Shown here piece by piece: positions 1 through 64,000 of a stretch of DNA of 64,000 nucleotides. The DNA lies in assembly GCF_006345805.1 (NCBI RefSeq), contig NC_043026.1, positions 5,456,001 to 5,520,000 on the forward strand, in the 5' to 3' direction. Position numbers and translations under genes: made by a program. Source of the stretch: Octopus sinensis (lineage: Eukaryota). The stretch's first letter is position 1, and every line of letters begins with the position of its first letter. Below the pieces are notes generated by a model that was given only the letters and a program-made list of their open reading frames with translations, had not been told where the DNA came from and searched no databases.

Positions 1-246
1 GTATAATTTTATATTTTATATTTGACATTCTATACTTGACTTTCTAAGTTTGATAAATGTATGCTAATTTATACTTATAATTTATAATCTATCATTTTTA
101 ATTCTTAATTTTGTAAAGTTTAATTTTTTAATTTTATATTTTTAATGTTTAATTTAATGCTTAGTTTTAAGGTGATGTAAAATTAGGTTAACAATATTTT
201 GAAAAAGAACCTGAAGATGGTAGAATTGTAAATCTTATGATTACAC

Positions 247-281
<35 letters not shown>

Positions 282-309
282 CACACTCACACACACACAC
301 ACATATAGC

Positions 310-936
310 ATTACATGGAAAAATGTGAGCATGAAAAGTAATATTATTAAGATTATAAACCTGGAAAAGTACAGGACAAGTTATTACACCTGTAAAAGTA
401 CAGGACAAGTTATTACACCTGTAAAAGTACAGGACAAGTTATTACACCTGTAAAAGTATAGGACAAGTTATTACACCTGTAAAAGTATAGGACAAGTTAT
501 TACTTCAAGTAAAGAATAAGAAAGTCTTTACTTAAAATATTGCAGCCAAGAATTCCAGTTCTTCTAATTTACCACTCTTTACAGTTCTCATCTTTTAAAT
601 TTATTGTACAAAACTGTTCAGCTAATTTGTAAGTTTGTCTAATTAGTCACTTTTTTCTGTATTTAAGGTAGTAAATTAGCTAAATTCTACTTAAATAAGT
701 ATAGTGTTATTTGTAAACTATAATAAGTTTTAATATTCAAATTTTTATTTTAGCTGCAATATTTTAAGTAAAAAGTTTCTTAATCTTTACTTTACTTGAA
801 GTAATAGCTTGTCCTAAACTTTTACAGGTGAAATCGCTTGTCCTAAACTTTTACAGGTGTAATAACTTGTCCTGTACTTTTCCAGGTTTATAATCTTAAG
901 AATATTACTTTTCATGCTCACATTTTTCCATGTAAT
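310..936. mobile_element. Non-autonomous foldback/TIR element with 29-bp subrepeats in its arms
   Basis: Arms 310-546 and 753-936 are reverse complements (attacatggaaaaatgtgagc... / ...gctcacatttttccatgtaat). The left arm has 5 and the right arm 3 copies of cctgtaaaagtacaggacaagttattaca. No ORF; no TSD recognised. Confidence 0.8.
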
Positions 937-1389
937 CCATGATTCTTCCAGGCATTGCTGTTATAACATAATTAATGATGTGTCAATTAATAATTTAGGA
1001 TTTTACCTTATAAAATACTGGGTAGGGGGATACATTGACTGCTATTTTTAGCATGTTGAGCGACCAGATAGAGGCTCTTTCATTGGTTTGATTGTGGGAT
1101 GAGATTTTTTTTACAATCTATGTATAATATTCATATATATATCATCGGCAGAAGTTAGAGAGTAAGTCAAAAGCTGAGAGTTTCATGTATTGGCGCTTAT
1201 CAAACACAAATTTGTCCATTGTCACTCAGTAACTTGTGACGAAATAACTTCTAAAATACAAAATTTTGTCAAAAACGTTAAGAGTAAACCCTGTTGTATG
1301 TGACACATTCTACCAGTATTGGAAGTTTGAAAGTGTTTAGTTAAAAAAAAGTTAATTAAATAATCTGGACGTCAAATTGAATAGATCCG

Positions 1390-3318
1390 GGTTAATATAG
1401 GGCGTAACAAATATCAGAAAATCAAAAAAAAAATGTGTGTAATAGGTGTAAAACAACTTCCTATGAACGAATATGAAAAAAAAAATTCGCGCACGCGAAA
1501 GGGGGGTGGGGGAGAGGCCTCGGAAAATTCACATCGGGAAGTTCCGAAAGCGTCTGAGGAGCTGACCCGGGCACCAAAACAAAAAAAAAATAGTGTAATA
1601 TGTGTAAAACAACTTGCTCTAAACGAATATGAAAAATAAAATGCGCTCTCGCGAAAGAGGGGTGGGGGAGAGGCCTCGGAATATTTATATCGGGAATTTC
1701 CGAAAGCGTCTGAACCGGGCACAAAAACAAAAACAAAAACAGCGTAATAGGTGTAAAACAACTTGCTCTAAACGACTATCATGAAAAAAATGCGCGCTCG
1801 CGAAAGGGGGGGGGGGGAGAGGCTTCGGAAATTTCACATCTTCAGTCCACGGCCTTTAAACTAAGAAAAAATAGTGTAATTGGTGTAAAACTACTTGTTC
1901 TAAACGAGTATCAAGAACACACACTCACACATGAATCATAAACTCCGTATTTCGCCAAAAAAAAAAAAATAAAGAGAAGAAATTCTGGAAAAAGTGAAGA
2001 AATGTTGGATCTCATTCCTTGGTTAAAGCTATTTTAAACATTAAATTTATGCTTTTCTTTGAAATAGTTCAGATATATGCAATTCTTTTCACTTATTAAG
2101 ATGCATTTATCAGAAAAAAAGAGACAGAAAAAATTATTATTTTGTGTCAATCCTTCCCTAATTATCCTTTATTAATTAGTTTTGGCGTGTATTTTTTTCC
2201 CAAATTTATTCTTTCACCTTTACAACACTGTTTAGTAAAGCAATTAATTATCTTTATAATTTGCATATTTGACTTATTAATCAAAATTCTCTAGATGTAA
2301 TATATACTAAGTAATGCATCCTTCATTTATGTGTTCCGTTCTGTATTATGCATGCGTGACTGTTTGTATGTAAGTGTGTTTAACTGTGCACATGAATGTG
2401 AATATTAAAGAACATATTTATTTACTATGATTGTTATTTTCAGAACAAATAAATCTTTTGGCTGTTATGTTATTGATGTTATTATTATTGCTAGTTAAAG
2501 GGTGGTGACTTGGCTGAATATTTTGAGTCTTGTAGTATGTAGTTGTGTTAGTCAATATTCTGAGTTCAAATCCAACTCATTTCTTTATCATCATTATCGA
2601 TGGACCACTCAAAGAGGTATGTATACATTATCATTTTCGTAACATAATTTCTGTAGTATTTCAAGATGTTTCTGACACGTATTTTGATTCACATGGCGGA
2701 GATCCAACATTTCTTCACTTTTTCCAGAATTTCTTCTCTTTATTTTTTTTTTTTGCGAAATACGGAGTTTATGATTCATGTGTGAGTGTGTTCTTGATAC
2801 TCGTTTAGAACAAGTAGTTTTACACCAATTACACTATTTTTTCTTAGTTTAAAGGCCGTGGACTGAAGATGTGAAATTTCCGAAGCCTCTCCCCCACCCC
2901 CCTTTCGCGAGCGCGCATTTTTTTCATGATAGTCGTTTAGAGCAAGTTGTTTTACACCTATTACGCTGTTTTTGTTTTTGTTTTTGTGCCCGGTTCAGAC
3001 GCTTTCGGAAATTCCCGATATAAATATTCCGAGGCCTCTCCCCCACCCCTCTTTCGCGAGAGCGCATTTTATTTTTCATATTCGTTTAGAGCAAGTTGTT
3101 TTACACATATTACACTATTTTTTTTTTGTTTTGGTGCCCGGGTCAGCCCCTCAGACGCTTTCGGAACTTCCCGATGTGAATTTTCCGAGGCCTCTCCCCC
3201 ACCCCCCTTTCGCGTGCGCGAATTTTTTTTTTCATATTCGTTCATAGGAAGTTGTTTTACACCTATTACACACATTTTTTTTTTGATTTTCTGATATTTG
3301 TTACGCCCTATATTAACC
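1390..3318. mobile_element. 1.9-kb foldback-type DNA transposon with ~620-bp TIRs and an 8-bp TSD
   Basis: 1390-2013 and 2699-3318 are near-perfect inverted repeats, each with three ~150-bp internal subrepeats. TAGATCCG is duplicated at 1382-1389 and 3319-3326. The AT-rich spacer has no transposase. Confidence 0.9.
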
Positions 3319-3326
3319 TAGATCCG

Positions 3327-3433
3327 AAATGGATAAAAAGCAAATTTGACCTCAGTGGAATTTGAACTCAAAATGTAAACAAAGGCGAAATACCCGTAAG
3401 CATTTCGCCCTGTGCTAATGTTTCTGCCAGCTC
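3327..3433 (-). mobile_element. SINE family 2 fragment (host sequence of the foldback insertion)
   Basis: ggaatttgaactcaaaatgtaa...tttctgccagctc matches copies at 27606-27750 and 57245-58310. B-box-like gagttcaaattcc on the minus strand. Confidence 0.7.
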
Positions 3434-5155
3434 ACTCCCTTGGAACAGAAACATTCATTTTAGCAATATATTCTTTAATATTCTTATAGCTGAAGCATTA
3501 CTTCCTTCTCTCTTACTGACACGAAATTTCCTGGCATTTCACCCCATGACTTTTCTTCTACGAATTTTTGTTCAGTGCAACTAACGACTCTGAATTCCTC
3601 ATACATTTTTCTCTCATTTAAGCCTAAGAAAAGTATACTTTTATTTTAAAATTAAAAAGTTTATGTTAATTGAAGGTGAATAGGTGCCTTACTGCCCCCA
3701 CCCCTCTATAGGTCCCAGATATTTTGATGTAACTTTTTTTCCACTGAACCAAATCTAAAACTATTTATGCCAAAGTGTAGCCGAGGAGGTGTCCTCTTTA
3801 AGACTGTTAACAGTTGGCAATTTAGTTGAGAACTGAATTAGTGGTGAAGCTTGGATTGACGGAATGGTGAACTTAAGAATATATTCAACCACTACCATGG
3901 TTGAATGATAACCTTCCAATACTGAAACACGTGTAGTTCATTCCTAATGACAATTTTAACTTCAGTAGGAGGTAATTAAGGAAGTATATTGTATACCCTG
4001 CTGGTGTACTACTGGTTTCATCCTTAAAGTATTAATTCTTGATGTGCATACAATCTGACCCTACTATACTGTGTAGTCGACAAAATCAAAAACAACCAAC
4101 CATTATGTGTGTACGAAATTAGAAATATAAAAGAGCGACAATTTACCCATCGCAGCCTGTATGTGACGAGTGTGTGCATATATGATAATACAAATAAGTT
4201 ATAAAACATATGGAAGCAGCTATTTTCCACATGAGATGTGTTAAGACAGAGCTCAATAAATATGCAATGAATTCCTGTTGGGATCGATAATATAATGAAA
4301 GATAATGATGTCCAAAACTGATGGACATGAGAAATTAAAACCATGAGAAACATTTTAAGGTGAAAACAAACCTTACCGTCCCGTACCAAATCCTTGCTCC
4401 ACGTCACACCTCCTTGCTACTCCACCACCACCATACTTCTCCACATTGGTCCTCCCCATCCCGTTACACAACCCTCAACTCACGCCACTATGTTGGATGT
4501 TTGTGGGTGGGTGTGAGAAAGAGAGAGAGAGAGAGAGAGTACCTGTTTATACACACAACTATTTGAATGTATATGCGTATGAATAATACGTGTGTGTGTG
4601 TGTGTTGGCTGTATATGAGTAAGTATGTAGTTGTGTTGCGTTGTGTCTGGTGCTTGGTAACAAAGCATACAGTTTGGCTGTCTGCAGTTTGTTAGGCCAG
4701 AGAAGATATTAGCTTGCTTGGAAATAGAGCATCTATCCATAGAAAAAACTGCCTCAATGAAGTCTCAGTTGACCGGGGGAAGCAGAGAAAAAGTGACCCT
4801 TAAAAACGATCGTGCGCATGTATATATTTAATACCCTTTCTTGGGGCCCTGAACAACTAATGGAGTTGAAAGAGTATCCATGGGACATACAGTGTGTTTA
4901 GGGTGTTTTAAATCTGGAAGATCCCTTCTCTCTACATGCGTAACCCCTGTCAATGTCTTCCACGGAGAAAGAAAGAAGTAGTTGAGGAGGAAGTGGAAGA
5001 ACAACGATGACAAATCTTTTGTCTCCTGTGAAAATATACAGAGTGTATCAAATACATATTTGAGAGTCTGCATAATGATGGGAGGAAATAAATACAAACG
5101 TGAATGTGACTGTGTGTGCATGAATATAAGCATTCTTTTATTCTTTTCTATGTAT

Positions 5156-5280
5156 GATGGGCTTCTTTCAGTTTCCGTCTACCAAATCCATCCATAAGGC
5201 TTTGGTTGGCCCGAGGCTATAGTAGGAGACACTTCCCCAAGGTGCCACACAGTGGGACTGAACCAGAACAACGTGGTTGC
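5156..5280 (-). mobile_element. SINE family 1, 5' part
   Basis: gggcttctttcagtttccgtctaccaaatcc...gtgggactgaacc, the same as the full copies at 43968 and 58925. Confidence 0.8.
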
Positions 5281-5506
5281 ATAATGCAGGGAAACGGTCG
5301 TATAATCAAGTTCCTGCATACCTGGAGAACTACATTGCGCAGAAACAATTGTAGTGAATGAAAAGAAATGTCCAACCATGTTTCTTCTTGTTGATCCCAA
5401 TTTTTTTTTCAATTATATATTCACGCACGACAGATGCCCAAACGCAAACCTGGAAGTACGTTCAATATTACTACTGGATAATGAGTTGCTAACAGAATAT
5501 ACCATA

Positions 5507-5552
<46 letters not shown>

Positions 5553-5621
5553 GGAGTAAACACATAAATGTGAAACAAGGTGGAAAAAAGAGTACTCAAA
5601 TACCAGTGGTAGAATAATATG

Positions 5622-5680
5622 CTTTATTTTAAGCAGCAGAAAATTCAATTGAATTGAATTTTCTGCTGCTTAAAATAAAG
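5622..5680. repeat. Perfect 29-bp-arm palindrome with a 1-nt loop
   Basis: ctttattttaagcagcagaaaattcaatt-g-aattgaattttctgctgcttaaaataaag. Confidence 0.95.
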
Positions 5681-5789
5681 TATATATATATATATATATA
5701 TAGACAGACAGACAGACAGACAGATAGATAGATAGATAGATAGATAGATATATAGTTCCCGTCATTCAAACATACTGTAAATGTGTTAG

Positions 5790-6700
5790 TACTCTCAATT
5801 CAATTAAAATATCTGGTATATTTCCTAACCTAGCAGTTCGACAATTAGATACAGTTAAAATATTTACCAGACTGAAAAAGTAATACTGCAGTTATCCTAA
5901 GGTATTTATTCTGGGTTCAAATCCTGGCAAGGTTTAATAGCTTCTCGTGTATAATATACTGCTTGAAAATAAAATAATTTTCTGTAGAAGAGTATATTTA
6001 TGTTTGAAATAGGTCTAATGAATATTTAACAAAGTAAATGTGTTACTAAATTGTTAATTAAAATAATTATCACAAGATGACTTACCAAAGTCAATAATTG
6101 CGTTTGAATCTCAGCCTGAAGTCTTGGCCTCTGTGTTCAGTTCGTTCAAAGTGTAGCAAAAATGTAAAAAGAAAAGTCACGAGACAGGAAAAAGTGGGCG
6201 TTAACGGTTCGAGTGTGTGTTTAGTGTGTGTGCGTGCGTAGTGTGTGTGTGTGTGTGTGTGTGTTTAGTGTGTGTAGTGTGTGTGTGTAGTGTGAAACTA
6301 GCACACAATCTGTTATGTATTTGATCATGTAGACAAATGGCAAGTCCTTGACACCAATTATTCTGACAGTGAATGCCAGGAATGTGTGTGTGTGTATGCC
6401 CATATATATGCGTGTGTGTGTGTGTGTTTGTGAGTGTGCTAGGTTTCCGCTAGAGGTACAAAAAGAAACATACTTAAAAGCACACATACGGACACATATA
6501 TAAACGTACATACATTTATCTATCTGTGCGTAGATAGATGCATAATATATATGTATATACTTAATACACACACACACTATATATATCATTATATATATAT
6601 ATATAATATATTTAATGTGTGTGTGTGTGTCTGCCAGGGTGTATGTATGCCATTTGTGTATGTGTGTATACGCACACACACACACAAATATACACACATA
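5790..6700 (-). promoter_or_regulatory. Diverged duplicate of the 59.9-60.0 and 61.8-62.5 kb block (candidate promoter/first exon)
   Basis: Colinear matches with 59925-60010 and 61840-62480 (gtcaataattgcgtttgaat, cagcctgaagtc, agtgggcgttaac, gtagacaaatg). Minus-strand donor g|GTAAGT at 6086/6085. Confidence 0.55.
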
Positions 6701-6712
6701 TATATAAATAAT

Positions 6713-6864
6713 AGGCACAGCGTGACTGTGTGTTAAGAAGCTTAGTTCCCACCCACATGGCTCTGGGTTCAATCCCATTGAACACAGAGTGTCTTCTACT
6801 ATCGCTTTAGGTTGACCAAAGCCTTGTCAGTGGATTTGGTAGATGGAAACTGAAATGAAGCCCG

Positions 6865-6903
<39 letters not shown>

Positions 6904-7064
6904 TCTGTTGGTGTGTTTACATTCCTGTAACTTAGCGGTTTGACACCAATAGAAAAACTACCAGGCTTACAAAGAATAAGTCCTGGAATTGCTTTGTTCG
7001 ATTAAAGGCAGTACTCCAGTCTGGCCACAGTCAAATGACTGAAACAAGTAAAAGAATAAAGGAG
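6713..7064 (+). mobile_element. SINE family 1, near full length
   Basis: tRNA-like head (tgactgtgtgtt...gggttcaatccc), internal (TA)n, tail ending ctgaaacaagtaaaaga. Confidence 0.85.
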
Positions 7065-7213
7065 TATAAATATATGGGTGTGTGTGTGTGTGTGTGTGTA
7101 TTTAAACAAAATTATTAATTTTGATAAAAATTATTAACTATAAGGTTTTTATTCCCATACTGGTCACTTGATGTGATCGGTATTTTAAATAACGATCTGA
7201 ACCTGATATATAA

Positions 7214-7248
<35 letters not shown>

Positions 7249-7250
<2 letters not shown>

Positions 7251-8023
7251 GAGATTTTACATGTTTTGGTTCTTGATAAAACGAACCTTATCAAAAATAT
7301 TTTTAAAAGTTAAGTGTAATAAAAAAGTTCATAATTGTTTCTTACAAGTCTCAACAGAGTCCACGTTGTGGTGTTTCGTGGGTGGTGGGAGCATAATGGC
7401 TGTCTTGTGTGTTGCCTAGATTCGTTGGCTGTAATTCGGCCACTGGTTATTTTCACAATTACAGCCAACGAATCTAGTCAACACACAAGTCAGCCACTAT
7501 GCTCCCCCCACCTACAAATCACCACAACGTGGACTCTGTTGAGACTAGTAAGAAACAATTACTCTCTTACTTGTTTCAGTCATTTCACTGTGGCCATGCT
7601 GGAGCACCGCCTTTAGTCGAGTAAATCGACCGCAGGACTTATTCTTTGTAAGCCCAGTACTTATTCTATCGATCTCTTTTGCCGAACCTCTAGGTGACGG
7701 GGACGTAAACACACCAGCATCGGTTGTCAAGCAATGCTAGGGGGACAAACACAGACACACAAACACACACACGCACATACATATATACATATATACGACA
7801 GGCTTCTTTCAGTTTCTACCAAATCCACTCACAAGGCATTGGTCGGCCTGGGGCTATAGCAGAAGACACTTGCCCAAGATGCCACGCAGTGGGACTGAAC
7901 CCAGAACCATGTGGTTGGTTAGCAAGCTACTTACCAATGAACTTTTTTATTACACTTAACTTTTAAAAATATTTTTGATAAGGTTCGCTTTATCAAGAAG
8001 AACCGAAACATGTAAAATCTCTA
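7249..8023. mobile_element. MITE-like element with ~85-bp inverted arms, containing a SINE
   Basis: 7249-7332 and 7937-8023 are reverse complements (tagagattttacatg... / ...catgtaaaatctcta). Confidence 0.7.
7562..7936 (-). mobile_element. SINE family 1
   Basis: Reverse complement of the consensus seen at 43968-44340. Confidence 0.9.
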
Positions 8024-8198
8024 AGAAAATTAAAATCTATCTTATATAGGTGCGTTTTCAAACTTCTTTTTTATAAATATATACCCACTCGTATACCACC
8101 TACACTTTATATAAATATATATGTATATATTTGTATGTATGTATATATATATATGTATATATATGTATATGTATATATACATATATATATATACATAC

Positions 8199-8235
<37 letters not shown>

Positions 8236-8236
<1 letters not shown>

Positions 8237-9258
8237 GAGGGGCGTTCAATAAGTAATGCCCCTGATCCACTTCCCATAGCAGTAGAGCAACGAAACTTGG
8301 AACAGTTATTAGTCTTTTTCTACATAGGAACAACCCAGAGTTACGCATTTCTCCCATCGTTTGATGCAGCTCTGAAGACCGTTTTTGTAGAAGACACTAG
8401 CTTGGTCCTCCAACCACGACGTGACTTCAGAAATCAAGGCTGCATCATCTGGGAAACGCTTTCCTTTCAAAAACAACTTCATGGCTGGGAAGAGGTGAAA
8501 ATCAGAGGGTGCAAGGTCTGGAGGGTAGGGGGATGGGGGAAGAGTTCATAGCCGCACGCCTGTGCTTCTGATCTGGCGACACGCGAGTTGTGGACCGGAG
8601 CGTTGTCCTGCAAGAGGAGGATGCCTTTGCTGATCTTGCCCCGCCTTTTGGTTTTGATAGCTTCTCTTAATTTCCTCAAAAGTGAAGCATGATAGGCTCC
8701 TGTAATTGTGGTACCCTTTGCCAGGAAATCGGTCATCACTACTCCGTCCTGGTCCCAGAAGACTGTGAGCATGACCTTGCTAGCGGAGGGCTGCACCCTT
8801 GCCTTCTTTGGAGGAGGTGAGTCATGGTGCTTCCACTGCATTGACTGGGCTTTGGTCTCTGGATCATAGTGATGGACCCAGGTCTCATCCTGTGTAATCA
8901 GTCTTTTGAAAAATTTTGACTCATCTTCTTGGCACATCCCTAAATTCATCCTCGAGCACTCGACGCGTTCTTGCTTCTGGAAAAGTGTGAGCAACCTGGG
9001 AATCCATCTGGCAGACACCTTTTGCGTATGCAAATGGTCATGAATGATAGTTTCCACAGACCCGGTACTAATCTTGACCTCATGGGCTATTTGGCGAATA
9101 GTTATGCGTCGATCTTTCAAAATGGCAGCCTCAACTTGACAGACAGATGCCTCATCAATGGCAGAAAGGGTGCGACCAGATCTGGGAGCTGTTTCCACAG
9201 AGTTCCGACCATGTTTGAATTCACGATGCCAGCATTTTACAAGGTCATATGATGCTCT
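8236..9258 (-). mobile_element. Mariner (DD34D) transposon, 5'-truncated
   Basis: TA followed by TIR cgaggggcgttcaataagtaatgcccc at 8236. Transposase motifs WIPRLL, ITQDETW, QDNAPVH and (Y)PPDLAPSDF with 34 residues between the second and third Asp. No second TIR seen; homology stops near 9258. Confidence 0.92.
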
Positions 9259-9501
9259 GGTTGTGGTTGATTTTGTTGTTGCTGCTGTTGCTGTTCCGCC
9301 TCCTCCACGGGAGTGGCATGGGGGAGACACAATCGTCGGTTGTGGAGGCATGCAGGCCTGACACTGAAAAGTCCAAGATTTAAGCTGGACCATCTTCCAG
9401 AGTCCATCCATCATAGCATTATGATGGCTCTTTTTTTTGGCCTGGGATCTTCTGAAAGTCCGTGGCACATTGGAGTCAGACAGAGACGAGACATGTCCCA
9501 C
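8309..9501 (-). pseudogene. Mariner transposase with a foreign ~82-aa N-terminus and one frameshift
   Basis: ORF 8479-9501. Adding one base to the G5 run at 8528-8532 gives an open frame to TAA at 8309-8311 (...[13 protein letters not shown]), 397 aa. Confidence 0.8.
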
Positions 9502-9883
9502 ATTCGACCCAGCGATTACGGAACGTATTTTCGGGTTCCGTACAGATGTGGCAGGTGTGATTTTCTGGGCAGTGTTCTATTTTGGAGCAGCGACCAGTCT
9601 TATCGCACACCACCATGGCGATTTTGTTGCTTCTGCTCATCCGTGGAGACAGAAAATGTAAACAACAATACGATAAAAGTAAAATGTTTGTTTTTGATTC
9701 GTTCTTTTTTTGTGTATATTCCTTTTTTTCTTAAATATTGCGTGTGTATATATAAAGGGATTTGTGCGTATCTTTAGTGTAGACACGGAGAGAGTTTGTA
9801 AACAGAAATGAAATCAGTGATTTTTTATTTTTTGCAGTGTAGTCCGTCACATTAAATAGTGTGATTTATTTTCACTCTGCACG

Positions 9884-9923
<40 letters not shown>

Positions 9924-10259
9924 CTACAAGTATCTATGTATGTATGTATGTTGCTGCTTTATAAATTTTGGATGTACTTAATGTCGTTCAACGTTTTCTT
10001 TTACCCTCAACTACACGTGGTGAATTCTTCCATTGTAGATCTGTGGTGGTTATCTTCGTAATATTTTCTCTTTAGTTTCTTTGCCAAATTGATTATACCC
10101 TAATCAAACCATTTGTTTGTCTACTTGTGAATGTGTCTTTGTTTTTATAACATTGTATTTTCCTCCTTTTCCTTTTTCATTCCCATATTATATGGAACTT
10201 CGGTGGACAGCTACTCTAAGACTCCAGTTGCCAGCTCGCCATCTAGAGGAAACTGATGA

Positions 10260-10331
<72 letters not shown>

Positions 10332-10989
10332 TAACAAAGCAAAACAGATTTCAACAAAAGACAAAGTTTCCTGTAAAACTCAAATCTGACAAGTTCCAAT
10401 GAATGAGATGAAAACACTTATAACGAATTATCCAAAATTCTCACAAACTCCTTTCTTTAAAGCATAAAATCTGTACATCACTACAAACAGTCTATCTATT
10501 TATCTGTCTATCTACCTATCGATATATCTATCTGTCTCTCTCTCTATCCATCCATCTGTCTGTCTGTGTGTGTGTATATATGCTGTCTTGACCGAGCTAA
10601 TTTTCTGTTAATGGTATATGAATGGTTATCTCCCTTTAGTTGAATGTCTCTGCGTTAATCCATCCGTGTGCGTAGTTAGGTGGGTAGGTATGTGTATACA
10701 GGGGTTGATGAAAAGTACCCGGCATGACCACTGCTGCAGAGGACTGGCTGGAGACCGAACCAGCTGTGTTCTTTTTCCCAGGGCTTAGAAAAACTGAAGG
10801 GCCACTGCAACAAGTGTGTGAATGTGAGAGGGGAGAATATGTTGAATAGAATGCTAATGAAGTGATTCGTCTCTATTTTGTTTTACCTGAAGCCAGAAAC
10901 ATTTCAATACTCCCTCGTCTGTAGACACACATACACACACACACGCATGTACACATACACAAACGCATACATATACACGCACATGACAG

Positions 10990-12485
10990 GTGGACCCTTT
11001 CAGGCTGACCCGAACAGTGTTGGGACATGGGAGGACCAAATCAGGGAAATGGACCAGCTCCAGAGAAGAGGTAGAAGCTTTTCTGGGTGGAGGGGGAGAG
11101 ATCTACAACCATAACCTCAGAAATCAAGCTCCTAATGTTAACCCAAAAGTCTGTAGAACTGAAATACCAGGAAATGAGTTCAACGTCAGTTGTCCATTCT
11201 GGAAAGAAGTGGGACGAGTGGTTGTGAAAGGGGCCAGATCAGGATCAGCTCCTGTCCAAGTGGTGTACCTTATAAAGTATACAAGAAATGCCCATGGCTC
11301 CTTCAGAGGCTGTGGACACTATTCTGAATGATCTGGACAAATGGTATCATTCCACCGAAAGGAAGTTTTGTGCTGCCAAAGGAAGAAAACTCATCAGCCA
11401 TTAACAAATTCAGGACCATTCTCCTTCCTGAGTGTTGAGGGAAAAACCTTCTGTACTGACCAAAAAAGGGTGACCTCATACAATGAGTATATAAACACCT
11501 CTATCCAGAAAGGTAGGGGTCTCAGGTTTCTCGGGCTGTCTGGAACACAACCAGCTGATTCGGGAGGCCAAAAGAAGTAAAGGTGACATGAAAGTGGTTT
11601 GGCTGGGTCTGGAAAATGCATTTGGATCAATTCCTCACAGCCTCATATATGCAGCCCTTGACTGTTACCATATTCCTCACCTGTTGAGGGAATAATCAGC
11701 AATCACTTTGGAGGCATCGAGTTATGTTTCAGAACAGCCCACTTCACAAGTCAGTGGCAAGACCTTGAGAAAGGATTCATAACTGGTTGCACAATCTCCC
11801 TCATTCTTTTCATCATGGCTATGAATCTCCTCGTGTCAGCTGCTGAAAATGAAGGCCAAGGACCAACAATGGAATCAGGCAGCTGTCAGCAGCCAATAAG
11901 GGGTTTCATGGATGATATCACGGTAACAACTACAACCCATGTGGAGGCAGAAATGGTGCTGACCTCATTTGAACACATGGTAATATTCGTTAGAAAGAAG
12001 TTTAGGCCTCCCAAATATAGGGGTATGGTAACCAGAGGAGGTAAAGTAACAAACAAAATTAAGCTACAAGTGCAAGGAGAAGCCATACCATCAACAGAGG
12101 AAAATCTGATTAAATGTCTTGGAAAGATGTTTGAGAAGTCGCTCTGTCAGAAGCAATGTCGCCAATTCTGTGAAGCAAGCAGAAGAGTGGCTGAGGAGGA
12201 CTGAAAGATAAGGGTTTCCAGAAAAATACAGGGCATGGCTCTACCGACATGGTCTAGGGTGGAAAGGAAGGTAAATACCTCCAAAGATGGCAAGATGTTC
12301 CCTCAAGCTTCACTTCAATAGGTCTGTATATAAGATCTGAACAATCACAACTTCCCCTGTCATCTGTCGTGGAGGAATTCAAAGTAGTAAAATGTCATGT
12401 TGTAATGATGTTCAGGGAGTTGAAGAATGAGCTTGTCAGACATGCAAATATTACGACAAGATCTGGGTGAAAGTGGGTAGCTAGC
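10990..12485 (+). mobile_element. Degenerate non-LTR retrotransposon RT region, HERO/NeSL-like (R2 superfamily)
   Basis: Frameshifted motifs SSREEVEAFL, ARSGSAP..GVPYKVYKKCP, FLSVEGK, GCTISP, GFMDD, KCLGK and QLPLSSVVEEFKV. Clade assigned from recalled motif similarity only. Confidence 0.75.
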
Positions 12486-12780
12486 ACTATGAAATCTGGC
12501 AGTATGTATAATACTACTGCTGGGTGGCACTGGGTAAAATCTGAAAGTGGATGAGCTTCATACTGTTCTCTACTACGTCCCTAACAGAATATACCATAAC
12601 TAAAGATACATATATATATATATACACACACATTATTTACAATGCCCGATAGAGCTCCTACAGAAAATTTGTCTCTTAGGGAGAGCAAGGATTATCAGGA
12701 GGGTCCTAAACTCTTGAAAGACTGCTGAAAACTTGAGGATACCTAAGGTCACAGGTAGTAACCATAGTAACCATAGCATA

Positions 12781-13826
12781 TCATAAAAACCCATGTAATT
12801 TATGCACTTTTTTCTCGCAAAAATGAAAATAAATTTTAGGGGCTGCATGAATTACATGAGTAGATTGTTTCCAGAATTCATTTTGAAATTTCTTTTATTG
12901 GAAAAAGATGTACGAAACGTAAACATTTGTTCCGGAAGTTGACTCATTTAATGTCAGAATAGTTTTTTACAGAGAAAATAATGGCTTAAATACGCATAAT
13001 GAAGTTGACTTCTGTTTATGCTGGACGGTATAATGCTTACTTTTTCTGTATAAATTTACTAAAACCATTAAATGGTTAACTAGTTTTTGAAGTCTGACGT
13101 TCATGCTGGTAAACACGGTCCGGGCCATATTTTACATTGCTTGGAGCTTCTATCTATCGCAATGGAGCACATATTTAATTTCTCCTTTGCAGCAAACGAT
13201 TCATAAGTTCTGCCCATACTGACAATAAAAGTAATGACAAATGTTTAAGTTTGCTTGACATTTTATAAGTGTGAAAGGGATTAAAATTTCGATCCTCCAT
13301 ATCAAAGGTTCTGACTAGACTCTGCAGAAAAGAATTCTGTTTCCATCATCAGTTTGATTGGTCACCTTCCTTTGTCGGTTGAGTAAAGTGTCATCCAAGC
13401 TGATGTTTATTGCTAATTAAACTTAATTTGCAACACTTTATCCGCTTTGTTTTTGTTGATAATTCTTATCAAAAACTTTTCCTGTGATCCTGATTTGAGA
13501 AGACATACAAAAGTATGCTAAAGATCGGACATAATCTCTCGTGGCCAAGAAATGTAAAATAAAGTTTATTATAAACAACAGAAATACTTTGTAATTTAAC
13601 AGATTTCAATGTGATACCTGTTAATTAGAAATTATTTTTATTTAAAGAAAATTTAATAAAATCTAATCATAAGTGAAATTATGCTAAATACAACTAAATT
13701 GAAAACCTTTTACCCCTGGCCATATTGGTAATTCTGAAAACTTTTGGGTGCTTTTTTTAACAATTTTTATCCTGGAAATCACCTGCATAAATTACACAGG
13801 TGCGCAAATTACATGGGTTTTTACGG
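12781..13826. mobile_element. Non-autonomous TA-flanked TIR element (Tc1/mariner/pogo-like)
   Basis: TIRs tcataaaaacccatgtaatttatgca (12781) and tgcgcaaattacatgggtttttacgg (13801-13826), with TA on both sides. Confidence 0.75.
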
Positions 13827-13909
13827 TAATAATTTTACCTTGTCCTTACCATTAGTGCAAGTTTTGAAGAGTGCAGTTCATTTTTAACAGCTATTTTTTC
13901 AAAGTTATA

Positions 13910-14393
13910 ATGGAAGTGACAAAGGAGCATATTCGGCATATTTTGTTTTATGAGTTCAATCAAGGCAAGAACACAACGGAAAATGCGAGGAATATTAATG
14001 CAGTGTATGGGGATTGGACAATAAGTGTAAGCCAGTGTCAACGGTGGTTCCAGAAATTCCGAGTCAGAAACTATAGCCTAGAAGACGAGTTTTGTCCTGG
14101 AAGATCTGTAGAGCTTGATGAGGACATCCTGCAAACCCTAGTGGAACAAAATCCCATTGTAACTGTTGAGGAGCTAGCAGAAACTTGGATTTAGTTACTC
14201 AACCATTCATCAACACCTGCGTGCCATTGAAAAAGACAACAAATAGAGTCAATGGGTTCCTCACAAATTTTCCAAGTCTAATTGCACGCAGTGAGTGAAT
14301 GTGTGCTCTTCTTTGCTGTCACATCTCACGAACGAACCATTTTTGGACTGAATAGTGACTGGAGATGAGAAATGGGTTCTCTATAAAAATGTA
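13910..14393 (+). pseudogene. Mariner transposase fragment (N-terminal half)
   Basis: MEVTKEHIRHILFYEF...QCQRWFQKFR...LEDE..PGR, then WVPH and IVTGDEKWVLY, with stops and frameshifts. Confidence 0.85.
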
Positions 14394-14660
14394 TATAAAA
14401 TAATGCCAAATCTGCGAAATCCATAGTTTACTGATTGGATCAACATATGATTTGATCCGATGTTCTACATGTAAAAAGGACACAAAAATAATTTAAGAAT
14501 AAACCAGCTTTATTTAGATTTCATAATGTCTTCAGAGAGAAATGATGTAAAAAGTAAAGATTATAGGCCACACAGTCAAGAAGATAAGTGATTGAGAAGA
14601 CAGAGGGACAGATTCAGAGATAGAAAGACAGACAGGCTCTGACATACAGACAGATGGCTA

Positions 14661-15322
14661 CAGTAGACAGGAGAGGGACAACAGAAGCGACATTATGTTG
14701 GAAAATTTGCAGGAACAGGTGGGGAAGAGTGGGGCAGGCATGATGGAATACATACAAGCGTAGTGAATTTTATTAGAAACTAGAATGACCTGACATTTAT
14801 TGATGTAAATTATAGGCCACGCAGTCAAGACGATATATAATTGAGAAGGCAGAAAGACAGACAGACACTGACAAATAGATTCTCAGATCGGACTGAGACA
14901 AACAGACTGAGGGAGAGATAGAGAAACTGAGAGAAGAGTAGTAAAGCTGTGACAGCTGAATTGAGAAGAGGAGGGAAGGATCATGAGGAATCTCATGGAA
15001 AGAGATAAACATAGGGGTGATGAGGTGTTAGAGTTGACCTTCAAAGTACAAGAATGAGTGGAGCAGAGGGAAGAAAAGTGTGGGACAGTTGGTGGAGGGG
15101 TGGGCGATTGTGGAAGGGTGAAGATATGGCAAGTAGACAACCTGCAATGATGCAAGACACATAGGGGAGTAGGAAGTGACTGAGAATTCAAAGCAGCAGA
15201 AGAGTAATGATGACACAGTAGACAAGAGAGGGATGACAGAAGCGACATGATGTTGGATAATTTACAGGAACAGGTGGGGAAGAGTGGGGCAGGCATGATG
15301 GAATACATACAAGCGTAGTGAA
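14661..15322. repeat. 107-bp direct repeat (14661-14767 and 15216-15322)
   Basis: cagtagaca.gagaggga...ggggaagagtggggcaggcatgatggaatacatacaagcgtagtgaa occurs twice. Confidence 0.85.
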
Positions 15323-15673
15323 TAAAGGATTTTTATTAGAAATACTACAGCAGTAAGTTACCACAATTATGTCGACACAGTAGTAGTTATATGTAAAATA
15401 ATAGCATTATATTTTGTTCCTTTGAGAATGCATTGATGATTATATAAGTTATCATAGAATGAACTGTGACAAACACTGCATCTTGGTTTTACAGCACATG
15501 TATGGCATGCCCTGCCTATGGAATGTAAAAGGTGATTAAACGGCTGGCATCAGGAAAAGCATTTAGCTTTAAAAGATTATTTCAAAATGGGGAAACAAAA
15601 TGAGATGAGTGATTAGGAAGAGTCGAGGGTAGATATTGCTTCAGCGAATAAAAAAATTGTCTTGAGAGGTTTA

Positions 15674-16611
15674 TCATTGTGTGAGGTAACGAATTTGGAC
15701 CAATAATACAGTTGTACTTCCTAAGTGAATAGCTAAATGGGGAGATAATTCCATTTTGTCAGGGAATGATTTCTCAGAGACATCACAATGCTGTGACTTT
15801 CCTCCTGTCTGAACACATTTGTGAGAATGTAAAACGTTTGCTTGAGAAAAGGATACAGCACAGATGTCACAGTGATATGGTTTATCTCCCATATGAATGC
15901 ATATATGAGTAGTTAAATGAAACCTTCACGTGAATGATTTACCACGGATATCACAGCTATATTGATTTCTTGTATGAATATGTTTGTAACTAAGGTATTT
16001 AAATTACAGAATGATATACCACAGATATCACAATGGTATGGCCTCCTTTGTGTATGAATATGTTTGTGTCTATTCAAAGCACCAGTTATATAGAATGATT
16101 TACTACCGATATCACAATGGTATGGCCTCCTTTGTGTATGAATATGTTTGTGTCTATTCAAGGCACCAGTTATATAGAATGATTTACTACCGATATCACA
16201 ATGGTATGGCCTCCTTTGTGTATGAATATGTTTGTGTCTATTCAAGGCACCAGTTATATAGAATGATTTACTACCGATATCACAATGGTATGGCCTCCTT
16301 TGTGTATGAATATGTTTGTGTCTATTCAAAGCACCAGTTATATAGAATGATTTACTACCGATATCACAATGGTATGGCCTCCTTTGTGTATGAATATGTT
16401 TGTGTCTATTCAAAGCACCAGTTATATAGAATGATTTACAATGGATATCACAGTGATATGACTTTCTCATGTATGAACACATTTGTGTTTAGTAAAGTCA
16501 GTTGAGAGAAGGATTCACTACAGATATCAGTCATAAAAGCTTCTCTGTATGAATGTGCTTAGATTTAGTTAAATGAGAATTTTCAGAAAAATATCCAACA
16601 CACTGATATAG
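15674..16611 (-). pseudogene. Degenerate C2H2 finger tail downstream of ZNF-A
   Basis: Broken fingers after the ZNF-A stop, including five near-identical 84-bp units (SFYITGALNRHKHIHTQRRPYH). Four of them read CDIGSK, lacking the second Cys. Confidence 0.85.
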
Positions 16612-17559
16612 TTAATCCCCTGTATGGGTCCGTTTGTGTTTAGTTAAGTTACCAGACTGTGAGAATGATTTACCACAGACATCACAGTGATATGGCTTCA
16701 GACCCATATGAATACGTTTATGATTAGTGAGACCATCATTCCTAGAGAATGATTTACTGCAGATGTCACAGTGATATGGTTTCTCTCCTGTATGAGTACG
16801 TTTATGTTTAGTCAAGTGACCAGATTCAGAAAAATATTTACCACAGATATCACAGTGATATGGTCTTTCTCCTGTATGAGTACGTTTGTGGTAAGTCAAG
16901 TGAACAGATTCAGAGAATGATTTACCACAGATATCACAATGATGTGGTTTCTCTCCTGTGTGAACACGTTTCTGACTAGTGACACCATCATTCCTAGAGA
17001 ATGATTCACCACAGATGTCACACTGATATGGTTTCTCACCTGTATGAATACAGATGTGCCTGGTTAAGTTGTGAGTATCAGTGAATGATTTACCACAGAT
17101 ATCACAGTGATAAGGATTCTCACGTGCATGAATACATTTATGCGTAGTCAAGAGACTACTTCTAGAGAATGATTTACCACAAATATCACAGTGATATGGT
17201 TTCTCTCCTGTATGAGTACGTTTATGGTTACTTAAGTGACCAAATTCTGAGAATGATTTACCACAGATATCACAATGATATGGCTTCTCTCCTGTATGAG
17301 TACGTTTATGTCTAGTGAGACCATCATTTTTAGAGAATGATTTACCACAGATGTCACACTGATATGCTTTTTCTCCTGTGTGAATACGTATGTGGACAGT
17401 TAAACTAAACCTTTTAGAGAATGATTCCCCACAAATATCACAGGGATATGGTTTCTCACCTCTATTAATACATTTGTGTTTAATAAGGTTACTTTCCAGA
17501 GCAAATGGTTTCTTACACACACCACAATGGTATGACGATTTTTCAGTCACTTTCTGCAT
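16612..17559 (-). CDS. C2H2 zinc-finger protein ZNF-A (315 aa, 11 finger units)
   Basis: Intact ORF of 28-aa [16 protein letters not shown] units with diverse recognition helices; fingers 1 and 7 lack one His. An out-of-frame paralogous ATG (MDNVTDLKD) lies at 17609. Confidence 0.9.
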
Positions 17560-17939
17560 CTCTTCAACAAAATAATAAATGAATCCTTTAAGTCTGTAAC
17601 ATTATCCATTGTTTCAATAGTTTTCTCTTCTCCCAGAACAATATAAATTCATTTCCTTCTTTCACTTTTTATTGTTCATTTATTTCAAATGTTTTACAGT
17701 TATTTTCTCATCAACTCTGATTTTCATCCAAATTTAATTACAAGTAAGCAAATTCATCTTGTACATACTGCAGACTGTAGAGTAGGGAAACGCTGCCATT
17801 AATCTCCGTTCAGAAGAAATATTTCACAGAGTTTATATATTTGTCGCATGTAACGTTTTTCTTTGGTCTTTAAAAGATAACAGATGTTGATGATGAATCT
17901 TATGAAAGCAATTCTTTGATGTCACAGTTGTCTGATATT

Positions 17940-17960
17940 CTGAAATAAGAGAGAAACAAC
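17940..17960 (-). promoter_or_regulatory. Conserved 3' splice acceptor upstream of ZNF-A
   Basis: gttgtttctctcttatttcAG|aatatc, homologous to ZNF-B (AG at 25865-25866) and ZNF-C (AG at 32179-32180). Confidence 0.7.
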
Positions 17961-19235
17961 AGCATAAGATACAAGAGGATATTTTAATAGCAGACATGCA
18001 ACAGTGCAACTCTTACTACATGTCTACAGAGAGAAATTCTAGAAGTAAACAACTGAACTTTTCTTTTCAATTTCTTATTAAACTGTCCTTACTTTCGAAG
18101 TGTGGAGTAATGAAGAAGGGACAACTGAAGAAGGGGAATATTCCATGCGTTGTATGTCTCGTTTCTCTGGGGGTTTTTTCTGTTGTTTACAAAAAAAGAT
18201 CGTTTCTATATTTTTGTTTTTATGTTTTTGTTTCTCATTGTGTTCAACATTTTTTTGATATCCTGTATCCATATATGCATGTATATAAACATATAGATGT
18301 AGGTATGTACATATATGTATGTATATATGCATATATATGTAGGTATGCACATATATGTATGTATATATGTATGTATATATGCATGTATGTATGTATATAT
18401 ACACCCCTCTGTTCCTTAGTCTCTCATCCCATCTATGCTTTGATCCCTGCTCCTTGCATGTATACCCTGGTCCTTCGTTGCCTTCTCTCTCCTACTCTCT
18501 TGTTGTCCCCTAATCTCCCTCTTTTGCTCTTTCCTTGACTGGCTATGTACCTCTTCTACAGTTTCTGCCCTCATTCTTAATCTCTCTCTCCATTCTTCTC
18601 TTGCTCTTATCTCTGGAGATAAGGAGAAGAGGCTTGAATCCCCTACTCCAATATGGGTCTCACCAGCGTGACATAGAGCGGTAGGAATATGGCCAGGTAA
18701 CCATGTATCTATCTTCTTTACAATTGCTCCTGGCGTCTTTCATGTTAACTCTCTCTCTCTCCCTCAGGATAACCGCACCTCGTCTTCAGCAACGTACCTG
18801 TTCCTGCCCTCTTTCTTGAGCAGCCTCTCTCTTTCTCTTGATCTTCTTTCCGGCTAGATAACCAGGCATCCCCTCTTTCTTGTTAAACTCTCTCTTCCTG
18901 TCTGGCTCACAAGTCCAGAAAAAGGGACCGATAGATGGGGAGGGTATTGGGAATGAAGTCGAAACAAATAACATGTTGAGAACGAATGTATGCGTGCACA
19001 GACACACATATAGAGACAGGGAAAACGAACTGTGGGATGCGGTGGCAGAGATGGGCTTCATTGCAAACTAAACCGGAAGTTCTCTTACAGGGACATGACA
19101 AAAATAATTATACTGATTTTACAATAAAAATTAAGGAAGCCACTTTACTCTTGTAGTGGATGTGTGGATGTATTAATAAATACATAAGTTGTTTTGTAAT
19201 AAATTAAAGATTTATTTTCACTACATCAATTTGTA

Positions 19236-19420
19236 AGCAATGCTGTCTTTGAGATGTCTGCAGGTTCGACTGGGATTTGGTTGTATGCTCGCACCAGGTC
19301 GATTTTTGAAAAGATGCGAGATCCATGCAGCGAGCTCGAAAAGTCCTGAAGAAAAGGCACCGGATAGGCATCACTGATAGTGCTTTTATTCAGTGATCGA
19401 TAATCGCCGCAAACCCGCGA
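19236..19420 (-). mobile_element. Ty3/Gypsy reverse transcriptase fragment
   Basis: RVCGDYRSLNKSTISDAYPVP...SRIFSKIDLVRAYNQIPV...KTA. Confidence 0.85.
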
Positions 19421-19424
19421 CTTG

Positions 19425-20426
19425 CGTATGCAAATGAGCTGATTGGCAAAACAATTAGAAGCTTTGAAAAAAAAGCAAAACAACCTTAAGGACAGTCAAA
19501 CCCTTTTTTTTTTCAAAGTAGACCACTACAGGCGACAATTCACTTGGGTTTCCTTTGAATAGCTACAGCAAACTGCAGCATGAAAATTGAAAAAAAAGGT
19601 TTTAAAAAATTGGCTTAACCCCTCCCCAACCAGGTAATTTTACTGTAGGCTTCAACAGGGAAATCGGTTCCTGGTGACAAGCCAACAACAAGGTGGGGTC
19701 AGAATTTAGTTGCCTCGTATGAAATGGTTCACTGCGTTAACTTATGAGGCTCCTGTCAACGACCAAGTCTCTTCAATGTAAACTTATAGTAACCAAATTT
19801 CCCCCACGTCGAAATAAAGCATTTCTATGAAGTAAAGGGTTACTTTACGTCTGGTTAAAAGTAAACTCCTTTGATCAGGTCTGCACGACCAGGGCAGTCT
19901 TGGGACTGGGAACTGTTCAGCTGAAGTTAAAGACGAGAGTTCAGTTGGGTCTTTGGAGAAACTGAAAACAAGGAGCAAACACAGACCTTGTACAGCTTCG
20001 GTCAAGAGATATCTTCCACCCAGCTGTTAGAAATAGCAGCCGAGTTTTGTTTTAAAGTCAAACTGAACAATGCAGTATTGGATTTACAACAAAGCGGGAT
20101 GGCCACGACCAGAATGTCTAATAGTTTAGGGTTGGTCAGGGGTTAAATTCCAGTTGAAAGAGAACGAGCATAGCTGAATGGTTAACGAAGTTTGCCGTAG
20201 CTATTCAAAGGAAGCACAAGTGAATTGTCGCCTGTAGGGGTCTACTTTGAAAAAAGAAATGTTTTTCAATGCTTCTAATTGTTTTGTAACGAAAAAAAAA
20301 AAACGCAATTGTCTTTAATATAATATACACCGTATATCGTTGGAAAATATTTCCTAAGCTCCAGTAGGGGCTCGCTATTAACTTAGTTTTTGCAGTGTTG
20401 CGCCAATCAGCTCATTTGCATACGCA
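19425..20426. repeat. Gapped inverted duplication carrying octamer and CCAAT motifs
   Basis: 19425-19572 matches the reverse complement of 20402-20426, 20258-20286 and 20191-20255. Includes gcgtATGCAAATgagctgATTGGc. Confidence 0.8.
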
Positions 20427-20429
20427 GGT

Positions 20430-21150
20430 CGCTGTAGGACCGACTACCTACGACGGGCTAGCGCGGATGCGCATCTGCGCGCACCGTGTCCAGTCTACGC
20501 GACTAGTACCAAGAAACATTCGGTAAATAATAATAAAGTATTGGTTTCTCAACATTTCAGCGGTTGGGGTGTATTTGAGAATATTTCTCAAAACACAACA
20601 AACACGGCAACGATGGAGGATGTGGCTTCCATAGCTAGAAATAGCAGCCAAATCTCGCACAAATAATAGGCATCTCTCATCCATAGCTAGAAATAGCAGC
20701 CAGATATCGCACTAATCATAGACATTTCTCTTCCATAGCTAGAAATAGCAGCCAGATATCGCACAAATTATGGACATCTCATCCATTGCTAGAAATAGCA
20801 GCCAAATCTGGCACGAAACATAGTGATTTCTCTTCCATAACTAGAAACAGCAACCAGATCTCGCTTAAATCATAGATAACTCTCTTCCATAGCTAGAAAT
20901 AGCAGCCAAATCTTGTACAATTCATAGACATCTCTGATACATAAAAAATTGGAGAAACACAACCAATCGAAAAGTGAAATACTGAACGTCTACTGATGAA
21001 ATACTCACGGAAAAGTTTCATAAAGGATAACGTTGTTATAAGTGCATTTGTAATAGATGAGAAATGTATTAAAAGTTAAGGAATAGAAATTCATTCAACC
21101 AACAATTCAATTAATGTCAAGATGGAAATGGAAATATATCTCGTGCGTGG
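20430..21150 (-). promoter_or_regulatory. ZNF upstream cassette, copy A
   Basis: CpG-rich motif (20430-20490), conserved block (20500-20630), minisatellite, cataaaggat block (~21020) and decayed NRF1/ETS-like motif (21121-21150), homologous to blocks upstream of B, C and D. Confidence 0.55.
20631..20935 (+). repeat. 52-bp minisatellite, 6 copies (core gctagaaatagcagccaaatctc)
   Basis: Cores at 20631, 20683, 20735, 20785, 20837 and 20889. Confidence 0.9.
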
Positions 21151-21359
21151 GTTTTACAGAAACCACGGTAGCTAACTCTTGTTACTATCTTTCTGTTCCT
21201 GGGGACCTCAACTTTGGCCGATAATTTGTTGGAAGGCATGCGAAAAACGTCAGACGTATAAAATATTCTAAAAACTTCTTGGTATTATTTGAATGAACTG
21301 TCTGTGTCCCTCAGTAGATTGTCCTGTAGGGACTTCCAGTTGTCCAATATGCTATACAT

Positions 21360-22150
21360 CTCTATTTTAAATGCTTCAAATAGAATTTCACAAAATTTCT
21401 TACTGTTTTTGTTGAGTGTTTGAATTTATATATTGTCGTTTTCTGGAATGACCTATTTCTCGGAAACCTTCTAGCTCTAAGTTTCAAATCACAAACCACT
21501 AACCTATGTTGAGTTGTACATTCATCACCATGGAAAGACTTCACATTCACAAGTATCTCATTTTCAAGTAAGAATGAAGTCAATCCAGTAAGAATCAAGT
21601 CATATCAATCAAGGCCATCTCCTTGAAGAAATTAGTGACTTGTCTGCTTTCCTACATGCTAGGTCTATGGGTTTTGCTAAATTAAGTCTAAGGCCCTCCA
21701 ATTGCAGACGCTGCATCCACACCTTATATTCATTCTCTAACTCTTGTAGAAATTCCGCTATAAGAACAAGGTTATCATCATAGTGGAGCTCTCAAGGGCA
21801 TCCAGTCTTAAATTCCTCTGCTATGGCTAGAAGGTCTATGATAAATAAGAGGGGAGTGAGAATTGATCCTTCGGGAACTCCTACTTGCTTACTAAATCCA
21901 TTGCTACACACATTACCAACTTTCATCTTACTGACAGCATCCCTGTACACAGTTTGTATGGCTCACACCAACAACTCTATCCCTAGCTTCTGCATTAACC
22001 ACTGAATAAGGAAGTGGGGGAACCTGTCAAAGGCTTTCTCAATGTCAAGTATAGAGGTTTAATTTTTACTAAATCCTTCTCAGTACTCGTCTTACAAAGA
22101 AGAAAACATCAGTAGTGCTTCTACATAACACAAAGCCAAACTGCATCTGT
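21360..22150 (-). mobile_element. RTE-clade LINE fragments (RT followed by endonuclease C-terminus)
   Basis: RT: IEKAFDR, GVPEGSILTPLLF, ELHYDDNLVL, GLRLNLAK (about 22150-21617). Endonuclease: WIDFILT, VKSF.G.ECTTQHRLVV (about 21600-21400). Confidence 0.8.
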
Positions 22151-22780
22151 TTCTCTCTCTTCCTAATTAGCTGAGCTATGAGCCTCACAAAAAGAGGGGG
22201 GCGTCAAGAACGGTCAGAATCTCATACAAAAAATTTCATTCCTCAATTTTAGTAAGGTAATTGTAGTCTAGACCCTCAAACACTTATCTCTGCAAAATTT
22301 AATTTAAACAACGATAAGTAGGTTATGAGTAGACAGTCTGTTGTGGGGCACTAAACTATTGTTATGAGGAATATTCTTCTCTTGTGGTTTCTTCCATTTT
22401 GTACAGGAGGTCATTGTTTATGTATATATTTGACAACTTTACTGCATCCGTGTGTTTGAAAAAGCCATGACTTGTGCTACCATTAACATATTTGAGAAGC
22501 ATTTAAAAGCTAATAAAAAACAAATAAATATATATAGTAAATTGGGGAAGTGGTATTCAACAAAGAACAATGTGTAGGGTTGAAGGAGGAGAAGTTTCAG
22601 TATAGGGGTCCCTACATCATGGGAAATGAAAAGAGCATGGAAGTGAGGCTTGTGTGAAAAGGTATGAAAGACAAAATTAAAAAACTGGAATTTTGGGAAA
22701 TTCTTTATTTTCAGAATTGTAATTTCCATTACATGAAAAACAGGAATATTAAGAAAAAGAACCGAAGAAACAATTAGAAA

Positions 22781-25524
22781 TTAGTCTTTTCCTTTCTCTT
22801 CTCTCTGAATACATTTGTGTGCAGTTAAATTACTACATTTAGTGAATGATTTACCACAGACATTACAATAATATGGCTTCTCTCCTGTATGAGTACGTTT
22901 GTGTGAAGTTACGCTATAACTTTGAGAGAATGATTTACCACAGATATCACAGTGATATGGTCTCTCTCCTGAATGAAGACGTCTGTGTTTAGTTAAGCCA
23001 CTATTTTGTGAGAATGATTTACCACAGATATCACAGTGATATGGTCTCTCTCCTGAATGAAGACGTCTGTGTTTAGTTAAGTCACTATTTTGTGAGAATG
23101 ATTTACCACAGATATCACAGTGATATGGTCTCTCTCCTGAATGAAGACGTCTGTGTTTAGTTAAGCCACTATTTTGTGAGAATGATTTACCACAGATATC
23201 ACAGTGATATGGTCTCTCTCCTGAATGAAGACGTCTGTGTTTAGTTAAGCCACTATTTTGTGAGAATGATTTACACAGATATCACAGTGATATGGTCTCT
23301 CTCCTGAATGAAGACGTCTGTGTTTAGTTAAGCCACTATTTTGTGAGAATGATTTACCACAGATATCACAGTGATATGGTCTCTCTCCTGAATGAAGACG
23401 TCTGTGTTTAGTTAAGCCACTATTTTGTGAGAATGATTTACCACAGATATCACAGTGATATGGTCTCTCTCCTGAATGAAGACGTCTGTGTTTAGTTAAG
23501 TTACTATTTTGTGAGAATGATTTACCACAGATATCACAGTGATATGGTCTCTCTACTGAATGAAGACGTCTGTGTTTAGTTAAGTCACTATTTTGTGAGA
23601 ATGATTTACCACAGATATCACAGTGATATGGTCTCTCTCCTGAATGAAGACGTCTGTGTTTAGTTAAGCCACTATTTTGTGAGAATGATTTACCACAGAT
23701 ATCACAGTGATATGGTCTCTCTCCTGAATGAAGACGTCTGTGTTTAGTTAAGCCACTATTTTGTGAGAATGATTTACCACAGATATCACAGTGATATGGT
23801 CTCTCTCCTGAATGAAGACGTCTGTGTTTAGTTAAGCCACTATTTTGTGAGAATGATTTACCACAGATATCACAGTGATATGGTCTCTCTACTGAATGAA
23901 GACGTCTGTGTTTAGTTAAGTCACTATTTTGTGAGAATGATTTACAACAGATATCACAGTGATACGGTCTTTCGCCTGAGTGAAAACGTTTGTGTTTAGT
24001 TAAGCCACTATTATCAGGGAATGATATACCACAGATATCACAATGATAAGGTTTCTCTCCTGTATGAATACGTTTATGTCTAGTTACGTCATTATTGCGG
24101 ATGAAAGATTTACCACAGATATCACAATGATATGGCTTCTCTCCTGTATGAATACGTTTGTGTTTAGTTAATTTACCATTTTCAAAGAAAGATTTACCAC
24201 AGATATCACAATGATATGGCTTCTCTCCTGTATGAATATGCCTGTGTGCAGTTAATTTACCATTTTCAAAGAAAGATTTACCACAGATATCACAGTGATA
24301 TGGCTTCTCCCCAGTAGGAATACGAATGTGCTTATTTAAGTCAGAATTTTGAGAAAATGATTTGTCACAGACATTACAGTGATATGGCTTCTCTCCTGTA
24401 TGAATACATTTGTGTTTAGTTACGTTATGATTGCGGATGAAAGATTTACCACAGATATCACAGTGATATGGTTTCTCTCCTGTATGAATACGTATGTGTA
24501 TTGTTAGGGCAGTACTTCCAGAGAAAGATTTACCACAGATATCACAGTGATATGGCTTTTCCCCTGTATGAATACGTTTATGTCTAGTTACGTCATGCTT
24601 GCGGATGAAAGATTTACCACAGATATCACAGTGATATGGCTTTTCCCCTGTATGGATACGTATGTGTATTGTTAGGGCAGTACTTCCAGAGAAAGATTTA
24701 CCACAGATATCACAGTGATATGGCTTTCCCCCTGTATGGATACGTTTATGTCTAGTTACGTCATTATTACGGATGAAAGATTTACCACAGATATCACAGT
24801 CATATGGCTTCTCCCCAGTATGAATACGTAAGTGTATTGTTAGGGCAGAACTTCCAGAGAATGATTTACCACAGATATCACTGTGATATGGCTTCTCCTC
24901 AGTATGAATACGTAAGTGTATTGTTAGGGCAGTACTTCCAGAGAAAGATTTACCACAGATATCACTGTGATATGGCTTCTCCTCAGTATGAATACGTAAG
25001 TGTATTGTTAGGGCAGAACTTCCAGAGAATGATTTACCACAGATATCACTGTGATATGGCTTCTCCTCAGTATGAATACGTAAGTGTATTGTTAGGGCAG
25101 TACTTCCAGAGAAAGATTTACCACAGATATCACTGTGATATGGCTTCTCCTCAGTATGAATACGTAAGTGTATTGTTAGGGCAGTACTTCCAGAGAATGA
25201 TTTACCACAGATATCACTGTGATATGGCTTCTCCTCAGTATGAATACGTAAGTGTATTGTTAGGGCAGAACTTCCAGAGAATGATTTACCACAGATATCA
25301 CAGTGATATCGCTTTTCCCCTGTATGAATACGTTTATGTCTAGTTACGTCATGCTTGCGGATGAAAGATTTACCACAGATATCACAGTGATATGGCTTTT
25401 CCCCTGTATGGATACGTTTGTGAGTAATTAATTGACTATTTGCAGAGAATGATTGACCACAGACATCACAGTGATACGGTCTCTCTCCTCTATCTATTTC
25501 TATAATCTTCTCACTCTTTTCCAT
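22781..25524 (-). CDS. C2H2 zinc-finger protein ZNF-B (32 finger units, 914 aa if one indel is corrected)
   Basis: MEKSEK start at 25524; 26 units precede a 1-bp deletion near 23274 (ttacacag vs ttaccacag); the restored frame gives 6 more units ending REEKGKD* at 22781. As written the ORF stops at 23245. Confidence 0.85.
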
Positions 25525-26122
25525 TATTATTTCTCTCAAATCACAATGTAAATATACTTTTCTTGTTTTTCTTCTTATCGTTTAATCTCACAAATACTTC
25601 CACTCCTGATTTTCTCTCCATTGTTTCCCTGCTCTAATAACATTTATGTAAATGTATCCAAGCACACAAACTCATCTTCTCGGCACTGCAGACAGTGATG
25701 TGCAAAACTTTTGCTAATCACATCAGATTAGAACAAATATTTCACAGAAATTCACAGCATATATATAGAAAGTGTTATAGAATTTGTATAGAATTTTCTT
25801 TCAGTTTCAAAAGATGATAAATACTGAGAATAGATCTTCTGTTATTCCAATGTCATCCGATATTCTGAACTAATAAAGAAACAACAGTGTAAGATAAAGA
25901 AGCTGCTTTCAAAATACAGATTCAACAGTGGAAAATTGACAACATTTCTACAGAGATAAACTTTAGAAATAAGCATTTACCCGAACAACTGAACTTTTTA
26001 ATGTATTAAAATTTACATCCCAGAATCTTGTGTGTAGCTTACATATTTGTAAACCACAGCTACACCTTCACATTGTGTAAGATTATTTGGATTAAACTGC
26101 AGAAGAGCAGGTAATAACATCC

Positions 26123-26370
26123 ATAGCTAGAAATAGCAGCCGAATCTCGCACAAAACAAAGACATCTCTCTTACATTGCTAGAAATAGCAGCCAAATCTC
26201 GCACAAAACAAAGACATCTCTCTTACATTGCTAGAAATAGCAGCCAAATCTCGGACAAATCATAAACATCTCTCTTCCATTGCTAGAAATAGCAGCCAAA
26301 TCTCGCACAAAACAAAGACATCTCTCTTTACATTTCTAGAAATAGCAGCCAAATCTCGCACAAATCATGG
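26123..26370 (+). repeat. 52-bp minisatellite, 5 copies
   Basis: Cores at 26123, 26175, 26227, 26279 and 26332. Confidence 0.9.
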
Positions 26371-26392
26371 ATAGGTACTACTTAAGAAGAGT

Positions 26393-26553
26393 GGTCCCGG
26401 TGCAGGCACTCGCGCTAGCTAGTCGTGACTAGTCGATCCTTACTTTGTGTTTTATTTCCTTTGTTTAAAAAAAAATTATTTATTTACTTTGCTATGTAGT
26501 CGTAGGATCGACTAGTCACGTGTAGCTAGCGTGGATGCGCGCGCACCGGGACC
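26393..26553. repeat. CpG-rich imperfect inverted repeat of the ZNF upstream motif
   Basis: Arms 26393-26440 (ggtcccggtgc...agtcgatcct) and 26504-26553 (aggatcgact...gcaccgggacc) around an AT-rich 63-nt spacer. Confidence 0.85.
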
Positions 26554-27120
26554 CCTGTTCGCTAGTAGTACCGACTATACACTGAATTTTATGGAATTCA
26601 TAAAAGACATTTCTGAAGTGGTGAATTAAGCAGTATAATACTGTCTAATGGATTTTCTCTTAAACTGTGATTGCGCCTGCAAGCCGGACGTTTTCACATC
26701 ATTCCTTCGGACGTTCCTTTCCTCGGTGTCAGGAACGTCCAGTCGTTGTAGCACTCGGATGAATTTCGTATTCGTCCCACAGACGCAAGGAATTCCATAA
26801 TCGATGTCATGCTATTTGTTATGACTCGAATCTCACTAAGAATATAGTTTCTTTGTGTCAAGTCACGAACAGCAATGACCGAATCAACTATCTGACACCG
26901 ATTTCCCATTCGGAAATCTAATGCAGAAATAATTCTAGAAATAGCAGCCAAGGATCTTTTCCTTTTGAACGGCACTTTGTAACATAATTTCTAGGTAACT
27001 AAACACTTTTAAACTTCGTATACTGGTAGAATGTGTTTATAAAACATCATTTTCTCTTGGCTTTATTGAGAAAATTCTATAGTTTGTAAGATATTTCGTA
27101 TGAAATTTCGAACAATTCGG

Positions 27121-27362
27121 CAAATCTCGAACAGATCGTGAACATCTCTCATCCGCAGCTAGAAATAGCAGCCAAATCTCGAACAGATCGTGAACATCTC
27201 TCATCCGCAGCTAGAAATAGCAGCCAAATCTCGAACAGATCGTGAACGTCTCTCATCCGCAGCTAGAAATAGCAGCCAAATCTCGAACAGATCGTGAACG
27301 TCTCTCATCCGCAGCTAGAAATAGCAGCCAAATCCCGCACAAATCAAAGATGTCTCTCTTCC
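27121..27362 (+). repeat. 52-bp minisatellite, 4 near-identical copies
   Basis: Cores at 27155, 27207, 27259 and 27311; unit variant gaacagatcgtgaac. Confidence 0.9.
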
Positions 27363-27429
27363 CTAAAACACAGAAGCGACACGATCGTCTACAGATTTAA
27401 AAACATTGAATTTAAAAACATTGAATATT

Positions 27430-27608
27430 TTCCGAGTTTAATACTTAGGGAAATCTTCTTCTTTATAAAGGATGAAGTTGTTGTAAGTGTGTGTGTGGTG
27501 GTTGAGCCATGTTATTATAAATGTGTAATTGTAAATATTACAAAATATTGATGACAAGAACACTTTTCAGCTGATGACGGAAACGGAAGTATGATTGTGC
27601 GCATGCGG
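27430..27608 (-). promoter_or_regulatory. ZNF-B upstream NRF1-like and ETS-like motif block
   Basis: Minus strand ccgcatgcgcacaatcatacttccgtttcc...catcctttataaaga matches plus strand 37668-37830 upstream of ZNF-D. Confidence 0.55.
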
Positions 27609-27887
27609 TATTTCGTCTGTCTGTTTTGAGTTCAAATCCCGCCAAGGACGACTTTTCCTTTCATCCTTTCGGAGTCGATACATTAAATACAAGTTGTGTA
27701 CGGTGGTCGATCTAAAAAAATTTCGGGCCTTGTGCCTAGAGAAGAAAAGAAGGAAAGACTTCCCCCCGTATCTACCTCCATTTTCTCCCATTTTTTTTCC
27801 TTATTTTTTTGCCAAAAACCCCCGTTTTCGGATAAGGAAATTCTGGAAAATTGCCAATAATTGGCATTCTTAAATTTATATATTGTA

Positions 27888-28376
27888 CTAGCAGTATCGC
27901 CCGGCGTTGCTCGGGTTTGTAAGGGAAATAACTATATAAGCATTTTTAGATGCCAATTCGGGCTTTCTTAGCCATTTTTGTTTTGGTGTCTTCAAGCGAT
28001 GAAGTCGTTGTTCTAAAAGAACGCTGGTCTCCTTCACAACGCATTACGACGTTGATTTCTTTACACTCCCTTCCCCACAGCTTCACGAGGGAGGGAAGGG
28101 GGAGAAGCAAACAGGTGCAGCTGTGAGCGTGGACGCCAACTCCGCCGCCATCGACACACGATGCATTTTATGCATTAAAATGGAATAAAAAATGATGTTA
28201 AATTATTTTTAAAATCGTAGACTCATCGTTGACGCGCGCTAATAGTCAGACGGGCTCGATATGAATCACGACTATAAGATACCCGAATTTGGTTAAACTG
28301 CACCGCAAAATGTAGGAGGAGTTAGGAATCTAAATCGAAGGGGACAGACACTCACACAACTAGAGTTTTATATAGA
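27888..28376 (-). mobile_element. Non-autonomous Helitron 1
   Basis: Minus strand begins A|TC at 28376, has hairpin cccg-agcaacgc-cggg and ends CTAG|T at 27888. Confidence 0.75.
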
Positions 28377-28562
28377 TATATATATTATATATTGTATATA
28401 TATATATATAATGATGCATCAGTACTGTTTTATATGTGTGTGTGTGTATGTATGTATGTATGTATGTATGTATGTATGTATGTATGTATGTATGTATGTA
28501 TGTATAGGTTCGTTTATAGAAATACATAAACCCGAAGGAGAACCGCGCTCTAAGTTAATATT

Positions 28563-28760
28563 ATAGTGGGGTAGGCTGGTTTATAAGGTTACCCTGGGTT
28601 TCTCGCTCATAAGGGTTTTAACCTTACGGCGTATCTTCAGACCCCAAACACAGCTGGCCTGAGACCTCTTTAAGTTATTCTGGGGCCTGAAGATACGCCG
28701 TGAGGCTAAGCCCTTTATGAGCGAGAAAAGCGAGTGTACCCCATAAAACGGCCTGTCCCA

Positions 28761-28764
<4 letters not shown>
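28563..28764. mobile_element. ~200-bp hairpin MITE-like element
   Basis: Imperfect ~83-bp arms at 28563-28646 and 28681-28764. Confidence 0.75.
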
Positions 28765-28806
<42 letters not shown>

Positions 28807-29193
28807 CTAGCAGTATCGCCCGGCGTTGCTCAGCTTTGTAAGGGAAATAACTATAAAGCATTTTTAGAGAGTTATAGCCAAAAAATAGCAAAAAAAATGG
28901 GAAAAAAATTATGGTAAATTTTTTTTTGAGAGTTAAAAAAGGTCGAGTTGTGTCCCCTAGACAGTCTTTGGTTTGTGTTTCTGATTCTCGACCCCATGTC
29001 GAATTTATCGATTTTTTTCAGAACTGGGGAAACTTTTTAAAATTTTCGCTGCGTTAGTTTTGAATTATTACATTGGGCTATGTGTGTGTCAAGTTTCATC
29101 AGAATCGGTTGAAAGCAGTGGTCAGGGAGAGGGTACAACCAAACAGACACACAGAAACACACACAGACAAACTGCCGTTTATATAGAGAGAGA
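28807..29193 (-). mobile_element. Non-autonomous Helitron 2
   Basis: Same ~60-bp 3' end as Helitron 1 (CTAG at 28807), A|TC at 29193, different interior. Confidence 0.7.
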
Positions 29194-29331
29194 TATATAT
29201 ATAAATATATATATACATACATATATATATATATATTATATATATATATATATATATATCTATATATATATATATATACACATACAGACAGACAGACAGA
29301 CATAAATATGTACGTATATATATACATACAT

Positions 29332-29497
29332 AGGCGCAGGAGTGGCTGTGTGGTAAGTAGCTTGTTTACGAACCACATGGTTCCGGGTTCAGTCCCACTG
29401 CGTGGCACCTTCGGCAAGTGTCTTCTACTATAGTTCGGGCCGACCAAAGCCTTGTGAGTGGATTTGGTAGACGGAAACTGAAAGAAGCCCGTCGTAT
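29332..29497 (+). mobile_element. SINE family 1 head
   Basis: aggcgcaggagtggctgtgtggtaag...gggttcagtcccact (A- and B-box-like). Confidence 0.85.
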
Positions 29498-29510
29498 ACA
29501 AACACACACA

Positions 29511-29542
<32 letters not shown>

Positions 29543-29589
29543 CGCATATGTATACTACCCACATCATACCGCGTGTAAGGGAAGGAGTG

Positions 29590-29744
29590 AGAGTGGAAGT
29601 GGGAGTGAGAATAGAAGTGGAAGTGGGAGGGGAAAGCGCGTGTTAAGTGTCACGTGACTTTCAGAGCAGACGACATCTTCTCAAAACTTGCAAAGATTTT
29701 CAAATGGCGACCGAGGAAAGAGGTAACAAATAATTAAGGTAAGC
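29590..29744 (+). promoter_or_regulatory. Candidate promoter/first exon (possibly of ZNF-C)
   Basis: Repeated GGAAGT, palindromic GTCACGTGAC (29649-29658), caaatggcg, donor aag|GTAAGC at 29738/29739. Confidence 0.4.
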
Positions 29745-30047
29745 CTTTTATTTTATTCTTCTTTTCCAGAATTTCTCAAATTTTTGTTCCTTCCCATTTC
29801 AAAGGAATTTTTTGTTTTCTTTTCATGAGTATAAAACCCTACACAGCTTTATTTACGATCTCATATCGAGAAGACTTGCAGCATTTTATTGAGAAAAATG
29901 AGCGCCAATTAAGTTTGTGTAAAGTGATTTTTATTTCGATGAACTGTTTCATGAAACTGCAAAATGGAAGAAAGTATCTCGAATACCAACAGAGAATAGT
30001 TTGTGTGGATATGTGTGTACATACATACATGTATGTATATATATAAT

Positions 30048-30097
<50 letters not shown>

Positions 30098-30814
30098 AAT
30101 ATGTATATATACATATATGTGTGTCAGGTCACTTTCGAGTGCTACTGGTAACATGTAACGCAGTACAACCTTTTGCATGGTCGGGCCGTCAGGGACTAAA
30201 CCGGCAACCCCACAAAGTTTGCTTTGTGAGGAGGGTGTTTTATTGGACAACAAAAGTTTGTACGAATGTATTGTTTTTTTCTTTTTGACGAATAATAAAC
30301 CTTTACAACTTATTTACCATCTCAAAGTAAGCACATCCTACTGAGAAAACCTTGAGCACATTATTGAGAAAAATGAGCGCCAATTAAGTTTGTGTAAAGA
30401 AATTTTTATTTCGATGAAGCAACAAAAAATTAAGCATATTTTATGTTCTTTTAATTTGTTTTTCCTTTTAGAAAATTTGTCAAAATCTGTTTGTTTCTTT
30501 TCGGTGTGTGTCTACTTTCGGAATTGTAGGCTCGGATGAAGCTGAAACATCTAAATCTTGCTCCACATTTTTTTTCTTACATATTTTATTAAACAAAATA
30601 CAGCGGAATAAGGCCGTAAAAGGAATATTATCATTCAAAACGACTTTAAAATGTATTTCTTCAAAATTTCGTTAATAATATGTATTTTTCTGAAAATTAT
30701 GAGGAAAAAATTCAGTGGGGCACTAAACAGTAGACCTACCATCTCTCCCTCTATCTCTATCTCTCTCATCCTATCTCTGTCTATTTATCTTTATCTAGGC
30801 AATCTTACGGTTAT

Positions 30815-31200
30815 TTGGCTGCTATTTCTAGCTATGGCGGCAACCTTCTACACGCTGCATCGTTTGTTTGTTGTGTGTTTTAGATGGAGAAATATTCTTA
30901 AAATAAACTCCAACCCCAGAAATGTTGAGAAACCAATGCTTTATTATAATTTATCGAATGTTTGTTTCTTGATATAGAGAAATGGATATAATTTGTAAGC
31001 GGGGCAAAATGAGTAATTTCCCATTCTTATTTTCTCCTTTTTCGGAGTCATTATATTTGTGAATGTTGCTGGATTGTATTTAGGACTGAAAATTAATCAT
31101 CATAGTTGTTGAAGTTGCAGTCCGGGGTACAACTAGCGAACAGTGGTCCCGGTGCGCGCATCAGCGCTGGCTAGTCGTAAGTAGTCGATCCTACAACGAC
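30815..31200 (+). promoter_or_regulatory. ZNF upstream cassette, copy C
   Basis: ttggctgctatttctagctatgg...gtaagcggggcaaaatgag...ggtcccggtgcgcgc...gtagtcgatcctac, in the same orientation to its gene as copies A and B. Confidence 0.6.
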
Positions 31201-31221
31201 TTTTTGACCCTAACTTTAGTT

Positions 31222-31556
31222 TTACTCTTTTACTTGTTTCAGTCATTTGACTGCGGCCATGCTGGAGCACCGCCTTTAGTCGATCAAATCGACCCCGGGA
31301 CTTATTCTTTGTAAGCCCAGTACTTATTCTATCGGTCTCTTTTACCGAACCGCTAAGTGGCGGGGACGTAAACACACCAGCATCGGTTGTCAAGCAATGC
31401 TAGGTGGACAAACACAGACACACAAACACACACACACACATATATATATACATATATACGACAGGCTTCTTTCAGTTTCCGTCTACCAAATCCACTCACA
31501 AGGCATTGGTCGGCCGGGGCTATAGCAGAAGACACTTGCCCAAGATGCCACGCAGT
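31222..31556 (-). mobile_element. SINE family 1 (5'-truncated)
   Basis: Matches the consensus at 43968-44340. Confidence 0.85.
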
Positions 31557-31639
31557 TTGTTTATAAAAAAAATAATTTATTTACTTAGTTTAAAAAATTA
31601 TTTACTTTGTTCGAAAAATATTTAATTTGTCTCAAAAAA

Positions 31640-31955
31640 TTCCACCAGGGTCGACTTTGCCTTTCGGGGTCGATTAAATAAGTACCAGTTACGCACTGGG
31701 GTCGATGTAATCGACTTAATCCATTTATCTGACCTCTCTGTGTTTAACCCCTTGTGGCTAGTAAAGAAATAGGTATTTCGTCTGCTGCTACGTTCTGAGT
31801 TCAAATTTCGCCGAGGTCGACTTTGCCTTTCATCCTTTCGGGGTCGATTAAATAAGTACTAGTTACGCACTGGGTTCGATATACTCGACTTAATCCGTTT
31901 GTCTGTCCTTGTTTGTCCCCTCTGTGTTTAGCCCCTTGTAAGTAGTAAAGAAATA
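31640..31955 (+). mobile_element. Two tandem SINE family 2 pieces
   Basis: ggtcgactttgccttt...cggggtcgattaaataagtac...gtcgat.ta..cgacttaatcc occurs twice. Confidence 0.75.
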
Positions 31956-32537
31956 AGAAACTGGAAGAAGCCCAATATATGTGTGTGTGTGTGAATGTGT
32001 AGCTGGAGTTTAGAAATCTGTTAGCTTCACAAAAGATTTTCTGATGTAAATTTTAATAAATTAGAAAGTTCTGTTGTTCAGTTAAATGTTTATTTCTTGT
32101 GTTTATCTCTTTAGTAATGTTGAATCTGTATTTTTTAAGTAGCCTCTCTATCTTACACGGTTGTTTCTTTATTATTTCAGAATATCAGATGACATCGGCA
32201 TAACTGAAGATAGATTCTCATTATTTATCATCTTTTAAAGACCAAAATGGAAATATTGTACAGAACAGATATATAAGAATGTTTCTATAAATCTATGGTG
32301 GAATTCCTCTGATATATTTACTCTGAAATGTGTTATTAGCAAACCTTCTGGACATCACTGGCTGGAGTGTCCACGAGATGAGTCTCTTCACAAATTAAAC
32401 TTGGATAAATTTATTAAAGAATTTTGGGACAAAGGTAACTCTGGACAGAAATACAGCTGTCGAAATACTTGCAAACAAAAACTATAGATTCAAAAAGGTG
32501 TAAAAAGATTATATACTGTGTTTTTTTAAGTAAAATA

Positions 32538-34043
32538 ATGGAAAAGAGTGAGAAACTAAAGGAACTGATTTTTCCAGTAAATAGAGGAAAAGGGAGACAA
32601 AAATTGTCACATGAGTGTGATGTCTGCAAAAAGTCTTTCTCTCGAAAAGGTCACTTAAGTGTGCACGAACGTATTCATACAGGGGAGAAGCCATTTCACT
32701 GTGTCATCTGTGGTAAATCATTCCCTCAAAGTAATAACTTGACTACACACCAACGTATTCATACAGGGGAGAAGCCATTTCACTGTGACATATGTGGTAA
32801 ATCATTCCCTCAACATAATAACTTGACTACACACAAACGTATTCATACAGGGGAGAAGCCATTTCACTGTGACATCTGTGGTAAATCATTCCCTCAACGT
32901 AATAACTTGACTACACACCAATGTATTCATGCAGGGGAGAAGCCATTTCACTGTGACATCTGTGGTAAATCATTCTCACAAAAAAGTAACTTGACTAGAC
33001 ACAAACGTATTCATACAGGGAAGAAGCCATTTCACTGTGACATCTGTGGTAAATCATTCCCTCAACGCAATAACTTGACTACACACCAATGTATTCATGC
33101 AGGGGAGAAGCCATTTCACTGTGACATCTGTGGTAAATCATTCCCTCAACGTAATAACTTGACTAGACACCAACGTATTCATATAGGGGAGAAGCCATTT
33201 CACTGTGACATCTGTAGTAAATCATTCCCTCAACGTAATAACTTGACAACACACCAACGTATTCATATAGGGAAGAAGCCATTTCACTGTGACATCTGTG
33301 GTAAATCATTCCCTCAACGTAATAACTTGACTACACACCAACGTATTCATACAGGGGAGAAGCCATTTCACTGTGACATCTGTGGTAAATCATTCCCTCA
33401 ACGTAATAACTTGACTACACACCAACGTATTCATACAGGTGAGAAGCCATTTCACTGTGACATCTTGTGGTAAATCATTCCCTCAACGTATAACTTGACT
33501 ACACACCAACATATTCATACAGGGGAGAAGCCATTTCATTGTGACATTTGTGGTAAATCATTCCCTCAACGTAATAACTTGACTACACACCAACGTATTC
33601 ATACAGGGGAGAAGCCATTTCACTATGACATCTGTGGTAAATCATTCCCTCAACATAATAACTTGACTACACTCCAACGTATTCATACAGGGGAGAAACC
33701 ATTTCATTGTGACATCTGTGGTAAATCATTCCCTCAACATAATAACTTGACTACACACCAACGTATTCATACAGGGGAGAAACCATTTCACTGTGACATC
33801 TGTGGTAAATCATTCTTTGAAAAAGGTAGCTTGACTAGACACCAACGTATTCATACAGGGAAGAAACCATTTCATTGTGACATCTGTGGTAAATCATTCT
33901 TCCAAAAAGGTAGCTTGACTACACACAAACGTATTCATACAGGGGAGAAACCATTCCAGTGTGACATCTGTGGTAAATCATTCTCTGTAAGCATTACATT
34001 AACTAGACACAAATGTATTCATACTGGAGAGAAACCTTATTGA
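32538..34043 (+). CDS. C2H2 zinc-finger protein ZNF-C (17 finger units, 501 aa if two compensating indels are corrected)
   Basis: aaaataATGG MEKSEKLKE start. A +1 T near 33465 and a -1 A near 33491 disrupt finger 11 (stop at 33471-33473); the frame then resumes to TGA at 34041. Most fingers read SFPQ(R/H)NNLT(T/R)H. Confidence 0.8.
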
Positions 34044-34663
34044 TGTGATGTCTGTGGTAGATACTTCTCCCTGCAAATTGCTTTAAATTCTCACAAACGT
34101 GTTCATACAGGATAGAAGTCGTATCACTGTAACATCTGTAGTGAAACATTTTCTATAAGTAGTGATAAATGACTGCTCAGTACTTTTGGTGTTAACTAAA
34201 TGTATAACTATTGGTATAGATGTATGACTACCAATGTGACCATTTTAAGAACCATAAGCATTTTCAGCTCCTCCTAAATTGGTGGTACTGTTGTGGGCTT
34301 TCTCCATGGCAATAACCAAGCTATTCATCAGGGAATTGCTGTAATTGTAAGAGTTCCTTCTATGCCAAAGAAGGAAAAATAAAAGGGACAATCTTTCTAC
34401 CTGTAACTGTATTCACACCAGAGAGGAGTTAGAACAGTGTGTGGCAACCATCTCCCAACTCTGTAGTTTTATGTCACAACACGTAAGAAGACTGTGGGTT
34501 CTTTTTTTAATAGAAGTAGCTTTTTCCAGATTTTGAATCTTGTTATGAAACGTAAAAGTTCAGTCCCACTGTGTGGCACCGAGGTCAACTGAGAAGAAGA
34601 CCTATCAAGCCAAGCGAAATTGTTGTTGTGGAAGAGACTGGTTTTGTTGGTCTAAGGCATCCA

Positions 34664-34812
34664 TTACACTCTCAGAGTGGTTGGTGTTAGGAAGGGTATT
34701 CATCCATAGCAATCATGCCAACTTAGATTAGTGTCCGGTCCAGCCTCCCTGCTTGCCAACCCTGGTCAAACTATGCAACCCACGCCAGAATGGACAACGG
34801 ACATTGGATGAT
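34664..34812 (+). mobile_element. RTE LINE 3' end fragment
   Basis: tacactctcagagtggttggtgttaggaaggg...ggacattggatgatg, similar to 56238-56416. Confidence 0.6.
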
Positions 34813-35348
34813 GTGTGTATTTCAGTATTGTCAACATTGATCATGCGATTAGGGTTGGACTAAATCTGTTGCAAATGTCAAATGGCCTTATCCACCCAAC
34901 CGGTGTTTGAGCAACAGTTTTTATCCCAGTACAGAAAAATTCTCTTCCTGTCCACAAGTCATTACATAAAGAATGGTCCCTCACGCCTTTAGCAGAGAGA
35001 AGAAAGGAGAGATGAGATCAGAATAACCGATGCTGCGCAACAAACAGAACCAAGCCATGAAAATGCTACAGAATTTCAACTGTGATACAACTCCCACTGT
35101 TCCAGAAAGAGTTAGTTAAAGCTTGCAAAACCTGTTACTTCACAATTTGTAAGACATTTGCCATGTATTTTTATAAAGGATTGTAATAAAAAACAGTTGC
35201 ATTGAATTTACCTGGTTCTTCTTGTCATTTGTTTATATAAAGGTAACCCCAGGCAGACAGACTAGAACAGTGAATGCAGAACCAACACACAGCTACATCG
35301 AGATGAACCAGCCACAGTTAACCTAAGCAAAACTCATAGCCAACACTC

Positions 35349-35385
<37 letters not shown>

Positions 35386-35645
35386 GTATCTATATACATC
35401 TTTGTGTTTGTCTTTCAGTATTGCTTGACAACTGGTGGTGGTCTGTGTGCGTTCTCGTGACATAGCAGTTCAGCAAAAGGGACTGATAGAATATGCACCA
35501 GGCTTAACAAAAAGACAAGTACTAGGGTGGATTTATTTGAATAAAATCTCTTCGAGGCGGTGCCCCAGCATGGCCACAGCCAAATGACTGAAACAAGTAA
35601 AAGATGAAAGAAACACACAGCAACACAAAGATGATGCAAAATTAA

Positions 35646-35865
35646 CTCCTTCGTTATTGTATTTATTTTGAGATGCTCTGAGTTTCTTTCAATTATTTTG
35701 AATATAACAAAGAATTTAGTAAAATAACTTAGTTATCATTAAGCTAGTGTTAGGAATATAAATTGTGACTAAGGTTTGGTGGAAGATTTTAATTCAGAAC
35801 TTACGAAAACAAGACATTTTACCACAGAGCCAGAGCCGGGGCTGGCCGAGTTAGTGACAAAAGGG
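35646..35865. mobile_element. piggyBac-like MITE (TTAA-flanked)
   Basis: TTAA|ctcctt...aaaggg|TTAA, homologous to 61156-61369. Confidence 0.7.
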
Positions 35866-36234
35866 TTAAGAGCAACTGGATGAGGTCAATATATGCTGAG
35901 CTGAATCTGTATTGAAGTGGACAAGAAGAAGAATATGGGGTACGGGTGGGAGGGTTCATGAGGGGTGCAGGTCTTTGGGTAAATGAAAATGGGTTGGGGT
36001 ATTGAAACAATGGGAATGATATGAAAAAGGGAAGCAGTTTAATATTGGATCCGTTGAAGTGGGAGGGTAGAATACGGTTGAGAAGATTACAGCCCATGGC
36101 AGTGGTGTGTGGTGATGAAGTTACTCATACATGCAAAGTCATTATAGACAACACCCTTGTGCTTGTGTCTATGTATGTATATAAATATATACATATATAA
36201 TATATATCTGTAAATTAATATGGGACAATCATTT

Positions 36235-36354
36235 GGTAGCCATGATAAAACTCTGAGTTTCAGATGCCAAGGTGGAAATCCACACCGTCATCTCTTGGTT
36301 CCACCAAGGGTTTCCACCTCGGCATCCAAAACTCGGAGTTTTATCATGGCTACC
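36235..36354. repeat. 46-bp-arm hairpin
   Basis: 36235-36280 vs 36309-36354, about 5 mismatches. Confidence 0.9.
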
Positions 36355-36469
36355 GAATAATTGTCTCGTATTACATTTACAGATAAATTCCTCTACTTAC
36401 ATAATATCAAGGTCTCTTCCTTTCTTTTGTTGTCTTACCATTTTTATCATATATAATATATATATTTTT

Positions 36470-36504
<35 letters not shown>

Positions 36505-37667
36505 CGGAGATGTACTTGCATAGCAAGTGATTTGATCTGAGATCGTGTGCTGAAAGGAAAACAATTGCAGCGTGGAAGGTGTTTGTAAGCCATTTAAGCA
36601 ACACACAAAAGCCGTTCGATTCACTTCAACATTTAAGTTTTATTTGTCAAAATATTTTCGGCGCTTTAAGACCGTGACCTTCTCACTGACAAAAGAACAG
36701 GTCGCGGTCTTAAAGCAAATGGATGCAGGTGAGATCTTGCTCCAGTCTCAGAAATGGCAATGGTGTCTGGCGAGATCTCATCCAATATGATGCTGACTGC
36801 TTGTGCCGCAACAAGGGCTCCCCCCTGAGTACGGTAGTGCGTAAACAGGATAAAATGAGTAAAGAAAATAGACTAATGCAGTTTCGCACCTCACCTTCAA
36901 AAATGCATTTTTGGTGTTCCCCCAACCTTCTTTTTCGGCACATTAGGCATCCATAATGCATGTCATTTGAAAAGTATTTATATACGATTTCATTAAAAGA
37001 TATTTTTACCTGAAAGTTATGGACAAAAACGTCGGATTCTATGACTTTTTCGAAGTCCTCTCCCCACCCCCTCAGAAAAAAATTTACCCACCAACATCTT
37101 TATAACCGTAATGTATGCCATTTGAAAGCTATTTGTATAAAATTTCATTTAAAAAAAACCATTTTCCTGAAAGTTATGAGGGAAAAACTCGCATCTTGTG
37201 AATATTCCCAAGTCCTCTCCCAACCCCGCCGTTAATTTCCCCGCATTTTTGTTTTCATATTCCTTTCCTATACATTTTTGACACCCGTTGCCCTTTTTTG
37301 GTTCGTTTCTATTTCGTTAATATTGTAAACATTAGCCGGGGTTTTCTTTTTCCTTCAGAACAAATTCCAAAGCAGTCGTAAGCTACACCATCTTTGACGT
37401 ATGTATTGAAAATTTCATTAAAAATTATCCCTTTTTTCTGAAAGTTATGAAGAAGAAAGAAACCGAGGGATGTACAATTGTGTTGGTATGCCCAAATTCC
37501 GGTATGGTCCACTTTGCCTTTCACCCTTTTTGCTGGGGGGGGGGGGTTCAATAAATTAAATACCAGTTGACTACTGCAGTCCATGTCATCGACTTCGGCC
37601 GCAGCACCCCCTCCTCCTCGTCCGAAATTGCTGGCCTTGTGTCAAAATGTGAAACCAATATTTCATA

Positions 37668-38220
37668 CGCATGCGCATAGAATATACTTCCGCTTCCATT
37701 CAGTACTTTCTTGAATTTCAATTAACTCCCAAACACATAAATAATGCATTTCTCAACCACTTGACGCCCTCACAACAACAACAACAACAACACCATCCTT
37801 TATAAAGACATTTCCGTAAATATTAAGCAATCAAAACATTTAATCTTTTTAATAATTTGTGTCTCACATGTCCTTTGATTTGTTCGACATTTGGCTGCTA
37901 TTTCTAGCTATGGAGCCTACCTCCTACACGCTCCATCGTTTTCCACGTTAGTTTGTTGTGTGTTTTAGTTGGAGAAATATCCTCAAATAAACTCCAACCA
38001 AAGAAATGCTGAGAATCCAATGTTTTATTATAATTTATCGAATGTTTGTTTCGAGATATAGGGAAAGGGAGATAATTAGTAAGCGGGGCAAAATGAGTAA
38101 TTTCCCATTTCTCTTTATTTTATTCCCCTCCTCTTTGGAATCTCGTTACATCTTGATTATTGTTACATTATGTTCAGGAATGGCAATTGGTTGTCATGGT
38201 TGTTGAAATTGCAGTCCGAC
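37668..38220 (+). promoter_or_regulatory. ZNF upstream cassette, copy D
   Basis: cgcatgcgcat...tacttccgcttcc, then the block matching 30815-31130. The terminal CpG motif is absent. Confidence 0.55.
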
Positions 38221-38401
38221 CACACGGTCTTTTTTCATTTTCAGGGAATTTTGCATCATCTTTCAACCCGATTGTAATTCAGGTTGCTAATAAAGTATCC
38301 GGATGATGTTTTTGATAAGATCTGCTGTGAAAATAAAAAGAAAAAAGAAGGCGGAGTTCTGTTTTAAGAATGGCTTTATAACCAACCCCACTTGACTCTT
38401 C

Positions 38402-38780
38402 TAGTGGCTGTGTGGTAAGTAGCTTGCTTACCAACCGCATGGTTCCGGTTTCAGTCTTCTGAAGTGTCTTCTGCTATAGCCTCGGGCCGACCAATGCCTT
38501 GTGAGTGGATTTGGTAGAGGGAAACTGTAAGATGCCTGTTGCATATATGTATATATATATGTATATGTATGTATATGTTTGTGTGTCTGTGTTTGTCTGT
38601 TTAGCATTGCTTGACAACCGATGTTGGTGTGTTTACGTCCCCGTCACTTAGCGGTTCGGCAAAAGAGACCGATCGAATAAGTACTGGGCTTACAAAGACT
38701 AAGTCCCGGGGTTGATTTGCTCGACTAAATGTGGTGCTCCAGCATGGCCGCTGTCAAATGACTGAAACAAGTAAAAGAGA
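38402..38780 (+). mobile_element. SINE family 1
   Basis: agtggctgtgtggtaagtagc...ctgaaacaagtaaaagag. Confidence 0.85.
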
Positions 38781-38803
38781 GTAAAGAGTTGTGTTCTATG
38801 CAT

Positions 38804-39420
38804 CAGAATTCTGTTTCCATAATCAGTTTGATGGCTCACCTCTGTCGGTTGAGTAAAGTGTCATCCAAGCTGATGTTTATTGGTAATTCAACTTATTATG
38901 CAACACTTGTGCATATTTATCCTAACCCTAACTTTTCGTGTGGTTGTGATTTGAGAAAACAGTCAGCAGTATACTAAAGATCGGACATAATCTTTTGTGG
39001 GCAAGAAATGTAAAATAAAGTTGATTATAAACAATGCAAATACTTTGTAATTTAATAGCTTTGAAAAGGTTGCAAGACGCATCGAAAATTTTAGGAAAAT
39101 AAAAACAAGAAATAAGTGGAAATTTTACCGGTGAGTGTGTTACATTATAAGGCACAAAAAGAAAATGACTCTCCCCAGACACAACAGAATGTGATACCTG
39201 TTAAACAGAAATTATTTTTATTTAAGAAAAGTTTAATAAAATCTAATCATAGGTGAAATTATGCTAAATACAACTAAATTGAAAACCTTTTGCTCCTGGC
39301 CATATTGGCAATTCTGAAAACTTTTGGGTGCGAATTTTACAAGCTTTTTTTAATAATTTTTATCCTGAAAATTGCCTGCGTCAATAACACAAGTGTGCAA
39401 ATTACTTAGGTTTTTGTGGT
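38804..39420 (+). mobile_element. Partial copy of the 12781-13826 TIR element
   Basis: agaattctgtttccat...gtgcaaattacttaggtttttgtggt is colinear with 13332-13828. Confidence 0.8.
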
Positions 39421-40175
39421 GTGTGTGTGTTAATGTGAATATATATATGTGTGTTTGTGTGTCTTTGTGACTGTGTTTATGTCCCCATAATTTAGTGGTT
39501 TCACAAAAGAGATCAATACAATATGTACTAGGCTCAAAAAATGAGTCCTAGGTAGATTTGTTCAACTAAAACCCTCTAAGGTGGTGCTCCAGCATGGCCA
39601 CAGTCAAAACAACTGAAATAAGTAAAATAATGTGTGTGTGTGTGTGTGTGAATGTGTAGCTGGGGTTTAGAAATCTCTTAGCTTCACACAAGATTTTCTG
39701 ATGTAAATTCTAATAAATTAGAAAGTTCTGTTGTTCAGTTAAATGTTTATTTCTAGAGTTTATCTCTATGGAAATGTTGAATCTGTATTCTTTTAAGTAG
39801 CCTCTCTATCTTACACTGTTGTTTCTTTATTATTGGCATAACTGAAGATACATTCTCATTATTTATCATCTTTCAAAGACCAAAATGGAAATATTGTACA
39901 GAACAGATATATAAGATTGTTTCTCTAAATCTATGGCAGAATTCCTCTGATATATTTACTCTGAAATGTGTTATTAGCAAACCTTCTGGACATCACTGGC
40001 TGGAGTGTCTACAAGATGAGTCTGTGAGCAAATTAAACTTGGACTATTTTATTAAAGAGTTTTGGGACAAAATTAACAATGGACAGAAATACAGCAGTTG
40101 AAATATTTGTAAACAAAAGACTATAGAAGCAAGAAGAAGGAAAAGAATATATATTGTGATTTTCGAAGAAAAATA

Positions 40176-40831
40176 ATGGAAAAGAGTGAGAAACTAAAGG
40201 ATCTGACTTTTCCAGAAGTTAGAGAAGAGGGGAAACAAAAACTGTCATATGACTGTGATGTCTGTAAAAAGTCTTTCTCACAAAAGGGTCGCTTAAATAT
40301 TCACAAACGTATTCATACAGGAGAGAATCCATTTCACTGTGACATCTGTGGTAAATCTTCCCCTCAAAGTAATACCCTGACTAGACACAAACGTATTCAT
40401 ACAGGGAAGAAGCCTTATCGTTGTGATGTCTGTGGTACATCATTCTGTGACCAAAGTACTTTAAATTCTCACATACTTGTTCATACAGGGGAGAAGCTAT
40501 TTCACTGTGACATTTGTGGTAAATCATTCTCTAAAAAAATTAACTTGACTACACACGAACTTATTCATACAGGAGAGAAGCCATATCACTGTGATGTCTG
40601 TTTTGCATCATTCCTTGGCCGAAGTGCTTTTAATTCGCACATGCGTTTTCATACGGGGGAGAAACCATTTCACTGTGACATCTGTGGTAAATCGTTCCTT
40701 CAAAAAGGTAGTTTGACTACACACATGAACTTATTCATACTAGAGAGAAGCCTTATCCCTGTGATGTCTGTGGTACATCATTCTCTGACCGAAGTGCTTT
40801 AAATTCTCACATACTTGTTCATATAGGATAG
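40176..40831 (+). pseudogene. C2H2 zinc-finger locus ZNF-D (7 finger units; probable pseudogene)
   Basis: Paralog of ZNF-C (39630-40280 vs 31980-32640). A 2-bp CA insertion lies in finger 6; the corrected frame ends at TAG 40829-40831 (217 aa). The conserved acceptor is deleted. Confidence 0.75.
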
Positions 40832-40934
40832 AAACCATATCATTTGTAGTAAATCCTTCTCTCAAAGTAGTGCTTAACTTCTCACAAACATTTTCATTCA
40901 GGAGAGACACCATATTCCTGTAACATATTCCTGT

Positions 40935-41140
40935 GTTAAAAGTCATTTTCAAGGAAGAGTCTTCGGGTAAATCAATAAGTTCCTCATCGGCTTTTGTTGA
41001 TATTCCAGTTGTCACGTCAGGCTGAAAGGGGTTCATAATCCATCTTTTCTGTTGCATAGTATTCATCTCTTTATGAAAATACAATTCAAAACTTTCACTT
41101 AACTTATTCAAGTGTTCAGATATCTCAATGATTATACCAT
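40935..41140 (-). mobile_element. hAT (Buster/Charlie-like) transposase fragment
   Basis: ISEHLNKLSESFELYF...WIMNPF...EELIDLPEDSSLKMTF. Confidence 0.75.
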
Positions 41141-41714
41141 TGTAAGCAATAGGATCACATGCGGTCGTATTGTGTAGGAAATACAATCGCACGCGGTCCC
41201 ATTCTTAACGAATTATTACGAGTCATAAATACATGCAGTAACAATAGAACATAAGTGAATTGGCGACAAGTCTTGCTGTTGGGAGATAAATATTATTTAT
41301 TTTACATATTTTACAATTGTGTCCATATCAGGAGCTGGTAAGCGTTAGTATGGTTTTGTGTCTGTGTGTTCGGGTGGCGTGAAGCATACCCAAAGGCACT
41401 GAACATAGAATTAACAATGGCATTTAGTTTACTGTTCATAGGGCAAGGTGTGGGAATCTACTCGAGAGGCTTTCAGTGTTTGTATAGATTAGCGTAGCAA
41501 CAGGTAGTAGCAGAGACAATCGCATATCTCTAAGTTGAGCAGCAGGTGGTCTCAGTTAGTTCTTAGAAGAACTGGAACTCAAGACGAAAAGTGTCTGAAA
41601 ACACTTCCTTATAAGCCGTTTGGGTGGCTCCAACGACTTCAGAGATGGAATCCTAAACAAAAGTCGTGATTGGTTGTTTAAGACTGTGGCGCGAAATGAG
41701 TCGAGACAATCCGC

Positions 41715-41868
41715 GTCACGTGTCAACCAGTGGCACGGACTACGTAGAGACCCTCGTGTCACATGTCAACCAGTTGCGCGAACTACGTAGAGACCACTAT
41801 AGTCATATTTCCAAAATGGCTGAAAACTGCCATGCCACAACGTTAAGAAATATGTGACGATAGTAAGT
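41715..41868 (+). promoter_or_regulatory. Promoter-like CpG segment with a 38-bp direct repeat
   Basis: gtcac.tgtcaaccagt.gc.cg.actacgtagagacc at 41715 and 41758, caaaatggc at 41812, GTAAGT at 41863. Confidence 0.35.
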
Positions 41869-42806
41869 AAAGAATATTGATTCACTCTTGGGTGAATTCT
41901 TAGAAAATGAGCATTTTTCGTTGTCTTTTGGGGCTGGCAAACCAGTCTGAGTTGGTCAGATATAGACTGCTGTTTCCAGACGTTCACTTGTGTCTTTTAG
42001 GTGAGTCCTAACCCCTGCCTCAAGGGACGAAGTCAAGAATTGCAGGGGAGCTGGTTCTGAAAGACTTGAATCGCCTCTCGTAAGTGGAATAGGAAATCTC
42101 TTAGGAGAGCTGTTTGTTGCTAGAGGCACAAAAACTGCAGTCGACAAGACTAGATTTAAATGCTGACTAAACTTTTTAAAATGTTTACTGGTTGCACATG
42201 TAAGAATTCAGGAGAGATGCAACGCATAAAAGGAAGGCATTTTCTGTTGGAAGTTGTTGATAGGATGAAGTGTGCAGGTGAGACATGTCTGTCGATGTGG
42301 AGTGAGAGAATGGTAACTGTTGCAGCCTGTGATGCGCAGGATTTAGCGACAACATTTCTATGAATCTCATTGTGAGGATGTTACCAGAGCCATAATTATA
42401 CAGGTGTATGCAAGTATATAAAACTTACTTGCATAAACTTACGGTGTGTGTGCGTGCGTGCGTATGCTTACACGTGTGTTTGTCTATGTATACATATATA
42501 TATATACGACGAGCTTCTTTCTGTTTCCGTCTACCAAATCCACTCACAAGGCTTTGGTTGGCCCAAGGCTACAGATGTGCACGCGCAGCAGGACTGAACC
42601 CGGAAGCATGTGGTTCGTAAGCACGCTACGTACCACACAGCCACTCCTGCGTCTATCTATGTATCTGTCTTCTGTCTGTCTATCATCTCTCCCTCTCTTT
42701 CTCTCTATCTGTCTACCTATCGATCGATCAGTGTGTGTTTCTACTTGGTTGAGTCCTAGAATAGAGGCCGAAAATGTTCTGTTCATTCTATCTTGTTATA
42801 TACATA

Positions 42807-43056
42807 TTGGCTTGGTGCATAATTATTGCGGCTTTTTTCAACAAATTTCATTCAACAAAAACAATAACAACATGCAATAAAAACATCTTTAAATGATTAT
42901 TCCGGAGCATATTCACCATCTCCTTCAATTACTGCTTCCCATTTGCTTGGCAGACGGTCAGACCGTCATTCAAAGATGTTTTTGTTAAATATTGTTATTG
43001 TTTTTGTTGAATAAAATTTGTTGAAAAATAGCCGCAATAATTATACACCAACTCAA
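42807..43056 (-). mobile_element. 250-bp mariner deletion derivative (MITE)
   Basis: TA-flanked TIRs ttggcttggtgcataattattgcggc / gccgcaataattatacaccaactcaa. The interior encodes the transposase C-terminus RLPSKWEAVIEGDGEYAPE* on the minus strand. Confidence 0.9.
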
Positions 43057-43532
43057 TATCTCATAGATATACACGTAATATGGCCACAAGCAGAGAGACG
43101 TACACACATGTTTTGTATATGACTGTGTACTTGTGGCTGCATGTGTTTATATTGGTGAATGTATGTATAAAACGCGTGTTATAATTCTGCGAGTTGGTTT
43201 CCTGTGGATTCGCGTTCAAATCCATGACAAGGCAGAGGTAGAGAAGGAAATCTATTTCCTTATTTCTCTTTCTATATTGAGTAAAAGGATTGCCTCACAC
43301 CTACACATCTGCACAAATAGGACGGACGTCCCTTTCCATCACTGAACGACGTGGGTGTGTATGTGTTGGATTGTTTGCATGTGTGTGTGTGTCTTGAGGA
43401 CTCAGTAGTAGAATGGGAGGCTGAAACACTCCTTGTTAAACATACCACTTCCATAAACAACCAAACCCCAGACGCTGGTACAGAGTGGAGGTTGTTGTAG
43501 ATAAAGACAAAGTGAGAGAGTTAAATACAGAC

Positions 43533-43560
<28 letters not shown>

Positions 43561-43569
<9 letters not shown>

Positions 43570-43740
43570 AATTGAGGACTGAACACGAAAAGTGGACAGT
43601 CAACAAAAGATTATGTTCTCAGATCAAACTTGGTGAGTTTAATCTGAGAACATAATCTTTTGTGGAGAATGGCGATTTGACGTCTATATCTAGCATGTTC
43701 ACTGTCCACTTTTCGTGTTCAGTCCTCAATTGGTATATAT
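43561..43740. repeat. Nested palindrome
   Basis: Perfect 40-bp outer arms (43561-43600 and 43701-43740) enclose a perfect 21-bp inner hairpin (43604-43624 and 43642-43662). Confidence 0.95.
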
Positions 43741-43848
43741 AAATATTTTAATCTTCGGATTCTTTCTTAATATGCTAGACCACTGGTCTTAATTGATAAA
43801 TATCAATTTCTACCCTTAATTAATATTATATATATATATATATAATAT

Positions 43849-43948
<100 letters not shown>

Positions 43949-43967
43949 TGTGTGTGTGTATGTGTGT

Positions 43968-44340
43968 AGGCGCAGGAGTGGCTGTGTGGTAAGTAGCTTA
44001 TTTACCAACCACATGGTTCCGGGTACAGTCCCACTGCGTGGCATCTTGGGCAAGTGTCTTCTACCCAAAGCCCTGTGAGTGGATTTGTTTGATGGAAACT
44101 GAAAGAAGCCCGTCGTATATATTTATATATATATATGAGTGTGTGTGTGGGTCTGTGTTTGTCCCCCTAGCATTGCTTGACAACCGATGTTTACGTCCCC
44201 GTTACTTAGCGGTTCGGCAAAACAGACCGATAGAATAAGTACTAGGCTTACAAAAGAAAAAGTCCCGGGATCGAGTTGCTCGATTAAAGGCGGTGCTCCA
44301 GCTTGGCCGCAGCCAAATGACTGAAACAAGTAAAAGAGTA
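43968..44340 (+). mobile_element. SINE family 1, near full length
   Basis: tRNA-like head with A/B boxes, internal (TA)/(TG) run, tail ctgaaacaagtaaaagagta. Confidence 0.9.
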
Positions 44341-44443
44341 AAAGGATATATATATATATATATATACATAAATAGATATATACATAAAAAGATAGACATA
44401 TAGAGAGAGAGATGGCTAGATAGATAGGGGAGAGAGTCAAACA

Positions 44444-44485
<42 letters not shown>

Positions 44486-45480
44486 TAGATAGATAGATAG
44501 ATACATACATACATACATAGATACATAGATAGAGAGAGAGAGGCAGAAAGTGACGTTCCCGGATACACACACACACACACACACACAACATCACACATAA
44601 ATACACACACACGCACAAACATAAACAGGCGTGTATACACACACACAGACACACCGATACACACCCCAGTCATCATTCGTCTTATGTGTATACATGTGTA
44701 ATACTCCACCCTCTCTCTCCCCCTTTCTCTGTCTATAGACGTATGTAAATATTCATACTCACTTACATATATAAATATTTACCTGCTTATGTACATACAT
44801 AAATACATACATATACACACATCCGTTAGTTTTCCTTTCTTTTTCACGTCCAAATTAATTATAATTCCTAATTAATGACTTAATTGTGAGACCTTTAATG
44901 TCATTTAACATTATTTAATTCATAAAAATGCTGACAATGTCTCTTTGATTTTAAATAAATAATTTAGACAAAGTTTTGTCTAAATTTCCCGCCTTTTTCT
45001 CCACGTTTTTTGTCATTCAAATTAGCGTTGCTAGGCAACAGATAGAAACAATTGAACGGGAAGCGGCAGAAGTTATAGAGAGACTCCAGACTGGGCAGTT
45101 TGTATGATACCAGACCCGAAATATCACCAGACACCCTTAAGCATGGGTTGTCACAGATGGATTTACCCGTCGTCTTTTCTACGTGTGTGCAAGAAGTCTA
45201 CGTATAATAATGTATAATTATATGTATATATATTTGAGTTTATATATGAATATGCATGTATGTATAATATTCTGCTTTACTGTGGGTATAATTATGATGT
45301 ATATTTATATTCCTATATAAATGTATCGGCAATCCTATACAATAGAGTCGGAATTTATCCAATACCTCAACTATTCCAACATCTTTTGATATTTCTTTTT
45401 TAAACTTGTACATATACATGAATAAATGTATACACAAAAACACATACATATAATATATATATACACACCTACATTTCTAC

Positions 45481-45528
<48 letters not shown>

Positions 45529-46667
45529 CTGTGGCATAACTACAGATGAACACCCCATCGACTTTGTTTCCTCATAACTTCCAGGAAAATGGATATTTTT
45601 AATGAAACTTCCACTTTCATTTTCTAACAGAAAAGGATGCTCTCAAAAGAAATCCTCTTTTACAAAGCTCTTATTTAAATCCCTGTGGATAAATTCCAGC
45701 AAGAATCTTCTCAGGTTCTCCAATATTTTACAATTATATAAAGAGAAAGAATCGGGGGCCAGGAAATGGGGCTAAAAATAATCAGAGATTTTAAAAATAT
45801 TCTTTTTATTTTTTTATAACATAATTGTGTTTCTGGGGGAAAAAATGAGAAAAAAAAAGAAGACAAGGAAGGTGGTGTGCTAGAAACAACAGCCAAATCT
45901 CCCTTAAATCACACACTTTTCCCCTCGAACCCTTACAAAACATTTTGCCAACAAATTTCTTTGTAATCGTAATCTACATCGTTTGAAAGTTATTTCTACC
46001 AAATTTCATTCAAATGAATACCTTTATACACATGTATATACCTACATATATACACAGGTCTTTTGCTATGTATTTTAAACACATAAAACTCATAGATGCA
46101 TACTTTTATAATATTTTACACTTAAACCGCCGCAGGACAATATTTTCGGAGTTGCTTCTTAAAGTGTCCTTCACTTTTTTTATGACAAACGATACAAATT
46201 TCAGAGTATTTGGCTGTTATTTCTAGCATGATGTTAGGCCATCTATAGGACAATATTTGACATGGATGCTTTGAAAAATTGTCCTTCGATTTTTATTTGT
46301 GATGAGACAAAAATGTGAAGGTTTAGATGGCTCTTTCTAGCATGAAATGAGACCATATACAGGTCAATTTTATTTATGAATGCTTCTTAAAGTGTCCTTC
46401 AAATTTTATATGAAAAGTAAAGTGGTTTCTATTTCTAGCGTGAAAAATGACCAGCTATGGGAAAGCTTTTACTGAATGCTTCTTAAAGTGTCCTTCTCTT
46501 TTTTATGAACCCCCAACAGCAACAACAACAACAACCCTACGAGGACGAAAGGCAATGTTTGTGCGTGTGTGCAGTTGGAATGTCACTGCAACAACAACAA
46601 CAACAATCTATTCTTATTAAACGTTAAAAACTGTCAGATGCAGACTGCACACACGCACACACAACGC

Positions 46668-46803
46668 TGATGACGACGACGATGATGACGATGATGATGA
46701 TGGCGATGATGATGATGATGACGATGATGATGATGATGACGATGATGATGGCGATGATGGTGATGATGATGATGGTGATGATGGTGATGATGACGACGAC
46801 GAC

Positions 46804-46873
<70 letters not shown>

Positions 46874-46972
46874 GTGATGATGACGACGATGATGATGATG
46901 ACGATGATGGTGATGATGATGACGATGATGGTGATGATGGTGATGATGATGACCACGACGACGACGACGGCG
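46668..46972 (+). repeat. Compound trinucleotide repeat (GAT/GAC/GGT)n, ~100 units
   Basis: Direct reading; (CAA)n runs lie just upstream at 46513-46610. Confidence 0.95.
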
Positions 46973-47097
46973 GTGGGGTCGTCTGCCTTTTAATGGAGAA
47001 TCAATGATTATGAAAGTCTCTGCTTTCGGACCAGACATTCCTATACATACATGCATGCGTATATATTATATATATATATATTATTATATATATATAT

Positions 47098-47150
<53 letters not shown>

Positions 47151-47402
47151 AACATACATACTTATAGCCTTATTTCTATACATACATTCCTAAATATGTG
47201 TGTATATATATATAAACGCATGAGCACATACTGTATATAAATATACACACACACACAAAGAGAGAGTGTTGAGGAATGTTACACAATAAGTGTTAGTGTG
47301 TAGAATGCAATGTATGCGATGCAGGTTCGATTCCTGGGCGAAGCCATTTACAAGAAGAAGAAGAAGAAGAAGAAGATTGAAGTTTAATATTTCTGGAAAT
47401 AT

Positions 47403-50400
47403 TTATTTGTCAAAATAAAAGAAAGCAAAAGATTGACGTCCAGGAATAATTCCAAAAACCATCAAAGAATTGTCTGAAACATCCAAACCAAGAACTTCAG
47501 AGACTTCATTATCATCCCATCTGAGGAGTAAATATTTTGGATTATCTTTTAATCCCTGGATTTTAATAACTTCCGATGTTTCCTCTTCAATATGTCGAGG
47601 TATTTCGTAAATATTGTTTCTTTTATCTGTTATATAAACACATTCACCAATTGTGGTCAGACGAGGTCTTGCAAAATACTCTTCCCGACCAAAAACCATT
47701 CTTTCTCCTATTCTTATCCTCCTCACCAAAGACTTTTCCCTGAACCATTCCACAAAACACAAAACTTCCTTCCATACAGGCTTCTCCTTCATCTCCCTCC
47801 TCACAACAACAACATCACCAAAAGATGTGACTCCCACACCATCCACCCCTTCATCTCCCTCCAACCTTCCTTTTCTCCTCATCTTCCCACCACACACTTC
47901 ATCTTTACATTTCCCATCTTTGATATCAACCACATCCACATAATAAGTGTCAAAGATGTCAAGGTCTTTGCAATAATAGTAATACTTGTTGTTCTCCCAT
48001 ATTCTTCCGTATTTCTTGTGTCTCTCTTCTTGAGTTATGTCTCTAATATAATGACCACCACACACGAGTTGATTGTCGTTGTATTTATAAATCCTGTTGT
48101 AGTATTTCTCAGTTCTGATGGTTTTTAAACGACGGAGATCCCTGTTGAAGACCCTCATTTCTCTCCCAAAGGCGACAATGAAACATTCCTCTGTCCACCG
48201 ACATATGTCCAGTGGTGGTCGTTGTTGTTGTTCATGTTGAAGTATGTCCACTGTTGTTGTTGTTGTTGTTCTGATTAATGTGACACTTTCTCGAAACATC
48301 AACACACTCACATTCTCATCTAACTTAATTAGTTTACTGTTCAGGTCCCTAATGTCCCTATAATCATAATCAACAGGTTCCTCGAATGCAGGAATGGAAA
48401 AAGGGACCATTGCTGTCCTATATGGAAGTCTCCTCACTGATATTTCATCAATTCCTGAATTATTAATTTCCGCTATGTAATTACCACATCTCACCTTTAA
48501 TCTACCTTTACCAATTATTTCACCTGATTTACCTCTTCCTCCTCCATCTCCATCTCCTCCTCTGTATTCCACTTTATTAATTAATTCATTACTGAATATT
48601 TCCTTGTTCGTTTCAGATGTAATGGAAAGGAAACGAAGACCAGAATCAAGATTTAATAACGACACAGATTCCAGAATGTTCACTTGGTCCCCATCAATCT
48701 TTATGCAATGACATTCAATCAATTCATTATGTACACACCAGTAAATACCCGCCACTTTTCTCCATATTACACCATAAGGGATGAGACTCGACCAAACTTG
48801 AGATGTCTTCAAATCTTCTCCATTCAGTTGAAATATTTCTTTCCTTTTAGGAACCGTGGCCATTATGTGTGATTCTTGTGTAAAACACACACCACCAACT
48901 AAACTTGCAACATTTCTGTGACATAGCAACTCCCCATCTCTATCAAGTATTTTAACATTTCCATTATTGGCTTTTTCACACACAACTGTCTTTCCTTCCT
49001 CAGAGACATCAAAATCTTTTACTTGAACAGGACATTCGTCTGTTTGTAAACGAGCAACCGGGAAGCTGTCTCGATTCACCATAAACAACCCTTCAACATA
49101 CAATTCATTCCTTCTACTCCATTTCCCAAGGCTTCCAACAAACCTTGGTCCTTTACAGTCTATACTGGAGAAAAGTACTCTATCTTTATAAATTCTTTCA
49201 TTTAAAAATATTCTCTTGTATTCCCCATTCTGGGTCAAACACAAAATGTTTCGATATCCAGATAAACCTAAACATTTATCCCATTTACCATAAATGTACA
49301 AAAAACTGTCATCAATTGTCATCCTGTCATCATCATCAAAATAATAATTCTTCATGTAGTGTCTGACTGAATGTAAATATTGACCATCACTGTTGAAGAA
49401 AATGATGAATCTTTTGTTGAAGACAATGATGACATCTTCATCTGTAACTTTAATATCCAGGATTATATCAGAATAATTTCCATTTCTGCTTCTCTCTATT
49501 AATGGTTCAGGTATGTCTATTTTTTTTATTTCCTTCACACTCGAATGTATTTCATCAATATCAACAAAATGCAAATGTCTTACATCTCCCGATTCACTAA
49601 AAACCAGTTGATTGTTTGATAAAGAAGCCACACAATAATAATAATTATTTCTCGTTTGGTAAATTACCAACGACAATGGAAATTCCACTTTTAATGTCAA
49701 CAGTTGGGGTTTATTATAATCAAAATAATTCCCAGTCGTAATGACCAGTGTGTTTGACTGCCATCGACACATTTTAATATATCTATAAACATTCACTTTG
49801 ATTGAATCCAATGGTTGACCATCCAATGTGAATATCTTAATGTTCCCATTCTTTTTGTCCCATCCTGCAATCAGATTATTTTCAGTAAGAACCAAACGAT
49901 TAATCTCCGCTGGTTCTTTGTCTCCCAAATGTTCAGGGAGAGGAATATGTCTGGCTTTATAAGAAACTGTCAGGTCCTGTAGATATAAAGTGGAAGACAA
50001 CATTTCACTGAGAGAAATGTTTCTGGAAAATACATCCACCAGGTCGATATAATAATTAAGTTGATTATTAGTAACGAGATCATTAACCAACAAATTCTGA
50101 TCGTTTATGGTAAACATACGGCTTCTGTCTATCAGATAAACAGACGTTTGGTCAATAGATCCACCTTGGAGACTGAGGGGACGTTTCACTTTGGACATTA
50201 AAACACTGGGGACCATCTGACGACCGCCATGACCACCACCACCTATTCTAGTGTTGTACTGAAAAGCTTTTCCCCTAGTAACAATTAATAGCCTTTCTGT
50301 TTTCTTGTCTATTGATAATGATTTCACAAAAACAGGGATATTAATTGTCTTAATTACTTCGACTTGATTATAATAATTGATGGCTAAAATGTCTAAATGT

Positions 50401-52808
50401 GATGGTTTATCACAATAACAAACAATTTCACATTCACCCATCTTACACACCTGTACATAAGGCTGCCTTAATTTTACACTTCTCACTGTCTTTGACAGGT
50501 TTCCGATGACCCTTAATTGTTTCTGTAGGGGTAATGTAACCCCTATATGATTAGAATCCCATCGACATATATCTGTGGCTGTAGACGGCAGAGATAATCT
50601 GGACACAATGTCTCCTTCCTCAGAAATGTACAACAAGCAATCATGTTTGATGTCAGACACCACCAACTGTCCATTGGACAGATTACATATTTCACCAATG
50701 ACAAGTTTTTGGTCATTCTCCTTTTCTTTGAGTCGTAGATTTAGATTTCTGATATAAGGATTTTTCGGGTGTAAACAACAGCCAGACGACCGGTCTTGAT
50801 TCTTGTAAAGAAGAACCCTGTTGAGTTGAGTGTCCGGGACATAAAGAGTTCCTTGGAAAACAGTAATGTGAGGGTGAACAGGGAAAGGCAGTTCCCACTG
50901 CCATTTCATTTCTCCATATAGATCGTAACATCTGAGAATAGAGTTTCTCCTGAAGAGGACATAGAAATAAACATTATCAGAGTAGATGTGATGAGGGTAG
51001 CCATAGAATGGAAGGAATTTTTGAAAAAGTTCTTCACCACATGTGGAATAAAATACCATTTTATTTTCGTTTCCATCTACGACTACAAAATTAACTGGAG
51101 TTGCAGCAATGCTGACATTATGATATCCCAGAGAAATTCTTTCTGCAATATCAACTTTATCTTCATTGATCAAGAGGATATGGACCTCGCTTTTGTTTTC
51201 AGTGGTGGTCACAGCCAGACACTTATTTGATACAATATGACATATTTTCATGTAACCAGTTTGCACCTTTATTAAAGGGCCTTTTTTGAGTTCAGGACAG
51301 GTGATATACTGAAACCCTTTCATTTCAGGATAAAATACCAGGAATCTGTTTGCGTTTATTCTACAACAGAAAGAAGGAAGCTCAAGGAAAACTGAATTAT
51401 TTTGGCTAATTATTTCCCCGTTATCAGTGAATAATTTAGCTTTCTTGTTTTTGTAAATTATTAATATAGAAGATGTAGACATAGGTAGAATATTTGTAAT
51501 GTTGTAGCAATCCTCAATATCAATATAGTTGTTCAATGTTGGGGTCCATAGCTGGGGGTTATATGACTGCCTGGGCCAAAAGTCTTCATTTGTTCCAATG
51601 ATATGAAGGACATCAAAATAATCGGTTACAAAAATGTTTTCTTTGCCAACAGAAATATGGCGGCATTTCATGCCAATTTCTCTTGTTGTCACAGCACCTG
51701 TACCTGATATCCGATAAATAATATGTCCCTGAAGGACATAAAAATGGTTTTGGTACACAGAGATGTGGCTTGGAATGTCCAGGGAATTGGTATCCACCTC
51801 AAATAATTGCTGGCCATCCACATTGTAACAGGTAACCCTGTTAATATTGGAAAAGGATACTAAGAGTTTATTTTGTGCTCCTACAGCAATATCTGAAGGG
51901 GTTTCTTTGGTTATGAATTTGTATTTTATTCTATTCTCTTCCCAGTCAATGACGTATATGGTCCGACCAAACATTTCTACACCTATAAGCGTAGAATGTT
52001 CCAAATAAGAAACCAAGATTAATCCTAGCTGAATTCTTTTGATTCCCAAACTTAAAGGGTTGATAATAAGAATCATTTTTCGGAAGGGCAGGGTGGCGAG
52101 GACTGTGTCTTGACTGATTCTGGTAAAATCAGTGACAGAAGATGAGCAATGAACTTCATTTCTGTTGCCGTCTCTTGTTATACAACATATTGACATATAA
52201 TGGCGGGAATATGTTACAATACCCCCTTGTATGACAACGATATTGGATATTGGGTTGCTTAAGTCTTCACCAGATTCTGCAATCTTTGTTTCTCTGGTCA
52301 CAACTGGCCGAAGAGACCGAAATTTTGTGATTACTTTTGGTGGTTCAATGGTCTTGTGGTTGTATGGGTTACAGGTGACATAAATGTCAAAGAGTCTTTG
52401 TTGAAACCAATCAAGGTTTTGGTGAACAAAATCATTATTTTGTTTTGCAAATTCCAGAAATCTTGGCATTTTACGTTTGATATTACGTAAAATTCGAGAT
52501 CCATTTAAACCCAGAGAGTGCATGTGATTACATTTATCCTTTACATAATCTATAAACGTATTGATGTGGTCTGTTTTGATTAGTGTTTGGTAACATGTCA
52601 CAATATGAAGGAAACTTGGTAACATGGACTTTTCCTGTTCTTTAGATTTCTTTGTGTCTTTTCTTTCCTGTTCTTCTGTTTTCTTTGTGTTTTGTGTATG
52701 TAATATTTGGGGAAGATTTGGTGTAGTTTCCTTATAAATTGGTGTTGTATCACAGACTGTGGCAGGAATGAGAGCCAACATTTTGTTTTCTTCATTAATC
52801 TTCTCCAT
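47403..52808 (-). CDS. 1801-aa uncharacterised protein, probable tandem NHL/beta-propeller modules
   Basis: Uninterrupted 5406-nt ORF in an AT-rich, stop-dense genome; ataaaATGG context. Recurrent beta-strand/turn motifs (PSDIAV, DICRW, F..DG) with ~230-295 aa periodicity. The fold is inferred. Confidence 0.9.
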   Translation of the reverse strand: MEKINEENKMLALIPATVCDTTPIYKETTPNLPQILHTQNTKKTEEQERKDTKKSKEQEKSMLPSFLHIVTCYQTLIKTDHINTFIDYVKDKCNHMHSLGLNGSRILRNIKRKMPRFLEFAKQNNDFVHQNLDWFQQRLFDIYVTCNPYNHKTIEPPKVITKFRSLRPVVTRETKIAESGEDLSNPISNIVVIQGGIVTYSRHYMSICCITRDGNRNEVHCSSSVTDFTRISQDTVLATLPFRKMILIINPLSLGIKRIQLGLILVSYLEHSTLIGVEMFGRTIYVIDWEENRIKYKFITKETPSDIAVGAQNKLLVSFSNINRVTCYNVDGQQLFEVDTNSLDIPSHISVYQNHFYVLQGHIIYRISGTGAVTTREIGMKCRHISVGKENIFVTDYFDVLHIIGTNEDFWPRQSYNPQLWTPTLNNYIDIEDCYNITNILPMSTSSILIIYKNKKAKLFTDNGEIISQNNSVFLELPSFCCRINANRFLVFYPEMKGFQYITCPELKKGPLIKVQTGYMKICHIVSNKCLAVTTTENKSEVHILLINEDKVDIAERISLGYHNVSIAATPVNFVVVDGNENKMVFYSTCGEELFQKFLPFYGYPHHIYSDNVYFYVLFRRNSILRCYDLYGEMKWQWELPFPVHPHITVFQGTLYVPDTQLNRVLLYKNQDRSSGCCLHPKNPYIRNLNLRLKEKENDQKLVIGEICNLSNGQLVVSDIKHDCLLYISEEGDIVSRLSLPSTATDICRWDSNHIGVTLPLQKQLRVIGNLSKTVRSVKLRQPYVQVCKMGECEIVCYCDKPSHLDILAINYYNQVEVIKTINIPVFVKSLSIDKKTERLLIVTRGKAFQYNTRIGGGGHGGRQMVPSVLMSKVKRPLSLQGGSIDQTSVYLIDRSRMFTINDQNLLVNDLVTNNQLNYYIDLVDVFSRNISLSEMLSSTLYLQDLTVSYKARHIPLPEHLGDKEPAEINRLVLTENNLIAGWDKKNGNIKIFTLDGQPLDSIKVNVYRYIKMCRWQSNTLVITTGNYFDYNKPQLLTLKVEFPLSLVIYQTRNNYYYCVASLSNNQLVFSESGDVRHLHFVDIDEIHSSVKEIKKIDIPEPLIERSRNGNYSDIILDIKVTDEDVIIVFNKRFIIFFNSDGQYLHSVRHYMKNYYFDDDDRMTIDDSFLYIYGKWDKCLGLSGYRNILCLTQNGEYKRIFLNERIYKDRVLFSSIDCKGPRFVGSLGKWSRRNELYVEGLFMVNRDSFPVARLQTDECPVQVKDFDVSEEGKTVVCEKANNGNVKILDRDGELLCHRNVASLVGGVCFTQESHIMATVPKRKEIFQLNGEDLKTSQVWSSLIPYGVIWRKVAGIYWCVHNELIECHCIKIDGDQVNILESVSLLNLDSGLRFLSITSETNKEIFSNELINKVEYRGGDGDGGGRGKSGEIIGKGRLKVRCGNYIAEINNSGIDEISVRRLPYRTAMVPFSIPAFEEPVDYDYRDIRDLNSKLIKLDENVSVLMFRESVTLIRTTTTTTVDILQHEQQQRPPLDICRWTEECFIVAFGREMRVFNRDLRRLKTIRTEKYYNRIYKYNDNQLVCGGHYIRDITQEERHKKYGRIWENNKYYYYCKDLDIFDTYYVDVVDIKDGKCKDEVCGGKMRRKGRLEGDEGVDGVGVTSFGDVVVVRREMKEKPVWKEVLCFVEWFREKSLVRRIRIGERMVFGREEYFARPRLTTIGECVYITDKRNNIYEIPRHIEEETSEVIKIQGLKDNPKYLLLRWDDNEVSEVLGLDVSDNSLMVFGIIPGRQSFAFFYFDK

Positions 52809-52925
52809 TTTATGAATATAGAATTATTATCTTTTTCTGTTAAATATATTCTTTTCTGTGGATTTTGTTTTCTTCCTTTCGAATACAATTTATCTCTTCA
52901 AAATTCACTAATTTTTACATGAAAG

Positions 52926-52945
52926 CTGAAATAAAATAAAAACTT
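52926..52945 (-). promoter_or_regulatory. Candidate 3' splice acceptor 117 nt upstream of the large ORF ATG
   Basis: gtttttattttatttcAG|ctttc, AG at 52927-52926. Confidence 0.55.
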
Positions 52946-54901
52946 TATTAGTTTTGTGAAAAGCTTTTAATAAAATAATATTTACTTGATTCATTCAAAG
53001 AATTTCAAGGAAAACACACATTTCATTAAATATATTAAACAAATTGTTTATTTGACAGTGAAGTTAAACATTTAAACTGTTTACAATGGAATAATCATTA
53101 GAAATAAAACTTGAAGATATAAATACACCATTATCTTTATTGACTGAATATAAGTGATGGTGAAAAGTTTTGTAGTAAGAAGGAATATAAATATTTTGTT
53201 GAGGTTATTTGTACAGATATTATCGGTAGAAATTATAGCCAGGACTGATTTCCTGCTACAACATTTCATATCGAAATGTCAGACGGAAACAAACAATGAG
53301 ATCAAAGAGAAAAACATCTGTTGTGTTCTCATTGTTTATCTCATTGTTTGTTTACATCTGACATCTCGATAGGAAAGGTTTTAGCAAAAAATCAGAGCCA
53401 ACTATAATTTCTATGGAATATCAATAGAATAATGTGAAAAAAACACTGCTAACAAAGTAGAATGTGGTGTTGACTTCTAAAACGATTTAATATATTTTAC
53501 AGGAATTTATGGTTGCATAATGAAATACCACGTCCCTACAAATCAGGAATATAAGTATTATTAATAATTATATGCACTGGAAATGATGATGTGACAGTCA
53601 TGGTTGGCTTCGTTTCCATCATATTTACCTGGATTCACAGATACGAATAAAGCTGGAGATGAAACTGTTCTTAACCTGACAAATGCTGTAAATCTCTCGA
53701 CATTTCAATATAATCCACACAATTATCATACACAACATTGATTAACTCGGAAAGCTTATCCAAAGATGGGCTTTCATATAATCACACTGATAGACAGCAT
53801 GTTGAGAGGATCGTTATTATTTGTTGCTGATTGAGATAATAAAGATTGGTTAATGAATAAGCCCAATTAATGAAAGGTAGGTTCATCTTAATTATCTTTA
53901 ATATAAGGGACAATGTTTGGGTAGCAATGAGAAAGATGTGTTTGTATGAAAAAGGGGTTTGGCAGGTGAAGTGTGTTTTGTTTTGTGTCAGGTGAGGAGT
54001 TATAACTTGGTGTAGTTTATTATGAAGTATTGGGGGTTTAATGAGGTGGATTAGGAAATACTGGTGGGGGTGTTTAATGACATTCTGGTGACCCATCATC
54101 ATCAGAATGATCCTCCACTGCCTCCTTGGTCTATGAAATAATGGCTGTTACTCTATTGACCCCAGGAGGAATGAAAAATAAAAGAGACCTTCTTCAGGAT
54201 ACACATACATATATATGTATATATGATAGAATGAATGTGTATAATATATACACAAGGATGCACATATGTATATTTATACATCCATACGTCTGTATGTATG
54301 TATGATGATCATTACTTTACCCCAACTTTCCATGCTGGAATGGGTTGGATGGTTCAAAGAATATCTTGCCTGAAGTTACATTTTCTGGTTTTCTTTCTGC
54401 AGCTGGATGCTCTTCCTGACACCAACCACTGCACAATGTGCACTGGGTGCATCCTATGGCACCATCGCTAGAGACAATCGCCATGTCCTTGACAAAACTA
54501 AAGGTTCCCCTCAATCTCTGGGTGTGACATATACCTTGGGATGGGTGTGATATCTAGGGTAATAAATATATGAAAAGGAGTGGTTTGTGTGTTGGGGAGA
54601 GACTCAGGTAGGTCCAGTAACATCCCTAGTTTCATTGGAAGAATGGTGAAGAGAAGAGATTTACTGCCAATCTTTGTCACAGCAGTAAGATAGTAGAGTA
54701 AAAAGAAGAAGAGAGAGTGATTGAGAGATGAAAGATAGAGGTGGGGGTGATAGGGGCGTAACAGTAGGGACTCAAGGTCGAGAGAGTTGACACTCATCAA
54801 AGTGGTGTTTGGAGGTCTGGGAATATACCACCAAAAAACCAGTTTGATAAATGCTAATAAACGAAACTTTCCGATCTTGGATCACTTTGTTACTTCTGCT
54901 A

Positions 54902-54942
<41 letters not shown>

Positions 54943-54943
54943 C

Positions 54944-56416
54944 AAGGGCCTTAGAGTCAACCTAGCAAAATCAAAGTCCTAATAAGTGGATGGCAAGCAA
55001 ACCACAAACCCTTCAGGTAGATGGCCCTGCTCGATCTGTAGTAGAGGCATAGGTAAAAACTCTATAAGATGTACCAGTGTAAGCTATGGACGCATAAGAG
55101 GTGCAGTAATATCAAAGGAAGGCTAATGGGGAAGATAGTTTTTGTATGTGGCAGATGCTCGGGTGCAATAAACACTGAAAATGCGCAGAGAACAACTTCC
55201 GCACATTCCAGGAGAAAAAATAGAAGTAGTTGGTAGCTTCCATTACCTAGGTGACCAAGTCAGTAGCGGGGGAGGGTGCACTGAAAGTGTAGCTGCTAGA
55301 ATAAGAATAGCTTGGGCCTAGTTCAGAGAGCTCTTACCTCTGCTGGTGACAAAGGGCCTCTCGCTCAGAGTAAAAGGTAGACTGTATGACGCATGTGTAC
55401 GAACAGCCATGCTACATGGCAGTGAAACATGGGCTGTGACTGCTGAGGACATGCGTAAGCTCGCAAGGAATGAAACCAGTATGATCTGATGGATGTGTAA
55501 TGTCAGTGTGCATACTCGACAGAGTGTAAGTACCTTGAGAGAAATATTGGACCTAAGAAGCAGCAGATGGGGTGTGCAAAAGAAGACTGCGCTGGTATGG
55601 TCATGTGGCAAGAATGGATGAGGATAGCTGTGTGAAAAAGTGCCTCACCCTAGTGGTTGAGGGAACCTGTGGAAGAGGTTGACCCGGGAAGACCTGGGAT
55701 GAAGTGTTGAAGCATGACCTTCGAACTTTAGGCCTCACCAAATAATGACTAGTGACCGCGACTTTTGGAAATATGCCGTGTGTGAGAAGACCAGGCAAGC
55801 CAAATGTGACCATAACCTCGTGGTCTATGCCAGGGGCGTAACCAGCCCACTTATGCGTCCCTTTTCCTTCTTTGGACACTAAAACTCTGCTTGCGAAGAC
55901 CTGTTGATGCAAGTGAAATCAAAATCAAATTCGATGACTAGTGTCCGTAGCGGCTAACTGGCTTCCGTCCCAGTGGCACTTAAAAGGCACCATTCGATTG
56001 TGATCGTTCCCAGCGTCACCTTACTGGCACTCGAGCCCTGTACTAGTAGGGTATTAAGAGCACCATCCTAGCGTGACCGTTGCCAACCGGCTATCTGGCG
56101 TCCGTGCTGTTGGCACATAAAAGTCGCCATTCGAGCTTCATAGTTACCAGCATTGCCTTACTGGCACCTGTGCCGGTGGCATGTGTAAAAGATTTGAGCA
56201 AGGTCGTTACCAGTATCGCGTGACTGGCCCCGTGCCGGTGACACATAAAAGCACCCACTACACTCTCAATGGTTGGCGTTAGGAAAAGCATCCAGCTGTA
56301 GAAACTCTACCAGATCAAGATTGAAGCCTGGTGCAACCATCTGGTTCACCAGCCCTCAGTCAAATTGTCCAACCATGGTAGAATGGAAAGTGGACGTTAA
56401 ACGATGATGATGATGA
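54944..56416 (+). mobile_element. RTE-clade LINE 3' portion (RT C-terminus, 3'UTR, (GAT)n tail)
   Basis: GLRVNLAKSKV, Cys-rich insert (WPCSIC...LWTHKRCS...FVCGRC), FHYLGD, YDACVRTAMLHGSETWA, WYGHV; ends aaacgatgatgatgatgat. Contains stops and frameshifts. Confidence 0.9.
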
Positions 56417-57244
56417 TATATACATACATACACATATACACAAATGCACATGTGTAAATATATGAATATACCTTCACGTACCCGTGTATAAATGTTTGTG
56501 TCTATGTATGTTTTTAGATATGAATCAATGAATGACAAAAGAACAAGAGTTACGTAGACACCTTCATTAGCTTCCAGCTGTTTCTGCTACAGGAAGCAGT
56601 GAACTGGAGGTGATGTATTTTTTTTTTCTGTATTTTCCCTCTCATAATTTTGTTTTGTTTCTTGCCAGGTTCTTGTGAGTGCCACTCAGTCAAGTCTATG
56701 ACTACACTCGATGATGGTCACCAATCCTCAGCTGGTTTCAAGCAAGAGAATATTTCCCCAAGTTCTTCCAACATGAACAGCACAATGGTTGGATATGTTT
56801 TCTGGTGGAACACTGCAAACAAACGACACTGTTTGTGTGACGTGACATTTGTTTATAATAAGCAACAGATATCAAAGCAAGGAGACATGAGCAGACACAC
56901 ACACACACACACACGCACATGCACACACACACACACACACACACAACACACACATACACACACACACATACACACACACACACACTTACATGCATACACA
57001 TACAAGTACAAATGTAGATATGCATACATGAATATATACACACACATGTATATACCATAGGATTTATCAGGTCCATGTACGAAACTCATTCACAAGGCTT
57101 TAGTCAACCTGGAACATTCGAAGAAGTTAATTCTTTAAGGTGCTGCAAAGTGGGACTGAACCTGAGACCACAAGGTTGTGAAGTGAGTTTCTTAACCATA
57201 CAGCCATGCCCCCAACTTTTTTTGGTAATATTTTGAAGATAATA

Positions 57245-57842
57245 ATAATCCTTTCTACTATAGGCATAAGGCCTGAAATTTTGGGTGTGGGGGGTTAATT
57301 GATTACATCACCCCCCCCCCCAGCCCCTAACTGGTTCTTATTTTATCAATCCCAAAAGGACAAGGGTCAAAATCAACCTTGGTGGAATTTGAACTCAAAA
57401 TGTAAACTTGGAAGAAATGATGCAAAGTATTTTGTCTGGCATTTTGTAACAATTCTGCTTGTTCATCATCATTAATAATAATAATAATAATGATAAGAAG
57501 AATATCAATAACTATAACAATAACAACATCAATAATAATATTAGCAGCAGCAGCAAAAACAACAACAACAACAGCAATGATTTCTTTTATGTTTTTTTAA
57601 TATAATAAAAATGATTTCAAGTTTTGGCACAAGGCCAGCAAGTTCAAGGAAGGGTCCAGTCTATTACACTGACCCCAGTACTCAACTTGTACTTAATTTA
57701 TCGATTCCCAAAAGGATGAGAGGCTAAGTCAACCTTGGTGGAATTTGAACTCAGAATGTAAAGATGGACAAAATGCCGCTCAACATTTTGCTTTGCATCC
57801 TCACAATTCTGCCAGCTCATCACAGTAATTATAATAATAATG

Positions 57843-57889
<47 letters not shown>

Positions 57890-58310
57890 AATAATTAATA
57901 ATTAATAATAAGAATAAGAATAAGGAGAAGAATACTTTCTTACTATAGACACAAGGCCTTAAATTTGGGGTGAGGGGACTAGTAAATTACATCGCCTCCA
58001 GTGCAACTTATTGAATTGACCCCAAAAGGATGAAAGCAAAGTGATGGTAGAATTTGAACTCAGAATGTAGCGGCAGATTAGTCGTAATAATAATAATAAT
58101 GGCTTCAAATTTTAACAGAAGGCCAGCTTGTTCTGGAGAGCAGGTAAATTGATATTACATCGAACCCCAGAACTCAAAAACTGGTACTTTTTATTGACCC
58201 GAAAGGATAAGGTTGATGTCTGCAAAATTTGCACGGAGAACGTAAAGGCAAATAAATAGCTGCCTAGCAATTTGCCCAGCATGCTAACGATTCTGCCAGC
58301 TCACCACCCA
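57245..58310 (-). mobile_element. Four consecutive SINE family 2 copies separated by (AAT)n
   Basis: caaggcc...ggaatttgaactca.aatgta recurs at about 57250, 57610, 57940 and 58100. Confidence 0.7.
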
Positions 58311-58317
58311 AATAATC

Positions 58318-58690
58318 ATCATCATCATCATCATCATCGTTTAACGTCCGTTCTCCATGCTAGCATGGGTTGGACGGTTCGACCGGGGACCTGGGAAGCC
58401 AGAAGGCTGCACCAGGCTCAGTCTTATCTGGCAGTGTTTCTACAGCTGGATGCCCTCCTAACGCCAACCACTCGTGAGTGTAGTGGTGCGTTTTACGTGC
58501 CACCTGCAAAGGTGCCAGGCGAGGCTGGCAACAGCCACGGTCGGATTGGTGTATTTTATGTGCCACCGGCACGGAAGCCAGACGAGGCGGTGCTGGCATC
58601 GGCCACGAGTTGGATAGTGCTTTTTACGTACCACCAGACCAGGGATCCTGGCTGGTTCAATTCGATTTCGATTTTGCTTGCCCCAACATG
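58318..58690 (-). mobile_element. RTE LINE 3'UTR fragment
   Basis: (CAT)n-cgtttaacgtcc...ttttacgtgccacc, the reverse complement of the 55930-56416 family. Confidence 0.8.
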
Positions 58691-58924
58691 TCTTCGCAAG
58701 TAATTAATAATAATAATAATAATAGTAATTAATAATAATGATAACAACCCTCCCTTTCCTATTTTATATCCTTCATATGTCCTTCTCTTCCTTTACTTTC
58801 ATCTCTCTCTCTTTCTCTCATTCCCTCTCTCCTTTTCAATATCAACTTCAACATTTTATTTCCTTTACATAAACATGTATATATTATGCGTGTGTGTCTT
58901 TATATAGTGCACATGTATATACTC

Positions 58925-59550
58925 TCTCTTTTACTCTTTTACTTGTTTCAGTCATTTGATTGCGGCCATGCTGGAGCACCGCCTTTAGTCCAGCAAATCG
59001 ACCCTGGGACTTATTCTTTGTATGCCTAGTACTTATTCTATCAGTCTATTTTGCTGAACCGCTATGTGACGGGGACGTAAACACACCAGCATCGGTTGTC
59101 AAGCAATGCGAGGAGGACAAACACAGTCACACAAACATACACATACACACATACATATATATACATATATATATATATACAACGGGCTTCTTTGAGTTTC
59201 CGTCTACCAAATCCACACATCTACCAAATCCACAAATCCGAGGCTATAGTAGAAGACACTTGCCCAAGATGCCACGCAGTGGAACTGAACCCGGAACCAT
59301 GTGGGTGGTAAGCAAGCTACTTACCATACAGCCACTCCAGCGCCTGTATGTATATATATATTCTTTTATTCTTATACTTGTTTCAGTCATTTGACTGTGG
59401 CCATACTGGAGCACCACCTTTAGTCGAGCAAATCGACCCCAGGACTTATTCTTTGTAAGCCTAGTACTTATTCTATTGGTGTCTTTTGCTGAACAACTAA
59501 GTTACAGGGATGTAAACACACCAACATCGGTTGTCAAGCAATGTTAGTGG
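58925..59550 (-). mobile_element. SINE family 1, full copy plus second tail
   Basis: Full copy 58925-59345, extra tail about 59365-59550. Confidence 0.85.
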
Positions 59551-61155
59551 GACAAAAATAAAGACACAGTTACGTACCTATTTGATTTCTTATCTTAAAT
59601 TTCTGTAAAATTGATTTACAAACTTTGAATTTTCCATGAAACATAAAATCTAGAACTTTTTGTCATTAAATATAATTTACATTTTCTTTCTTTAGAATTC
59701 ATCAAATATTTTTGAAATTGTTCAAAAAAATATAAACTTTCTCTTCTTGTAAAAGTATTTGAAATCCTGGACACATTTTTTATAGTTTATAAAATGGTAG
59801 GAGGAAATTAGCACAAATGTGAAGAGTGTGTGTATATATGTATGTATACAAGTGTGTATCTCTCTCTCTCTCACTTTATATATATATATATATTCTTTCC
59901 ATCATTTAATCATTAGTACTTGCTGTTTAATTAAAGTATCAACTTCATTTCCTAATTTAGCTGATCCACAAATAGATTCGGTTAAAATATTTACCGGACT
60001 TAAAAAGAAATGCTGGTGCTAATACGATCAGTTAAATACATAAAGGCAATGCTCCAGCATGGCCATGGTTCAATAACTAAAGGAGTAAAACACATCAGCC
60101 ACACATTACATACATAACTTGAAATCTCTACTTCACCACGACCACCACCATTTAGTCTGTTAACCTATCTCTATAAATGACACACCCTCTCTTCAATTAT
60201 TATTCATGTCTTTCTCATCCACAAATCTACACTTTAAAAAAAAACCCATCACTATTCTATTCCTCAACCAAGCTGATAATTCCACAGAAATCTCCAAGAA
60301 TATTCTAAATTTACCAAATTATAACATAGATTATTCCTTCAAATACAATATTTAATGTAATTTATAAAAATATATCAAAACTATAATCTTTTTAAATTTA
60401 ATAGGGGTTTAACTTTTATAATGTCAGAATACAATTTATAAAGTTGAAATATTAGAATTATTTTTATAAAAATTATATTTGAAATGTAACAAATATATTT
60501 GTTTAAAATTAATTAAAATTATGGCTTCTGTTGATGAAAGTTAATTCTTATCTAGTCACCCTATAGTCAGACATTCTAGACATGACCTCACCAATGTGTT
60601 ATTATCTAATATGTTTTTAAGGGCATTTTTGGGGGACTTTGTTGTTGGTTTGTAATAGAGTTTATAATAAATGCAGACAATATGAAATAATTCTCAGAAG
60701 CCATCCATCTAATAAATAATATTGAAGATTGGTGAGAAAACATATTTAATGCATTGCACATAAAATGTGATGTAGGATAAAGATGTGCTGAGAGAGAAAA
60801 TATATTTTGTCACCAAATTGTTTAATATTTAAACAATTCTTCTTGTTTGCTTCAAGATATAAAATAGAAATGAAATCACCAGAACAATTCCATTTATATA
60901 CAAAGTTTAATATTAAAATAAAAAAATCAGTTTTAAAAAATTTCATTGATTGAAAAAAGAAAAAGATCAATTAGTAGAGTTGTTAGAACATATGGACTTA
61001 ATACCTTGTGGTATTTATTCTCTTTGTCTGCTGAATTTAAATCCTGCCGAGATTAATTTTGATTTTTATTATGCTAGTGTCAATAAATAAAATGCCAATC
61101 TGAGGTGGTGGTCTGATGGAATTATATATTTGACAAGATTCCTTGTATTATTTAA

Positions 61156-61369
61156 CCCTTTCGCTACTTTATTTATTTCGAGATGATCTGTGTTTCTTTT
61201 AATTACTTTGGATTTAACAAAGAAGTTAGTAAAATAAATTCGTTATTATGAAGTTAGAGTTAGGAACATAAATTGTGACTAAGTTTTGGTGGAAGATTTT
61301 AATTTAAAACTTATGAAAATAAGACATTTATACTCAGAGCCAGTTTCAGCTGGGTTGCTAATGAAAGGG
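61156..61369. mobile_element. piggyBac-like MITE
   Basis: TTAA|CCCTTTC...GAAAGGG|TTAA, 214 bp. Confidence 0.8.
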
Positions 61370-61980
61370 TTAATGTGGTTCTTTGTGATCTGAGTTCAAA
61401 CCCTTGTTGCCGCCCTGGGTTTCAGACTTAATCTATAACCTTTTTCAACACCATCACCTGGCCCTTTTAGCAGAGGATTTCTCTGATGTATATTAGGTCT
61501 CTTGTTTTGAGAATGTCTTTCTTCCATTCCCCACTCTTGAAGACCCTGAAAATATAAAGGGCCATCGGCAAGGCCCTTCTCCCTTGACTAAACTTTGAAA
61601 GACATTAAATTTACTAAAAACAATTTAACAGCCATGAAATTGATTTACAAATTTTTAATTTCACTTGAGAATTAGAAATCTACTGGAAACAACTTAAAAT
61701 GCTGTATCCTTAGATGAACATTTCCATTCCTTAATTTCCATCAAATAGTTTTGACCTTGTCATAACCAAACTATCCTTTATATTATATTCTGGAAATGAA
61801 ATGTTTGCTTATAATGTAACTCTGTGAAATGTTTGAACAGTTTCTAGTATGAAAAATACTGCCTGAAAATAAAACAATTTTCAACATAACAGCATAATTA
61901 TGTTTGAAATAGTTGTAAGGAATATTTCACACTGTAAATGTGTTAATGAAGTTGTTAATGAAGATAATTATCATAAAAGT

Positions 61981-62121
61981 ACTTACTTGAGTCAATAATT
62001 GCGTTTGAATTTCAGCCTGAAGTCTTTCTGTCTGTGAGTTCAGTTGAAAGAACTGGCAAAAATGTGATGATCCCTACTGATGAGGCTTATTTATAAATAG
62101 TAGGAAGAAGTGGGCGTTAAC
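61981..62121 (-). promoter_or_regulatory. Candidate TATA promoter and non-coding first exon
   Basis: TATAAATA at 62095-62088, tCAcatt 30 nt downstream (62065), GC-box-like gggcgt near 62112, donor caa|GTAAGT at 61987/61986. Confidence 0.55.
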
Positions 62122-62566
62122 GCCTCCTGTGTGTGTGTGTGTGTGTGTAGTGTGAAATTTGCACACAAGCTGTTATCTATTTGATCACGTAGACAAATGA
62201 TAAAGCCTAGACATGTCCTACATGTGTGTCTCAATATTATGTCTATATATATATATACTCGTATGTATGGATGTGTGTGTGCTAGGTTCCCACTACAGGG
62301 AAAAAGAGAAATACTTGCAAACACACACACACACACACACACATATAAATGTACATACAATTTTTTCTGTGTGCATAGATAGATGCGTATTTACATATAT
62401 ATATAAATATAATACATACACATATATATATAATATATTTAGTGTGTGTGTGTATTGTATCTGCCTCCAGTCTAGTGATTAAGCAACTGCTATAATTAAC
62501 AGTGTTACTAATTATGACATACAAAGTAAATACACTGAGAAACTATTTATATATATGTATACATAT

Positions 62567-62720
62567 ACGATGGGCTTCTTTCAGTTTCCATCTACTAAAT
62601 CCACTCACAAGTCTTTGCTCGGCCCAAAGACACTTGCCCAAGGTGCCATGCAATGGGACTGAACCCACAACCATGTGGTTGGGAAGCAAGCTTCTTACTA
62701 CAAAGGCACTCCTGCCTACA
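62567..62720 (-). mobile_element. SINE family 1 head
   Basis: gatgggcttctttcagtttcc...atgggactgaacccacaaccatgtgg. Confidence 0.8.
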
Positions 62721-63709
62721 TATATATATATATATGTATATACATACATACATACATACATACATACATACAAAACTATATATGCAGACGTGTGTGTGTT
62801 TGTGTGTGTGCATACTTACATATACATAGATAGTCACACACACACACACACACACACACATGTACTGAAGAGCCTTGTGGTTTGCTAGAAGCCTTGTCAT
62901 TGGAGACTGACAGCTTCTTACGATGTAGAAAGGCAAAAGTCATCTTTTTATATTTCGGGAAATATGTAAATGTTACTTAACTGACCCTTTCCACATTGGA
63001 AGGGGCTCTCCATCTTCATCATTTTATTAGTTTCATATGTGTGCGTGTGTCCATTTGTATTGATTGGAGGGTCAGCGGTTCTCTCCCAGATGGGTCTCAG
63101 GATGTCATTTAGCGTTTAATATTTATTTTGGGTTTCGTTTCTATGGTGTGTTGTCCTTCCTAACATCAACTGTCTTACAGTGTCCTTGGTGCCTTCTTGT
63201 TCTGGATCCAGCCCAGGAGGGGATTAGAAGTGAGAAAGAGCGAGATATAAGGCATCTCAATAAATGATGAGAGTGAATGGTTGATATCAATATCAAATGG
63301 ACATTGGTGGGAGCGAGTGTATGGGGTACATGTACATCTGATGAGCTCCCTTATATGTGGACCCCAAACAGTACCAGAAGACTGATGTGCATGAGAGGGG
63401 TGTTTGGTGGGGGTGATATATGTCTCTTGGCTCTCTTGTTACAAGGGAATTGATGTAGAGGGAGCCATCGGAAAGATCCAGTGCTATCGTTAGTCACATC
63501 AATATGAGAGAAGAGGAGAGGGGCAGAAATGGAGATGAATAGGGGTATGTGATTGGAGAGGGGAGTGGTAGAAGGGGTAGTAGACACTGATGGGGTGGGG
63601 GGTATCTATAATGTGTATAAATTACAGTGAGAAGAGTCAAAATCAAAATCAAACCAAATCAATCATAAATCAAATCAGAAAGCAGAACCAAATTGAGGTT
63701 GATCAACAT

Positions 63710-64000
63710 CAGTGGCACGTAAAAGCACCATCCGTTCGTGTCCGTTGCCAGCCTCGCCTGGCCCCCGTGTCAGTGGCACGTAAAAGCACCATCCGTTCAG
63801 TCCGTTGCAGCCTCGCCTGCCCCCGTGTCAGTGGTACGTAAAAGCACCATCCGTTCGTGTCCGTTGCAGCCAAGCCTGGCCCCCGTGTCAGTGGCACGTA
63901 AAAGCACCATCCGTTCGTGTCCGTTGCCAGCCTCGCCTGGCCCCCGTGCCGGTGACACGTAAAAGCACCATCCGTTTCGTGGCCGTTTGCCAGCTCTGTC
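63710..64000 (+). repeat. ~61-bp tandem repeat, ~5 copies (RTE 3'UTR family)
   Basis: cagtggcacgtaaaagcaccatccgttcgtgtccgttgccagcctcgcctggcccccgtgt starts at 63710, 63771, 63829, 63889 and 63950; runs off the window end. Confidence 0.9.

What the first reader, a model, noticed from the sequence alone, without database searches (positions are those of the whole stretch)
47403..52808. Giant single-exon ORF that looks like six tandem diverged beta-propellers
Seen: a 1801-aa ORF with no stop or intron. By eye the same module recurs six times, starting near aa 187, 437, 704, 969, 1263 and 1489. Each of modules 1-5 opens with a hydrophobic strand, then a ..DG/EG/NG turn (RDG, DNG, EEG, LDG, RDG), then a DICRW-like motif (DFTRI 230, CCRIN 483, DICRW 749, KMCRW 1015, GVCFT 1309, DICRW 1537). 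Gly-rich loops lie ~108 aa after that motif in modules 3, 5 and 6. Established: NHL-type six-bladed propellers are ~250-280 aa and are expanded in mollusc TRIM-like, putatively immune proteins, usually as one propeller after a B-box/coiled coil. Inference: a six-propeller array with no recognisable RING/B-box, signal peptide or TM segment is unusual. It could be an undescribed cytosolic multi-ligand sensor or scaffold family.
Basis: partly seen in the sequence, partly recalled or inferred. Interest (0 to 1): 0.85.

Follow-up and report, generated by a model that had tools for sequence, protein, structure and literature searches.

The report
Octopus multi-propeller gene family, hypervariable faces
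The 1801-residue gene is real and is one intact member of an uncharacterised, octopus-only family of over 100 copies that encode chains of six beta-propellers, two of which evolve very fast on one face, as the binding surfaces of recognition receptors do.

Summary
It encodes an N-terminal helical region of about 145 aa followed by six tandem modules that are homologous in register. AlphaFold2 predicts them as all-beta NHL-like propellers: five with 22-25 strands and a shorter fifth with a disordered Gly-rich insert. Pfam and PDB sequence searches give only sub-threshold NHL signals.

The genome matches the Octopus sinensis assembly. It holds at least about 118 related loci: about 52 on the 15-Mb contig C30, about 55 on small unplaced contigs and 11 elsewhere. 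About 29 have full-length open frames. Flanks are co-duplicated over at least 16 kb, so this is segmental duplication and not a transposon. Homologues were found only in Octopus species and Argonauta hians, and all are annotated "uncharacterized".

Paralogues carry no premature stop codons despite 5-10% divergence. dN/dS is 0.3 in propeller 1. It exceeds 1 in propellers 4 and 6, where variation sits in every second loop, inferred to be the top face (omega about 2-4). Four independent copies replicate this for propeller 4.

Best reading: a birth-and-death family of cytosolic multivalent recognition scaffolds. Ligand and biological role are inferred.

The parts
47403..52808 (-). Complete coding sequence of 1801 codons plus a TAA stop, all in one exon
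   Evidence: Full-length alignment to 1625-1913-aa homologues from Octopus and Argonauta.
52371..52808 (-). N-terminal region, aa 1-146: a disordered head followed by five or six helices (aa 53-146). It occurs in two diverged variants among the paralogues.
   Evidence: AF2 model, (pLDDT about 25-67). In copies L011, L013, L014, L015, L017 and L020, blastn homology stops at window position 52363-52417. L020 has a different N-terminus. omega = 0.74.
51501..52250 (-). Propeller module 1 (aa 187-436). 23 predicted strands. The most constrained module.
   Evidence: pLDDT 80-91. omega = 0.29-0.32.
50700..51500 (-). Propeller module 2 (aa 437-703). 24 predicted strands.
   Evidence: omega = 0.51-0.56.
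49905..50699 (-). Propeller module 3 (aa 704-968). About 23-24 strands. Gly-rich loop at aa 853-867. NHL-like first blade.
   Evidence: omega = 0.60-0.71.
49023..49904 (-). Propeller module 4 (aa 969-1262). 22 strands, NHL-like first blade. Its even-numbered loops are hypervariable: aa 985-988, 1005-1009, 1027-1035, 1052-1056, 1073-1074, 1099-1115, 1132-1133, 1150-1162, 1176-1185 and 1203-1210.
   Evidence: Even loops: pN 0.224, omega 2.3 (NG86) and 4.35 (GY94, 2dlnL = 31). Odd loops: pN 0.036, omega 0.3-0.4. Replicated.
48345..49022 (-). Module 5 (aa 1263-1488). A short or partial propeller of about 15 strands with a low-confidence Gly-rich insert at aa 1384-1443.
   Evidence: hhalign with module 4: 83%, in register over the first ~95 aa. 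omega = 0.6.
47406..48344 (-). Propeller module 6 (aa 1489-1801). 25 strands, fast-evolving. The variable even loops lie mainly between aa 1614 and 1732.
   Evidence: omega = 1.34 (bootstrap 1.06-1.79). Even loops: omega 1.7-2.2, 2dlnL = 12.
47402..47407 (-). AATAAA hexamer overlapping the stop codon. A candidate poly(A) signal.
   Evidence: Read directly from the sequence. Use as a poly(A) signal is not tested.
52926..52940 (-). Polypyrimidine tract plus AG, about 115 nt upstream of the ATG. A candidate splice acceptor, which would imply a non-coding upstream exon.
   Evidence: Read directly from the sequence. Not tested, because no RNA data were available.
53546..54200 (-). Upstream block that is 94.6-98% identical among copies, more conserved than the CDS, and found only next to family copies. 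Candidate promoter or 5' exon.
   Evidence: Function is inferred.
41840..57500 (.). Approximate extent of the segment co-duplicated with the gene in other copies. The extent differs from copy to copy, and the segment contains dispersed repeats.

Best explanation
This is an intact member of a large, recently amplified gene family that I found only in octopods. In the window's genome, about half of the loci lie on one small chromosome.

SHOWN
- The protein has no signal peptide or transmembrane segment, so it is probably cytosolic.
- It consists of a helical N-terminal region followed by six tandem NHL-like six-bladed beta-propellers, the fifth of which is truncated.
- The family grows by segmental duplication, exchanges segments between copies, and loses copies (birth and death).
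- Selection keeps the 5.4-kb frame open.
- Propeller 1 is constrained.
- Amino-acid change is driven in every second loop of propellers 4 and 6.

INFERRED
- Those loops form the 'top' face, the usual ligand-binding face of propellers.
- The conserved propellers dock invariant partners or mediate assembly.
- The variable faces of propellers 4 and 6 bind fast-changing ligands. Each paralogue would then be a multivalent recognition scaffold with its own specificity.
- The most likely setting is an evolutionary conflict: recognition of pathogens, viruses or selfish elements.
For: Architecture:
- AF2 models.
- Foldseek matches to multi-propeller proteins.
- In-register module homology.
- NHL-motif matches to TRIM71, TRIM2, TRIM3 and Brat.

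Family:
- 178 matches, at least about 118 loci, about 52 of them on C30 and about 29 with open frames of 1750 aa or more.
- Co-duplicated flanks.
- Homologues only in Octopus sinensis, O. vulgaris, O. bimaculoides and Argonauta hians.
- Old, slowly evolving orthogroups alongside a fast-evolving expanded clade.

Selection:
- 5.06% of random substitutions in this ORF would create a stop.
- The copies differ from the window by 5-10% of nucleotides. That predicts roughly 14-25 nonsense codons per pair under neutrality (my arithmetic).
- None is seen in the six copies whose frame can be read cleanly: L012, L014, L016, L018, L019, L020.
- Module-specific omega ranges from 0.29 to 1.37.
- Module 4 loops alternate perfectly. 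Even loops: pN 0.12-0.45. Odd loops: pN 0.00-0.10. pS is equal in both. Mann-Whitney p = 1.2e-4.
- GY94 gives omega = 4.35 with 2dlnL = 31 against omega = 1 for module 4 even loops, and omega = 2.18 with 2dlnL = 12 for module 6 even loops.
- Replication on four further copies gives omega = 4.6 against 0.5, p = 1.7e-4.
Against: - No expression, localisation or binding data exist, and no ligand is known.
- The 'top face' assignment rests on AF2-derived strands plus the textbook A-D strand mapping of NHL/YWTD blades. It does not rest on coordinates.
- Copies exchange segments (pS ranges from 0.01 to 0.44 along the gene), and this can disturb tree-based omega estimates.
- Only 14 of at least 118 loci were analysed, all from the subfamily nearest the window.
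- Six of ten full copies carry frameshifts, so part of the family is decaying, or the assembly has indel errors.
- Fast evolution on one face also fits reproductive or self-recognition roles, not only immunity.
Confidence: 0.55

Rival explanations
1. The copies are non-functional segmental duplicates drifting neutrally. The window's open frame is only a young copy that has not yet decayed.
For: Whole-gene dN/dS between some intact copies is near 1 (WIN against L012 = 1.01). Six of ten copies examined are frameshifted. The region is rich in duplications and repeats.
Against: There are no nonsense codons in the cleanly read copies, where I estimate about 14-25 per pair under neutrality. omega is 0.3 in module 1 but above 1 in modules 4 and 6. 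The strict loop-by-loop alternation of amino-acid change with flat pS cannot arise neutrally. Most broken copies have only one or two 1-nt indels. Old family members are highly conserved between Octopus species.
Confidence: 0.04
2. The ORF is the cargo or protein of a large mobile or selfish element, which would explain more than 100 near-identical intronless copies.
For: Copy number is high and nucleotide identity is 89-97%. The coding exon is intronless. Flanking DNA is shared between copies.
Against: There is no reverse transcriptase, integrase, transposase, Rep/helicase or capsid signal in Pfam, and the fold is all-propeller. The viral fold library gives only generic propellers. About 52 loci sit on one 15-Mb contig, which is 0.55% of the genome, and only 11 on other chromosomes. 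The shared flanks have different extents in different copies and contain unrelated dispersed repeats. Conserved single-copy relatives lie on large chromosomes in three Octopus species.
Confidence: 0.06
3. The protein is a substrate or RNA adaptor of the TRIM-NHL kind that has lost, or works in trans with, a RING E3 ligase. The propellers would bind RNAs or proteins for regulation or ubiquitination.
For: The only sequence relatives with solved structures are NHL domains of TRIM71, TRIM2, TRIM3 and Brat. These bind RNA on the top face (established knowledge). A helical region precedes the propellers, as the coiled coil does in TRIM proteins. One O. vulgaris gene model joins MIB2-like ankyrin and RING exons to a family fragment (P0024).
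Against: The window protein and the full-length relatives have no RING or B-box. In the window's genome the MIB2-like exons and the family part of P0024 were not listed on the same contig, so that model is probably chimeric. The NHL similarity is below Pfam's threshold. This reading does not conflict with the main explanation; it is a more specific version of it.
Confidence: 0.15
4. The variable faces serve self or mate recognition (gamete, neuronal or chemotactile identity) and not defence.
For: Octopods have other lineage-specific expansions tied to neural and sensory novelty, including the C2H2 zinc-finger genes next to this gene and protocadherins (established knowledge). Reproductive proteins also show omega above 1.
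Against: There is no signal peptide or membrane anchor, whereas cell-surface recognition normally needs an extracellular protein. There are no expression data either way.
Confidence: 0.12

Closest known systems
TRIM-NHL proteins (TRIM71/LIN-41, TRIM2, TRIM3, Brat) and the NHL repeat (Pfam PF01436)
   Same: Six-bladed, roughly 250-290-aa propellers. The blade motif (hydrophobic strand, Asp, x2-3, Asn, then a strand ending in Phe, then Asp-Gly) aligns with the first blades of modules 3-5. A helical region lies upstream. The proteins are cytosolic.
   Different: Six propellers in tandem where TRIM-NHL proteins have one. No RING, B-box or filamin domain. Pfam NHL score is below threshold (best relative 18.5 bits against a cutoff of 20). 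The family is multi-copy and was found only in octopods.
Multi-propeller proteins: LRP4, LRP2 and LRP1 (YWTD propellers), DDB1, SF3B3, CPSF160, EML1 (TAPE domain), IFT-A subunits
   Same: Several propellers on one chain. These are the best Foldseek matches (E = 1e-22 to 1e-12).
   Different: LRP propellers are extracellular and separated by EGF modules. DDB1-type proteins have three interlocked seven-bladed propellers. Sequence identity is 7-12%, so the likeness is one of fold class only. None of these is a hypervariable multigene family.
Lineage-specific, clustered recognition-receptor families under diversifying selection, such as plant NLR LRRs, lamprey VLRs, the TRIM5 B30.2 variable loops and mollusc FREPs (comparison from my own knowledge)
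   Same: Many clustered paralogues. Birth-and-death evolution with exchange of segments. omega above 1 confined to a presumptive binding surface on a repeat scaffold.
   Different: The scaffold is different (beta-propeller). No recognised signalling domain such as TIR, death, NACHT or RING. Immune function is untested.

Membership tests
NHL-repeat beta-propeller (Pfam PF01436) | Pfam NHL model scores above its gathering threshold | tested here: not met
   The window protein has no NHL hit. The best relative, P0014, scores 18.5 bits against a cutoff of 20.
NHL-repeat beta-propeller (Pfam PF01436) | Six four-stranded blades in about 250-290 aa | tested here: met
   AF2 predicts 22-25 strands for modules 1-4 and 6. 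Module 5 has only about 15.
NHL-repeat beta-propeller (Pfam PF01436) | NHL blade signature motif | tested here: met
   The family profile aligns to NHL repeats of TRIM71 at the first blades of modules 3, 4 and 5. Whole-sequence E = 2.4e-4. The only PDB hits at E of 0.02 or better are NHL domains.
TRIM-NHL E3 ligases | N-terminal RING, B-box and coiled coil | tested here: not met
   Pfam finds no RING or B-box in the window protein or in full-length relatives. Only a low-confidence helical region is present.
WD40 / YWTD (LDL-receptor class B) propellers | Pfam WD40 or Ldl_recept_b hits; EGF spacers; signal peptide | tested here: not met
   The only hit of this kind is a WDR90 match at E = 0.12. 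No hydrophobic leader or transmembrane segment. The resemblance is at the level of fold only.
Transposable-element ORF | Mobility enzyme domain (reverse transcriptase, integrase, transposase, Rep/helicase) | tested here: not met
   none found, and the whole chain after the N-terminal helical region is predicted as all-beta propeller.
Transposable-element ORF | Dispersed insertion sites with defined element ends | tested here: not met
   Loci are concentrated on C30 and on unplaced contigs. The extent of shared flank differs between copies. Target-site duplications were not examined, because no more genome DNA could be fetched.
Diversified recognition-receptor multigene family (a functional class) | Clustered paralogues, birth and death, and omega above 1 on a defined surface | tested here: met
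Diversified recognition-receptor multigene family (a functional class) | Ligand binding, and expression linked to infection or another conflict | not testable with these tools
   No RNA-seq or biochemical data were available. No paper mentions the family.

The most novel reading that the evidence does not exclude
Octopods have evolved their own class of intracellular recognition receptor. It is a chain of NHL-like propellers in which propellers 4 and 6 present hypervariable top faces. The receptor is encoded by more than 100 clustered, recombining genes on one small chromosome. That would make it a propeller-based counterpart of NLR/LRR or VLR repertoires, serving antiviral, anti-pathogen or anti-transposon defence.
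Probability: 0.25. Interest if true: 0.85.

Novelty: new variant of a known kind. Interest (0 to 1): 0.68.

Why it matters
Cephalopods lack adaptive immunity, and their innate recognition repertoire is poorly known. Most of their lineage-specific genes have no assigned function.

This work describes a family that public annotation calls only 'uncharacterized'. It now has a defined architecture, a genomic birth-and-death pattern, and a mapped surface under strong diversifying selection. That makes it a concrete, testable candidate for a diversified recognition system.

It also shows that a beta-propeller face can serve as the variable element of a large paralogous repertoire. LRR, Ig and B30.2 domains usually fill that role.

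Whatever the ligand, the family helps explain why one small octopus chromosome is packed with young duplicates.

Tried and rejected
Searches that were blocked or empty:
- The first two genome-search runs failed.
- The exact look-up of the protein found no record.
As a result only 10 full and 4 partial copies could be analysed.
- Pfam and PDB searches with the single sequence gave nothing usable.
- Rfam found nothing in the window.
- Six literature searches found no description of the family.

RING link: P0024 is an O. vulgaris model annotated MIB2-like, with ankyrin and RING domains followed by a family fragment. I followed it up, but in the window's genome the two parts were not listed on the same contig. 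I treat it as a probable chimeric gene model.

Transposon and viral origin: considered and rejected.

A method I discarded: my first count of lesions from blastn gaps was unusable, because it produced spurious compensating +1/-1 indels. I replaced it with tblastn frame tiling. In three frame-corrected copies (L011, L013, L015) the two or three stops probably lie in out-of-frame overlap at the frameshift junctions. I did not check their positions, masked them in the dN/dS calculations, and did not count these copies as stop-free.
Full report
**1. The observation**

window:47403-52808 on the - strand is an open frame of 1801 codons. The stop-to-stop frame reaches 52823. Gly-rich runs begin at residues 856, 1417 and 1651.

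- Smith-Waterman scores against 200 shuffles give z = 4.6-7 for pairs 1-3, 2-3, 2-5, 3-5 and 3-6.
- Profile-profile comparison of module slices from a nine-sequence family alignment gives 83-96% probability for pairs 1-2, 2-3, 2-4, 3-4, 3-6, 4-6 and 4-5, again in register.

The protein has no hydrophobic segment long enough to span a membrane and, by eye, no leader-like N-terminus.

**2. Fold**

Pfam and PDB sequence searches with the single protein find nothing significant.

A profile of the family hits, at E of 0.02 or better, only the NHL domains of TRIM71 (E = 2.4e-4), TRIM2, TRIM3 and Brat. The alignments place the NHL blade motif on the first blades of modules 3, 4 and 5. One relative has a Pfam NHL hit just under threshold (18.5 bits against 20).

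I ran AlphaFold2 with family alignments on residues 1-968 and 960-1801.
- Mean pLDDT is 69 and 70. pLDDT is about 80-90 in modules 1-2 and mostly 70-85 in module 3.
- Residues 53-146 are helical with low confidence.
- From residue 189 onward the chain is all-beta.
- Strand counts are 23, 24, 24 and 22 for modules 1-4, and 25 for module 6.
- Module 5 has only about 15 strands and a 60-residue low-confidence Gly-rich insert.

Foldseek against the PDB returns multi-propeller proteins: LRP4, LRP2, IFT-A, DDB1, SF3b and EML1, with E = 1e-22 to 1e-12 at 7-12% identity. The viral fold library gives only generic propellers.

So the protein is a chain of NHL-like propellers, five complete and one short. 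It has no RING, B-box or other recognisable domain.

**3.

The window is G000:C30:5456001-5520000 of a 2.72-Gb assembly. C30 is 15,106,159 bases long, the same length as the contig recorded for an Octopus sinensis protein, XP_036371108.1. I take the genome to be O. sinensis.

- A 1.2-kb piece of the ORF has 40 scored matches at 94-97% identity.
- Module 3, used as a protein query, has 178 matches.
- I count these as at least about 118 loci: about 52 on C30 between 1.5 and 15.1 Mb, about 55 on small unplaced contigs, and 11 on eight other chromosomes.
- About 29 loci have open frames of at least 1750 aa.
- The window itself holds only one copy.

Homology between copies runs well beyond the ORF.
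- It reaches at least window positions 41840 to 57500 in some copies, with different extents in different copies.
- Unrelated dispersed repeats are embedded in it, at about 54943-56416 and 41131-41798.
- An upstream block at 53546-54200 is 94.6-98% identical among copies, more than the CDS at 89-95%. In the sample listed it occurs only beside family members. It is a candidate promoter or 5' exon.

Clustering on 0.55% of the genome, ragged duplication boundaries and the lack of any mobility enzyme point to segmental duplication and not to transposition.

**4. Taxonomic range**

An exhaustive phmmer search of 1.84 billion representative proteins with residues 1-1200 found 27 clusters. The 18 clusters I looked up come almost wholly from O. 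sinensis, O. vulgaris, O. bimaculoides and the argonaut Argonauta hians; one has only an unnamed ENA record. All the named ones are called 'uncharacterized' or 'hypothetical', apart from one MIB2-like model that is probably chimeric.

A maximum-likelihood tree shows two old orthogroups that barely differ between Octopus species. They lie on large chromosomes. The tree also shows a fast-evolving expanded clade that includes the window's gene. O. vulgaris sequences nest inside the O. sinensis copies in that clade. No paper in the searchable library mentions the family.

**5. Selection**

5.06% of all single-base changes in this ORF would create a stop. The copies differ from the window by 5-10% of nucleotides. 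By my arithmetic that predicts roughly 14-25 nonsense codons per pair under neutrality.
- The four intact copies have none.
- The frame-corrected broken copies L014 and L016 also have none.
- L011, L013 and L015 show two or three stops in the frame-corrected sequence. These probably lie in out-of-frame overlap at the frameshift junctions; I did not check their positions.
- Five broken copies carry only one or two frame breaks, which look like 1-nt indels where I compared the junctions with the window by eye. These could be recent lesions or long-read assembly errors. One copy, L017, is a real pseudogene with a deletion.

dN/dS differs sharply along the gene (10 copies):

| Segment | omega | Bootstrap 95% |
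|---|---|---|
| N-terminal region | 0.74 | 0.58-0.95 |
| Module 1 | 0.29 | 0.22-0.37 |
| Module 2 | 0.51 | 0.35-0.72 |
| Module 3 | 0.60 | 0.41-0.90 |
| Module 4 | 1.37 | 1.03-1.83 |
| Module 5 | 0.63 | 0.46-0.93 |
| Module 6 | 1.34 | 1.06-1.79 |

pS ranges from 0.01 to 0.44 along the gene. The N-terminal region comes in two diverged variants, with a junction near residue 131-148. The copies are therefore mosaics produced by recombination or gene conversion.

**6. The main new result**

I numbered the loops of module 4 using the AF2 strands. Non-synonymous diversity alternates without exception.
- Even loops have pN of 0.12-0.45.
- Odd loops have pN of 0.00-0.10.
- Synonymous diversity is the same in both classes (0.108 and 0.088), which rules out misalignment as the cause.
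- Mann-Whitney p = 1.2e-4.
- Nei-Gojobori omega is 2.29 (1.55-3.66) for even loops and 0.39 for odd loops.

A GY94 codon model in IQ-TREE gives these values:

| Partition | omega | 2dlnL against omega = 1 |
|---|---|---|
| Module 4 even loops | 4.35 | 31 |
| Module 4 odd loops | 0.31 | 9.3 |
| Module 6 even loops | 2.18 | 12 |
| Module 1 (all, even, odd, strand) | about 0.3-0.37 | 11-52 |

Four further copies not used before (L003, L005, L009, L010) reproduce the module 4 pattern: omega 4.6 against 0.5, p = 1.7e-4.

In NHL and YWTD blades the motif places the first strand of each module as strand A (established knowledge). On that mapping the even loops are the B-C and D-A loops. These form the 'top' face, where NHL, WD40 and Kelch propellers usually bind ligands. 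The face assignment is an inference, because I could not inspect coordinates.

**7. Interpretation**

Shown: a real, selected family, found only in octopods, of cytosolic six-propeller proteins. It evolves by birth and death, with a constrained first propeller and diversifying selection on one face of propellers 4 and 6.

Inferred: the variable faces are ligand-binding surfaces that give each paralogue its own specificity, and the conserved modules and helical head provide assembly or signalling contacts. The pattern resembles diversified recognition repertoires in other lineages. I therefore favour a role in an evolutionary conflict (pathogen, virus or selfish-element recognition), with a TRIM-NHL-like RNA or substrate-adaptor mechanism as a compatible, more specific version. 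Neutral decay and a mobile-element origin are largely excluded. Mate or self recognition remains possible.

**8. Limits**
- No expression or binding data.
- Tree-based omega estimates were made in the presence of recombination.
- Strand boundaries come from models of moderate confidence.
- Copy counts are lower bounds, and some unplaced contigs may be haplotype duplicates.

Noticed in passing
window:16612-17601(-), 23245-25581(-), 32439-34043(+), 40113-40802(+): Four long open frames made of C2H2 zinc-finger arrays, one with up to 25 fingers. The propeller gene sits inside a zinc-finger gene cluster. I did not determine whether the nearest finger gene is part of the co-duplicated unit.
   Followed up: partly
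window:8479-9576(-): A 365-aa open frame with a mariner-type Transposase_1 DDE domain and helix-turn-helix motifs. It is an ordinary transposon remnant unrelated to the finding.
   Followed up: no
window:46620-47024: A tandem array with a 9/15-nt period in the 3' flank (its reverse strand reads as CAT/CGT/GGT triplet runs). It creates spurious 107-140-aa ORFs on both strands. AT and CA microsatellites lie at 47059-47270.
   Followed up: no
window:53227-53413: A 90-nt inverted repeat, 79% complementary, with 7 nt between the arms. It looks like a MITE. It lies in the stretch between the conserved upstream block and the coding exon, and this stretch differs between copies.
   Followed up: no
window:54943-56416 and window:41131-41798: Two dispersed repeats embedded in the duplicated flanks. 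They occur on many other chromosomes at 84-90% identity and are independent of the gene family.
   Followed up: partly
P0024/P0035 (O. vulgaris models); own-genome contigs such as C9052, C4534, C1:41.7 Mb and C27:21.2 Mb: MIB2-like ankyrin and RING exons are themselves massively multi-copy in this genome (121 matches). One O. vulgaris gene model fuses them to a fragment of the propeller family. In this genome the two parts were not listed on the same contig.
   Followed up: partly
G000:C30:4322155, 4986134, 5447146, 5366184 and others: A subfamily whose module 3 matches in two pieces (query 1-161 and 150-265). This implies an insertion of a few dozen residues. Its open frames are 1844-1939 aa.
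   Followed up: no
window:52363-52808 compared with loci L011, L013, L014, L015, L017, L020: The N-terminal ~130-148 residues occur in two deeply diverged variants that are swapped among otherwise similar copies. The junction lies near the end of the helical region.
   Followed up: partly
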